DNA from: Leptogorgia sarmentosa
Lineage: Eukaryota
Direction of reading: 5' to 3'
Assembly (NCBI GenBank): GCA_964658305.1
Contig: OZ210885.1
Coordinates: 25,606,001-25,670,000 of the forward strand
Length of the DNA stretch: 64,000 nt
The position numbers and the translations under genes were made by a program. The notes under the pieces are model-generated. The model searched no databases, was not told the origin of the DNA, and saw only the letters and a program-made list of their open reading frames with translations. Each line of letters starts with the position of its first letter. Within the stretch, counting starts at the first letter, position 1. Shown in pieces: positions 1 through 64,000 of this stretch.

Positions 1-1797
1 CTCCAGGTATTACAGCATAATGGCAGATGAAGCAACTGATATCTCTAATAAAGAGCAACTCTCTATGGTAGTGAGATACGTATATAACAGTAAAATCATT
101 AGAGAGTCATTTATAGGCTTTTGTCATCTTTCTGATGGTTGTACAGGAGTTGCTATAAAGAATGAGATTCTAAAACAAATTAAAGATTTTGGCTTAGATA
201 TTAACCTGTGTAGAGGTCAAGGATACGATGGTGCAGGAGCAGTAGCTGGTATTCGCAATGGAACCGCTGCTTTGATTAGATCAGAATATACTAAAGCTAT
301 TTTTGTGCATTGTTCAAGCCACAGATTGAATTTATGTGTTGCTGCATCTTGTTCAATTCAGATTGTACGTGAAATGATGGATAACTGTAAGTCTATTGCT
401 GATTTCTTTAACTTGTCACCCAAACGACAAAGCTATTTAATTGAAAATGTAAAGACATATTTGCCTGGCTCTAATCATTTTGTTTTAAAAGACTATGTAG
501 AACAAGGTGGATTGAACGAATAGATGGACTTGAAAGAACATTGGAGCTTTATGTACCAATTATTAAAACTTGGAATAATGTCAGAGGACCAAATTCGGAG
601 AAGTGGAATAATAATACTATTACATTAGCTGCAGGACTGCATAAGAAGTTAATTGGGTTTGAATTCATAATTGCTTTGAAAGTTGTTAGCAAAATAATTG
701 GTTACACATGCAAGGCAACAGTTTTATTGCAAAGAACTGAGATGGATCTTGCTGGTGTAAAGTCAGAAATTGATTTCATAGTTGAAAAGTGTACTAATTT
801 CAGATCAAACATTAATACTGAGCATGGGAACCTTTACCAAGAAGCTGTTGAGATCGGTACAAAAGTAGGAGAATTGCCAACCATGCCAAGAGTCGTACAA
901 ACCCAGATACACAGACCAAACGCTCCGGCAAAAACACCCGAAGATTATTATAGGATAAATTTGACTGAACCTTTTTTGGCACATTTGATAACATCACTGA
1001 ATGAAAAATTTGAAGAATCAACACTGATCACCTATGAAGGCTTTTCCATTATTCCAAATATTCTGGTTAATTTGGTGGAGAAGAGTTTGCCTTGGAAAAG
1101 CAAATTGGAAAATTTTATTGACTTTTATCAAGCTGACCTGCCAAATATCGAGGGACTTGATGCAGAACTAGATATGTGGGAAACAAGATGGGTGAAAGAA
1201 GCGAGAAAGCTGAGAGAGTCTGACTCGGAACAAACCATTCCAAAGAGAATTTCTGATACTCTATTACATTCAGATGAAGAGTTTTACCCCAATATAAGCA
1301 CAATGTTAAATATTTTAGCCATCGTTCCCGCCACAACATGCACATGTGAAAGGTCTATTTTGGCATTAAGGAGATTGAAAACTTGGTTGAGATCAGCAAT
1401 GACAAACGAAAGATTGACTGGTTTGGCATTAATTCATGTTTATAGGCACATGACCTTTGATGTAGAAATTATTGATAACTTTGCACATGCATATCCCAGA
1501 TGGATGCGTTTGTTAAACGTTGTTTGCTCAGATGAATAACGCTTTAAAATAATAACTTACTTATAATGTACGATATGTATATATATTAACTAAAATATAT
1601 TCTATCTTATTCCGTATTGAACAAGTTGTCAGATCCTCTAAGTCGAAGGGGCATTATATAAAAAAAAGATTTGTTAAAAACATGCATTTTCATATTGCTG
1701 ATATTGTCAAACGAGTGCCCCCCAAAACGCAGGAAATGCTGTTTTAGAGCACTAATTTTCAAAAATTTTGTCATGTCTAACCCTGGATCCGCCCCTG
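1..1797 (+). mobile_element. hAT DNA transposon, 3' part (5' end outside window)
   Basis: Transposase remnant followed by a hAT-like terminus GGATCCGCCCCTG ending at about 1797. Confidence 0.75.
20..1539 (+). pseudogene. hAT transposase (THAP12/ZMYM1-like), frameshifted near 490-540
   Basis: Motifs ADEATD, GQGYDGA, HCSSHRLNL and C-terminal dimerisation motif ATTCTCERSILALRRLKTWLRS, split over two ORFs. Confidence 0.9.
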
Positions 1798-2909
1798 GTT
1801 CCAGCTAGATTTTGCACTAAACTGCCCTATTGGTGTGAAAGACCAGCCTGAAACTAAATCAATTCTAAAGCCATGTGCCGGACAATGGGAACACTTTTTA
1901 TAGACCGTCGTAGAGAGAACATAGTAAGCTCTGATCCGCAAATTTGCGCACAATATGTGTGGGTGCGGTTTCTGGGATGCAAAGGATGTGTGAAGTGTAA
2001 AAACCGACGGAAATTAAAGTGACTATATTTGTTGTGTTGTATCTCAGACTTTGAGCTTTGAAGGCTGTTTTGCCCCTGGTGCCCCAGACACAAACCGCTA
2101 GCGGATCGTGTCTCCCCAGACAGTATCCGCTAGCAAATTGTGTCTCCCCTGGACACTATCCGTGTCGCTGATAATGCCCCCCATATATTTTTCGTTTAAA
2201 GAGTTAATAAGAAGTATGAGACGTTCTTCGAGACTGGAAAGGACTTTGATGCATTCGGCGCATCAGTTATGTGTAACAGCTGGAATTGGTCTATACTCTC
2301 TTCTCAAAATCGCATGATCATTCTAACTTTTTGATCGGCGAGACACAATAGTATCTAAAATTGAGAGGATATTCCAATTGTTTTGGCAAAATCCAGTAAG
2401 AAATATTTTCACCAATAACCAATTGTAACCAATCATTAACACGTTATAGGGAATGTTTCGTCACTGTTAATGAAATGGAGGTAGCCACTTCATTCAAAGC
2501 TGTGATCAACTGGACGTTCAGTAACAGAGGGGGAGTGATGTGGGTGAAGGTTAATGACCAGTAACTCAGGTGCTTCCTTATGGCAACAATGAGAACTTCA
2601 AGCCAACAACTCGATCAAACAAGTCATCGGGAGTTTGCTCATAGGTCGGCAACCAAATCTGCAAAGAGTAGACGATTTCTGCAATTTTTTGGGCTCGGGC
2701 GCTGTTGATGGTGAATTGAACGAGGACTTCGACAATGCTGTTTACATACTCAACAAAAATGGTTGGGTATAACCATTGGCCTATTTTTATACCTCTGTAT
2801 AATATTCCATAAGAAAATAACACAAAATCACTAGGGTTGTGTACAACTAGTTGAAACGTCTTGCTTAAGTTGCCAGAGTGCTCAAACTGCGCACGCGCAT
2901 ATATATATA

Positions 2910-3202
2910 AACCGTACATCCTGTGCCCAAGTTCAGGAGTTGCCTTAAGGCCATTATGGTGATAACCGGGAGGGCACATTGTTATACGTTTTGTATATTT
3001 TGCTCACTGCTCATGCAGTTTGAGCACTCTCTTGGATTGGGTGGAGAGTCTTTATTAGACATTCACTATTTGCAATATGCATTGCTCAGTGCTCGCATTT
3101 TGAGCACTCTGGTGACTCCACAATGCAATCCTTCCTCACAATGTGTAACCGTACATCCTGTGCCCAAGTTCAGGAGTTGCCTTAAGGCCATTATGGTGAT
3201 AA
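2910..3202. repeat. ~56-bp direct repeat pair (about 2910-2965 and 3147-3202), probably the end of a dispersed repeat that truncates the HECT gene
   Basis: AACCGTACATCCTGTGCCCAAGTTCAGGAGTTGCCTTAAGGCCATTATGGTGATAA occurs twice. Confidence 0.7.
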
Positions 3203-4371
3203 TCTGCTCATTAATAGATGGAAGAACTCCCTTGTTAGTCCTCCAGCATCTAATCCTGACTCGTTGTCGAAAGCTACGTTGAGCGACCTTCTAACGTCAA
3301 AACGTTGATGTTTGTACTTTCTCAGTGATTGCTCCAGGATGTCTTTGCCTCTATTAATTCCAATATCAATCTCCTGTCCGAACAGACTAGCAACCCCGTT
3401 GATAAATCTTTTAAGAGATTCCATTTCATCAGCATCTCACTTAAAAACAGCGCTGCAAAGCGTTGAATTTAAAAGTTGCTCTTCCTCTAAATCTTGCTGC
3501 GACTGCCGTTCTTAAAGAATCAGTGAGAAAAAAGTTTTAAAATATTACACTTTTCATGCATGATCATGATGTGTTAAATACAATATTATACCTCGAATTC
3601 AATTTATCCAATCAAAAACTTACGTTTCTTTTCCGGAGCGTCGCTGCCATGCATAAAATGAAAATGTGATTGGCTCATCAGTCATGAAAGTTAGGCTCCC
3701 AGGCCAAGTGACGTAATTATCGGTAAGGTCTATTTATTTTAAACACCTTGAGGTGGTCTACCACAAAAAGAATTTTTGCTGATTCAAGCTCAATCAAAAT
3801 GAACTTTTGATGTTGCGAGTGTTCCAGGAACATTAAAAATGATTTGTGTTTCTAAGGATCTTTTTATAAGTCAGCAACAAAAATTCTTGCACATTTTCCT
3901 ACTTACTATATATCATCTGTATTAAGAAGGGTATCAATAGCTATACCAATGTCATGTCCAGAGGCATTGAGCATGTTCTGAACAATCTGTTCATCAAGAT
4001 CTGGAAAAACATCGCGTATCTTTTCTATCCCACTTTGCCCATCATTGAGAATTTTTTGGTTTACATTGGATGCCGATTGAGGTTCAGCAGTGCTAGAGTG
4101 TGATTGGTCTGTCATGTATTGCCTTATATCATACATTGATGTACGTAACAAAACATCCTCGTCACTGGAACTATCATCATTCTGAAAAAAAATTACAACG
4201 TCAAAAAATTAGAAAATTCTTGCATTCCCTCAAGAACTAAAAAATATGGAAAAGTACATGGGAAAAGGCCAGCAGGTTTTCTTACTTATTAATCCTTGTT
4301 CTTTTAAATTATTATTTACCAAGTATGTTTTACTGTAATTTTAATTGTAACAGATAACATGATTCATTATA

Positions 4372-5142
4372 CAGGGTGTATCAAAAAAAAGTTTACTGAT
4401 GAAAAACATTCTCTAAACTAACGAGCGCTCAGAATTTCCAAAAACTTTCGGTTAGCCTGGGTATTTTAACACCCTCTGGTATATCTAGCACTAAGTTTAT
4501 TTTAAAAACAAACTTTTTTAGAATGGGAAATGTGGTTACTGAAAGGCCCATTAAAAACGGCTTGCGCGGAAAAAATAAGTTTTAGACAATTTGAATTAAT
4601 CGGATGAAAATATGGAGTATGATATACAAGCTATTCAAGTTTTGAGAAATTTGGTGCACGCTGAGACGAATGTGCGATGTCCGAAAACTGGATTTTCCGC
4701 AATTTTTTCGCGTAATTACGGACCTTTGGGAATTAGCTTGCAATTTGCATTGGTAATTAATGTAAATATCCAATTATGCATACATTAATCGGTAATCACG
4801 CAACTAAGAACGCAAAATCCAGTTTTCGGACATCGCACGTTCGTCTCAGCGTGCACCAAATTTCTCAAAACTTGAATCGCTTGTATATCATACTCCATAT
4901 TTTCATCCGATTAATTCAAATTGTCTGAAGAAAACTTATTTTTTCCGCGCAAGCCATTTTTAATGGGCCTTTAAGTAACCATATTTCCCATTCTAAAATA
5001 GTTTGTTTTTAAAATAAACTTAGTGCTAGATATACCAGAGGGTGTTAAACTACCCATGATAACCGAAAGTTTTTGGAAATTTTGAGCGCTCGTTAGTTTA
5101 GAGAATGTTTTTCATCAGTAAACTTTTTTTTGATACACCCTG
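4372..5142. mobile_element. Palindromic Tc1/mariner-type MITE, family A copy 1
   Basis: Ends CAGGGTGTATCAAAAAAAAG...CTTTTTTTTGATACACCCTG, near-complete fold-back, TA flanks; further copies at 40186-40960 and 34447-34869. Confidence 0.9.
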
Positions 5143-5569
5143 TATACACAAGCGCTGAATATGAGCTATTGGTTCTCTACTAGACGGATATTTATCATTT
5201 ATAGACCTGGAGAGAGGGGGATTCAGCGTAATATTCGAAGCCGAATCCCCCAAGCGGAGTGTCTATAAATGATATATTATACCGAACAAAACATTTTTGT
5301 ATCTTTGTTTTCAAGAAGTCTATTTATTTCTTCGCCCGAGTCTTGCTCTCCCGCCATTTTCCATAGCCAAACTAAGCGTGTGTTGCCCACGCGTCACGTG
5401 TGAGCAGCGTTAGATACTATGATATCCCATGGTGGATCTGCCATGGGATATTATAGTATCCCACGCTGGATTGGAAAATCATGAATTTGAGTGAATTACC
5501 GTAAAAAATCACACTATCACGTGGTACAAATGCTGTTTTTTCATTGGACAATTTGAATTTGAGGTTTAA

Positions 5570-5935
5570 TATTAGCTCATATCTGTCTAGTACAGAAATG
5601 TAAGCAAAATGGCTGAAAGAGCGAAGCCGGAATTGAAGTTTTCAACAGTTTTTTTGCGATCGATTAAAAGAATAAAATTCAAGAAGTTTAGTTGTAAATG
5701 TTAATTGTGCCGTTTTGAATCTGGAAAACCGGACTTGACGCTGTGAAATCCATCGTATTGTACTTTCAAATGGAGAAAAATACAGATGAAAACTGCTGAA
5801 ATTTAAAAGTAGCTATACGTAACGTCGACTATTTTAATTCCGTAACTTTTTGTCCAGCACTTGTGTCTGGGCTCACTCTCGTCGTATATGACTCACTATC
5901 AGCGCATATACAACTCGAGTTCACAGAATAACTGT
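5570..5935 (+). repeat. Dispersed non-autonomous repeat, related to 8075-8520
   Basis: Shares ATATTAGCTCATATC, GAAGCCGGAATTGAAGTTTTCAACAG and ACAACTCGAGTTC with 8075-8520. Confidence 0.7.
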
Positions 5936-6056
5936 TAACTGGAAAATAAAAAAAATTAAAAATTATTTGAAATAAGGGCTAAAGAGGTTGTTCCAGAAAA
6001 GATTTATTTCGTCCATTGGGGATGGATCATAATAAATTTTCATCCAAAGTTGCATA

Positions 6057-6364
6057 CCATATTCTCTCTATTTAGACCCCCAGGGGGTTATTCATTTCAA
6101 GACTTTTAGAAAGGGGGGTTATTGGAGAGGGAGGCTTAATTGAGAGGGGAGGGGTATTTAATTTTCCATAAATATAAAATTCAGCAATGGATATTATCTC
6201 TTTGAACAGTAATAAACTCAATATCATTACACAGATCAGTATATATCATATAACATAGTGATACAAGGGGGGGTTGCTTATTAGGGGGGGGGGCTTGTTT
6301 CATTTTTCTACTCAAAAGTAGGGTGGGGCTTATTAGAGAGGGAGGCTAAATAGAGAGAATACTG
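6057..6364. mobile_element. TA-flanked MITE (pogo/Tigger-like)
   Basis: Terminal inverted repeats TATTCTCTCTATTTAG / CTAAATAGAGAGAATA with TA outside. Confidence 0.65.
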
Positions 6365-7404
6365 TATGTTAATATTTCAATTTTATTTACGTGCAAAATA
6401 TTCCTCTACATCACTTTGTGTGCAATAACTAATTCTATGTAGAGGTTGGGGGCTAAGTAAAGGAAATAAAAGGCATAAATGAGTGACAGATATAAATAAT
6501 ATTAAAAGGTATCCATGCATAAAAAAGGAATGTGTTACTATCAATTTATGAATACCTCTCGAGAATCATGATCTACATAACTCAGATCCAGGCTTCTTTG
6601 AATGGGTCTGACATATGCTTTTGCTTGGCTTAGTATGCTCTTTAAATAAGGCACAGTGTAGCCATTTTTGGACATGGTATTAAAACCAGATGTTTTTTTG
6701 TTTCCTTCAGTTCGCAGAATTTCGTACCCCCCACCATCCTTTAGTTTTGGAAACTCTTCGAGGAGTTTCTCGTTTATGTGGGCCCATTTGCCTTCTTTAT
6801 CAAAGACAATTTTTTTTTCTCCCAAACCAGCCTTTGAAAGTTTTGCCTTGTCCCCACAACTCGGTGCTTGTGAATCGTTAATATTACCAAGACACACAAA
6901 GCTATGGGTCCAGGTATCTTTTACATTTATGGCAATTGGTTGCCCATTTCTTCCAGCGACTATTCATCTTTTGTTGTTTGACGAGAAGTTGGAGGGCGTC
7001 AAACTTCTCGCCCTTGGAGCAGGAGGTCGATAGCCAAAGAGACGGCGATGTTCTTCTTCTTGAACACTTGAGACCCTCAGATTTTCAGCACTAGGTTGTT
7101 CCGTCACTATTAGGTTGTTGCTAGAAGTAGTAGCAGTATGTTGACCAAAACCATTGTTGTTAGGAAGGTTTTCGGTATTCAGCAAACGCAGGGCATTTAA
7201 CAGATTTTGTGCACAGCTATACATACATAACATTTGTAGCATCATTTGCACTTTTCTCGTCCCCCATATTCGGAGAGCGCAAATGACATGCATAAACCGC
7301 ATGTCATAAGTTCGGTCACATGATCAATGATCATGAGGGGAACCGTTATAATACAGCTCAGAGGGGAAATCGCGAGAAAATAATTTAATTTAAATTTTAT
7401 CAAC

Positions 7405-7552
7405 TAAATGTGTAGTTCTATGCATATAGTTCTATGCATAGTTGTTATGTTTACACAGAAAAATCTAGTCTCCTTGTAGTCAATACTTCATAATTTCGTT
7501 GGATATTTTCGACTTATCCATATCCTAAACGCCTTTGATACAACCAACCCCT
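7405..7552 (-). repeat. Partial inverted copy of the MITE at 63692-63908
   Basis: TTCATAATTTCGTTGGATATTTTCGACTTATCC...AAACGCCTTTGATACAACC matches the reverse complement of about 63697-63820. Confidence 0.7.
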
Positions 7553-8074
7553 GGTGTCTGTCCTTTCTTCCGATTGTCGTAATTCTGGGGAACATTACAT
7601 TTTTTTGAGAGGGGAGGAATCAAACCATATTTTTGTATCTGCGCAATGCGCAGTTGAATGTGATTGCAGAATTGAATGTGATTCACAATTTTATACCAGC
7701 GCCTGGGGTGCTAGTGGTTTGAATATTTAAAATAAACGCATGCATATTGTCATCGAGACGTGAGCTATTCCCTCAGGTTATGCGCACACTGTGAGGGAAA
7801 TTTCTCGCCTGCCAAAATGATCAAACATGTTGAATATGATGCGCCGATGGCACGCATGCAAATAGCGCAGAAAACGACACTGCACACCGAGGTAATAGCT
7901 TACGCCAATGGTCAGGACTTACTGTTAGCTCAGCTGATTGCTCAAGTGTGCGCCGGGCTTATGATCGTATCACGAAGGCTGTCAAACATGAGCTTTCTGA
8001 ATAATAGGGTTTATTATATACACAAGTGCTGGATATGAGCTATTCTGCAATCTGATTGGCTCCCTACTAGCAGG

Positions 8075-8520
8075 ATATTAGCTCATATCTTGCTAGTAGA
8101 GAAAAACAAACAAAATGGCGGAAAGAGTGAAGCCGGAATTGAAGTTTTCAACAGTTAAAAACGCCTTTGCGATCAATTAAAAGAATAAAATTCAAGAAAT
8201 TTAGTGAGTAAATGTTAATTGTGCAGTTTTGAATCTGGAAAACCGGACTCGACGCTATAAAATTCATCACTTGATTGAGTTGGATCGCTTGTTGCTGTTT
8301 GTTGACATTTTACAACGGTAAAATTTGTATTGTACTTTCAAATGCAGAAAAATACAGATGAAAACTGCTGAAATTTAGAACTAGCTATAGTTTTTAAACG
8401 TAATGTTGACTATTTTAATTCCATAACTGTTGTTTTTACCATGCTTTTTGGTGTGTATTTATCAAGTAAAACTGTTTTTGTAAATATGTCGCATATACAA
8501 CTCGAGTTCGCAGAATAAAT
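8075..8520 (+). repeat. Dispersed repeat, related to 5570-5935
   Basis: Colinear similarity with 5570-5935. Confidence 0.7.
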
Positions 8521-8789
8521 GTTAAATATCACATTTCACTTTGTCATCGTATTACGAAAACATGTATCTTGCCCAGGCTTTTTAAAAACTCGGAACATTA
8601 CATGCGTGATTTTTTTTATTTCGTATCATCGTATCACGATAGCAAGTCGTGTTTCAAAAGTGGACAGGTATTCTATAACCCAGCCGAGATTTGAAAGTTT
8701 GTGCGCTACGGCAGCACTTTTCTTGCAATAGTAACTACTAGTTTATTTTAATATTAGTAATAGAGGTCAGTGGGTGTACACGGTCATGA

Positions 8790-8900
8790 TGTCGAATGAC
8801 ATATTGCCGAATGACATATATTGCCGAATGAAATGTTGCCGAATGACATGTTTCCGAATGATGTACAGTGCAACATTTCTTGCCGAATGTATGTATCGGA
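8790..8900. repeat. Short tandem array of TGCCGAATGA-containing units
   Basis: About 6 diverged units with a CGAATG core. Confidence 0.7.
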
Positions 8901-9443
8901 ATAACAAAATATGTATAAACAAAACAAACCATCGAATATTGACACTAAAAACGCGCAATATTAAACATGGCCAAACTTTCATTTATTCTCTCTTTATATA
9001 CAAAATGAAGAGCAGCTAAATGAACCTCATTGGAAGCATCTAGAATACCTGACTCTTCCATGTAGTAAAACAGACGATAAAACAAACTGGTAGAACCAGA
9101 GAACACATATTTCCACAACCTCTCGATTCTCTGGTTATGTATGCTACGACCATGCTATGTGACTGCCTCTGTTTGGTCCACGTAATGGGTAGGTTAACAT
9201 ATACCAGGCAACATCAACATTCTCGCCTCCTTTGTCGGAACGGACCCGGGAAGGTAGCCCATACTGAGCCACTGCATTCTCAAAATGAGTGAAAACTGTG
9301 GAAGCTTTGTTATTGGTGGAACAGGACAAATATAAAATCATATGTGAAAACCCATCAATTGCCCCATGAATCACAAACCTCCATCCATCATTTAATAGAA
9401 TTTAATGGTTATTTTCTTTTATTTACTAAACCTCAACACCCCT

Positions 9444-9624
9444 TGTTACGATAAATTTGTATTATATTTTAGTTTGTTACATTGGGTACCCTGTGCAGGG
9501 GTCAGCGGTTATATATATATATTCGGAAATCAACAACCGCCATTTTGTTTTGTATTTTTGTATTGCATGATTCAGTGTAATAAAGCCTTAAATTACTGGC
9601 AATCGTTCATATAATTTCTCTACA
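9444..9624 (+). repeat. 5' LTR of Gypsy-1
   Basis: TGTTACG...CTCTACA, with a TATA-rich tract and AATAAA. Confidence 0.95.
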
Positions 9625-9642
9625 ATTTATTACACTGAATCA

Positions 9643-12600
9643 ATGGATAGAGTTCTTCGACCTGAACGACTAGATATTGATCCAAACGACAATTCAGCCG
9701 CAAAAGAATGGTTACACTGGGAACGGACTTTCGCTAACTTCCTATCAGTATTGCCACAAGAAGACCTTAATAAGCTCTCTGTTCTCGCTAACTTCGTCTC
9801 ACCTTCAATCTTCCAGTACATTGAGGACTGCCGGGAATATGATGAAGCCATTCAAACACTGCAAGCACTTTTTGTAAAGCCCAGAAATGAAATCTTTGCT
9901 CGTCATGTCCTCGCCACTCGAAGACAACAACCCACTGAAACACTCGATGAATACCTGCAAGCCCTTAAGACCCTTAGCAAGGATTGCAATTTCAAGAATG
10001 TCACAGCCAACCAGTATTGTGAAGAGAGTATAAGGGATGCATTTATTGCAGGTCTACAGTCGAACTTGATACGACAGAGACTGTTGGAGCACAAAACCCT
10101 TGATCTCAAGACAATGTTTGATCAGGCCAGGGCCTTGGAATCCGCCATGCGTAGTTCGGAGTCATACACATTACCTCCACAGCCTATTAATGCAGCAGTC
10201 CCTTCTAGTTCCCAAGCTTGCTCTCCTAGCCCTACAGAATTGCCTGATTCTGTCGGTACCCTAGCTGCAGTAGCATCTGAAGGCCCCAGTTGTTTCTTTT
10301 GTGGAAACAGCAAACATCCTCGTTCAAAGTGTCCTGCTCGTGAAGCTATTTGTCTAAAGTGCCAAAAGAAAGGTCATTTCGCAAAAGTGTGTCGTGGAAA
10401 GCCAGTGCAACCTAAAGATAAAGTGTCAGCTGCGGCTTGGTCACCAACTCTCGCAACCGTGCCAAGCCCTACCTCACTCTCAAAATCATTGGCATCTGTG
10501 GACATCAATGGATTAAAAGTAAAAGCTCTTATCGACACCGGAAGTACTGAAAGTTTCATTCACCCAAGTCTCGTAGAGAAGGCAGCGTTAATAGTTCACC
10601 CTTCTTCTAGCACGGTATCCATGGCGACCTCCCTATCATCAGCTAAAATAAGTGGGACCTGCACTGTTGATCTTTCATACCAAGAGCGACGTTATGAAAA
10701 CCTACATTTGTCTGTACTACCGGGACTTTGTGCTGATTTGATACTTGGTCTTGATTTCCAGACACGACATGAAAGTGTAGTGTTCAAGTATGGAGGCTCT
10801 GAACCTCCACTGTCAGTATGCAGCTTCAGTACCCTTGACATCGACCCACCCCAACCATTCGCAAACCTGATGCCAGAGTGTCATCCAATCGCCACCAAGT
10901 CCAGAAGATACAGCCAGGACGATTCTGAATTCATTGACAAGGAGGTGACAAGGCTCCTTGCAGAAGGTATCATCGAACCAAGCCACTCACCCTGGCGAGC
11001 TCAAGTCGTCGTCACCAAGGACGATAATCACAAGAAGAGGTTGGCGATTGACTACTCTCAGACTATAAACCGCTTTACCATCCTTGACGCCTTTCCATTG
11101 CCAAATATAAGTGAAATGGTTAACAAGATTGCCCAATACAGGGTCTTTAGCACGATCGACCTTCGGAGTGCCTACCATCAAGTACCTTTAAAGGACGAAG
11201 ACAAGCCCTACACAGCCTTCGAGGCCCGTGGTAACCTCTACCAGTTTACACGTCTACCTTTTGGTGTCACTAACGGCGTCGCTTGTTTCCAAAGGGAAAT
11301 GGTCAAGTTTGTAGAAGAGAATCATCTCAAGGCAGTTTTTCCTTATCTAGACAACATCACCATCTGCGGGAAAGATCAGAAAGACCACGACGAAAACCTG
11401 AAGGAGTTCCTAGAAGCTGCAAAACTTAAGAACATTTGCTACAATGATGAAAAGAGTGTCTTCTCTACCTGTCGCCTACCCTTACTTGGATATGTCATCG
11501 AGGAAGGTAACATCTGCCCCGATCCCGAGCGGCTACGTCCCCTACGTGACCTTCCCATCCCGCACGATTCCAAGTCACTCAACAGATGCATGGGATTGTT
11601 TTCCTATTATTCACAGTGGATTCCTGAATACTCGGACCGCATCAAACCTATCACAAGCTGCAAGTCGTTTCCTCTCTCACAGGAGGCTATTCAAGCATTC
11701 CAAAACCTAAAGAAAATGGTAGAAGAGGCCCTCGTGGGTGCCATCGATGAAAGTGTCCCATTTGAGGTCGAGACAGATGCTTCGGAGGTAGCACTGGCAG
11801 CCACTCTTAATCAAAATGGAAAACCAGTAGCCTTCTTTTCACGAACTCTCCAAGGCAGTGAGCTCAAGCACGCATCTGTAGAGAAAGAGGCCCAAGCCAT
11901 AATAGAAGCTGTGAGACATTGGAGACATTTCCTAACTGGAAGGTATTTTACGCTAAAGACCGACCAAAAGTCTGTGGCCTACATGTTTGACCAACGTCAC
12001 AAAGGAAAGATAAAGAACGACAAGATTATGAGGTGGCGGCTAGAACTGTCCTGTTACAGCTTCGACATCATCTACCGTCCAGGCAAAGAAAATATTCCTC
12101 CTGATACTCTGTCAAGAGCCACTTGTTCTGCTGCAACGGATGAAGATTCCTTGTACAAGCTACATGTGTCGCTGTGTCACCCCGGTATCACCAGGCTTCA
12201 CCATTTTGTACGAACCAAGAACCTTCCTTATTCTTTAGATGACATCAAACGTGTTATAAGTAGATGTTCCGTGTGTTGCGAATGTAAGCCTCAATACTAC
12301 AAGCCGGAGAGGGTTCCACTTATCAAAGCCACGCAGCCTTTTGAGAGAATCAACGTTGACTTCAAGGGGCCTCTACCTAGCTGTAATGGCAACCGCTATT
12401 TTCTCAATGTTATAGACGAGTATTCAAGATTCCCTTTTGTATTTCCTTGCCCAGACGTCTCGACATCTACTGTTATCAAGTGCCTAACTTCGCTTTTCTC
12501 CCTTTTTGGAATGCCAGCGTATGTACACTCTGATCGGGGAGCATCATTTATGAGCAGCGAGCTCCAAAGTTTTCTGGCAGAGAAAGGAGTGGCCACAAGC

Positions 12601-13179
12601 CGTACCACCAGTTACAACCCTCAAGGTAATGGACAGGTTGAGAAGTACAACGGTGTAGTCTGGAAGGGCATCACAATGTCTCTAAAGTCCAAGAATTTGC
12701 CAATCAAGTATTGGCAGGAAGTTCTTCCAGAGGTATTGCATTCTATTCGCTCCTTATTGTGCACTGCAACCAATGAGACCCCTCACGAGCGTTTATTTGG
12801 TTTCTCCCGAAGATCTTCATCTGGCCACTCCATTCCCACATGGCTTGCTACACCCGGTCCGGTTCTACTCAAGCGACATGTTCGTCAATCCAAGACTGAG
12901 CCCTTAGTAGGGGAAGTAGAACTACTACAAGCGAATCCCCACTACGCCCATGTACGCTACCTTGACGGCAGAGAGACCACAGTTGCAACGAAGCACCTTG
13001 CCCCTAAGGGACACGAAGGATCTCCCCAAGCATCTAAGGAAACGGCCTTACCCTTACCTGAGATCCCACCACCTACTACCACTGAGACAGAACCTCAACC
13101 GCCCGTGGCAAGTGATGTACCACAACCATTGCGACGTTCAGAGCGGGTGCGCCGCCCAGTAGACAGGCTTAACCTTTAA
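9643..13179 (+). CDS. Gag-Pol polyprotein, 1178 aa (zinc knuckles, protease, RT, RNase H, integrase)
   Basis: CLKCQKKGHFAKVC knuckle, LIDTGS protease, LPFG and YLDN RT motifs, ETDAS RNase H, HHCC and D-D-E integrase, in Gypsy domain order and uninterrupted. Confidence 0.97.
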   Translation: MDRVLRPERLDIDPNDNSAAKEWLHWERTFANFLSVLPQEDLNKLSVLANFVSPSIFQYIEDCREYDEAIQTLQALFVKPRNEIFARHVLATRRQQPTETLDEYLQALKTLSKDCNFKNVTANQYCEESIRDAFIAGLQSNLIRQRLLEHKTLDLKTMFDQARALESAMRSSESYTLPPQPINAAVPSSSQACSPSPTELPDSVGTLAAVASEGPSCFFCGNSKHPRSKCPAREAICLKCQKKGHFAKVCRGKPVQPKDKVSAAAWSPTLATVPSPTSLSKSLASVDINGLKVKALIDTGSTESFIHPSLVEKAALIVHPSSSTVSMATSLSSAKISGTCTVDLSYQERRYENLHLSVLPGLCADLILGLDFQTRHESVVFKYGGSEPPLSVCSFSTLDIDPPQPFANLMPECHPIATKSRRYSQDDSEFIDKEVTRLLAEGIIEPSHSPWRAQVVVTKDDNHKKRLAIDYSQTINRFTILDAFPLPNISEMVNKIAQYRVFSTIDLRSAYHQVPLKDEDKPYTAFEARGNLYQFTRLPFGVTNGVACFQREMVKFVEENHLKAVFPYLDNITICGKDQKDHDENLKEFLEAAKLKNICYNDEKSVFSTCRLPLLGYVIEEGNICPDPERLRPLRDLPIPHDSKSLNRCMGLFSYYSQWIPEYSDRIKPITSCKSFPLSQEAIQAFQNLKKMVEEALVGAIDESVPFEVETDASEVALAATLNQNGKPVAFFSRTLQGSELKHASVEKEAQAIIEAVRHWRHFLTGRYFTLKTDQKSVAYMFDQRHKGKIKNDKIMRWRLELSCYSFDIIYRPGKENIPPDTLSRATCSAATDEDSLYKLHVSLCHPGITRLHHFVRTKNLPYSLDDIKRVISRCSVCCECKPQYYKPERVPLIKATQPFERINVDFKGPLPSCNGNRYFLNVIDEYSRFPFVFPCPDVSTSTVIKCLTSLFSLFGMPAYVHSDRGASFMSSELQSFLAEKGVATSRTTSYNPQGNGQVEKYNGVVWKGITMSLKSKNLPIKYWQEVLPEVLHSIRSLLCTATNETPHERLFGFSRRSSSGHSIPTWLATPGPVLLKRHVRQSKTEPLVGEVELLQANPHYAHVRYLDGRETTVATKHLAPKGHEGSPQASKETALPLPEIPPPTTTETEPQPPVASDVPQPLRRSERVRRPVDRLNL

Positions 13180-13271
13180 AGGACGGAGAGAACTTTACTT
13201 TGTTAAGTTTGAACGTTCAGAGCGGGTGTGCCACCTAATAGATAGACTTAACTTTTAAAGGACGGGGAGAA

Positions 13272-13452
13272 TGTTACGATAAATTTGTATTATATTTTAG
13301 TTTGTTACATTGGGTACCCTGTGCAGGGGTCAGCGGTTATATATATATATTCGGAAATCAACAACCGCCATTTTGTTTTGTATTTTTGTATTGCATGATT
13401 CAGTGTAATAAAGCCTTAAATTACTGGCAATCGTTCATATAATTTCTCTACA
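13272..13452 (+). repeat. 3' LTR of Gypsy-1
   Basis: Copy of 9444-9624, preceded by PPT AAAGGACGGGGAGAA. Confidence 0.95.
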
Positions 13453-14279
13453 CCCCTCACCCGGATCTGGTAAGCAGCAATGAAAATATCCTAGTGTCGC
13501 CTGTTGTGCATCTCCTGCTTGTGCACCTAATTATCAATTTTTAGAAGTGGAAAACCCATAGTTTGCACAACATTAATGTCATGTGCATCATATATTAGTA
13601 GCTTACCTGATCAATTTGTGGTTGCCGTCAATATGCCAAAGTGCTAGAGGAGATGAAACTGAATAACTTCTACAATTTATCACATTCAACTCTAGTGCTC
13701 TTGTTTGCTGTACTCTGTGACCTTGAGAAGCTAGATAACCCATCATTCTTTTTTGACCAGTGTAAGGATGAGTTCTTAATACTTCCCTTACTGCTGCTAT
13801 TTGCCTAACAGTAAACCGTCTTTCCACAAGAAAGTTCAACTGTTCATAAGGTATATTAATCCTTGGTCTGCCTAGACTGCCTGTAAAGATAACTTCTGGG
13901 CCAACATTTATACCTTCTGAGCTCGATTAATCAAAGCTTCGGTAAGAAGATCGATAACTTTGACAATCAACAAACCCACACTGGTAGTATCTTGAAACGA
14001 CAGTGAATAGCCATTCTAGTCTAAATAAAACACTTTCCTGACATTCAGATTCTTCACCGCGAGCTTCGAGTTGATGCAGAATGTTTAAAAGACAACATCT
14101 AATGCGATTTCTTACGAACAGCCTTTCCTGCAAATTCTCCTCGATTTGGGTACAAATTCGCGACAGTATTTCATCATTTCTGGGGTTTTTTGCAAAATTT
14201 GCGGGAGTGCTTCCACACAAAAAAATTAATTTTCTTCTATGTACTAAAAATGTGTTACTGAGCGTCATGAACTGTATGA

Positions 14280-14490
14280 CTAAGCACACATAATACGAAA
14301 CGGCATAATGAAATCTCAACTGGCATAATGAAATATCAACTGGCATAATGAAATATAAACTGACATAATCAAATATCAAGTTACACAATAAAATACCAAC
14401 TGGCATAATGAAATAATATCAACTGACACAATAAAAAGCCAAATGACATAAGGAAATGTCAAACGGTAAAATATAATGCGACGCTGCACA
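14280..14490. repeat. Tandem ~20-bp subterminal repeats, probable end of the first IS3EU-like element
   Basis: Repeated AACTGGCATAATGAAAT units just upstream of the transposase, resembling the subterminal arrays of the element at 24451-30174. Confidence 0.6.
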
Positions 14491-14559
14491 TCAGAATAGC
14501 AAACAGTTAAATATACTGTAAATTTGAATTTTGGCAGAAATCACCCCTCATACATGAGA

Positions 14560-15480
14560 GCCTCTGCCACGAACCTGAAAAGCCCCTCTAGAACCTCTTG
14601 AAGGATAAGGACTGTAACGTTGGGCACGTCCGCGATATGGAGTGAAACTCCGACACACTTTGAGCTTATTCAACTCATTGATCTCCTTCACACGCTTAGC
14701 AGTGTTACCACCACATAAAATTCATCTGCAGAACTTGTGGAACTACATAAACCTTTAGGGAACTCTGGTTTAAACTGACGGCGCATAGCCTCTTGTCGAC
14801 GCAAATTTAAGTCAAAATTTGCTGTCATGGCTAAAGTGATGCCATCAAGACATGTAGTCAGCACAGCTTTATCGGCATTAGTAGCTAAAAGGGTGTTTCC
14901 ACCTCCAGTTGACAATTTATCGAACTCAAGAGAAGAGTCTGAACAGTTTGGAATTTAACGTCAGTAACTCTAGCTTTGCCCGGAATTTCATTCCATATGC
15001 TTTGTTCACACTTGGGCAAACGCACTTCAACATTTTCTGGTCTATAATGATGTTTCATAATAGACTTTGACTGCTCCTGAGTAATTCTTTGTAATTGTAA
15101 TTTATTAATAATACTAGCAATTTTCCCATTAATTTTGGGGCCATTGACCTCATCGTCAAGCTCCAAGTTGGCTCGCATATTGCAAAACATCATCATCATG
15201 CTCATCTGTTAAATATCTGCTAAAATATTAATGTTCTGTGGGTTGTCATCAAATTCATCAAACTCATTGACTTCATCAGGCTCAAACTGTTGGGTAAATT
15301 GTTGAAAATTATTATTCAAGCGATCAAGACTCACCAAAATAGCTTGACTCGTCGAACCCTGTTCAATGTTTCCATGATGTCCATTATCTTCCCGAAATGA
15401 AGTGAGATTGTGCGCTGGCTGATCTGCTGGCTGTGTTTGATCTTGTGTGCTCGCACTGGAGTCACCAGCCTTGGACATGT
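14560..15480 (-). pseudogene. DIRS-type retrotransposon gag-like remnant
   Basis: RPENVEVRLPKCEQSIW...DVKFQTVQTLLL...LNLRRQEAMR resembles DIRS ORF1; contains frameshifts. Confidence 0.6.
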
Positions 15481-15624
15481 TCTATAGTTACAAATAAAGC
15501 ACAACTCCTATAAAACATTCACTTATACCACCAGTCGTTAACCAGTAATGGACAACGTCTGTCAGACCGAAGGCATGTCCAGACAATATTTGCACTTATC
15601 CCTGCACACAAGATAGTTACTTAC

Positions 15625-18600
15625 TGTAATAATACCGAATACAAGATGGCGGTATAACATGTTTATTGCAAATCCCAGCCCTCTTATTTATACTATTTGC
15701 AATTACAGCACAGGTAACCCAAACATATATTGTTACACCTCCTTTCTAAGTCTAATAACATTACAGTATTAAAGTTCTAAATATAAAAATTGTCCATACA
15801 TGTCAATATAAGCTACTACTAAATTTTTTTTTGTTTTTTTTTAAATAATAATCTAAAGAAAGTCAAGACATATACCTGGCAGGTCTTCTAATGACTCTGC
15901 CACTAACTTTACTTACAACTGGTGATTTCACTAACGTCACATTAGTTTCTTCTTGTATACTGTTGCCACTTGTTTCAATTTCATTGTCACCACATACTCC
16001 CACGGTATCATACTCACTATAAACAGGTTCATCCATATCCATTGTACTGGTCTTCTCTGGACTTGAACGAATTTCTTCTGAAGTCTTTAGTAGATGTTTT
16101 CTATTCCTCCGGTATTCTTTGTTATTTGCGGTCACCACAAAGGATCTAGGTTCTCCTCGTTTAGATTCTCCCACTAACCTGGCTTGTTCCCAGGTGTTTC
16201 CGCATCTCATCCTCACTGTATCTCCTTCCTGTAGCGGTGTTAAAGTTTTACTTCCTCGATCAAAGTATTTCTTCTGTTTGTTCTGCTTTTCTGTCAACAA
16301 TTGTTGAACCCTTTCTACATCATATGCCATAGGCTTTAACAAGGACTGCTTTATAGGTATAAGTGTTTTAGTACAACGGCCCATTAATAGTTGCATCGGT
16401 GACAAACCAACCCCCTGTATTGGAGTATTTCGCAATTCCAAAATTGCTAAATGAGGATCGCTACCATCATCACAAGCTTTCTTCAGCAACTTCTTTGGTG
16501 TCTGTATAGTTCTCTCAACAAACCCATTACTTTGTGGAAAAGTTGGTGATGATGTGACATGCTGAAAAACTCTTTACTGGCAAACTCCGGACCATTATCC
16601 GTATAAAGAATCTCTGGAAGTCCATATCTGGTCAGGTGTTGTTTAAGAATGTTCACTACCGTATTACTTGTACTGTCTGCAACTCTAGTTAATTCAAAGT
16701 ATTTTGAATAATAGTCCACGAGAACTAAATATTTGTCTTTACCTAGTACAAACATGTCAGCAGCCAAAATCTGCCAAGGCCGGTCAGGCACTTGATGCGG
16801 CATTAATGGCTCTTTTACTTGCTTATTTCTATGCCGATTACAAACTTGACATTTGGCGACTCTATCTTGAATTTGCTTCGTAATACCTGGCCAAAATAGA
16901 CAATCCCTTGCCCGATTAAGACATTTCTCCATTCCCAAGTGACTACTATGTATCCTGTCTACCATTTCTGGATGAAGAGCAGATGGTGTAATTAGGCGAT
17001 CACCTTTTAACAAGTGTCCATCACAGATACATAATTCATCACTGAAATTCCAATATTCTTGTATGTCTGGATCTATTTCCGATATTTTATCTGGCCAGCC
17101 TAACAACACTGTTTCTGTAAGTTTTGCCATAATGGGATCTCGATCTAGTTCCCTCTTAAACTCTTCTGCTTTTTCTTGGGATATTGGTACCATTAAATGA
17201 ACTTCGAATTCTTCCTTATCATCTATACACTTCGGTGAACTGTTCTGACTAGCATGACTAAGAGTATTGGCAATATACAAGGTTTCACCTGGTACCTATT
17301 TTACCTTCAAATCATATTGCTGTACTTTAAGCATCATTCTCTGTATACGTTGTGGTGCTTTACAAAGTGCCTTTTTAAACAAACTTTCCAGAGGCTTATG
17401 ATCTGTCTCTACTGTCACAGTGTTTCCATAAATATATTGATGGAACTTGGTGGCACCGAAAACAATTGCAAGCATCTCCTTTTCTATTTGGGCATAGTTA
17501 CATTCTGCCCGATTTAGAGCTCGTGATGCATAAGCTACCGGTTGACTTCCTTGTAACAAACAAGCTCCCAAACCTTCAGAAGATGCATCTACTGAAATTG
17601 TAATGTCAGAATCAAGGTCAAAATACTTCAACACAGGTGATTGAGCAATCAACGAAATCAGAATATCATATGCTTCTTGCTGTTTCTCCATCCAGTGCCA
17701 TGCCACTGAACACTCCATCAACTCTCTAAGTGGTCTACTTATATCTGCTAAGTTTGGTATAAACTTATTCAAATAGTTAACCATTCCCAAAAATCTTTGT
17801 AGACTCTTACGATCCTGAGGTACTGGCATATCTATGGTAGCTTGAACTCTGTCTGGATTTGGTTTCAGACCATCACTCCCAAATATATGTCCAACATATC
17901 TCACTTCCTTCTTGTTAAATTTACACTTCTCCCTGTTAAACCTTAAATCTACTTCAGCTGCTCTTTCAATTACTTTCTTTAATTTTTCATTATGCTCTGT
18001 CTCATCCTTACTCTCATCCTTGTCACATCCCTCAATATCTTCAAAAGTCTGTGCCAGATTTCTTTGGAAAACCTCTGGTGCCGATACTATTCCAAATGGC
18101 AATCTTTCAAATTTATGCCTTCCGAAAGGGGTATTAAAAGTCGTCAACCATGTGCTTTCTTCTGTCAGCTTTATTTGATAAAACCCAGACGTGGCATCCA
18201 ATGTGCTAAATATGTTTGCATTCCCCAGGCTAGCTGCTACCTCTTCCACAGTTTTTAACGGATAATGCTCTTGTCGAACCAGTTTGTTCAAATCCACTGG
18301 ATCCAGGCAAATTCGTACATCGCCATTTGGTTTCTTTACCACCACCATTGGATTAACCCATTTTGTGGGCTGTTCAACTTTTGTTATAATGCCCCTTTCT
18401 TCCATTCTATTCAACTCATCCTTTACTTTATCCTTTAACAGATGTGGAATTCGTCTTGGTGGATGAATTGTTGGACAGGCATGTTCCTCGAATTTAATTT
18501 CATATTCTCCTGGCAGAGTACCAATTCCTTCAAATAAATTTTCAAATTTCTCCAAAATTTCTTCAGTACTTTGGTCATTATTTGATGCAATGTTATGAAC

Positions 18601-20241
18601 TCTCTTAATTAAATTCAACTCAATACAAGATGGCAGTATAACATGTTTATTGCAAATCCCAGCCCTCTTATTTATACTATTTACAATTACAGCACAGGTA
18701 ACCCAAACATATATTGTTACACTTACCATGCTCAGCGTAAATTTTCAAAAAACAATCTTGAATCTACTACTGAAATGCTACTTGACAATCCTAATACTGG
18801 TATAACATCCGAGTTTACGACATGTACATCAAGCAAGTAATACTTGTCCTTGCATTCAACTGCAATTGTGGCTTAATAACATGTTTATTGCAAATCCCAG
18901 CCCTCTTATTTATACTATTTACAATTACAGCACAGGTAACCCAAACATATATTGTTACACTTACCATGCTCAGCATAAATTTTCAAAAAACAATCTTGAA
19001 TCTACTACTGAAATGCTACTTGACAATCCTAATACTGGTATAACATCCGAGTATACGACATGTACATCAAGCAAGTAATACTTGTCCTTGCATTCAACTG
19101 CAATTGTGGCTTTGCCTACTGCCTTAATCTCATGCCCTGAATATGAAATCAATTTAGCTCCAGTTTTATGATTGTATTCAATTCCAACTTTTCGACACAG
19201 GCTCACTGGCACAACATTACACTGGGCCCCTGTATCAATCTTGAATGAGATGTTATGCTCGTTTACTTTCAACTTTACACACCAGTCGTCCTGCTTCGCT
19301 TCCTCTGATTTAACTGTTCCAATAAAAAAATGTTGGTCTTGTTCTTCATCCGTCTTATCAATAAAATTTACCTCTTTTGCTTTACACATACTGGCAAAAT
19401 GATGCAACTTTTTGCATCTATTGCAGTTCTTACCATATGTTGGGCAACGACCTTTCCTATGTCGATAACCACAGTAGTTATAAATATTATCACCAGTTTT
19501 ATCCCTTTTCTCTTCTCTCTTTTCCTTACCTATATTGCTTTGACCCGCCTTATCTTCAACCCGCACTGCATGCACAGACTTTTCATCAGTTAGTTCCTTC
19601 AATTGGAAGGCACTTATTTCAGATGCTCTACAAATATCTACACATTTCTCCAAGCTTAAATCAGATTCCCTAATTAATGATCCCGCATACAATTCGATCA
19701 CGAATTAATCCATCTTTAAGATCAGCAAACTCACATCTAGAGGCTCTATTTCTTAGTTCAGTAACGTATGTATCTATTGTCTCACCTTCCTGTTGGTTTC
19801 TTGTAAAAAACGAATGTCTATCAAATGTTAAATTTTTTCTTGGATTACAATATCTTTCAAATTTCTCCATTATTTTATCAACTTTGACATCATCTCCTTC
19901 TGTGTCCCACTGGAATGTATTATACACCTCCAAGGCTTCAAAACCAGCCACATGTAGCAACGCCATTGCTTGAACTTTTCCGTCTTTTCCATCCAGACTT
20001 GATGCTATCCGATATATTTCAAACTGCTGCTTGAACCTCCTCCAATTCTCAGCCAAATTTCCTGTTAATATCAAAGACTTCGGAGGATCTAACTTATCCA
20101 TATCTAGTTTAATTTACTCCTGACACCATGTAATAATACCGAATACAAGATGGCGGTATAACATGTTTATTGCAAATCCCAGCCCTCTTATTTATACTAT
20201 TTACAATTACAGCACAGGTAACCCAAACATATATTGTTACA
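15625..20241 (-). mobile_element. Gypsy LTR retrotransposon (Gypsy-2), full-length but decayed and internally rearranged
   Basis: 113-bp LTRs at 15625-15737 and 20129-20241; TSD CTTAC; PBS TGGTGTCAGGAGT (tRNA-Leu-like); PPT AGAAAGGAGG. Confidence 0.95.
15863..20101 (-). pseudogene. Gag-Pol of Gypsy-2 with frameshifts, stops and deletions
   Basis: Gag MDKLDPPK, protease KIDTGA, RT LPFG with the YxDD region deleted, RNase H VDAS, integrase TDNGP. Confidence 0.9.
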
Positions 20242-20846
20242 CTTACCATGCTCAGCGTAAATTTTCAAAAAACAATCTTGAAATCTCTTTAAGGACCACA
20301 CCTGTAGAAAGACACATCTGCTCCACACAGATTCGCATGGTTCAATGATGACACATTACTCCGGATGAGCCTGCGTTCGTTCTTCATGTCAGTACGCCGG
20401 TTACGATTTATGGGATAGAATGATAGATCCATCAAATAAAGAAGTTGTGAGGGTGGAGAAATCCTCGCGTCACACTGCGAAGAGTATAAAGCTAATTTAA
20501 GCCTTGAAGACAAGGTTGAACATAGCGAAGTATTGCGAGAATATAGCAATGTCAACAAAGGTAGAGAAGAGCTTGATAAAAGAGTTGATGTATGGTTAGC
20601 GAGCGTGGAAAGGAACATAAATACAGATCAATTTGAAATGGCAGCCGAACATTGTCGATGTCCCAGTTGAAAGAACACAAGCGACTATCGTGATGTAGCA
20701 CAGATTATTATGTACCTTCATCCGAACGCAGAGAGAGTAAACAATTTGATACAGGACGGCAGATTTCGATTCTCAATGAAACTAATCCTGAACATCTGCA
20801 TGGAGACAGCAAAGGAGAAAATTGTATTCCTAACAGCGCAGAACAG

Positions 20847-21165
20847 TTGCCTCGAGAACGGCAAGGTCAAAGGGAATCATTAATTCTTATGGCTGAAACA
20901 ATTGGTACATCGATCAGAAAGGGTTTTGAGATGCCGAAGTGCGACTGCTTAACATTTAATGGGAATCCCATAAACTATCCCAGATTCATTGAGAACTTCA
21001 GGACCAATATCGAAGAAAGAGAACCAAGTTTGATAGTTAGATTGGCCTATCTTATTCAGTTCTGTACTGGTACAGCAAAGGAAGCGATTAGTAATTGTGT
21101 CATACTGCCGGAGAAAGAAGGATATCAAAAGGCAAAGGAAATACTTCACAGTCTATTTGGTCAAC
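20847..21165 (+). pseudogene. BEL/Pao gag fragment
   Basis: FNGNPINYPRFIENF...RLAYLIQFCTGTAKEAISNC...GYQKAKEILHSLFGQ. Confidence 0.8.
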
Positions 21166-21330
21166 AGAGGCCAGATCAGGACGTGTCGCATAAGTCAAAC
21201 ATCCTATGTACTCCTGAATGTTCACAGGATCTTCGTCACCAGATAACTCATAGAACTTCTTGCCTGATTCCATTGGTGTGGAAACCGGTTTACAGTGTTC
21301 CATATTGAATCTTTTCCAAAATCCAACTTA
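21165..21330 (-). pseudogene. Copia RT fragment
   Basis: MEHCKPVSTPME...IGCLTYATRPDLA. Confidence 0.75.
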
Positions 21331-21596
21331 TAAATTATTGCAAATTTATTCTATTTTGCACAATAATGTACCTTTTCGACACTGACTATGTACTATATTC
21401 ATTATAATCAACACTATACCCGCCTAGATTAGTTTAAGTATTTGCGTGTTAGTGAAGTGTGAAATTTTTTAACTTGTGTAATAAAAACCTTACCTATACA
21501 ACTCACTATGCATATAATTCTTTTAGGAATAAACTACTAACATGCTTGACCGAATCCTACAGATATATTAATACATGTAAGCTCCTCAATTACTCT

Positions 21597-22225
21597 CAGT
21601 GCTCTCACTTTTAAGGAATTTAGGTTTTTGAGGAACTTTTTAAGGAATATCCGAAACATTTTGTCCTGGACTGAAACATTGGACGGAGGATAACCAAGCT
21701 CAGCAAATGAGATTTAAACTTAAAGTAGCAACACACATAAGTGACATAATTACATATATTCGTTCTGTATGTACATACGGTACATATGCTACATATGGCT
21801 GTCTTTTAATTAAAATTCTCAAATTCTTTGTCAGCATATGCTGTTTCTTTTCGAATCTGTTCATGCAGCAAATATTAAAAAAACGAAACAAAACTAAACA
21901 ATTCACTTAGCTTGCTGTCCAAAACACCCATATGCAATATATAGAAACATATACAAAAATCCAAACATGGGCTTTCTAGCTTGATAGTTCTTGCATTATA
22001 AGTTCATGTAATTCGTTGTCAATAGCGTTGCTTTTAACAGCTTTCAAATGCCGCAAAATTTCCACATTCATGCTAAGGTTATGAGCAGGACAAGAGTCCA
22101 CTCTTAGACCTTCCTTAGTGTGGATAACACCGACCAAACTTTCCCGCTTCAACGAGTTTCTAGTGTCAGTTTTGACAAGTTTCAAGACACTAAACAACCT
22201 TTCCACTGTAGCATTTGATGCAGGT
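21597..22225 (-). mobile_element. hAT 3' remnant (dimerisation domain and possible terminus)
   Basis: SNATVERLFSVLKLVKTDTRNSL; candidate CAGTG terminus at 21597. Confidence 0.6.
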
Positions 22226-22229
22226 ATTG

Positions 22230-22350
22230 TTTCAGTTCTTTATGTGAACAGAACAAGTTAGTGTTGTCTGCAAATAAATGAAAACCAAAAGCTTCGGTGC
22301 AATTACAAAAATGATTTATATATAACAAAAATAATAACAGACCAAAAATT
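22230..22350 (-). pseudogene. LINE RT fragment
   Basis: GLLLFLLYIN...FHLFADNTNLF. Confidence 0.6.
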
Positions 22351-23379
22351 GTTAGTACAGTGTATATTGAGTGTGTCAGTTCAGAACATGGTGGCATTCC
22401 ACCAGAGACGTAGCCCCCCTGGCGAAATTCTCAACCCCCTCTGGTAAAATTCTGACTAACAAAATATTTTCATTATTTTCTCATGCTATACGTCATGCAA
22501 ATATTATATTTGTTAGATGTTTTGAGATTTGGGCATATTTCAGCATTGCTTCAATGACAATGATTTGAGGCTTATATGTATTGATCAGTTATCCCCGAGC
22601 CACAACGCGTGGCTATTTACACCTGGGTAAAGCGGAGTTGAAAGTCAGTCATTTTGCCACCATTTTGGGGTATTTTTGTAAGGGTGGTCATCACTGATCT
22701 CAAAAATATGGCAGACTGTCATGAAGGGCGAACACTAAAGGCTTTACAAAAGTGGAAAACAAAGACAAAGACTATTGCTGCAAGACTATAAAAGACTCCT
22801 GAGAAGACATTAATGACTTTAAATCCACGAGAAGCGACAATGGATTGAAATAGTGTATGTATTGCTTGCATATAAAATTCTCGCGTATTTATATGAATGG
22901 CTGGCTTAACCGCATTCAATCTGTTTACAGTTTAATTTAAGAAATTCTACCTTGTGTAAATGTAAGACTGCCTCAATTTAGTATTTCAACATATTTTAGA
23001 ACGAATTTTAGATGGAAAAGAATATGAGCCAATATTGGCTTGAAGTAGTTTTATTTTAAAGACGAAACTTGTATGAAATTAATACAATGCCTGGGTACTT
23101 CATGTTGTTAGAATATAGGTGCATTGAGTTGAATGTAGTCTGATACGTTTGTAAGACGACTGAGGGGTTGCTGCATGTGTGTATTTCTAGTATAGATAGA
23201 TCAGTGGCTACAATATTACGAATTCTTCCCTTGATTTCCGAACAGTGACCGAAGTGCAAACATGTGCAAAATGTAAATATCAAATTTGGCGGACGATTTG
23301 TAAATTTGCTCAATACTTCTATTTGGCATTTGCATTTCGATTCGACATGTTAAACTGGATCATCGTCAGCATCTCAGTC

Positions 23380-24360
23380 TCAGCATTATCAAGACCTTTG
23401 CTTAACAGTTACCCGAAAAAGAGGCAAGGGAGTCGAGAAAGATGTTTTCGCCCCACTTGGTATGACTCATTTTCATGGCTAGAATATTCTGAGAATATTG
23501 ACGTGTGTCTTTGCTATCCATGCAGAATTTTCGCCAAAGACGCCGCAGTTAAAGAGAAAACCTTCATTAAAGCCGGATTCTCAAATTGGAAAACTGCGTT
23601 GCAAACTGATAGAGGATTTAACAAACATCAGAAGTCGGACATACATATTTGAGCAATGGCTAGTTGGAAGGAGAGGGAATATCAAGAGTCGGGGTCAAAC
23701 GGTGCGAAACCTTATCCAACTAAACCCAGAACACAAAATATGGTTAAAAACTGTTTTTAAGACAACAAAATATCTGGTCGCTAACGGAATGTCATTCTGT
23801 GGAGATTTATGGAGAAGACAGATTTCAACAACCAAGTTTCTGGCAGGCTATATCTAAATAACTTTACTGACCTTCTCTTCACCCAAAATCTCAATTTGGA
23901 AGAGATAGCAAAGCAATTGCCGCAAAACGCGAAGTACACCTCACCGAAGATGCAAAATGAAGTTATAGAGACCTTGTCAGAGATTGTCAGTGAAACGGTG
24001 GCTAATGAATGTAAGAAAGCTAGACTAGTTTGATGATGGATGGAACTACTGACCACAATAACAGCTACAGTACTTTAACATATCCAAATACTATTTAGTA
24101 CTATTCACTACTAAGTATATTTTAGTTAACTTAATCCACATAACAATATATTTTTATTCATAAATTTAGGGAAATGGAAGGTATTACACTTAGATACTGG
24201 AATGATAGCTGTGGAGGAGTTCTGGAGCACATAATAGACTACAAAATGGCAGAAGATAGGAGTGCCAAAGGTCTTTTAAGTTTAGCTCTATTAACTCTTG
24301 AAAGATGGGATAGTATCTAACACATTTGATGGGGCAAGTGTTATGTCTGGTCAAAAAGAT
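23380..24360 (+). pseudogene. hAT transposase fragments (TTF zinc finger, ZMYM1-like)
   Basis: RCFRPTWYDSFSWLEYS...CYPCRIF, NAKYTSPKMQNEVI, TFDGASVMSG; many frameshifts. Confidence 0.8.
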
Positions 24361-24823
24361 AGGTTTGTCTTACTGAAACTAAATTTACAGTCAAATGTCT
24401 GTTATATATGGTTACATTTTTGTATCTGCACAGCAGACATATTGCTATCGTACGGTGGCCCAGAAGGCTCAAACAAATACAAATATAAAACATCGCTAAT
24501 AAATGTTTGACAACACATGCAAGTACCTCACAACACAAATACAAATGTAACACAACGCAAATAAATATTTGACAACAAATGCAAGTACCTCACAACACAA
24601 ATACAAATGTAACACAACACAAATGAGAATATATTTAACGCTAATAAATATTTGACAACACATGCAACAAATACTCTGCACTTTGCAAAGAAAACAAAGA
24701 AAACCTACGCGAAAAGTCGCAACGCATGAAAATTGAAGATCACAACGCAACATGGTTTACTGCCACAATGGACATGGTTTACACAATGGAAGTAATGTGT
24801 CCCATTGTGCTTTCCCGATTTTA

Positions 24824-24891
24824 GGGGGTGTTTATATCGAGGCGAGCCAGCCCGAGTACCCGAGCTGGCTCGCCTCCATATAAACACCCCC
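24824..24891. mobile_element. 68-bp Harbinger-type mini-MITE
   Basis: GGGGGTGTTTATAT...ATATAAACACCCCC hairpin flanked by TTA on both sides. Confidence 0.75.
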
Positions 24892-25156
24892 TTAGTTGCA
24901 TAGCATATGGTCTACTCGAATGGCGACGATCAGGTAAAGTGAAAGCCTGGTATGCAAAATTTAAAATTGCAGGAATACGTTCACTGTAAATCTCGGAAAT
25001 TTCCCCTTCGCTTTCGCCCGCGCATCGATTTCAGTGGCTGTCTTCATACCAGATACCTTCTAGCGCAATTTCGAATTTATTCCTTCGAAGAGAGTTTCCA
25101 CGTACTAAGCTAGGGCTGCGTATTAATATTAATGATTGAAGTTATACTTAATCGAA

Positions 25157-28105
25157 ACGTTTTGTGGTAAATGTGGCGTGGAGATGCCAGAATACTCGAA
25201 ATTTTGCTGGAAATGTGGAACGTCAATAAAAGGCGAAGCAGAAGTAAACACGAATACTGCGAAATCGTTATCATTTGAGGCTTTCAGGAAGAGGAAAGAA
25301 AGCGAAAGAACAGGCAGATTTCAAACCAAAAAGTCCAAAGTTACAAATAATTCAACAACGAAGCAGACAGGAAAATTGAACCAAGAAGTGAGCATTAATG
25401 TCAGATTTAAGAAATTCGAAGACAATAAATTCAAAAAATGTAGAGGGCGGACGCTTCCTGTGAAAGTACCTATAGCAGCTGACAGAAAAACAATTTTAGA
25501 AAAAAGCGTGCTGAAACATGCAAACCACTTCAGGGACGTTCATAGCAATTTTGATTACATACCTCTTTACCCTGACAGTAGCGAGATTGTGCATTTACCA
25601 GGGACTAACGAAGACTTTGTTCTCAATAAATACAAGGAGGAGGTAGGAAGGAACTATAATAGAATAAATCTTTTTATCGCTACTGAAACTGACTATCAGC
25701 TCAACAGATTATCAGAACTTGGCGATCTGCTTGAAAAAGAGTGATCTGATAGTTATAGTCTTGATGAAAATGTGGAACCCCCAATTTCTTGTACAGAAAA
25801 ATGGAAACAAACAACTTTGGATGGTGTGATTAGACCAAATGCAAGGGCGACCACAAGTACCGGTAGCAATTCAAATTCCAGTTTTCCTATGGCTTCATCA
25901 TTTGGTGAGAACATCAGTACTTTAATGGATGAAAGAGAAGAACACAACATTCAATGCCCAACATGCTTTCAATACTTTTCTGTTCAAGTAATAGCAGAAC
26001 ACGCTGATGCGTGTGTTGATGTCTGGATTGGTGATGTAGATGACAGTGAAAATGACACCGACAGTGATCTCCCTAATCCTTTGCTAGATGCCCATACAGT
26101 TGATGTTTCTACTGAAATTACCACCACAACTTCGTTGAAAACCGTTGCTCAGAAATTAGCTGATGAACATATTAGTAAAAAAGATCAGAAAAGATTGAAT
26201 GTGCGAAGAAAGCATTTATGGGTCGATTTCAAGCAAGCTTGTGTGAGGTATAAGTTGGATCCAAGCACACCAATTCGAATTGTTTTCTTAGGAGAGCCCG
26301 CAATAGATGATGGTGGGCCAAAAAGAGAATTCTTCTCAGGTATTTATGTCATTTACTGAATGAAGATTTCAGTGTAAAGTACAATAGGGTGTCCACAAAT
26401 CTTGTATAATAATTTCAAAAAAGAGAGGCTGCATTCCAACCATAATTGATATTCATATTTCATGTTTTACCTAGAAATATTGGAGCATGTGGAGAGGAAA
26501 CTATTCTGCAATGGAAAGCCGATTAGTTCCATTATTGCACTTCAGAATGAAGATTTTAGGCTGGCAGGAGAAATAATGGTGATGTCCATTCTTCAAAATG
26601 GACCAGCTCCAATGCTCTTGAATCAAACTGTGTTTCATTTCATGACCAACCAGAATTTATCAATTGAAGACTTACCCGAATCAGCACACAAGACAGTTGC
26701 ACGTCAGGTCCGGATAATACGAAATTGAAACACACTGAATATTTGAATTAATATACTGTAGTATTCGCCGTATTTGTTCGAATAAGCGTTCGTCAAATTT
26801 TCTCGTCTAACATGTGGCGCTTAATCCAGGGCGGCGTTTAATTGAAAAGACATACACTTAAGTTATTCCCATTTTATATTTTTTGGCCGAGTGTACAATT
26901 TTTGCCTGAAACAAAACTACTGTATGCATGTACGCATTGTCCTTCCCTAGCATACTGTCTCCTCCAAAAGACAATGGCTGAAGTTTGTTGTCTTGCAATA
27001 ATAATGTAATTCATAGTAACACTTTTTCAAACAAACCACCAATATAATTTGATGGCAGTTTCTATTAGAACAAATACGGCAAGTCCAAAAGTTCTTACGA
27101 CAACATAAACTCTTGGGTAACATAATTTGTCCATTATATTAATAGATTATGGCAGCACAATCTGATGATGAACTCCATGCTGTTCTTGTTTTGGATGATG
27201 TTTTAACCATTTTGGAAGAAATCGGTTACACTGGTGTACCTCATCACGAGACTCTAAAATCAGCATCAGACATCATCCAGTGAGTAAACTGTTACACACT
27301 TTAAAATGAACTATGTATGAACTTTATTGGAGTGCTTATGAAACAGATCTTGTTATAAATTTGTTACAAATCACAATTACATTATTTTTATTGAAACTAT
27401 TACCTTTTTTATAAAAGGTCTATTTGTGTCAAAAGTCAAATTGGACCTTCGATGCCACAGGTGATGCAACTTCAACATGGGCTTGCCCGTTGCGGAGTTA
27501 TGGATGCAGTTAGAAAGTGTCTCAATCTTTGGGCATTGGGTTAGGGTTAGGTAAAATTCAGTCACCAGATGATTTTCTTGATGAATTGGAAGTGAAATAC
27601 AGCCAATCTCAGCTGTTAAAGGAAAAGGAGATCGATGTCTTCAAGTATTTTTGTGAATTTGTTCAATCTATTGGTTCGTCTGATGGTGCAGAAGGTTCAG
27701 GTACTCTGATTTATTTGTCAAATATTTTTGTATATTTCTACAAATGACTTGTAATATTTCAAAGTGACTTCTAATATCTGGAAATTCTTATGTACATTGT
27801 ACTATTGAATACGTATTATTTCACTGGTTTATTATTCGTTGGATAAATGTTTTTCCATTGTAGAGATAACTTTAACCCACTTACTGAAGTGGATGTCAGG
27901 TTGCAAGACCACACCAGTTCTTGGGTTCGCAAAAAGGAAGTCTTTGATGTTCGTTCATGGATGCAAAGAAGATTGCCGCTGCCGTCCTACAGCCTCAACT
28001 TGTGACTTGTCCCTTAAATTACCAGTCCATATCAGTGATGAGGAAGACATGAAATATATCATGCACTCTGCCCTGAAAGATTCGTGTGGCTTTGGTTTAT
28101 TGTAG
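25157..28105 (+). pseudogene. Multi-exon HECT E3 ubiquitin ligase (zinc ribbon, UBZ-like finger, HECT) carried by the transposon
   Basis: FCGKCG..FCWKCG; CPTCFQYFSVQVIAEHADAC; FLGEPAIDDGGPKREFF; C-lobe RPTASTC..LKLP ending GFGLL. GT-AG introns. In-frame TGA at 25742-25744; probable start codon mutated to ACG. Confidence 0.88.
26768..27079. mobile_element. MITE in a HECT-gene intron
   Basis: Imperfect TIRs CCGTATTTGTTCGAATA / TATTAGAACAAATACGG. Confidence 0.6.
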
Positions 28106-28516
28106 ACGTAGTTTGACTGTCTTGGGTTGTGCTGACCTGGACCGCACCTCATACTGAACCATGTGTTTATATTGTATTTGTTTTTTCTTCTTATTTGCTA
28201 CAAAACGACTGTATTGTTGAGTTGTCATTCTTAATATTACTGTATACCTCTGTTTAGAACGTCCCATGTAGAAGTCGTCGTTCGTTTATTACTTGTGTCA
28301 CCATATACGTGTAACCTAAGACCTATAAAATCAATTTCGGTAAAATGAAAAGCATTGTAATTTGTATTGATAAAGGATTAGCTTGACAAACTCATACACA
28401 TGATAATAATACACATGATTCTAGTTCGGTATCATGTAACCTTGACTAGTTAAGAAAAATTTTGTAGTGGCAAGTGCTTTAATAACTTTCGTTCAGTTTT
28501 GTATTCAAATCCTTAA

Positions 28517-29752
28517 TTAAGACGGGTGTCCGACCAGGATTAAATACTCAAAGAGATCACATGGTTCTGTGTGATTACTTGGATAATGTAGTCCTTCATT
28601 ATCCATAATGTAATGAAAGTATTCTTGGTAAATATTCATGTGATTGTCGTCATCGTTGTCAATTTGCGTGTGGACTTCCATGGCATCAGCTTGTTCCTCT
28701 GTCACATGGGTTTTACAGTCTACAGGACCAGATCGGTGTGGAAGGTAGAACAATACGTCCGGTACACCAGGAACTGTACCATATTTGGAACGTCTTATTC
28801 TGTGTGTATTCCAATGGGCTTTTACTTGATCCAGGTCTTCCTGTAAAAGTGAGTGAAAACAGAACCAAAGGCATTCAAGGTGAAACTCTGAACCAATATT
28901 AAGCACTTCTGTTGCAGAGATTTCTCTGAAAAAATCAATCCACCATGAGGATCTTCCTCTTCTAAAATAAGACCACCATGCTTCTATTCGCTGGTTACTG
29001 GGAGATGTTCACATATATGATCCGGCAAACTGATCATTGCCATGCTGACGGAAAAAAGCTTGGATTGCAGCCATTGTACCATTTTCTGTTCCACAATCAG
29101 TCCGAACAATCATAGGGCAACCAGAATGTTCCTTTACACATTCAAGATAATACTTTGCTGGTATTTCAGGCTTGTTGTTTGACCTTGTAAGCTCTAACCA
29201 CAGTATTTTTCGGCTATACCCGTTGATGGCTCCATGTATAGGAAAGCCGTATGGCTTGAGCTTATCGTAGCCTATATATAAATTTAAACAAATGATCGAT
29301 GCAAATAAAAACATATCATATGAACAATCAAATATAGCCAATTTACGAAACCAACTATCGGCGTGCCAGCAAAAATTGGGACCAAAACTAATATATTTTC
29401 GCCTTCTAAGTCGACTTCTTCGTTGCAATGTTCCTTCCGGGTCTAGTTCTTTTAGAATTCTTTCAACATCTTTCCCGGGAACATGAACGTTATGACACAG
29501 TCTCAGCGAATGCCAAACTGCTCTGTATCCACGAAGTTGACCAGGTCCAGGTATTTCATTTTGAATTAACTCCCGTAATTGATTTTCATCAATACTCTCA
29601 CCCCTTCTGCTCAATCCGTAATCTTGAAGTCTTCTTTTCAAAGTGCTGAGACTCATATGTATCCCATGCTGACAACTCAGTAAATCGACAATGAACTTGT
29701 TTTCGTAACCGCGCTGAAAATACTGTTTTATCAATTCTTCCTCGTCCGCCAT
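28517..29752 (-). pseudogene. IS3EU-like DDE transposase (one intron at about 29272-29356, premature stop at about 29009)
   Basis: HTH SLSTLKRRL, WHAD/GYDKLKPYGFPIHG, RTDCGTEN, NQRIEAWW, WNTHRIR. Confidence 0.9.
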
Positions 29753-30399
29753 TTTCAATTCACTGGCTGTGGTGTTAGTTACTTCCGTTGTGTAAACCAT
29801 TTCCGTTGTGGCAGGAATTTGTGCTTGCGTTGTGATCTTTAATTTTCATGCGTTGGGACTTTTCGCGTAGGTTTTCTTTGTTTTCTTTGCAAAGTGCAGA
29901 GTACTTGTCAAATATTTATTAGCGTTAAATGTATTCTCATTTGCGTTGTGTTACATTTGTATTTGTGTTGTGAGGTACTTGCACTTGTTGTCAAATATTT
30001 ATTTGCGTTGTGTTACATTTGTATTTGTGTTGTGAAGTACCTGCATGTGTTGTGAAATATTTATTTGCGTTGTGTTACATTTGTATTTGTGTTGTGAGGT
30101 ACTTGCATGTGTTGTCAAACATTTATTAACTATGTTTTATATTTGTATTTGTTTGAGCCTTCTGGGCCACCGTACTATCGAGTTGTTAGCTGTTAGCTGT
30201 TAGCTTGCAGCCAATCAGCGAATTCGTTAGTTAAATCTGATTCAATTTAGCCAATAGATGACAACGTAACATTGAGATGATGTAATTCTCACTGGCCCAC
30301 CCGCAAATTTAAGGGAACCAATGTGAAGGTGTGCAAAATACAAAATGGCAGCTGATATAGCTCGCTAAAGAGTGGTGATGTGTTTGATCGTGGATTTTG

Positions 30400-31560
30400 T
30401 TTCGCATGAATATCCAGATAAAAAGAAAATATAATGGTTTGTTTACTTTCAAATAAGTCATGAAGCACTGTCAAGGGCGCTGCGGCATTCAACACATGGC
30501 GTTGAACTTTGGAAAGCTCCTTATCCCAATTCTCTGCCGTTTTCTTATAGGAAGGAGAAATCTGATCTGCTAGGGATTTGTCTAGCTTTGGCATAAGAAA
30601 TACTTCCATGTCTGGGAGAGCTGCTCTTCAAGTATGGTAAAAATTTGAGACAAAGATAAGTTGTGTCGAAACTTATCTCTTTGAACCCCTCTGAGGGATT
30701 TCAACCCAGCGATTCTGCGGTGGGATTAAATAACTGAACCTTTTGGGGTTCGCTGTCATGAGACAAGGCTTTCCCGCTAGCCTCTGGCTATGGTATGGCC
30801 GCCTCGTCCACATTGTTTGTGTTATGCACAGGGTCGAGCGATTTGCTCGTTGTGGGGCTCCGTGGCCATAATTGCAGTCCAAAGGTATTGGACAAGAAAT
30901 GTCGAACCCCTGAACGGGTGAGACCATTATCGACAGTTGATCCTGATATTCGGAGTCGTCTTTGCCAGACAAATGATCAGGAACGAAGTCGTCATGCTCG
31001 AGTGTCACTTGCTCGTTCGAGCGCTCAGCTTGGTTGTTTTGCTTCTCTAACACGCCCAAGCGATTATCCAGGGTCTCCAAGGTGGAGGACATCTGTGTGA
31101 GCTTTTGTAAGAGCTCATTTAAGACCGGTGGATTAACAGTATCCACTACATGGTCACGTTTGTCGCTTGAGCGCAATTTCTTTGAGCGGTGATGTCACTT
31201 TGAACGATGAGTAGAATCCTCCGGACTCTGAGATCTAGACCTTTTCGATGAACTCATAGTAACCTAGTACACGGGGTAGAAAATATACACCAAACAAGAA
31301 GAAAAAACATCAACAAATTTACGCGTAAGGTAGCTAAAACTTACCTGCTGAAAAAATACTGTGTGACTCCGAACGCACCGATGAAAAAAGTCGAAGGTGT
31401 TTGCCAGGGGCTCCTGGTTAGAGGCATAATGCAGGTGCTAGTTCCCACACTTTTTTTGCGATGGCAGCCCCAGTGCTTTTTATGGGTGACTCCGACACCG
31501 GATGGACTACGTCATACCTTAAGTATTCCATACATTTTGACCGGAGAGTGTGAAGTATAA
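30400..31560 (-). pseudogene. Second DIRS-type gag-like remnant with 5' region
   Basis: PKLDKSLA...WDKELSKVQRHVLNAAAPL resembles DIRS ORF1. Confidence 0.55.
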
Positions 31561-31921
31561 TTGAAATTTCTCAGGTGGATTACAGCAGCTGGTCAAAGAA
31601 TATTGTGGTCGTGACATCCCATACATACACTGCCTAAATCACCGACTTGCCTTAGTTGTCAAAGATGTCGAAGATTCATTTTCTTGAAGCAGAAAAGCTA
31701 ACTTCTTTGCTCGACTACATTAAGACCATTCCACTTGTCCGTCAGAAAATCGAGGAGCTCTCTTTCCAACAGCAGGAGTTCAAATTAAATCAACTTTATT
31801 TCATCAGGGTAGTCACGTCAGTTCAGAAGAACTGGTATCAATGTGAGCCCTGAAAACTAACTAATTACAAAATTGTTTATAGTATAATAGAAATAGTAGT
31901 CATACAATATAGTATAATTAA

Positions 31922-33521
31922 TTAAGAATCTATGCTAGAAAGGTCATACTGTAGAATACTAAAGTACTCAATGACTTTCTTCCTAAAGTTTTTAAAGACG
32001 TTTTCTTCATGAATACGTGAGGGCAAGTTATTAACGACTTGTGGGCCTCTAACATAAAAGCCCTTACTACCAAATACTAGATTAACTTTAGGTATGTCAC
32101 ATTTGTACATGCAATTCCTCGTTATTCTGGTGGGATTTACCAGATGGATATAATCTCGTAAGAAAGATGGAACTCTATTACTTAAACATTTAAAGGCTAA
32201 AATGGCAGTATGCATTTTTCTGCGAGAAACTAGCGAAGGCCAGTGGATGTTCAAATCGTAAGACTGATACATGTTTATAATTGTCTCTGCTCTAGTTTGA
32301 AGTTTTTCTAGTTTATTTTGCTGTGTGTCGCTTAGAATGTCCCAAACAACGTCACAATAGTCCAAAACTGGCAGTACCATAGCTGTATAGACTTTAATAG
32401 CAGCATAACTTGTTAAAAACGGCCGACTTCTGGTAAGAGCACCTAACCGTTTTGCTACTTTCATTTTCAGGCGATTTATTTGTTCAATAAACGATAAACC
32501 TCGATCTAAGTAAACACCAAGATATTTATAAGACGTCACATTTTTGATAGGCTTTCCTTGCAGGACAATTCTTAAATCATCGTTCAGTGAAAGGCGTTTA
32601 AATGTTCCAAATAGAACAGATTCCGTTTTGTCATTATGCATGTGTAGCATATTATCTTTAAACCACAGATTTACTCTTTCCAAATCATCAGACAGCTCCT
32701 GTTGAATTTTGCATACTTCAGAACCCTCACGGAATATCACCGTATCGTCAGCGTACATTAGGATTTCAGAGTTTGATAGAACAGATGGAAGGTCATTGAT
32801 GTAAATTACAAACAGCAGTGGGCCCAATATGGACCCCTGTGGTACGCCAGCTGTAATTTCACCAGGAGACACGCTGGGTACGACCCGTCAAGTAATTCTC
32901 GAACCAATCAAGTTCTTTTTCTTCCAGACCAAATCTGTGTAACTTTCTCAGTAAATTCTCGTGGTTTACCGTATCGAATGCCTTTTTAATATCGATAAAA
33001 ATTGCACCGGTTAATAGCCCACTATCTGCATTTTTCCTAATTTTATCGGTGAAATAAGTAACGGTTGTTTCACAAGAGTAGTTTTTGCGAAAGCCGCATT
33101 GGAATGGCGAAAGTAGGTTATTGTTATCGATATATTCATAGAGCTGGGTATGTACTTCTCTCTCCAAAATCTTTGAAAGGACTGGAAGGATGGAAATAGG
33201 TCGATAATTTTCCGGATTATCATGCGCCCCGGACTTGTAAATAGGGATCACCTTCGCCACTTTCCATTCATCAGGAATACTTCCAAGAAATAATGATAGA
33301 TTTATAAGACCAGTTAGAGAAACAGATATCTCTGATGCAGCGTCTCTTAGTAATTTAACTGGGATATCGTTGATTCCACTGGATTTGGATATCTTAATCG
33401 ATTTAAGATGGCTTAATACGGACGAGGGAAGCACAGGTCTGAAATTGAATGCATTCATGGATCTTGCTTGATGAATAGTATTATTTAGATTAATAAAACT
33501 ATCATTTAATTTGTTGGTCAT
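31922..33521 (-). pseudogene. CR1/L2-type LINE reverse transcriptase, 5'-truncated, one frameshift
   Basis: NYRPISILP, DIKKAFDTV, GVPQGSILGP, YADD, KYLG. Confidence 0.92.
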
Positions 33522-34446
33522 TCGTTTAGCCAGATTACAAAAGAAATCACAGAAAGCATTAGCTGTTGTGTAGTTTTGAGTGATGTTTTCTGTAGTGTGT
33601 TAAAGGCATTCAGCGACAAGCAAGACCAGTTATTTGAGATGGCACTCCAGAAGAAGATGAAAGACAAAGCAATGGATAGAAAGGTGGAAGAAGTGAAGGA
33701 GGAAGACAAGATGACGCAATTCGTGTTAACGTTAGCGGGTGCTGAAATTTTAAAGCAAATTGATCTGGTTGCAATCACTGCCGGGTTGTGGAATGCGGCT
33801 TTTCCGCCCTCAACAGAATTGACACATGCTACAGAAGAAGAATGACGCCTTACCGTCAAGCAAGTTTAACTTTGCTGCATTTTGAGAATGCTCTAACACG
33901 ATCAATTTCTTTTGAACAGTTTTTAGTCAAATGGAACAAAAAACCTAGAAGACTGGTGGTAACACCATAGTTCATTAATTGATCAATTTGAATTATGTAT
34001 ACATTAAACCTACAGATTTAATCTTTTGTTGAAGTTGTACATGTATTTTGCACCAAACGATCAATTTTGTATTTAAGTAGTGTTTAGACTTTAGATGTGG
34101 GAACTATTATGTTTTTCAATCTCTTCGTTCTTGTAAAACCCTATTAATTTCTAAAGAAATTGTAAATCTTGATGCAAAAAATGTTTTTTGACCATGGGAA
34201 TTCCGTATGGCTCACGCCTTCATTGCTCGCTTCTCACACCTTCTGTGTTAGACTCTAGCGCTCGTAAATATATGTACGTAGAGTGCCCCCATTTGCTTTT
34301 TGCTGGCCCCTCCTGGTTGAAAATCGTGGCTACGTCCCTGCATTTCACTTACATGCAGAATCTCATTATTTGACTCTTTAATCTAAAAGTTCCTAAAAAG
34401 ATTAGTTAAAATTCATTGGAACCAAGTATAGAAGGAAAAGATTATC

Positions 34447-34869
34447 GGTGATTACCGATTATTTTATGCATAATTGGATATTTGCATTAATTACCAATGC
34501 AAATCTAATTCCCAAAGGTCCATAATTACGAAGAAATTGCGGAAAATCCAGTTTTCAGACATCGCACATTCGTCTCAGCGTGCACCAAATTCCTCAAAAC
34601 TTGAATAGCTTGTATATCATACTCCATATTTTCATGCGATTAAATCGAATTCTGTGAAGAAAACGTATTTTTTCCGCGCAAACCGTTTTTAATGGGCCTT
34701 TCAGTAACCACATTTCCCATTCTAACAAAGTTTGTGTTTAAAATAAAATTAGTGCTAGATAGACCAGAGGGTGTTACGCTACCCATGCTGACCGAACGTT
34801 TTTGGAAATTTTGAGCGCTCATTAGTTTAGAGAATGTTTTTCATCAATAAACTTTTTTATACACCCTAT
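34447..34869. mobile_element. MITE family A, half copy
   Basis: Matches one arm of 4372-5142. Confidence 0.85.
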
Positions 34870-35028
34870 ATAGCGCGCCTATATACACCTCAGGAATAAA
34901 CGAACGAATATGTATATACTTCATTTATCTACAATTATTTTTAACTTCAGTTATTTCCCAGTCCCGGGCATATCCTATCTAATAGCAGTATTTAACAGTA
35001 AACATTTAACAGTAAACTGGAAAGTTAC

Positions 35029-35380
35029 GTGGGTGATTCCAAGCTATTTCTTTCATTTTGTATTGGAAAACTTCAAGATGTAGTCACCACAGTAAACAAT
35101 GACATTTCCATGTTCGTTGCTTACTTATGTAACAATTGTCTGCTTGCTAATCCGGACAAAACGAAGATCATGTTCTTTGGAACGCCACAGGTGTTAAAGC
35201 AAATTCCCGTAGATACTTTGTTTACGTTTCTCTGGAAAACTATCCAGCCAGTACAAAACGCTAAAGATCTTGGATTAATTCTGGATTCAAACCTATCTTT
35301 TGATCAACATATTAAGCAATCGGTATCATCCTGTATGAAGAAACTACATCAAGTCAATAGAATAAAGGACTTGTTCAAAA
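35029..35380 (+). pseudogene. LINE RT C-terminal fragment
   Basis: NPDKTKIMFFG...AKDLGLILDSNLSFDQHI. Confidence 0.75.
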
Positions 35381-36035
35381 AGTCAACTAATAAAATTAAT
35401 ATCAGGCAATTTAGTACGAATTTCTCTCCCAAACATTAATTTTGCTGGACTCTGAACACTACCAATGTGCGGACTTGCACGATAGGTCATTAGTATGGCA
35501 TCTAATGAATCTTCCCATCGTTTACCTTCTGCCACTGCTGATCTGAGATTCTTCTTAAGATATCTATGGAATCGCTCTATGGACTTGACCTTATCTGCTT
35601 GATTCCACAAGAACTTAAAAACACTTGAAACTCCCTACTTATTTAACCGTTTTCCATTATCAGACACTATTTTTTCTGGGTAGCCAAATTTTGGTCAAAT
35701 TATTGACCAAATTTTGGTCGTAATAACTGCTTAATATTTACAATACCTAAATGAGTTTCATGAGCCAACTTCAATATGCTTTGTTGCAGTTTGGAAGGAA
35801 TAACTATACGATCTACTCTAAGAAGAATTCCTTCAAAACAAGATAATTCTTGTCGCATACTATACAGTTTCATGCTTAATATACTCAGACCACTTTCCGC
35901 TTTTGACTCATTCTGTCAACTTAGATAGAAATTCATCACTAGCTGTGTCACGCCATATATCTTCCAATGTGACTGCTTTAATATCAGATATGTCTTGATG
36001 CATGATAAACCTAATGTGTTCGTCACAAATATGTG

Positions 36036-39000
36036 CAGTGTGCGAATTAGTCGAGAAAAAACGATGTGCATATTTTTCTCGAGAAAAATGTACCTCCAGA
36101 GTCATAAAATTGGTTCAGATTAATGTTAGTATGTTACATCTAGCTACTCAGAGTCACATTAAATCAAATACTCCATTAAGCCAACTCTTATGGTGCAGTA
36201 ATCCAAAATTTCTAATACATGCATCTACTATACATTTAAACAAGTTAAAATGTTAAATTCCATAAGCTAGTCACTTTCTGACGAATCTTGATCTGAAAAA
36301 TAGGCATGTCGGCGTGATGCGTCCGACGTCTCGACTTTCTTCTTCCGTTTCTCCGGATAAGTGTGGCCTCCGAATCCGATTCTTCGTTTCTTTTCTCCAT
36401 ACCACCGCTCAATTGCAGCGGTTGGATCATAATCCTTCACTGAAGGTCCCTCCTCACTAATTCTCAGAAGACTGTCCAATCTGTCTCGTGACATTCTGTT
36501 GCGTAGGTGTGGTTTCATTCGCGCCATTGTGGAAAACATCCGTTCAACCACAGCATTTGAGATGGGTGTAATCAACAGCAGTTCCACAATGTTTAGAATG
36601 TTTGAAAACTGTTCTTTACCAGCTGGTGAAGAGAGTATGGCAGCCCAAACATCCAAGTATGGAATAGCTTTGCCATGGTCTCTGAAATCAACAACTTAAG
36701 CGCACTCCACTCTGCCAACATCGTATTATGCGACACATCACAGCCGTTTTGCTTCAGAAGCTGAGCGAAGTGGTCAACAAGTTGCGTGACTGATTCGTCT
36801 CCGTAGCTGATCAAATTAGCTTCTTCATCTGGCCAAGATTGGGTGTCTAGAAAAGGACAAAGATGTTTATAAACTGGTGCCTCTTGAAGATCTTTAAAGC
36901 GATTGCCCAAACATAGGACAATCACGTCCATCCACTCTTGTCTTTGTCCAGCAGCGCCATTGAGTGCACCGGGATAATTCGTGAGCACTACATCTTGATA
37001 CGAATACCGGTCCTCGTCGTCATCCGCAGCTTTGCAATCTTTCTTAAATGCATCAAAAGTAGCCGTGCCAAAAGTGCTAGCCTGTAGCTTGACCATAGTC
37101 CAGTGAAATTCTTTGATTCTTCTCAAAGCTTTTATTGGGTATTTGTCTGCTCAGCCTTGCTCAGCCTCAGAAAAACAGTAATGTTACTAAAATAGGGTTG
37201 AGAACCATGTGTTAGTTTGAACGTATTAATATATATATATATCGCGGCTTTCATCGGTAGAAAACTTGAAAAACAAAACCTGAAAACGTGTACTACTCTT
37301 ATCCTTTGCCGTTTTTACGAGACATTATAAAAAAAATAAACCGGGCATGGCGGTGCAAGTATATAAAATTTGCCATTCTTACCTGCTCAAGATGCTGCAT
37401 ATACATGCCATAGTTCTTCAGGAAAACTTTGGTGGCACACACTTTGTGATCTATCCACCTCTTGCCTTAACAGGCTTATACACAGTTTCTCCATACGCTT
37501 CAGCAAGTTTTTTCAGTTCTCTGAGCTTCTTTGGCGACTTTTGGTACAGCGAAAATAGTTGACGCAACATTTCATCTAATTGAGCAAAAAAGGTATCATT
37601 GAACGCATCGGCAGCAGCTAATTCGAGACGGTGATTGAAGCAGTGGACGGCAGTGAGCCAGGGGGCGATTTCTTTCAAACGAGCTGCTAAAACAGTAGTT
37701 CTCCCCATATTAACACTTGCTCCATCCATGCCAGTCGCTGCTAGTTTACGATAAAGTTTACGATACCAAAACGAGCAAAAGCTTCGGTCATAGCTTGCTT
37801 CAGCCCTGCTGCATCCTCGTTGTCAGCTGTCTCAACCGACATCAACTTACAGGTAGCTCGACCGTCCTTCTGGATATACCAGACGTAAAATAGTTCTTGC
37901 GATTTCACACTTGTATCAGTGCTACCGTCGCATAAAACTGAATAATATCTGGCATCCTTTAAATCTTTTTCAAGAGTTCCTTTCATGACCCCAGAAATGC
38001 AATCGGATAACTCAGCGGCGGATCCGTCTGTCCGATACAAATTACTAAGATCAACACCGCACTTCTCCAAGAGATTGCAAATGGGACATACTTTTTGAAA
38101 GGCAGCTCCTCTTTACATACAGTGTAACTACCATTAAAAAGATGTTACATCCTTTTGCGATCGTCAGCTGCCATTTTATTGAGTCCTTGGCCAATGGGGG
38201 TTTCGTTTACATATTCGTCCACATATTTCTCCTTTAAGGTTTCCTTTAAATTCAGCTTAACTGCCATCCTATGTTGATCGGAATTCTGATGATTTACGAC
38301 GGTGTTCTTCTTTACAATTGCGGATCCAGTGATGAATGTGCGAGAGAAATTTTTAGCGCTTGTTATTCTCTTCTCCTTGCTTGTGCAAACTTTACAATGC
38401 AATAAATTCACCACTTCACCATCATCATTGTACTCGAGCCGGTCGGCGTTTAGTGTTTCCTTCCATTTTTTTACTGTGTTCACTTTGCTGGTACAACCTT
38501 TCCATGAAGAAGCCATGAGGGCAAGACGGCCAAAACAAACGCGAAACAAGCAAAATTCTTATTTGCAGGCTGATTATCACTACACGATTTTCGTATGCTT
38601 TTATAAACGTTCGCAGTAAAAACGCTAATAAATCTCTCGATCTCAATTCACAAAAATAAGTAAAATACTAAATGACTGGTAAGAACTGCATTAAGCTCTT
38701 GGCTGTATATTCATTGAGCAAAATATAGCTGGATAACTTTGCGCAGAAAGGATTAAAGATGCAGTAAAGTCCGTTCTGCGCATTCTTTCTGCTCATAACA
38801 ATGTTCGTTATTACAGACTGACCGTTGGAACTTTATTTAAATATAGCCAATGGCAGTTACAATTTGTTCAGTTATAAACAATATTGTGACATTAGATCTC
38901 GCTTAAGCGACCAGCTCGGCTCGCTTCCATGTAAACACCCACTGAAAATGCGCTGCCAGTGTTAATGAGTTGCTGAAAAAGCACTTTATAGAAGCGGATT

Positions 39001-39139
39001 AATTGGCATTAATTTGTAAACATGAAACGTTTATCAATTTTTTTTTTGCACATCACTTGACAAAGTGATGTGCAATTTTCTCCATTTTGGCCAAAACGAT
39101 GTGCAATTTGCACATTGTGCACCGTTAATTCGCACACTG
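36036..39139 (-). mobile_element. hAT transposon (ZNF862-like transposase pseudogene, 38520-36267)
   Basis: 14-bp TIR CAGTGTGCGAATTA; 8-bp TSD AATATGTG (36028-36035, 39140-39147); motifs CDGSTD, DGASVN, HCFNHRLEL, SNAVVERMFS. Confidence 0.93.
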
Positions 39140-40185
39140 AATATGTGAAACTACAGTACTTGCATCATACGCACATGGTAATCTAGACATTGAATCAGCA
39201 ATGTTATACTTTCCTTCCACATGCTTAAGACTATATCTATACTGTAACAATCTCCAAGATAAATGCTGTATTCTTGGAGGCAAAATTTTCTTAGTCTCCG
39301 AGCTAAACTTGCTTACTAATGGTCTATTATCTGTAACTATAGTAAACGAAATCCCATAAAGGTAATCATGAAAGCGCTCAACCGCCCACACAATCGCTAG
39401 CGCTTCTCTTTCTATTTGAGAATATCTACGCTCTACTTCAGTTAGCGATTTACTGATATAAGCAACTGGCTTTCGCTCACCGTCTTTTTGCTCTTGCATC
39501 AGTATTGCCCCTAATCCTACAGGACTAGCATCAGTTACAACAAACATGGTTCATCCAAGCCAAAACAGGCTCTTTGCTTAATAGAGATTTTAATGCCTGA
39601 AATGACTTAATTTGTTCGTCGCCCCATTGCCATTTTTTTTCTTTACGCGTAAGTTTTCTTAGCGGTTCAACTACATTAGCATAATTGGGCATAAATTTAG
39701 CAAAAAATTTAGAACCATGCAAAGAGTTTGTGTCCTCGACTTTTGGCAACACGTAATGCTCTCTTAGTATAGCTTTATTTACATCGCGAAAGTCACAGCA
39801 AACGCGAATGTATCCATCTTTCTTTGGTACTATTACTAGATTAGAGACCCATGGACTAGTTTCAGGAGCTTCCTCGATTATATTGGCTTCAAGCATTTTG
39901 TCAATTTCTTCGTTCACCTTTTCAAATTGGCTTAATGGTATTCTTCGCAGTTTTTGACTAACTGGCGCTACTTCTGAATCAATCTTAATTTCATGCTCAT
40001 AATTAGTAACATTACGTATTCCTTGGAATATGTCACAAATCTGTTCTGATCCACCAGTCAAAAATGCTTTACTCTTAACATTATATGGTGTCTTAATTAG
40101 CTTTATCACTTCTAAATCGAGGCTAGATACTCTGCCGAGCAATGACTCGGCGTCACTGTCAATTACATATACTTTACTATCTATA

Positions 40186-40960
40186 CAGGGTGTATCAAAA
40201 AAAAGTTTAATCATGAAAAACATTCTCTAAACTAACAAGCGCTCAAAATTTCCAAAAACTTTCGGTTAGCATGGGTAGTTTAACACTCTCTGGTATATCT
40301 AGTACTGAGTTTATTTTAAAAACAAACTTTTTTAAAAATGGGAAATGTGGTTACTGAAAGGCCCATTAAAAACGGCTTGCGTGGAAAAAATACGTTTTCT
40401 TCACACAATTTGATTTAATCGGATGAAAATATGGAGTATGATATACAAGCTATTCAAGTTTTGAGAAATTTGGTGCACGCTGAGACGAACGCGTGATGTC
40501 CGAAAACTGGATTTTCCGCAATTTCTTCGCGTAATTTCGGACCTTTGGGAATTAGCTTGCAATTTGTATTGGTAATTAATGCAAATATCCAATTATGCAT
40601 AAATTAATCGGTAATCATGCAGGAAAGAACATAAAATCCAGTTTTCGGACATTGCGCGTTCGTCTCAGCGTGCACCAAATTTCTCAAAACTTGAATAGCT
40701 TGTATATCATACTCCATATTTTCATCCGATTAAATCAAATTGTGTGAAGAAAACGTATTTTTTCCGCGCAAGCCGTTTTTAATGGGCCTTTCAGTAACCA
40801 CATTTCCCATTCTAAAAAAGTTTGTTTTTAAAATAAACTTAGTGCTAGATATACCAAAGGGTGTTAAACTACCCATGCTACAGAAAGTTTTTGGAAATTT
40901 TGAGCGCTCGTTAGTTTAGAGAATTTTTTTCATCGGTAAACTTTTTTTTTATACACCCTG
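40186..40960. mobile_element. MITE family A copy 2, inserted in Gypsy-3
   Basis: Same ends as 4372-5142, TA flanks. Confidence 0.9.
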
Positions 40961-42194
40961 TATAATTGATACCTGACTGTAAGGTTGCTTGGAAGTAGCC
41001 AAGACACTTCAGAGGCGTCTGTTGACCATATGCTGTAAATGTTTTCTTCGTTTTCTGCATTGCAACGTAAGCGCCCGACAACTTTCAACTTTATGTCCTT
41101 CGTCACCACACCTGTGGCATGCCGACTTGTTTTTATTTTCAATTCGACTGCCAGTGGTCCCCAAAGATTCAAGACAAAGGGATCTTCTTTTGTGCCTTTA
41201 CCGGCTATTAATGCCACCTCTTGCTCGGCACTCTCTGTTGCTCTCGCTATTTTGATAGCCTGATCAAGATCTAACATGTCATGTTGTAGCAATCGTTCCT
41301 TTAATTTCTTTGAATAGCATTTTTCAATGATTTGATCACGAATCATTTCACTCTCGAGGTCACCAAACTCACAAGATTTAACGAGTTCACATAGATCTGT
41401 TAAGTAAGAGTCAATTAGCTCGTCACGCTGCTGAGCACGGCATCTGAATTTATATCTCTTGCTTACTACATTTCGTTTAGGTGCGAAATACTTCTGGAGA
41501 ACTAGCTCTGTTTCTTTGTAAGTTTTCTTTGCTCTGGGCAGGGTTTCAAATATTCGTTGAGTGTCTGGTCCAAGACAATGAAGCAATGTTGCTCGCTGGA
41601 TTTCGTCCGACTTTTCACTAAGTTCAGTGGCTATAGCATATATTTGAAAAGCATTAATCCACTGTTTCCACTCAGTAAACAAATCAGGAGAATTTGGATT
41701 GAATTTTGTAGGCGGAGGAAGTCTGCTATCCGCTATGAATTGTCTTCTTCGGCCAACGTTTAAAAATAATTTAAACGCCCATCTTCGTTGCCAAAATGTA
41801 GTGTCGCCTTCAGCACGTGTAATAGACAGAATGACTAACTTTAATGATTCTCTACTTATTAGTTATTAATTAATGTTTTAATCTAGTAAACTAACTAAAC
41901 TAACTTTAATGTTTACTCTAGTAAATTATTATAGACATTAATAGTATATCTGTAACCTTAAACTTTGTAAATTAGAGCTGAAAAGCCTTAAGAGGAGCAT
42001 CTAATAAAATATGTATGTATGTATGTATATTCATATAGTATATTGTTATTCTGTTGTTTAAACGAAAGTGGTCGGGAGAACATACTACCGTATATTAACT
42101 CTACTCCTGCAACGATTGGGCAACAAAATATACAGTTCTTTCAAATAAATCTCTTCCAAAGCATGACGATTGACTCATAGAATACACTACACGT

Positions 42195-42700
42195 CGTAAT
42201 TCCGCAAATTTCTCTGGTACCAACAGACAAGGTCTGGCTGGAACATCAACATATGGGAGGTCCTCAGTATTATTAAGTAGGCTCTGTACATTTAATACTG
42301 GATTAGGAACGCTGTGAACACATTAACTGTACAATTCGGTCAAATGCTCATGTGCATGAAATAGTTGCAGTGGAGTTGCAGTGGAGTTGCAGACCCTTCA
42401 CTGGAAATGGCATGGTTGTTGTGAGCTGCTATCATGACTTCTCCGATGTCAGGGTGATCAATCTTTATATTGGATATTTTCTGGTCCAATTTGCGTTCAG
42501 ACATTCTTGTGTATCGAGCAGCTGGGTTTGTTTTGTATCACGCATCATCCGGTATACAGTTGTTCTCAAAACCTCAAGGAGCCTGGTAATCTGTGTTGTC
42601 TTGCAGCCCAAACTGACCATGTCTTTCAACTGGTCTGCTCTGACAAATTTGTTGGGACTTCCAGCACCCCTAATAATTTAAATACTCTCTTCAGGTGTAC
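42195..42700 (-). pseudogene. Third IS3EU-like transposase fragment (N-terminal HTH, core deleted)
   Basis: Manual translation: QLKDMVSLGCKTTQITRLLEVLRTTVYRMM...KLDQKISNIKIDHPDIGEVMIAAH. Confidence 0.55.
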
Positions 42701-43374
42701 AAATTTCAGAATGATCAGCCAATTAAAACAGATCTATCACACACTGAAATGACAAAGCATTGCATCTAGTGAATCAATGCTATTTAAATTATGACACTAC
42801 CTGGCCACAGCAACACTCTCCATATCTTGATCTCCAGAAAAGGGGTCTTCCCCTCTAGATTCTGTGCTCTGTTCTGTTCCAGTGTTATGATTATAAACCT
42901 AAAATTCAAATACCATGTATCATTTCTTTCATCATAATTAATACAAATGAATAAAAGTGGTGGTATAAGTGGAAGCAGATGCTAGTATCTTGAAGGCAAG
43001 GGTAATGGTGTTCCCATAACAGTCTGTCTCTGTGGTCTCACATTAATAGCTTGTGTAAAATATATGAATGAAGACGTAAATGTCAGCTAAACATGTTGTC
43101 CAGGCCTGCAGAGTGTGTGTAGGGGAGGGGGTTAAGTAAAAAATGCAAAGTCAATGACCGAAAAATGCTAAAAATGTTCCTTATGTCAATAAAAAAACGT
43201 TTAGAATAATTAAAAATGGGGGTCACCATACTTTCTCACAACAACATTCAACATCCATAAACGTTGCTTTGTAATTGCACACTCCTTGTACATTGAAAGA
43301 ATGGAAACCTTTGTAACAATAGTAATCTTGTGGTTTATCTGGTGGAAAACTTATTGGTATGTGTGTACCATCTA

Positions 43375-44182
43375 CAGGGTGTCTCAAAAAAAACGCAATC
43401 CTACGTTCAAATGCAATTTTCATAACGAAAAGAAATAGAAAATAGGCTATATTTACCACCGTTAGAAAGCTCTATCATTCCGCTTTCTTAAGACTGCTTG
43501 TTTGTTAAATTTGAGTTGGAAATGAGCGAGTAATGTTATTTTTAGTATGTGTGATTGGACAATTTAAAATTTGAGATAGCTTGAATTTTATTAAAAATTT
43601 AACTTAGTTGGTTACAATCATTCGACGTGGCCGGCATTTCTCAGCACACACAAATCACTTCGACGTTGCATTTCCCGTGCAACTCTTCTTATTAGTTCAT
43701 GATTTCCATGTAAAGCATCTGCTTCAAGCTGTATCTGCCGGTATTTACGTACGTTACGCCAAACGGTCGTCGAATTTGGGACTTGTTGATCCGGGAAAGC
43801 TATTCGAAAAAATCTTAAAACTTCCTGAATACTTTTTGTTACCAAGTAACCTTCAACAATAAAGTTCTTTCTGCTGTAGTGAGCTGTAGCATGATGCCTA
43901 AGACTTTAAAATTATTTCGCGAAAATATTTCAAACAAAATATTCGCATGTAACGATAACGTCCCCTTCGGAATTAAGAACGTCGAATTTGAAGCATCTAA
44001 AAATGACTGCTTGCAGTAAATCACTTATTTTGAAGTCCTAAATGGCCTAAAAAGTCACTTATTGAGTAGAAAATCGACCACTTATTGAGTAGAAAAACGA
44101 TGGGGCTAAAACATGAACTAAAAGTTAAGACATGGAAATATAAAGCCTTAAACTTGGATTGCGCTTTTTTTGATACACCCTG
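43375..44182 (-). mobile_element. Internally deleted Tc1/mariner element
   Basis: TIR CAGGGTGT(C/A)TCAAAAAAA, TA TSD; N-terminal HTH (FRIAFPDQQVPNSTTVWRNVRKYR) joined to the C-terminus (RRSDLCVLRNAGHVE). Confidence 0.85.
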
Positions 44183-44602
44183 TATACACCCAAAGGCCTG
44201 ATGCATTCCGAATTTTGATTCAAACTCTGCTACATTCTTTCTCATCTCATTTTCATCTTTTGGCCGATGTATGTATGTAGGACCTAATAGTTTTACAATG
44301 GATGTACACGTGTCTGTTATTATATTAGAGGCAGTGTTTATCGCAATACCAAAAGCATTAGCCGTCATACCCAACGAACCTGTATCTTTTAGGAAGTATA
44401 ACGTGACTGCCAATTTCTTTTCAATGCTCACAACTCGACTGTTAGGGCTATTCGGATTCGGGACAAGTAAAGGACGTAACTTTTCGACTATCTCTAGGAA
44501 CAGCCTCGTACCCAGGCGCTTATTTTTGTTGGCGCGCTAAGCGCGCAAGGGTGCATGGGGAGGTCGGGAGGAATTAAGCGCCTGGCAGAAAATGCAAACA
44601 AG

Positions 44603-47195
44603 ATGGCGGACGACTGTTCAATATTCATAAATGCAAATGATGAAATCGGTGAATTAACGAGTAATGAAAAGAGACCGATCCACGAAGCTGTGTATTTGGG
44701 GAAGATATTATGCCCAGACGATGACTGTGTTGCGAAGCGTCTATTTTTTCTTGAAAACGGCATAGGCCATCATTTTAGAGTGATTCATAAACGAGAATTT
44801 TCTGATCGAGAGAGAAACCAATCCATCAGCATATGTAAGAAATTGCACGTTGAAGAAACTACGAATTGCTTGGAAGAGATATTTGAATTCAGAAGAAAAT
44901 CGGTATGTACAAACTATTTGATAAACTGTATTTAAGATATGACACTTATTGCATGACTAGCTAGCTTTTAGTTTTACCATCCAACACAACAGTTACATTC
45001 CACACCAAAATTATTATTATACGAATTCCTAAATAAAAATATATTATTTCTTATCTTTGAATTGAAGGAACAACGCTACCAAGATGTTGTTGTAACCTCT
45101 TGTGGTCGTAGTATCACCTGTGTTGTTGAGGATGAACGTGAAGCTGTTCAGTTAATGTGCCTCCTATTACATTATGGAAGAGAGCTTAATCCCTATAGTA
45201 AAGGAAACAAACCTTGCGATGTGGAAGCTGTGTGTGGTTCGTCCGTGGCAAAATTTCATTGCTGGTTCCAAAATAAGCCAGATGGTCATGGTGTGTATTT
45301 TGAAACAGAGTGTTTCTTTGTTAAAAAGGTGAGGCTAATGTAATATATACTTTATAAAGGGAGTTCACCACCTCGTGGTTTGTTTAGTTGTTATGCTTTT
45401 ATCAGTTTATGTTCATCAATTTCTAAAGAAATGGTAATGATTTGAAGTTGGTATAGCAGGACCAAATTGTCGATCTGGCTTCGTAATTTACCATCCTATA
45501 TTACCAACACAAACATGGTATAATTTTTGTAAGGATCACCGATTACATGTGACACCAGAAGGTCCTGTGACAGTCTCGAACCAACCTTTTCAAGAGAACC
45601 CACTCCTGCCACCTACTGAAGATGATATATTCCTGTCCATACTTAGAAATGTTTTCCAGCATGAGAACTTCCAAGGCATACAACGGGATGTGATAGAACA
45701 CATGTCCAATAATAATGATATGTTAACTGTCATTCCTACTGGAGGAGGAAAATCTCTTTGTTATTGGGTTCCTGGCCTGTCAGCTGTTGGAATCACCGTT
45801 GTTATTACACCATTAGTGGCACTATTAAATGATCAAGTGTCAAAGCTCAGAAGCTATGGCATTAATGTTGCTAGTGTCAATTCAAGCATGACACCAGAGG
45901 ACAGGGCAGCAGTATTCCATGAACTAACAAATAAGGAAACACATTACAAGTTTTTTTATTTGACTCCAGAATTTGCATTGTCCCCACCAGCTGCAGCATG
46001 TTTTGAAGCAATGAGAGAAAATGGCACTCTGTTACGGATTGTGATAGATGAGGCACATTGTGTTGATACTTGGGGCCAAAGCTTCAGACCATCATATGGT
46101 CAACTTCATAAACTGAAACAACACAACACGCCAATTGCAGCTTTCACTGGTACTGCAACAAATGAAACAAGGAAGAGAATCGTGGTTGGGTTGGGTCTGG
46201 TTGAACCAGTAATACTCCATTCATCTTGTAATAGGAGCAATCTGTTTTTCCAAGTTATCCCAAAAAGTGGAGCACATTTTAAGGAAGACGCAGTGCAGTT
46301 TATTGCTGATAAGTTTGCTGGCTCTTGTGGTATTGTTTACTGCTTCAGCACAAGAGATACCATTGAGTTGGCTTACATATTTAAATCCAAGCACATGACA
46401 GCTGTCTACTACCATGGTCAGCTTGATTATTTTGAAAAAAATGAAAATGCTAGAGCATGGCTTTCTGGAAAAGCATTGATCATGTGTGCCACCAGTGCAT
46501 TTGGCATGGGAATTGACAAACCTGATGTGAGATTTGTGCTACACCTGAGCATACCAGAATCTCTTGAAGACTATTATCAAGGAGCAGGAAGGGCTGGTCG
46601 CGATGGGAGAAACGCTCATTGTGTCCTAATGTACAGATTTGAGGACAGAAACAGATTAATGCAGTTAATCACAAAATCATCAACTGCTGAACTCAGAGAG
46701 CATCAAACACATTCACTGAATGAGGTTGTTTCATACTGCATGTCCTCAACATGTCGTCGAAAACTTATCCTAGAGTACTTTGATGATGAAACAGAAGTCA
46801 ACTGTGGTGGAGGCTGTGATAATTGCCTAACAACCCCTACATCACCCAGAGAATTTACAACAGAAGCCATTAATGCATGTCTTTGTTTGGAGAAAATGAT
46901 GACAATTACTCCAAAGATAAATGTCAAACAGCTTGCATTGACTTTCAAAGGCTCAAAATCTAAGCGTGACGTGGAAAGCAAAGGATTCCACATGATTCCT
47001 CATTATAGTATTGGGCAAAATGTATTTAAAAATGATTCAGATGCCATAAAGTTTGTACAACATCTAATTATTAATGAGGTTCTGACAGAGAATCTCCGTG
47101 CTGTAGATGACAAATTTATAACACCATTTATTACTCTTGGTAAGAAATCACATTTATTAAGAAATAGAGAAATTAAACTGTTTCTAAGATTGTAA
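44603..47195 (+). CDS. RecQ-family SF2 helicase with N-terminal extension; predicted exons 44603-44902, 45068-45328, 45534-47195 (about 740 aa)
   Basis: PTGGGKS, IDEAHC, WGQSFRPSY, GMGIDKPDVR, QGAGRAGRDG, RQC zinc site CRR...CGGGCDNC; phase-0 GT-AG introns keep the frame open. Confidence 0.92.
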
Positions 47196-48140
47196 AATAA
47201 AATTTGTACAGTAGTCAATGTATTGTAAACTATTTTCAAAGGTTGACACAAAACAATATATACATCATTGTAATTGTATACAATTGAACTGTTGGGAGCA
47301 ATTATTTTATCATAAACAATCTTCAAATATGTATATATGAATGTGCCTAATTCATACATAACAGGGAGATTCAGATTTCAATAACAATTTGAGCAGTTTC
47401 TCCATTTTCATTTTTGTATATTTCAGTCTATTTACTTCAATTGCCAGTTTTATCTCTTGCCCATTACATCCTCAAATAAGTAATTTTGAGACAATATAAA
47501 AGCAATGGACAAAAGGGATAATAGTTACAGTTATAGTTTTTGAAATCTGAATCACCTTGATAATTTTTACCAAAGTTGATTACATTATAATAGTAGAGTA
47601 ATTTAAACTTTTATATACATATTCACTTCAGTCTACATGCCTACTGAACTGTTGACATTGACAATACTATGAAGTAGATAAGGTTCTTAAAAACATGTAC
47701 ATAGTTGTTCCAATTTTTGTAAAACTAATGTTCATTTTTAAATACAATTATACAAGTACTTTTTATAACAATGTCATTTGCAGTTTGCATGAGGCCAAAT
47801 AAAAAAATGTGAGTTTCCTATTTCCCCAAGATACAAAAATAGGTAAGGTGGGTCAGTATTCCTTTTTTTATAGAATATCGTTTTTCCAGAGATGCTACAT
47901 AATATGACAATCAACAAACTGTTGCTCAAAGCATAGCAGGGATGCAAAACATCTTAATTTTGTACATCTTTTTGATAAAATCAAAAGCTTATTGGCCTAG
48001 CAATTTGATTTAATAAAAAAAGTTTAGTGTTGGGAAATTGGAAAGACATATCCTTTTGTTTGACCTGATGTATATGTACAGTACATTGTACTACATACAG
48101 TTCAATATTACCATTTATGTTGGTGTTAGTGTTTAAAATA

Positions 48141-51100
48141 TTAATTTTGTTCATCGCTGGATGATGTGCATAAACTATCCAGAGATGTTTGTCTAAATGA
48201 TGGAAAGCTCTCATGAAGTTTAGACTTAAACTGGTCTTTAACCTTTTTTTCACCTTTCCTGATCACTTCCATACAAAACTTTGAGACAGGTTTTCTGGCA
48301 CCAGTAGGATGTTTAATGGGGAACTCAAGAGGCACTCCTCCAACAGACATTTGGAAGAATCTGTTTGCAAGGCAAAACCACATACCTTTAAGCACATCTG
48401 GTAATGAGCTTTGCTCTTTGTGCTTTGTTGTTTGGTGGTAGTTGAATGCCTTTGGACCAGAGTAAGCACCACGTACAGACCCAAGCATGTCAAGGTTAGC
48501 CATCAGCCTCTGACACATTTGAACTGATGTATGACCTACATGAAATAAAGCATTACATAGTTTTGGCCGCTTAGGGGTTGGTTAATGGAAGTTATTTTTA
48601 CTTAAGGGGACCTGACTTGACCTTTAGAATAGTCAATTAATTGTGATTATATTCTAGCTGAATCAATTTCTTAGACGTACTGTACCATGGGATTCATCCA
48701 TCTTTTATATGACTTTGATTGTACTGTACCTGTTGCATAGGTCTTCAGTGGTCTTACAATATATGTCTCAACATACTCATCCAGGTCCAGATTGTGACCA
48801 GATTTTCCACTCAGGTTGACTGACATGTTTTTCCGAACCATGCTTCTAAAAGCCAGTGGCCACAAGGAAGTAAAGTTGACAACATGGACAAATGCTTCAG
48901 TCCAGTAATTCCTAAAATCCAATTGTGCAAATATTGGCAACATCAAGACCCAAACAGTCTCCCGCATGATTCCATCTCCTTGTTTACAAGCAAATATAAA
49001 CATCTCGAGCAATGGACCAAATAATGAGAACAGCTGTTGGTGGTATTGGTGATTACCATCACATTTAGCACAATTTTCTAACCAGCTCTTGAATTTTTCC
49101 AGTAGAAGCGAATTGTGATTTCCAAATCTCCGTAGAGCCGCAGTCAACTGTTCATCTGATGGGAACTCCTTTGACATTTTGAATTCTTGTACTGCTGCAA
49201 AGCCATATGCACAGCTGGCATCTCTAACACCTTCTTGTATATGGTTGAGGTTCTGTTCTTGGAACTTCCTCTTCTTGAATGCCTCTTCTGTCAGTTTTGG
49301 CCTCTTCATGACATCATGGACCACTTTCTGAAAGCCACCTTGACCATGTGCTTTGAATGCAGCCTCACATAGGTGTCCCTTAGCATGCATGTCCCCTGGA
49401 ATTTCCGTGGACCAACCATATGCTGTTTGGTTCCTATGCCTTACACCGCGGTTGATCTTGCAAGTACCAACATCTCCAACAATTGCAGTTGGAAAACCTT
49501 CAAAGTTGGATCTCTTATATTTGTACGGTTTTGGAGTGTCTTCATCATCCATATCTTGATTAAGCTCATTTCCTGGCCTTCTGCTATCATCTGGTGTACT
49601 GCTATCAATATTTTGAACCATGTCCAATATAACTGTTTGATCTGCTCGCACTTGGGATAATGAGTCAAATACTTCAACAATTTCTGTCAGTTCCATTGCA
49701 AGGGCCATTTCCAGTGGAGTTGGTAACGGATTGAAGAGTGGACCTTTGTACTCAGCAAAATGGTCCAACAACAGTCTTACCATATCAATATCACCATTGA
49801 TCACAGCCACTGTCATTGGTGTAGCTCCGCATCCTTCTTGGGAATTTGGATTTACACCTATTGTTAGTAAAATCTTCACTAACACATAGTTTTTCATTTC
49901 CACAGCACAATGAAAAATACTTCTTTCATAGCAATCTCTCGTACCATTCATTATTTTCATGTCGGTGCCCAGCTGCTCTATCAAAGTATTTAGAGCACCA
50001 TCTTCATTGGAATAAACTGCTTGTTGAACTTTGGTACTGATTTTGTTGTACAGTTCCTTAAATGCATCATCTTGTTTCTGTTGTGCAGTCTTTCCCACAG
50101 CAGATTCTGGGTGTTGTCTTTCACCTTCGTCATTGTCGTCAGAGTCAGATAAAACATCTTCTGGTGATCTATCCATGTGTTTTTCAACAGATCTCATTTC
50201 CTTCTCCAATTCTAACATTTCGATCTGATGTGCATTAACCGACTTCATGAAGTCAAACTGATTCCGAGCAGACATGAGATCAAATTTCTTCTCTGATCTA
50301 TCAAATGGGATTGCACTGGCATGTAGACAAGGAATCGAAAATTCTCTCCCAAATTCCTCAAAAATAGCTGCAGTACCAGTAAGTGTGGAATTGTTCTCAA
50401 GTGATAATGGAAGGTTAACAATTTTGCTTTTGGTAGTTTGGCTGCTCACAGAGCGTTCTTGCATTGAAGGTGGTTTTACCTTGAACTTCTTTTCACTTTC
50501 AACACCTTTTGATAAATTAGCTTTGGAAAGCCATGTATTAAACTCTTTTTCATCCATTTCTTTAAAATGCTTGAGAGGTGTAGGAATGTCATTCAGACAT
50601 TTGTCTAGTATATCTAAATAATACGCATCACGCCAGTTGTCCCACATTTTTTTATGCTCTGGCATCGAACCTTGAAAAATAAAAAAATAAAGTAAATGGT
50701 ACTTTCTTGGTGTACATTTACAAATACATTAGTATTAATTAACCCATTGCCACATTGTGTCAATTATGTCAAAAGGCACAGTATGTAGTTTGTAAAGCCT
50801 CATCACAGGTTAAGTTTGTATTTCAAATTATATCTTAGGTTCAGTAGGTTCTATGAAGCAATAACTTTTTCTTACCCAGAAGTATACTTTCAACATTTAT
50901 AGCCGAGATATCTGCTTGTGGTAATGTGGCAGTTTCTTGACATAACAATAAATCTTGAATATCCTGGGTATCAGGGATTATTGCTGCACGACCTGTGAAA
51001 TTCCACATCTTTGGCCCCATTGATTTGAGCAGTCTGAGGTGTCTTCTCCTACCACGATAGAGGTTTATGTTGTCCATTAACAGTATAACAGGGATGTCAT

Positions 51101-53661
51101 CAGGACACTTTTCTGATATTGTTGCTTGAATTTTCTTTTGCCGTTGTTCAAGGAAATTATTTCTATTAAAAATATTTAAAACACAGTTAACATGGTAAAA
51201 ATAAAATTATAAAGTCAAAGCACAGTAAACACAGTAAACATACTGAAGTAATTATGACAGTCATGTGAAGGATTTTTCCCCTGAAGTGACAGATGGTTTG
51301 GTATTAGAAAGGAAATGTTTCCCATTAAACAAAGTTACAGTGGTCCATCACAATCGTTGGAAACCACAATTGCATGCTTTAGTGCATCTACACAAAAAAG
51401 CACCTGGGTAGCTCACAGTTCACTATAAGCATTCTTTACTCAGTGACAAAATGCTTTGATGTGCACATACAGTATAATAATAACTATAGTTACTGTAATA
51501 GTAGTATACATACAATGTATCCCAATGTGGTGTCAATCCCATGGCATTGAGAAGGTTGATAAACTGTTTCCCAGCTCCATATGTAATGGACACCAAACCA
51601 AGGAGTAAACGAACATCATTCTTGCATTTCTGATTTCTTACACTCAGTAGGAGGGCCAATGCATTCACACCACATGTAAGTTTATACTCTGGCGTCTTGT
51701 GTACTCTTTGTCGACTATCTGTTACCAGAAGTGTTTGCAAAACACTGTTTAACAGTGGACATTTCTCTTCAAAATTGTTCAACAAATTCCAGAACACATC
51801 TGACTTCAGAACATCCACATCACCACCCTCTGTTACACCAAAATTACATATTTGTTCCATCTCCTTCATTTCTATGGTAATTTGTTCTTTTTGTGTCTTT
51901 GTCATTGTACTCTCTCTTTCTTCATGGTCTTCTAGCTTTTTAAGTTTGCTTTCATATAATATAACTAGGGCAGAGTTCAGTTTAAAACTATGTTGCAGGT
52001 TTAATAGATATTTCCTTGCAAGAGGTTTAGCTGCTTCCTCATTGTTGTCCTCTAATGCTTTAATGACAGCTTCTGCATCTTCCACAAGGCTGTTTTCTGC
52101 TGCATGGATATGGTTTTGCAGCTCTTGAATTTCTTTGTTTTCCTCAGAAAACAGCTCCTTGCAGGCAATGGACCTTCTTCCAATATTTTTTAAAGAAAGA
52201 TTTGTATAGACAACCCTGGATTTAACGTTAAGAATAATAGCATCCAGTAATGGTAGTTGTTTTAATTTGGAGTTAGTCAGTGGTCTAAAGCCCCAGTCGA
52301 ACCATAATGAAAGTCAAGAACAGTTTGACCACTCATCAACTCTCTTTCACTCAGTTTTTATCAACTTTGAATAGCTTCACATTTTAGTGATAGTTAGTGA
52401 GAATTGTTATCAACTGTCATTCTTGTTTGACTGGACATAGAAAAGTAACAATTTACAAATACATGAATTTTGAAAAGGATACATCGATTCATGGTCAATC
52501 ATTTTTCTTTTCTTAGATGAACCAGGAAATAAGGCTGTAATTGTTCGTGTGAGAACATTTTTTTCCTCAGCGACCAAATCTAATAAATCCATTAGCACTG
52601 ATTGCCTAACATACACATCTGAGTCCTCATCATACACCAACACACTTTCCAAGTCAACTGACAGATTCTGTCTTCTTTCCTTACACTGGAAGCTGGACAA
52701 GTTGTATGCTATCAAACAATACAATTTAAAAAGCCTGTTTAAAATTATCCCTGACATACACATAGTATTACATATAACTATGTCATCTACAAAAAACTAA
52801 AACAACAGTATGTATTGTATACCTTGCTTATAGTTATATTTCATAACTCTACTATGAATAACAATACAGTATATTTTAGATATACCAACCTGAGGCTGCA
52901 AATCTTTTGGGTTTAGATTCAGCAGCAGCTTTTGATTCTGGCGTCAAATGGTGTTTTCCTGGCCTTTCCTTTACAGGAGTGCTCGCAGTTACAGGCTCTA
53001 CAAAATGCAAATTGGCTAATTTGAATTCCTAGTATTGATATTGGGTTACTGTATAGGTGGGTTTCACAAGGCTACACTTCAGTGCACATGGTGGTCAAAT
53101 ATACAAAATAATATTATTATAATCTTATTTGAATCTCATTATTTGACCACCATCTGCCTTTGTCTCAACTCCTCACGTGACCTAATGAAACCCAGCTATT
53201 TATTACAAATTCTTAGTATAAATATCAAAGCCCAGCAAAAAGCTTTTAAAAGAGCCATATATATAAAGAGCCTATATATATTTGTATAACTATATGGCTC
53301 TTTTAAAAGCTTTTTACTGGGCTTTGATTAATTTATACTAAGAATTCGTTTCCCACCTGGTATCTCTCTGGTTACTATTTATTACAACTACAAGGCAGAC
53401 TATTACAAGGCAGTATTTTCTTTACCATTAATACCCAGTTGTTCGAAGGATACATTCAGTTCTTCGTCACCAGAACTTGAAGATGCTATTATTAGATAAA
53501 AGTAAGAACTCAGATATGTAATAAACAGAACGAGTTGCGTGAAGCAAAATCAAAAATAATATGATCATGATGGCGCGTGTATTACACGCTGAAAAAATCT
53601 AAATTAAGGAAATATTACCTTCAGGTGGTTGTTCTTGCAGCGATTCCTCAAGATTATCCAT
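48141..53661 (-). CDS. Multi-exon Academ-type DDE transposase with embedded ankyrin repeats
   Basis: Candidate catalytic motifs LMDNIN, IVGDVGT, PGDMH, NLDLDEYVE. About 8 exons; boundaries of the small 5' exons are approximate. Confidence 0.78.
49668..49935 (-). other. Ankyrin-repeat segment (2-3 repeats) within the transposase
   Basis: RSIFHCAVEMKNYVLVKILLTIGVNPN / GATPMTVAVINGDIDMVRLLLDH / PTPLEMALAMELTEIVEVF. Confidence 0.85.
53208..53346. repeat. ~140-bp AT-rich imperfect hairpin (MITE-like) in an Academ intron
   Basis: AATTCTTAGTATAAAT...AAAGCCCAG...GAGCCATATA mirrored by TATATGGCTC...CTGGGCTTTG...ATTTATACTAAGAATT. Confidence 0.75.
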
Positions 53662-54246
53662 TGCTTTAGTAACCAGAAGCGATAACTACCTCAAAACTAC
53701 CCCATTATTTAGTAAAAAGCGATTTGTCAGATATCGGTTAAGATTTGCCAGATATCGGTCATTTTCTGCCAGGCGTCTCATTCTCTTGTTGAGCCCTCCC
53801 CACAATCCCTTGCGAAATTACGCGCTAGACGCCTGGGTACGAGGCTGCTCTAGGAAGGTTTCTTTTGGCATTCTAAATTTTTTTCCCATTCTTCCTGTGG
53901 CGCTACACCATTCAACATATTCTGCCACCATTGATCCGTTCGACCGGGTTTAAACCAACAACTACGTTTCGCTTTTCTTAATCGTCGTTGTTTGATTTTC
54001 TTTAATCTCTTCAGAAAATAGTTACGCTTTCTTAGATTTGCCTGGCATAGAGCTTGCTGTAAGCACTGTCCGTTTAATTGGTGAATCAAAATCAAGCCAT
54101 GTAATTGAAGAAGGATACATAAAAGACTCACTAATTGTAAACAAATAAGCGGAAATATCATGTTTTGTTTCGCCATTTTGAATACATTTAAATTTTCCCG
54201 CAGTTTTGCGGACTCGTTCCAGTCTCTCAAAGAGAACTTGTGAAGA

Positions 54247-54326
54247 AAGGTGGGATAATGGGTGGGATATTGGGTGGGATATTGGGTGGGATATAAAGTG
54301 GGATATAAAGTGGGATATAAAGTGGG
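54247..54326. repeat. 12-bp tandem array (GTGGGATA core) in the Harbinger subterminal region
   Basis: About 6.5 units of GGGTGGGATATT / AAGTGGGATATA. Confidence 0.85.
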
Positions 54327-55002
54327 CTGAAATTCCATATGAAATCGATTTGAATTTTATCCTGGCTAGCCGAACTGGCCCAGTTAACTGGGCCAGCTCA
54401 CCTCATATGAACAGGGCCTTAAACTCAAGCATTTTTTCTGAAATTTTGAACGGAAATACAAAACCAGACAAAGTTTCCGTCCATCAACTAAAAATTGCTT
54501 TTGAGCCTTTAAATTTCGTGCACAAGACGTTTTCTATTTGTTGGAAAAAACACTGCCCCCGGGTTTTTGAAAATTCAAATTACAAATATTTTTTGTTTAT
54601 TCTACATTATAAGTACTCAACCAATCCACATAAACCGAAAACTTTGTACCCCGAGCCCCTTTGCGATTTAAAATCTGTTCACTTTTTTTTTATACACCGT
54701 GTATATTCAAAAAACTTACATCATCATGGCCCTTTGTTCACTTGATGGGTATAAAAGATGTGCTATGCATCAACCATATTAACATGAAGAGGAAAATTAC
54801 AGTTCATTTACTAGTTTCATTATACACAAAAACTCTAACACTCTAAACCAGGAACAATTGTTTTTGACTGGAAATAAGAACCAGTTAAGAACCACTTCAG
54901 CCTGATTTCTTTCTAAGTACCGTTATATAAGCACCACTTCAGCCTGAAGTCAAAATTCACTGGTTCTTTTATGCTGGGTTTTACTGTATTGCTAATTCAC
55001 TA

Positions 55003-56067
55003 TTGAATTTCATACTACCAAAAACGGACAATGGGAACAAGTATCTATTAATGTGCATGGATTATGTTACAAAATGGCCAGAGGTATATCCGATTGCGAA
55101 CCAAGAAGCAGAAACAATTGTGAAGGTGTTGGTTGAACAGTTCGTGTGTAGATTTGGTGTTCCTTTGCAAATCCACTCTGATCAGGGACGAAACTTTTGT
55201 TCAAACGTATTTAACGAAATGTGCACTTTACTGGGAGTGAAGAAAACTCAAACGACACCCTATCACCCACAGTCGGATGGAATGGTTGAACGCTATAACC
55301 GTACCCTTGAAGCACAACTTTCCATGTTTGTCGATACGCATCAGAAAGATTGGGATCAATATATTCCGTATTTACTAATGGCATACCGGACCGCAGTGCA
55401 CGAGTCGACGAAGTGCACACCGGCAAAACTGATGATGGGACATGAGATACGAGTACCAATTGATCTGGTATTCGGAAAACCGGAACCAGAATGTTATAAC
55501 GAGGGAATTACAAAATATGGAACAAAGTTAGCCGAGAATATTGAACAAGCTCATGAATTTGGAAGAGAAGTACTTAAGACATCTAGTATGCGAATGAAAA
55601 GGCAGTATGATGTAGATGCAAAGATAAGGAGGTTTAAAGTTGGAGAATCAGTGTGGTTATATTCGGTCGTGTGTAAGAAAGGACTGTCGCCCAAGCTGAC
55701 AAGACCTTGGACTGGGCCGTACGTTATAATTAAGTCAATAAATGACTTAGTTTATAAGATCCGGTTAACAGCGAAGGCGAAGCCAAAGATTGTGCATAGA
55801 AATAGGCTATGGAAATATAATGGACGATTAGAGCGAACTGGAAACACTGCGCTAAGACATGGTGAACGAGTAAGAAGAGAACCTGAACGATATACACCTT
55901 AAATCTTCGGGACGAAGATTAATTGACAGGGGGGTATTGTAGCATAATTGGGTTCGGACATGCATCATGTACTTTATAATTTATGTAAATAGGTTTTTGG
56001 GTGTATTCTGTGTGATATGTATTAACAAGAGATAGATAGACGTGCTAATAAAACGGCCACCGCTACA
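55003..56067 (+). mobile_element. 3' fragment of a Gypsy: integrase ORF (55003-55902), PPT and 3' LTR (55938-56067)
   Basis: HSDQGRNF, YHPQSDGMVER, WTGPY; PPT GACAGGGGGG; LTR TGTAGC...GCTACA. Confidence 0.88.
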
Positions 56068-56069
56068 CA

Positions 56070-56945
56070 ACCTTGATGGACGAAGAGCTAGCAGTTAAAT
56101 TAGGTTTGGAAGGCAGAGAAATAGGCCTTAAGTTACAAGGGATAAACATTCAAAGAGTTGTGTCTTCAAAGCACATCAGTAAGTGTCAAATTGTTCGAGT
56201 TGGGAAAGAAAATAAGAAACTTTCTTTGCGTGACATTAAGACAATTAAGGATCTAAATGGCCCTGACCACAAAATGCAATGGCCGAGCTTAAACGTGACT
56301 TTCCACATCTCTGTGATTTGGATATACACGACACAGATACTAAGTCAGTACAGGTCATTGTTGGCACAAACAACTCCGAGTTGATACTCCTGAGAAGGAT
56401 TGTGAAACCTGAACAGGTATCTGACCGAGAACAATAGGATATATAGCATATGGATATGCTGTGGAGTCACTACTGGACTGGGCAGTGACAAATTGGCTTC
56501 CGGAGAGAAACGTCTCGCAGTATTCAACAATGAAAGTGTATCATAGGGAAGTCAATGTTGATGATGATCTCAAGCGATTGGTCTTGGCTCAGTCAGCGGT
56601 CGATGTTATTGGTGTGATTAAAGTTGCAAATCTGGTAAGGTCAATTGAGGATAAACGTGCCATGCAAGTTACGGAACTATCCACGAGAGAAAGAACCGAA
56701 CTTTCCCAACAATTACGAGATGGCTTTACAATGCCTACATGCGCTTAATAAGAAGTTCAAGTCGTGTCCTGAAATGGGAGAAACATACTTGCATTCAAAT
56801 CAATCTTGTGGGATGTGGCAGATGGGACGAATGATGGTAGTCTATCCCGGAGCTGTTGAACTGGTTGGAGTCGTGATGGTCAAGACGCCACAAGGAGAAT
56901 ACAAAAGATCAGTCACCAGACTATGTCTTCTGGAAGAGATGAACA
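56070..56945 (+). pseudogene. BEL/Pao pol fragments
   Basis: Protease-like region and C-terminal VMVKTPQGEYKRSVTRLCLLE. Confidence 0.7.
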
Positions 56946-58043
56946 TTATTGGTGATTATTGCTGACTGCCCAACTGAGTTCATAACGTATGGGGTCTTAC
57001 TAAATAATGCCCGGAGCACCCGGGAGTACATAAGGGTGCCCGGAGATACACAGGATAATATAAATTGGTCTACGATCTTTTCTGACATAAACTAAACTTT
57101 TCAACACACATATACTAACCAAAAATAATAATAAAAGTGATTTTCAACCAGCCTAGCAACAAACAGTGAAGCACTGCCGCCCACCAGTGAAACATGAGAT
57201 TATAATTGTAAATGTAACTATTTGCTGCTGCTGAACTAAAAAAAAAACAAGACTAGTTTGGTTTTTATCAAGTTCTATGAATAATTCAACTGAGAATTGT
57301 CATTTGTTGTTTATCGTCAAGATGACCGAGATTTGTGCGTACTGTAAAAGCCAAAATCTAAAAGAGGCTCTAGGATAGCGTAGACAACAAGCATTTAGAA
57401 ACAAACATTGTGTGTATTTACTTTTTTACTTGCGTATTTACTATTCGGCCTCTTTTCATTCCCAAGAGCTATTTTAAATTACTGCAGGAAAATGAGTTTT
57501 ATAGGAAATGCGTAGAAACCAAACAGAATATTGGTAAATTAAATATCAGAGCACCATGTGGGCCATATCCGATAACCAGATTGTTTTTTTATGGCCAATC
57601 ACAGTTCACAAATTCAGATTTACAGAGTTTAAAAATAGCTGTGACATGCGGACACTACCGTCTTCGCAGATGTCCAACTATAATAAGTCATCCTACATTT
57701 CCTACTATTCATTGTGATTTTGTCACTGAACGAGTCGTATCAAATCGGCAAGCTGGTATTTTGACAAAATAAAGTGAGATTTCCTGGTTGAGTGTTTAGT
57801 TGCCCTGAAAAGTAATTTAATAATGGCAGTAGCAAATGGGCGTGTGTTTACAATGCAACGATGATTCAGTGTTTTGCGAATGTTGTGGAGTTTGGCACCG
57901 AAATGGAGGCAATGAATTTTGCACACCAAGCCTGGTTTTCTCCAGATCATCCAACGCAGTTGTAAGAATAACTTCTCGGATGTCTTGAACATATGCTAAG
58001 AGACAATGGTCAATATTTCAATTCATAGTCAAAGTCTTGACTA

Positions 58044-58453
58044 AACTTATGGTAAATCTGTTTTCGCAAAATGCTGTACCACTGTCTGATTTGCATTTTT
58101 TTTACTTGCTCTGATCAGGGCTTTTACTCTGTCTATCACAAAATTTCTAAACCTTCCAACCAAGGGGTGGTTCCAGGAATTCTACAACAAGGGGGTGAAG
58201 TTCCCTGACAGGGGGTTTAGCCTCCTACCTCCTGGTACCATGCCTTGAAACAGGCATGGTACCAGGAGGTAGGAGGCTAAACCCCCTGTCAGGGAACTTC
58301 ACCCCCTTGTTGTAGAATTCCTGGAACCACCCCTTGGTTGGAAGGTTTAGAAATTTTGTGATAGACAGAGTAAAAGCCCTGATCAGAGCAAGTAAAAAAA
58401 ATGCAAATCAGACAGTGGTACAGCATTTTGCGAAAACAGATTTACCATAAGTT
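58044..58453. repeat. Perfect palindrome: 202-bp arms, 6-nt spacer TGAAAC
   Basis: 58044-58245 is the reverse complement of 58252-58453 on inspection. Confidence 0.95.
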
Positions 58454-61400
58454 GGAGGTACTGGCACTTCTCTCACAACTTCATCACCCAACTTGTGCTT
58501 TGGGTAAGTTACCTTCAGATATTTTTTGCCATCCTTTCTTGTCATTGTGCTCCTTTTCACGTTTTCGTTAAAGTGGAGGCATGCTAGAATATGTCTAAAA
58601 TGCACACAAATGACAATATTGAAGAGTATAAAGAATAAGTTACCTTGTTTTGTGTATCTCATGTTTACAACTACCTGCAATATGAGCCCATCCATGAAAA
58701 GCACAACATTTTTGGGTGCCATTGGTTAAGTGTTGCATGGAATCCTTCTAAAGCACTAGTTTGCTCCATTGGGGACAGCCTTTGGATATCTTTCATCAAT
58801 GATTTCTTAGACAACACTTGCTTAATCTTGTCATAACTTTTTGTTCCTAAAATTCCAAAATTAAAGTTCTCAGATGCATAATTTTGTGCAAATTGCAATT
58901 GTGAGGTCTTGTACAGTAAAACCCATTCATATATGTTTTCTTCCAAATTGTAGAAGGGAGAAAACATGCTATTAAAAACTTACAATGTACATCAGTCATG
59001 ATGCAAAAAAAATCCATAGGTATTGTAAATACAAATACAACTTCTACAGTATGCCTTGAGTTCATACTATAATTAGGTGTTGGAAAATTTGGGTCATCAC
59101 TAGCAACAGGAAGCAAAATTATGCATATCAAAGTAAACCTTGCCAATAGCCAATTGAAAAAGCTTTTTGTCATTTTTATTTAAATTATCATCCAATCAAA
59201 ATTATGAGAAGGCCAATTATGAATTTGCTAGGCATTTTCGTGTTTGGCACATGTATTCAAAAACAAATAGATAAATAATATACAGTATAGATTATTATTA
59301 TCCATATACATTTGATCCCTAAAATGTATTTTTGCATACCCACTTTAATCCACTTTCTTTTGTCAATTTCACCATGCACACAGCTTTTGAACAGGTCATC
59401 TTCATGATCTGTATGCTTGTTTGCAATGTGCCGGAGAAGTGATTTTGCTGGAGATTAGCAAAGAATAAAGTAAAATATAAATTTGGCTGATTATTGGGTT
59501 TTGAGCAGAATTTTATTACGAAGGGCCACATATAGGTGAAACTATTAACTAATCAATTACCTATGGATTTTATGTTCTTGTGACAAAAGCAATATCTATC
59601 TCATAATTTCCCTGCGGTCACTCGTATTGCTTTGTCACTTGAACATAAAATCTACATCTTCTTGCAACCATGTAATATACCATGTATTACAAGATACTTA
59701 CTTGCAACAATTCAAAGTGACCAATCTTCATTTCTGTGCAATTCATAAGTGTATATGCACAATATTTGGCACTGTGCCCCATTGAATCGAAGCGGCCATC
59801 GCCACTCCAGGTGTTGTCAGTCTTCCTCCAGCTGTCCAACAGTCGCTTCTGGTATGTCTTCCAATAACTGATGATGCTAGGGAATAGTAGACTTGATTGA
59901 TGTCTGAAGTATGTCCTGATGCTGTACATAGACAAGCCCATGTGCCTAAACACCAACAGGATTTTGCTTATCGATGCACCAGATACAAGTATGGCATAGC
60001 TAAGTAAAATATTTCCAGCTGGGTATTTGCCTAAAATAAGTGGTTGGGAATCCCATTGGAAAGAGTTCCTGCAATGCAAGCACTCTTGCTCAATTGAAAC
60101 TGCTGTCCCATTCTTTTTTATTTGGATTTTTGGGTCACCTGCTTTGCATTTAAAGCAGAACATTGAGAACAAAGCCATAAGGTTCGTGTAAAACACAATA
60201 AATTTTGGTTCAACACATGAAGTTGAACCAGGATCCCATCTACAGTAAATAAAAAAATGTTATTAGTAAATGCATGACTGATAATATGCATGGAACATGG
60301 CCCCTACATCTAAACATTTTGGTTCATTGTCCAAAATTGAAAATTAAATATGGCAAGCCTTTTGAGTGCTTTCCTTCCTTCATGTAACATGTTTGTCATA
60401 ATTTCTGATACGTACAGTATGTATGACCCAGCAACAATTTGTTTACATACACACTAGGCACTGTGAAACATAAAGCCAAAAGAAGAATGGTGTCAAAATA
60501 TTGCAGTCATTTTAAAAATAAAAACTTCACTTCTTAATTCCATGTTTATTGAATAGAAAACCCAGTTTGTTTATTGAAAACTAAATTAAGTATTCAGTAC
60601 ATACAGTACCTGAACCTGATTGTATTGCTAGTAGTACCATCATCTTCGACACTTTCCCCAGAACTGGATGACTCAGTTTCACATTCTTGCACTTGTTCTT
60701 GAGGGTCATGTTGGGATGATGGTTGGGATGATGTTTCATTTGTGTCACTGCTCATATCTTCTGATTCTGGTCCATTATCACTTTCCATCTCAACTTCAGT
60801 AACATCTGGCCCTTCCTCAGGCATTTTCTTTGGCATGGGTAATTTTTGGCGAAGGAACCAGCACTTCTTTTGCAAGGCAAGAACCTTGGCTTTGAATATT
60901 ATGCACTTGCCACATTCAACAGTCTGTGGTTGCACTGGTTGGTCTCCTGGCTGGTGTCCTGCTACCTGTTGTTGGTCTCCTGCTACATGTAGGTCCTGTG
61001 CTGCCCGGGGTTGGTCTTCTGCTGCCTGGGGATGGTCTCCAGCTGCCTGGGGATGGTCTCCAGCTGCCTGGGGATGGTCTCCTGCCGTCTGTGGCTTATC
61101 CTCTTGGCAAATGTCCATATCCTGAACTTGCAGTGACACTCTGGCATCCAGTGGTATTTCACCAATGCTGGCAATAACCATCTCTTCCTCTGCGCCTTCC
61201 ATCCCTTCTGAGGCAGACGTTGTCCCAAATGTCTCAGCAGCCTCTTGATGTATTTTACGCAACATCTATCATACAGTCAAAGAAGAAGCAAAATAAATAC
61301 ACTTTTGTAATAAATAGTCCGGTGATTGGGACTGTGTTTATTAAATGGCCACAGGCAGTGTCTGAGATACTGATTTCAATTCTGTGGTTTGATATACTGT

Positions 61401-62142
61401 ATAGTAAACGCGCATATATTTAATGTATATGTGCTATATTTATCAAGAGTTTGCATAGAAAGCGGTACCATTCACCAATGACGCAAAAAATGTATATTTA
61501 TATCAACCATGAAAGACACGCAGTGCACTTACTTGTCGTCGATCGCGCTCAGAAAGCACTCCCCTTTGTGTGTTCGAAGGAGCCTCATTTGCCGCGTGAA
61601 TGGATGGTATGGCACCTCTTTCTAGCCTTCTCTTCGTTGGTAAGTTAGATTCACCTCCAAGTTCGACCAAACTGTAACGCTGTTGGAAGCATGAAGGCTC
61701 GAAATGTATTGAACAGAGCGCGGCATAACGCGTGGGTGCAAAGTCGGGTCTGTATCGACGCACAAAGGATACCCACTTTTTTCTTGTGTTCGCCGGTGCC
61801 GGGAACAAATGCATTGATATGCCGTCAGTGGACGACGAGTTCTTACAGCTCTCGCGATTTGGACCACCAGCAACGCAATACAGGCCCCCAGTCTGCGCCG
61901 TAACTTTCTTTCTCTTCGCATCCATGTTGGCTTCGCAGTTCGCACAACGAAGTGAAATTTGATTCCCATTTATGACGTAACGAGTTATGAAATGGCCGAG
62001 CGAGGATTTCGCACCAATTAACGTTTGTTTATGGATTATTGCTCCCAACCAAAAGGGAACCGATAAAACAATATATCAAAATGAAGAGCTGAGAACCCAC
62101 TTTATCGAAAAATACAATAAAAAATTTCATGTCATAGGCACT
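58446..62142 (-). mobile_element. Kolobok-type DNA transposon (THAP domain plus transposase, spliced), 3'-truncated
   Basis: THAP C2CH (YCVAG...HLFP...WVSFV...LCSIHF...GAIPSI); SGDGRFDSMGHSAKY, TSALEGFH, LHFNEN; terminus AGTGCCTATGAC next to TTAA (62143-62146). Confidence 0.85.
60950..61090 (-). repeat. 21-bp coding tandem repeat (AGDHPQA) in the Kolobok protein
   Basis: GCTGCCTGGGGATGGTCTCC-type units x3 plus diverged units. Confidence 0.85.
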
Positions 62143-62790
62143 TTAAATACAAGCACGATGGCTTGAGTGTAGTTGATTAAAAAGCATGAAGACTTGAGTC
62201 TACTTGATAAAGAAGCACGAAGCTTGAAGGCAGAAGGCTTGAGTCTATACTTCCCAATTTCGTATCTCGCCTGCGCATTACAGGCATGTGGCGGGCGTGC
62301 AGGCTACCTGGACAAACATACAAACCTGTACGTACGTACATACAAACCTGAACGTACGTACATACGTACGGCGGCAATAATAATATGGGCGCTGACTTCG
62401 TCAACGTCCATAAAATTCCCCGAAATACTCATGAAATGTGTGTGAAACTGTCAAAATACAAAATCGTCCAAAAGTCCACAATGTGCTCATATCTCCATTG
62501 TTTTGGGGGGCCCCTCACAGTTTCTCAGGGCTCGCGCCAGTTCTCAGTCCCCAGATGCGGGGAATAGTGGGTATTGCCCCTGTTTCTGTTCCCTTGTCAA
62601 TCTTAAAGTACTAAAAGAACAACATCATGCAAATATAAATCTACCTTCAAAGAACAACACCTATTCTGATCTGTATACTTTCACTCACCCTGATAAATAA
62701 CGAGAGTGGAAAGACAAGAAATGTTTAAGATAAAAACTGAAGTAGTTATAATTAAATCCAGCAATTCCTGAAACTAAGCATTACATATTA

Positions 62791-63644
62791 AACCCCGTTT
62801 ACACTACAATTTTTCTCTGGCACGGCACGGCTATTTATGTAGTGTAAACAGTACAACAATATTAGCCGTGCCTAAAATTTTTGCCGTGCCGAGCACTATG
62901 TAAACGGTAGGTCTCGGCACGGCAAACTGCCATGCCGTACTACTTTCAACACAAATGTAAACGCTAAGAAGTGCGGTGCTCGCTACGTAGCCAAACTGCG
63001 CATGAGTAAATGAGATAGTCCCAGGCTACCATGTCCATCTCGTTAAAAAACATGGCGCCGAAGAATGCAAGAGGAGGCAAAAGCACTTCGTCGCCAAAGA
63101 AAAATCGTGGTTCAAATGGAAAATATAGAGGATTCACATTTCGTGCTGATGATGTTATAAATAAAATGAAGAAACTCCGTCAAAAGTATAAAGTGGAGAA
63201 AGACAGATCAAGTAAAAGTGGGAGGGGCAGAAGAAAGCCATGGAAAATTTTTTCCATTTTTTTCATAGACTCTTCAGTAGGATTGGATTCTATTTTTGAT
63301 GATGATGAACCCAGAGGGTGCAGAAGAGCAGCAAGTGTCAAGAGTTTTTGGCTCAGCATATAATTTATACATCCTCTTGTAGACATGACACTCACTATAT
63401 TAATTTTTCACTTGAAGATAAACATTGTGAACAAGGAGAGAATGAGAAGGATGTTGATAAAGCAGCTCCAAGTTGTCCTGATACAGAAAAGCCAAGCACA
63501 AGTGAAAGCACACAAGTTGAATCCAGTAGGGATTTACATTCAATGCCAAAAAGGAAAAAGATGAGCAACTTTGAAAAGGGAATTGAACTGATGTGCAAAA
63601 CTTTAAATGAGTCATCTGAAAAAGAAATGGAAAGGCGAGAGTAA
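62791..63644 (+). mobile_element. Harbinger-like 5' end with Myb/SANT-type partner gene remnant
   Basis: Terminus AACCCCGTTTACACTA with GGCACGG repeats; DVINKMKKLRQKYKVEKDRSSKSGRGRRKPWKIF. Confidence 0.65.
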
Positions 63645-63691
63645 ATATGTTGAAGTGTGGCGCTACACGATAAAGAATAAATGCTTGCCAG

Positions 63692-63908
63692 GGGGCGGTT
63701 GTATCAAAGGCGTTTAGCTTAAACACCGGATAAGTCGAAAATATCAAACGAAATTATGAAATATTGACTACAAGGAGACTAAACTTTTCTGTGTAAACGT
63801 AACTATACATAGAACTACACATTTAGAATTATTTACAAAATCAATAGAAGTGTTTTTAAAATTTTGCTTATCCACCATTTAAGCTAAACGCCTTTAATAC
63901 AACCAGCC
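63692..63908. mobile_element. MITE with ~30-bp TIRs
   Basis: GGTTGTATCAAAGGCGTTTAGCTTAAA / TTTAAGCTAAACGCCTTTAATACAACC. Confidence 0.8.
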
Positions 63909-64000
63909 TAAGTTGCCATATTTGCATGTTCTTTTTTTCTCAAATTTTGTTTTTGTATATTTTAGAAGTTTAAAGGCTGAAAAAGAAAGATATAAACAGG

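Follow-up and report, generated by a model that had tools for sequence, protein, structure and literature searches.

An IS3EU-type DNA transposon of Leptogorgia sarmentosa carrying a HECT ubiquitin ligase gene, and recurrence of the gene pair in related elements

Organization of the Element

The window, that is, the whole stretch of 64,000 nucleotides of Leptogorgia sarmentosa DNA that was analysed (GCA_964658305.1 OZ210885.1:25606001-25670000), contains at 24451..30174 a DNA transposon of the IS3EU/GingerRoot type, which is 5,724 bp long and has the termini TACGG..CCGTA. As the original prediction had it, exactly two convergent genes lie between the terminal inverted repeats (TIRs), namely a DDE transposase gene on the minus strand and a spliced gene of five exons on the plus strand, which encodes a HECT ubiquitin ligase and is referred to below as the cargo. 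The left terminus at 24451 reads TACGGTGGCCC and the right terminus at 30174 reads GGGCCACCGTA. The features of the two ends are as follows.

24445..24450, target site duplication (TSD), left copy, CTATCG, present once in empty copies of the target repeat
24451..24795, left TIR, begins with TACGG and has 62-nt sub-repeats
24823..24892, 70-bp palindrome (inverted repeat I7, 91%), high-copy in the genome with varied flanks
29767..30174, right TIR, has CCGTA at its end and one more 62-nt sub-repeat than the left TIR
30175..30180, TSD, right copy, CTATCG

The TIRs, 345 nt on the left and 408 nt on the right, show a complementarity of 90-96% depending on the segment. The 20-nt terminal word has no further occurrence within the 64-kb window, with up to 5 mismatches allowed. 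The accessible text of PMC10045372 defines IS3EU by TA..TA ends together with target duplications of 6 bp, and the window element shares with IS3EU/GingerRoot as described the TA..TA termini, the 6-bp TSD, the long TIRs and an integrase-like DDE transposase. Its TACGG..CCGTA ends agree with the TAYGG..CCRTA of described families, CTATCG is found twice, and both TIRs are longer than 30 bp. Termini, TSD, TIRs and transposase motifs all fit IS3EU/GingerRoot, and the family assignment made beforehand, together with the long TIRs and the 6-bp TSD on which it was built, is borne out.

Since the empty copies of the target repeat have a single CTATCG and one contig of run X4 skips 5,730 nt, that is, the element plus 6, the CTATCG duplication was made by the insertion. 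The single-CTATCG empty copies are observed as loose ends of contigs in all four runs (4/4), and a second look at X3 and X4 showed them once more. Contig depth beside the left end reaches 6,000-12,000 (runs X1 and X3) as compared with ~80-110 inside the element. The interpretation of the empty sites as an insertion polymorphism was rejected, because the target is a repeat of this depth. We also note that the target of insertion (24416-24450 and 30181-30438) is a very high-copy short repeat with a depth of up to 64,000 in X1, and that it sits within decayed hAT-like remains at 23200-24400, as judged by eye; hAT dimerisation domains are located at 478-1536 and 21979-22239. The palindrome in the left part of the transposon has a contig depth of ~5,100 versus 82 in the element interior, with loose ends at 24894, and is likely a small separate element inserted there.

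Further copies were sought in the contigs of sequencing runs of this genome, which show presence and not absence. The element interior was recovered as one 4,738-nt contig with zero differences (run X1), and in a second study the element is also found in the contigs of three runs. Related ends with different flanks are short only, one in X1/X3 and two loose ends in X5; a near-identical second copy was not seen among these contigs, in which presence and not absence can be read.

Transposase Gene

The transposase is encoded by two exons separated by one 84-nt intron.

29356..29752, minus strand, exon 1, ATG at 29752, HTH-like region and first D (WHAD)
28517..29271, minus strand, exon 2, second D (RTDCGTEN) and E (NQRIE)

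The protein aligns with P0001 over 374 residues at 61% identity, and it matches the Pfam families rva_4 (E 1e-9 and 4e-8) and HTH_21, while H2C2 gave no Pfam match. It is an integrase-like DDE transposase with the IS3EU motifs and without the HHCC domain; compared by eye, WHAD, RTDCGTEN and NQRIE correspond to IS3EU-1_DR1p as given in the accessible supplement of PMC10045372. One stop interrupts the frame at 29009-29011, next to a short in-frame loss. Among viral contigs, no relative of the transposase or of the cargo was found. A zinc ribbon like that of the cargo (window 25160-25225) begins many related transposases (P0002-P0108; Pfam PF13240, and also profile matches); the window transposase is without an N-terminal zinc ribbon.

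Cargo Gene

The five exons of the cargo are joined by four GT-AG introns.

25157..26339, plus strand, exon 1, ACG at the start position, includes the start of the HECT N-lobe
25160-25225, plus strand, zinc ribbon in exon 1
~25382-25687, plus strand, ubiquitin-like (beta-grasp) domain in exon 1
25742-25744, plus strand, stop in exon 1
~25949-26008, plus strand, UBZ-like finger in exon 1
26475..26707, plus strand, exon 2, HECT N-lobe
27146..27279, plus strand, exon 3, HECT
27418..27700, plus strand, exon 4, HECT, frameshift near 27530-27552, donor possibly 6 nt earlier
27864..28105, plus strand, exon 5, HECT C-lobe, ends with GFGLL
28001-28003, plus strand, catalytic Cys codon (PTASTC) in exon 5

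Pfam recognizes Zn_Ribbon_1 (E 7.5e-6) and HECT (E 6.3e-9 and 3.2e-4) in the cargo; the finger matches zf_UBZ weakly, with an E of 0.0096 that is below the cut-off. The zinc ribbon and, by this weak match, the UBZ-like finger of the original prediction are present, and the ubiquitin-like domain, which it had left unnamed, is added to them. The HECT region is 67% identical to the octocoral protein P0145 over 351 aligned residues, and the named homologues of the element's proteins are those of coral and octocoral.

The reading frame of the cargo is not intact in the window copy: a stop interrupts it at 25742, exon 4 is frameshifted, and the start codon, ATG in the homologues, reads ACG. Both genes of the window copy are dead, and neither protein is made. 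The stops in the two genes had been recognized from the start; the HECT domain, which had been called complete, is present over its whole span but is not intact, as the frameshift in exon 4 had been missed. Relatives with intact-looking ligase frames include the protein P0131 and the loci L017, L050 and L077, and in L008 the ligase and the transposase both have long open frames. The frameshifted stretch (27537-27550) includes two telomere-like TTAGGG-type units, which may be a matter of chance or a repair scar.

Fold, Catalytic Residues and N-Terminal Domains of the Ligase

The Cys of the HECT C-lobe takes ubiquitin from an E2 and then passes it to the substrate, and the activity requires both this Cys and a Phe four residues from the end. 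The window cargo has the two residues where they had been pointed out, the Cys in PTASTC, which aligns with PTSHTC of E6AP by way of the homologue P0145, and the Phe at -4 in GFGLL. Among family sequences that cover the column, the catalytic Cys is present in 31 of 32. The Phe at -4 is found in 18 of the 28 readable C-termini of relatives, with Tyr, Met or Ile in 6 more. In the otherwise intact cargo of L008 (2349-4481), the frame runs 13 residues beyond the end observed in L010 and L016, so that the terminal Phe would be displaced.

The AlphaFold model of the full-length homologue P0131 (pLDDT 82.6), which is 51% identical to the window protein over HECT, comprises a zinc ribbon together with a domain that spans 69-180, a hairpin-helix finger (256-282) and the HECT domain (310-671). 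The predicted HECT domain has the bilobed fold, as it aligns with the HECT domain of Rsp5 at Z 22.7 and rmsd 4.5 over 328 residues and with Smurf2 at a Foldseek E of 2.9e-12.

The N-terminal domain of the window protein itself was modelled with a pLDDT of 90.5 and is matched by many ubiquitin-like domains at Z 7-8.8. As these beta-grasp matches give no clear best family, the domain is described here as a ubiquitin-like fold. When the sequence of the N-terminal module was compared with solved structures, no match was returned (best E 0.84). A profile of the module matches 1,049 clusters (50% identity) at E 1e-10 or better; the best 150 matches include 143 new proteins, and HECT follows the module in 26 of the 30 that have at least 400 residues. 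Of 30 long family members, 5 have a CUE or UBZ match. A scan of the window cargo and of 39 family proteins returned no domain of the chromatin-reader kind, save one Myb/SANT fusion.

Recurrence of the Gene Pair

Metagenome loci were retrieved with the transposase alignment, and the best 80 of at least 500 confirmed loci, which form 68 clusters at 90% nucleotide identity, make up the set described here. With the homologues of the window as queries, tblastn is positive in 19 of the 80, every one of them downstream and on the opposite strand, and Pfam searches of 63 of the 124 long frames place HECT in 15 loci, 10 above the cut-off. A HECT profile, seeded with 5 proteins and with 11 of the 80 loci, which match by construction, detects a convergent downstream HECT in 34 of the 80 loci (27 of 68 clusters); in two of the positives, L034 and L036, the start of the HECT domain only is present. 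HECT was found upstream or on the same strand in 0 of the 80 loci, with 71 kb of upstream and 137 kb of downstream DNA searched. Where 1.5 kb or more of downstream DNA is available, 25 of 34 loci are positive, and where 3 kb or more is available, 11 of 13.

Four of the loci are complete elements with TIRs and a 6-bp duplication, and HECT is situated inside the repeats in three of them (L013, L016 and L074). The fourth, L047 (2.9 kb), has an apparently full-length transposase match and is without HECT. The outcome that the original prediction had named against itself, a lack of HECT in the other copies of the family, was not seen, L047 being the one such case among the four complete relatives. 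L047 is also one of the nine negatives among the 34 loci whose downstream DNA extends to 1.5 kb or more; the other eight include L003 with a LINE and L011 with a receptor gene downstream, and both element ends were found in none of these eight.

In principle, the window copy could have captured a HECT gene from its host in a single event, as plant GingerRoot elements capture host fragments (accessible text of PMC6839031), or a host gene and a transposase could lie side by side by chance, and the failure to see a near-identical second copy in the contigs of this genome would be in line with it. Pairing in a single orientation in 34 of 80 related loci argues against this explanation, as does the HECT C-lobe of L014, the nearest transposase relative among the loci, which is 56% identical to that of the window. 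Convergent HECT genes inside the repeats of complete elements refute it, and we regard it as extremely improbable. The data support the HECT gene as a standing accessory of the element's lineage, not of every IS3EU.

Kinase-Carrying Clade

A genome collection returned 13 further loci (L081-L093), in which the transposase matches are mostly split by introns. Their prokaryotic origin was rejected on account of these introns, and they are likely host DNA in metagenome-assembled genomes. A convergent HECT is present in one of the 13 (L082), and L089 has HECT upstream on the same strand. A convergent protein kinase is observed in six (L085, L086, L088, L090, L092 and L093, from three assemblies), and the remaining five, four of them short, have neither HECT nor kinase. 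The kinase of L085 is enclosed by repeats that come with a 6-bp duplication (7074-15134). The FastTree analysis, from which L093 was omitted as too short and in which L092 bore the wrong label 'none', reveals that the kinase-associated transposases form a separate, intron-rich clade with a support of 1.0. HECT marks some IS3EU lineages and not all, and ubiquitination is not required by all IS3EU.

Selection and Evolutionary History

A HECT identity of at least 55% is shared by 18 pairs, of which 8 have saturated silent sites and 3 are identical or close to it, which leaves 7 informative pairs. The dN/dS ratio is below 1 in six informative pairs (0.04, 0.05, 0.20, 0.26, 0.50 and 0.53, each p under 0.01), which represent three independent groups, and is 1.11 in the pair L025/L071. 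The check for neutral evolution of HECT that came with the original prediction thus speaks for purifying selection in 6 of 7 cases, and with relatives that hold HECT convergently inside their repeats, the proposal that the ligase is dedicated cargo is upheld.

The comparison of HECT and transposase trees, likewise called for at the outset, reveals a weak correlation of distances (Mantel r 0.20, p 0.034, n 17; for the HECT C-lobe, r 0.35, p 0.0002, n 26). The two trees have 3 of 14 splits in common and two conflicts at 100% support, and a strict co-evolution of HECT and transposase was rejected on these grounds. HECT domains have moved between transposase clades, with close relatives travelling together.

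The N-terminal modules are distributed differently, as judged from the loci long enough to show them. Module A, the zinc ribbon with the ubiquitin-like domain, accompanies a transposase of clade I in 8 of 8 loci, which represent six clusters (the window, L001, L008, L013, L016, L017, L034 and L036), and module B, which comprises a domain that is ubiquitin-like by motif, a coiled coil and a UBX-like domain, accompanies clade II transposases in 5 of 5 (L028, L046, L050, L074 and L077). The UBX-like matches are found in four of the five module-B loci, one above the cut-off. Two HECT groups mix the clades, one made up of L017, L050 and L077 and the other of L001, L013, L028, L046 and L074. This distribution fits a putative N-terminal adaptor that is matched to the transposase and a catalytic domain that is exchangeable. 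A single change on the tree suffices for the match of module and clade, which could also be explained, with no contact between the proteins, by linkage to the adjoining terminal repeat.

HECT swapping between clades, and L047 as a complete element without HECT, would also be expected of a passenger that is spread by recombination and kept for the benefit of the host or for its own, with no role in transposition. We hold such a passenger to be quite improbable, since position and orientation stay constant across transposases that are only 33-75% identical, with HECT domains down to 13% identical that still keep the Cys, and since more than 1,000 clusters (50% identity) share the N-terminal module, which is hard to account for unless selection acts on the element itself. 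The reading that we favour is a dedicated ligase of the element's lineage; for its parts taken all together, namely the anatomy, the recurrence of the pair, the HECT fold in the homologue, the catalytic Cys and the purifying selection, we estimate a probability of about 0.9.

Proposed Function

We propose, at roughly even odds, that the intact ligase ubiquitinates its own transposase complex, which the p97/proteasome system would then remove. By established HECT chemistry, the C-lobe Cys would accept ubiquitin from a host E2 and transfer it to the substrate. The N-terminal module, which is the zinc ribbon with the ubiquitin-like domain here and the ubiquitin-like domain, coiled coil and UBX-like domain in the sister clade, would select the substrate, presumably the cognate transposase, and the UBZ, CUE or UBX-like domains would hold ubiquitin or recruit p97. 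The complex might in this way be cleared off the DNA after strand transfer, or the level of transposase be capped. The removal of MuA by ClpX offers an analogy. A substrate within the element is suggested by modules A and B, which track the transposase clades (8/8 and 5/5) where the HECT groups mix them, and by the UBX-like matches in 4/5 module-B loci and the CUE or UBZ matches in 5/30 long members.

The HECT domains that cross clades fit a host target equally well. A dedicated ligase might act on a host silencing, chromatin or DNA-repair factor, which would be degraded or re-routed in favour of expression of the element or repair of its insertion, and the pairing and selection data are the same for this possibility. 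In another clade a kinase occupies the equivalent place, as do an alpha-kinase and TET/JBP in fungal IS3EU, and for the fungal TET/JBP an escape from silencing has been proposed in the accessible text of PMC12730594. The N-terminal module that tracks the transposase clade across many samples is less readily reconciled with a host substrate, and so is the scan for chromatin-reader domains, which gave only the one Myb/SANT fusion among the cargo and 39 family proteins. We consider a host substrate plausible, if short of an even chance.

G2E3-Like Genes

The original prediction had further linked the cargo to expanded 'G2E3-like' gene families. Several homologues of the cargo do bear G2E3-like annotation names, and to this extent the link stands indirectly. 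Neither vertebrate G2E3 nor a named GL-Metazoa sequence is among the cargo homologue matches listed, and vertebrate G2E3 is absent among the 42 matches listed for the HECT region of L077. The three N-terminal RING/PHD-like fingers of G2E3 (zf-HC5HC2H) gave no Pfam match in the cargo and 39 family proteins. According to the accessible text of PMC3673628, the fingers of G2E3 are RING/PHD-like and its HECT is non-functional. This is in contrast to the cargo, which has a zinc ribbon, a ubiquitin-like domain and a UBZ-like finger, keeps the Cys, and lies inside a transposon.

Among HECT families, the same source counts G2E3, GL-Metazoa and GL-Bikonta as extremely divergent and attributes the divergence of class IV HECT to a lack of constraint, and PMC2837046 places the origin of G2E3 after the chordate/echinoderm split; transposons are without mention in the accessible parts of these two papers. 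In the accessible texts of two further papers, 20 G2E3 copies in a hadal sea cucumber were read as an adaptive expansion (PMC9700323), and a G2E3 match was found among copy-number-variable repeats in Cottus (PMC5638112).

A broader conjecture, which we rate as unlikely on balance, would join these observations. In IS3EU, the place of the second gene might be kept for an enzyme that modifies proteins (HECT, Ser/Thr kinase or alpha-kinase) and has an adaptor matched to its own transposase, by which the transposition complex would be dismantled; the divergent G2E3-like families of animals would be such cargo, their 'expansions' transposon copies, and vertebrate G2E3 would have gained its HECT domain through the domestication of such a cargo gene. 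If true, this would offer another reading, by way of hypotheses, of the divergence of class IV, the late appearance of G2E3 and the 'G2E3 expansions'.

The window also holds a second, more decayed IS3EU-type element on the minus strand (14418-8996 and 6957-3206), with an rva_4 transposase whose motifs are like those of IS3EU-1_CVi_1p. Downstream on the same strand are a piece that resembles the N-terminus of the G2E3-like protein P0215 (34% identity, E 9e-20), a CUE domain at 3909-4208 and, at 3206-3427, a remnant of a HECT N-lobe. The gene order is tandem and not convergent, and the ends were not found within the window. Its P0215-like module also precedes HECT in L089. A recent Ty3/Gypsy LTR retrotransposon (9444-13452), with an open frame of 1,195 codons and 181-nt LTRs that are 100% identical, is situated inside the transposase of this second element, and a second, frameshifted gag-pol region of an LTR retrotransposon was recognized by eye at 15863-20113 on the minus strand.

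Relation to Known Systems and Significance

In the literature, as distinct from the Repbase entry texts, no report was found of IS3EU/GingerRoot paired with HECT. HECT and ubiquitin are unmentioned in the accessible main text and supplement of PMC10045372 and main text of PMC6839031, and the word 'HECT' occurs 0 times in the accessible parts of PMC10045372, PMC12730594, PMC6839031, PMC11934779, PMC3520738 and PMC5753468. As the 2012 meeting report PMC3520738, in its accessible part, tells of DNA transposons with conserved host-derived proteins presented by Kapitonov, Repbase entries possibly already name a HECT cargo, for which we put the chance near one in two.

The accessible text of PMC12730594 describes families of fungal IS3EU in which genes for alpha-kinase and TET/JBP are oriented opposite to the transposase, and these families share with the window element the TAYGG..CCRTA ends, the 6-bp TSD and an oppositely oriented accessory enzyme. 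The window element differs in that it is from an animal and carries a ubiquitin ligase, without TET/JBP or alpha-kinase. Domains of the ubiquitin system on transposons are also found in Helitrons, whose cargo includes VTD and OTU deubiquitinases, the VTDs being active and proposed to protect transposition proteins (PMC9741609, in its accessible part), and in Zisupton, which has an F-box (PMC12062965, likewise). These domains remove ubiquitin or act as adaptors within the transposase frame, whereas the window cargo is a ubiquitin-writing enzyme encoded by a separate, spliced, convergent gene.

The structure and function of IS3EU are called largely unexplored in the accessible text of PMC11934779. 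The window copy is dead and adds one more instance of the gene pair. For the most part, the accessory genes that eukaryotic DNA transposons carry lack an explanation, and with a large family of HECT ligases borne by transposons, the use of ubiquitin by a transposon can be tested directly.

Follow-up and report, generated by a model that had tools for sequence, protein, structure and literature searches.

The window, a stretch of 64,000 nucleotides from contig OZ210885.1 of Leptogorgia sarmentosa, contains at 44501-53847 a complete 9.3-kb DNA transposon with terminal inverted repeats (TIRs), which carries a transposase gene and, facing it, a RecQ helicase gene (Table 1). The element thus exceeds the span of 48141..53661 covered by a preliminary description of this DNA. 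Its terminal pattern occurs twice in the window versus 0.02 times expected by chance, the TIRs match perfectly over 18 bp, and CTCTAGGAA stands on both sides of this single insertion as a target site duplication (TSD) of 9 bp; a 10-bp TSD was also considered, but does not match. The element would move by cut-and-paste transposition with a 9-bp stagger. Its insertion interrupted another reading frame, which we take to be that of a Harbinger-like transposase—a label that comes from motifs—and a Pfam scan of this target gene gave no match. A scan of 32 loci for matching termini found none. Near-identical element sequence and derivatives are present in other samples, and some copies are not intact, because the large exon has lost 1 bp at 49529 in sample X1, and protein P0001, near-identical to the window transposase, is frameshifted near its end. 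The insertion had been proposed to be recent, and the intact TSD, the open frames, and the near-identical sequence elsewhere do point to a young family, although this support applies to the family and not to the insertion at 44501-53847 itself. In samples X1 and X7, a contig joins 44500 to 53898, which may be an empty allele or a second copy of the target repeat.

Table 1. Features of the element and its insertion site (window coordinates; residue numbers are those of the window transposase unless stated).
Feature	Position	Strand	Detail
Interrupted target gene, 3' part	44024..44491	-	Frame continuous across the junction after removal of the element with one TSD copy
Left TSD CTCTAGGAA	44492..44500	.	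9 bp; identical to 53848-53856
Left TIR	44501..44600	+	Begins CAG; 18 bp perfect, looser similarity to ~100 bp
RecQ-type helicase gene	44603..47195	+	Predicted exons 44603-44902, 44972-45328, 45534-47195; 772 aa
Transposase gene	48141..53661	-	8 exons, 1253 aa, no internal stop
Transposase exons	53661-53619, 53485-53426, 52997-52890, 52708-52483, 52215-51514, 51162-50876, 50670-48730, 48535-48141	-	
Predicted first catalytic Asp, D410 (LMDNIN)	51072..51074	-	Strand β1 (strand 25-33, L011 model)
~270-aa insert	49511..50317	-	Between helix α1 and strand β4, i.e., between first and second Asp
Ankyrin repeats	49652..49936	-	Two repeats clear, a third degenerate
Predicted second catalytic Asp, D875 (VGDVGT)	49472..49474	-	End of strand β4
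PGDMH motif	49385..49399	-	After strand β5, where the helical insertion domain starts
D-x-x-x-E (DLDEYVE), D1106 and E1110	48767..48781	-	Last catalytic helix (705-720, L011 model); D at 48781, E at 48769
Right TIR	53748..53847	-	Terminates CTG; contigs of other samples depart from the window exactly at 53847
Right TSD CTCTAGGAA	53848..53856	.	Perfect 9-bp copy of left TSD
Interrupted target gene, 5' part	~53857-54160	-	Same reading-through frame

Residues 27-1237 of the transposase share 39.7% identity with an annotated protein of 1264 aa (P0390). Introns 1 and 2 and the donor of exon 3 were observed in spliced contigs, while the remaining introns are predicted. In four runs searched at a small share, cover over the ankyrin exon was zero, a figure with no bearing on expression. 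The single long open frame noted previously exists, as 48671-50728 on the minus strand is open for 685 codons, but the coding exon within it is shorter (48730-50670, 1941 nt). In the frame of this large exon, Pfam identifies Ank_2 (E 8.9e-20) and DUF6589 (E 1.1e-15); a Pfam scan of the transposase and its relatives for a PHD finger found none. The helicase, whose residues 24-772 are 57% identical to an annotated Dendronephthya protein (P0088), has GT-AG introns with predicted splicing, and comprises DEAH, Helicase_C, RecQ Zn-binding, and RQC domains preceded by a Cys/His-rich N-terminal part for which Pfam gave no known family. It would unwind or remodel DNA during the transposition reaction.

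The four motifs named in the preliminary description (LMDNIN in the previous exon, VGDVGT, PGDMH, and DLDEYVE) all lie where it had placed them, and each is strongly conserved. The first Asp is D in 15/16 sequences covering the position and the second in 104/108; G-D-x-H is conserved at G (109/110), D (108/110), and H (106/109); and in D-x-x-x-E both D and E are kept in 94/96, E1110 being the predicted third catalytic residue. The full core was folded for an intron-free relative (L011) that is 41% identical to the window transposase, giving a model with a pLDDT of 89 and a pTM of 0.87. In this predicted structure, the topology is β1(D)-β2-β3-α1-[270-aa insert]-β4(D)-α2-β5(DxH)-helical insertion-αE(E), and the insert would loop out without breaking the active site because it is placed between α1 and β4. 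The model aligns with the P-element transposase (6p5a; Z 10.7, rmsd 4.6, 290 residues aligned) over residues 2-743, that is across the insert, 6p5a being the only transposase among the 50 matches listed in this fold search. These results support an RNase H–like DDE fold for the flanks of the ankyrin segment, which the preliminary description had made a condition of its reading. In Foldseek searches the lists were filled by ankyrins, with no transposase among the matches listed; the core profile had no match among PDB sequences; and the Atlas gave DUF6589 or clusters without a name and nothing else, its recognition value being under the range in which it is reliable.

The ~270-aa insert holds more than the ankyrin repeats and consists in order of a long helix, an acidic linker, capping helices, the ankyrin stack, and a second acidic linker, both linkers being disordered. 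The preliminary description had assigned the repeats to 49668-49935, almost exactly the core defined here, and the Ank_2 match is borne out by a fold of helix-turn-helix/hairpin repeats that resembles RFXANK (3v30; Z 13.7, rmsd 3.2, 131 residues aligned) and 1n0q (Z 12.6, rmsd 1.8). The insert splits the DUF6589 profile, with positions 58-104 matching before it (loci L010 and L011; E 0.013-0.032) and positions 100-380 after it. Calling this segment an insert rests on that weak first-half match and on the fold topology, because no Academ protein free of ankyrin was retrieved: the best 150 of 296 representatives are all from the ankyrin lineage or fragments, and four matches, all four with ankyrin, came from a profile search aimed at longer proteins. 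Every search was seeded from the ankyrin lineage and so has no bearing on whether the module is absent from other Academ lineages.

Within this lineage, the ankyrin module is retained, under purifying selection, and congruent in descent with the core. An ankyrin family is precomputed for 77 of the first 80 homologue matches, and the insert is kept in 95 of the 96 homologues long enough to judge (229 examined), a count made with an ankyrin profile built from the same matches; a separate Pfam check was positive in 9/10 chosen proteins, mostly distant. The one exception, P0291, is without most of the module and has further deletions too. The insert is thus a trait of a lineage rather than of a single copy, as had been proposed, and that lineage, whose named insert-bearing members are corals and a lancelet, has cores diverged to 30-40% identity. 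Mean identity across 52 sequences is 0.47 for the ankyrin module, 0.51 for the core, and 0.16-0.17 for the linkers. Over the ankyrin module and C terminus, the weighted alignment depth is only 28-44. Among 55 pairs analyzed for dN/dS, most are saturated and three are near-identical; in the one divergent pair that is unsaturated in all regions, dN/dS is 0.15 for the ankyrin module, 0.11 for the core, and 0.51 for the linkers. Ankyrin and core distances are correlated (Mantel rho 0.80), and none of the 17 supported ankyrin splits conflicts with a supported core split, consistent with a module that would have been acquired once, anciently. That the gene instead belongs to the host as an ankyrin gene, or arose by chance fusion in a single copy, is barely credible: two copies in corals carry annotations as host ankyrin genes, and the database names of P0032, P0070, and P0390 are of the ANKRD12 or GA-binding subunit beta type, but TIRs, TSD, precise insertion into another reading frame, the DDE fold, the presence of derivatives in other samples, and an identical layout in >90 homologues refute the host gene reading. 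It is also improbable that the module, captured once, is purely structural or a tolerated passenger kept only for folding of the enzyme. Folding alone would likewise yield purifying selection, and among the conserved positions are many residues usual for an ankyrin core, yet the two disordered linkers would allow a clean deletion that 95/96 homologues have not undergone, and residues outside the ankyrin consensus are near-invariant.

These residues are an R (49924), two E (49900 and 49837), and a C (49831), conserved at 93-97%, at positions that, as known from DARPin design, vary in ordinary ankyrins. Ankyrins are general protein-binding modules, and MPP8, EHMT1, and RFXANK, which are related to chromatin, are among the fold matches, so the module might recognize a chromatin mark, or a protein conserved in hosts, and thereby steer or license insertion; the acidic linkers on both sides of the stack and the one observed target, another transposon, would suit such a role. 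We consider this unlikely. The three matches rank level with dozens of unrelated ankyrins and say nothing about function, dN/dS of the module (0.15-0.29 across three pairs) lacks the fast change expected of a surface in conflict with a host, and the same residues are kept throughout the alignment, in which the named members span corals to a lancelet. Near-invariance across such distant hosts is easier to reconcile with a partner that the element encodes than with a host factor, and the likeliest binding partner of the module is among the element's own proteins.

Which of these proteins it would bind is less clear-cut. Tentatively, the ankyrin face would contact the C-terminal region of the transposase itself or a partner subunit within the transpososome, as hinted by the near-invariant R/E/E/C set, the high pTM of the whole chain, and 10 of 50 ankyrin alignments that extend into model residues 835-842, a weak hint of self-packing because residues 836-842 have a pLDDT <50. 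A specific dock for the RecQ helicase, coupling unwinding to the transposase, seems rather doubtful, for all that several observations suit it. The helicase retains the RQC domain, a domain that mediates DNA and protein binding in RecQ proteins; the two genes travel together, since a helicase faces the transposase in 7/11 loci with >1.2 kb downstream (three of the seven being one family, and four of the 11 loci having no visible helicase); five pairs of matches share the same longest-contig size; transposase and helicase each form element-specific clades, with a support of 1.0 for the single clade of element-type helicases; and the ankyrin face is near-invariant. Against this, the helicase is more variable (31-75% identity among relatives) than the near-invariant ankyrin positions, and AcademH elements carry helicases generally, with no mention of ankyrin in the accessible portions of two reports (PMC10799480, PMC10045372), so a dock seems unneeded. 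We regard as unlikely the fuller proposal, in which the elements form an ancient lineage of animal Academ transposons that carry helicases and have gone undescribed, and the core ankyrin module physically couples the DDE transposase to its own RecQ helicase. Our preferred reading is broader: this is probably an AcademH-type element whose conserved ankyrin module, set in a predicted RNase H core, likely serves as a fixed dock for the element's own proteins.

The position of the module is significant because large inserts of eukaryotic DDE transposases usually lie between the second Asp and the Glu, whereas in this element the two Asp are separated by an entire repeat-protein module that is kept across a diverged lineage. 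The intact element, with its removable module and handful of conserved residues, makes the role of the helicase and transpososome assembly directly testable, and if the module does couple the helicase, it would give a first handle on why Academ elements carry one. Furthermore, public databases contain a class of coral sequences named "ankyrin repeat proteins" that are transposases and can raise the apparent number of host ankyrin genes.

Among known systems, the closest is AcademH, which Kojima is said to have set out in 2020 as a lineage within the Academ group of DNA transposons, and which typically has CAG…CTG ends (YAG…CTR) and facing genes. The window element shares these features and, as far as the accessible portions of the sources go, a DDE transposase with a RecQ/DEAD-type helicase inside TIRs (here DEAD, Helicase_C, RecQ_Zn_bind, and RQC), a TSD whose 9 bp fall inside the known range of 9-10 bp (PMC10045372), and frequent annotation as host genes (PMC6416283). 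It differs in the ~270 additional ankyrin-bearing residues between the first and second Asp, and first D and last E are 700 aa apart versus a 465-position Academ RNase H profile of unconfirmed limits (accessible part of the PMC5751038 supplement). The tail of the helicase here is complete, with RecQ Zn and RQC. The lineage, proposed at the outset to be a distinct branch of Academ, is real as an ankyrin-bearing lineage; its placement as AcademH type is likely, judged by TSD length, helicase, and DUF6589—presumably a mark of Academ, and matched here through Pfam rather than a reference Academ profile—and not by a tree with reference Academ sequences. AcademHP, reportedly an animal sublineage of AcademH whose transposase has a PHD finger, is likewise set apart by an extra interaction domain, with ankyrin here in place of the PHD finger. 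Our literature search, with Repbase and the founding AcademH description outside its scope, found no earlier report of an ankyrin-bearing Academ transposase.

The nuclease partner of AcademX is XPG. AcademX, with its TSD of 3-4 bp and nuclease partner (accessible portion of PMC10045372), is ruled out by the 9-bp TSD, and by the Pfam scan of reading frames, which contained no nuclease family. In the Drosophila P-element transposase, at 9% identity, the RNase H core is similar and a large helical insertion precedes the last catalytic helix; this transposase is not known to have an ankyrin insert or a helicase partner. Its signature is C/DxxH (PMC9587614, in part) versus DxH here, and with G-D-x-H the transposase falls outside the hAT/P/MuDR/Kolobok/Dada group despite its P-like fold. 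From the same portion of that source, Kolobok and KolobokH offer a precedent, pairing with a RecQ helicase and having gained a lineage-specific domain downstream of the first catalytic D (PMC9587614), although theirs is a small CCHC zinc finger and ours a repeat-protein module; KolobokH itself is ruled out by the 9-bp TSD and CA…TG termini, as Kolobok has a 4-bp TTAA TSD and RR…YY termini (PMC9587614). Ankyrin repeats are also encoded by other eukaryotic mobile elements, the giant Burro LTR retrotransposons, in which, by the accessible account (PMC6431247), they are accessory domains of the polyprotein, whereas in the transposase described here they lie inside the DDE catalytic fold.

This analysis shows that the ankyrin transposase is one gene of a complete transposon, ordinary as a mobile element and unusual as a protein. 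The element begins with CAG and ends with CTG, has an inverted repeat that is perfect for 18 bp and more loosely similar up to ~100 bp, and is bounded on both sides by a perfect 9-bp duplication, CTCTAGGAA; its terminal pattern occurs twice in the 64-kb window vs 0.02 expected occurrences. Once the element and one duplication copy are removed, the flanking reading frame runs on uninterrupted from one side to the other. This interrupted frame, which presumably resembles a Harbinger transposase, gave no Pfam match. Within the element two genes face each other. One encodes the transposase and the other a helicase of RecQ type, which has DEAD, Helicase_C, Zn-binding and RQC domains; its predicted product (three exons, 772 aa) shares 57% identity with an annotated protein of a soft coral. 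Among 106 sequences, with short ones left out, helicases of the element type group in a single clade (support 1.0), separate from cellular RecQs. Of the 11 loci that offer enough sequence, 7 have a helicase gene facing that of the transposase, three of the seven being one family.

The transposase gene has eight exons encoding 1253 aa without internal stop; an annotated Paramuricea protein of 1264 aa matches nearly the full length of the product at 39.7% identity, and a Branchiostoma protein of 1243 aa matches residues 224-1239 of the product at 36%. In four runs whose kind is not recorded, contigs lack precisely intron 1 and also skip intron 2, which sets the donor of the latter; the exon-3 donor is used in three of the four. 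All these borders are GT-AG; the remaining introns are predicted. Intron number varies widely among families (loci L008-L011, proteins P0054-P0069), several having an intron-free core vs seven introns in the window copy. In contigs from three runs, exon 3 is joined to an acceptor within the helicase gene, and this splice, together with an internal deletion, suggests a transcribed deletion derivative giving antisense-helicase RNA and a 79-aa peptide, possibly a repressor.

The preliminary description suggested a recent insertion. In four DNA-like runs, taken from two studies, 27-30 of 30 bins are covered, and most long interior pieces are at least 99% identical; internally deleted derivatives and an ends-only MITE are present, and contigs depart from the window exactly at the element's right terminus. 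The family is therefore young, with mobilised derivatives, which bears out the suggestion for the family rather than for this particular insertion. In one sample the large exon lacks 1 bp, and the transposase homologue P0001 is frameshifted.

Coordinates of the element, its parts and neighbouring features in the window
Feature	Position	Strand	Remarks
Nested target	43373-44186 and 53857-54330		Harbinger-like gene remnant adjoining small inverted-repeat element (TACAGGGTGT… arms)
Complete DNA transposon	44501-53847		9,347 bp
Ends-only MITE	44501-44565 joined to 53797-53847		roughly 130 bp; high depth in several runs
Helicase gene	44603..47195	+	
Helicase N-terminus	44603-45328	+	~220 extra residues with Cys/His patterns; no Pfam family matched; 34% conserved in a soft-coral protein
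AG acceptor	46112		antisense, inside helicase gene
Internal deletion	46239-52819		two DNA-like runs
Transposase gene	48141..53661	-	
Large exon	48730-50670	-	
Insert	49511-50317	-	about 270 aa; long helix, acidic disordered linker, capping helices, repeats, second acidic linker
Ankyrin repeats	49652..49936	-	
Exons 1-3	52890-53661	-	exon-3 donor GT at 52889
Inverted repeat	53224-53328		38 bp, hairpin-type, in transposase intron 2
Intron 2 donor	53426	-	
Tandem array	54237-54332		12-bp unit, in nested target region
Gypsy-type integrase fragment	54931-55902		rve E 5e-14
Perfect palindrome	58044-58453		202 bp, 6-bp loop; adjoins Kolobok-like gene
Presumed Kolobok-like gene	~58400-60260		from GDGRFDS motif; no Pfam match

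A further result is the position of the ankyrin module inside the predicted catalytic fold of the transposase, which we regard as real. The ankyrin repeats first recognised from the sequence alone were confirmed by a Pfam Ank_2 match (E 8.9e-20) and by an AlphaFold model (pLDDT 86.7) of the large exon, in which residues 195-343 match solved ankyrins (Z 13.7, rmsd 3.2). The full core was viewed through a model of L011, an intron-free relative 41% identical to the window transposase (pLDDT 89.4, pTM 0.87). Its order is β1 (first D), β2, β3, α1, insert, β4 (second D), α2, β5 (GDxH), a large helical domain and a final helix carrying D-x-x-x-E. P-element transposase aligns to residues 2-743 (Z 10.7, rmsd 4.6, 290 residues), all others among the 50 fold matches listed being ankyrins; topology and alignment thus support, at the level of prediction, the proposal that the flanks form a DDE fold. 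The insert divides the DUF6589 match in two: profile positions 58-104 lie directly before it (a weak match, E 0.013-0.032, in both loci tried) and 100-380 directly after. The candidate catalytic residues are conserved (first D 15/16, second D 104/108, E 94/96).

The ankyrin insert is a lineage trait. A precomputed ankyrin family is found on 77 of the 80 first homologues; of the other three, one is a fragment and two are reverse-transcriptase chimeras. The query of a second search was limited to the transposase part after the insert, and a third search ran a profile of post-insert parts. Among 229 proteins in total (133 excluded for being too short or for missing the site), 95 of the 96 reaching far enough upstream have the ankyrin, as scored with a profile built from the first homologues, and an independent Pfam scan detected it in 9 of 10 chosen proteins; the sole exception among the 96, P0291, also has other deletions. 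Relatives thus share the insert, as expected of the distinct lineage envisaged in the preliminary description. Named homologues are from Paramuricea and Branchiostoma, with a core fragment from Actinostola, and Atlas clusters (few records) point to Cnidaria and Mollusca. The nearest named relatives suggest that the window comes from a cnidarian host. Mean identity across 52 sequences is 47% for the ankyrin, 51% for the core and 16-17% for the linkers; pairwise ankyrin and core identities correlate (rho 0.80, matched by 0 of 999 permutations), the 17 supported ankyrin splits are all compatible with the supported core splits, and dN/dS is 0.15 for the ankyrin vs 0.11 for the core and 0.51 for the linkers in one divergent pair, the only one unsaturated in all regions. 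Together with retention, this is consistent with one ancient acquisition maintained by selection. Six public coral proteins (P0032, P0070, P0390, P0088, P0107, P0117) are this element's transposase or helicase and bear the database names host ANKRD12, GA-binding subunit beta, RecQ4B-like and SGS1-like. At ~1087 in L010, a candidate left end starting CAGCCC lies upstream of an intron-poor relative, on a contig without the other end.

From what is known of its family, the element would transpose by cut-and-paste, staggering its cuts by 9 bp, and the helicase would act on DNA intermediates of transposition. The insert would loop out between α1 and β4, so that the active site could still form. Conservation reaches 93-97% at four residues of the ankyrin module (R, E, E and C), which occupy positions that we take to be freely variable, binding-face positions in ordinary ankyrins, as in DARPin design. 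The simplest source of a partner that does not change between distant hosts is the element itself, and we tentatively propose that the ankyrin face binds the transposase itself or a subunit. Docking of the helicase, as suggested earlier, is less likely, binding of a host factor is unlikely, and a mere passenger role is the least likely. Weak hints that the transposase itself may be the partner come from the high whole-chain pTM of the L011 model and from ankyrin alignments extending into its last residues, which are low-confidence (10 of the 50 listed).

Lineage-specific transposase domains have a precedent in the PHD of one AcademH branch. Another such domain is the zinc finger that lies downstream of the first D in Kolobok (PMC9587614), and ankyrins have a precedent in a retrotransposon (PMC6431247). 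Our searches of the literature on AcademH, AcademX, DUF6589 and Academ or transposase with ankyrin repeats found no report of such a transposase among the papers listed; Repbase may contain ankyrin-bearing families of such elements. Compared by features, the element shares with AcademH, as described in PMC10045372, PMC10799480 and PMC6416283, the DDE fold, the helicase, the 9-bp TSD and the TIRs, which is consistent with the initial assignment; it does not show the features of AcademX or KolobokH.
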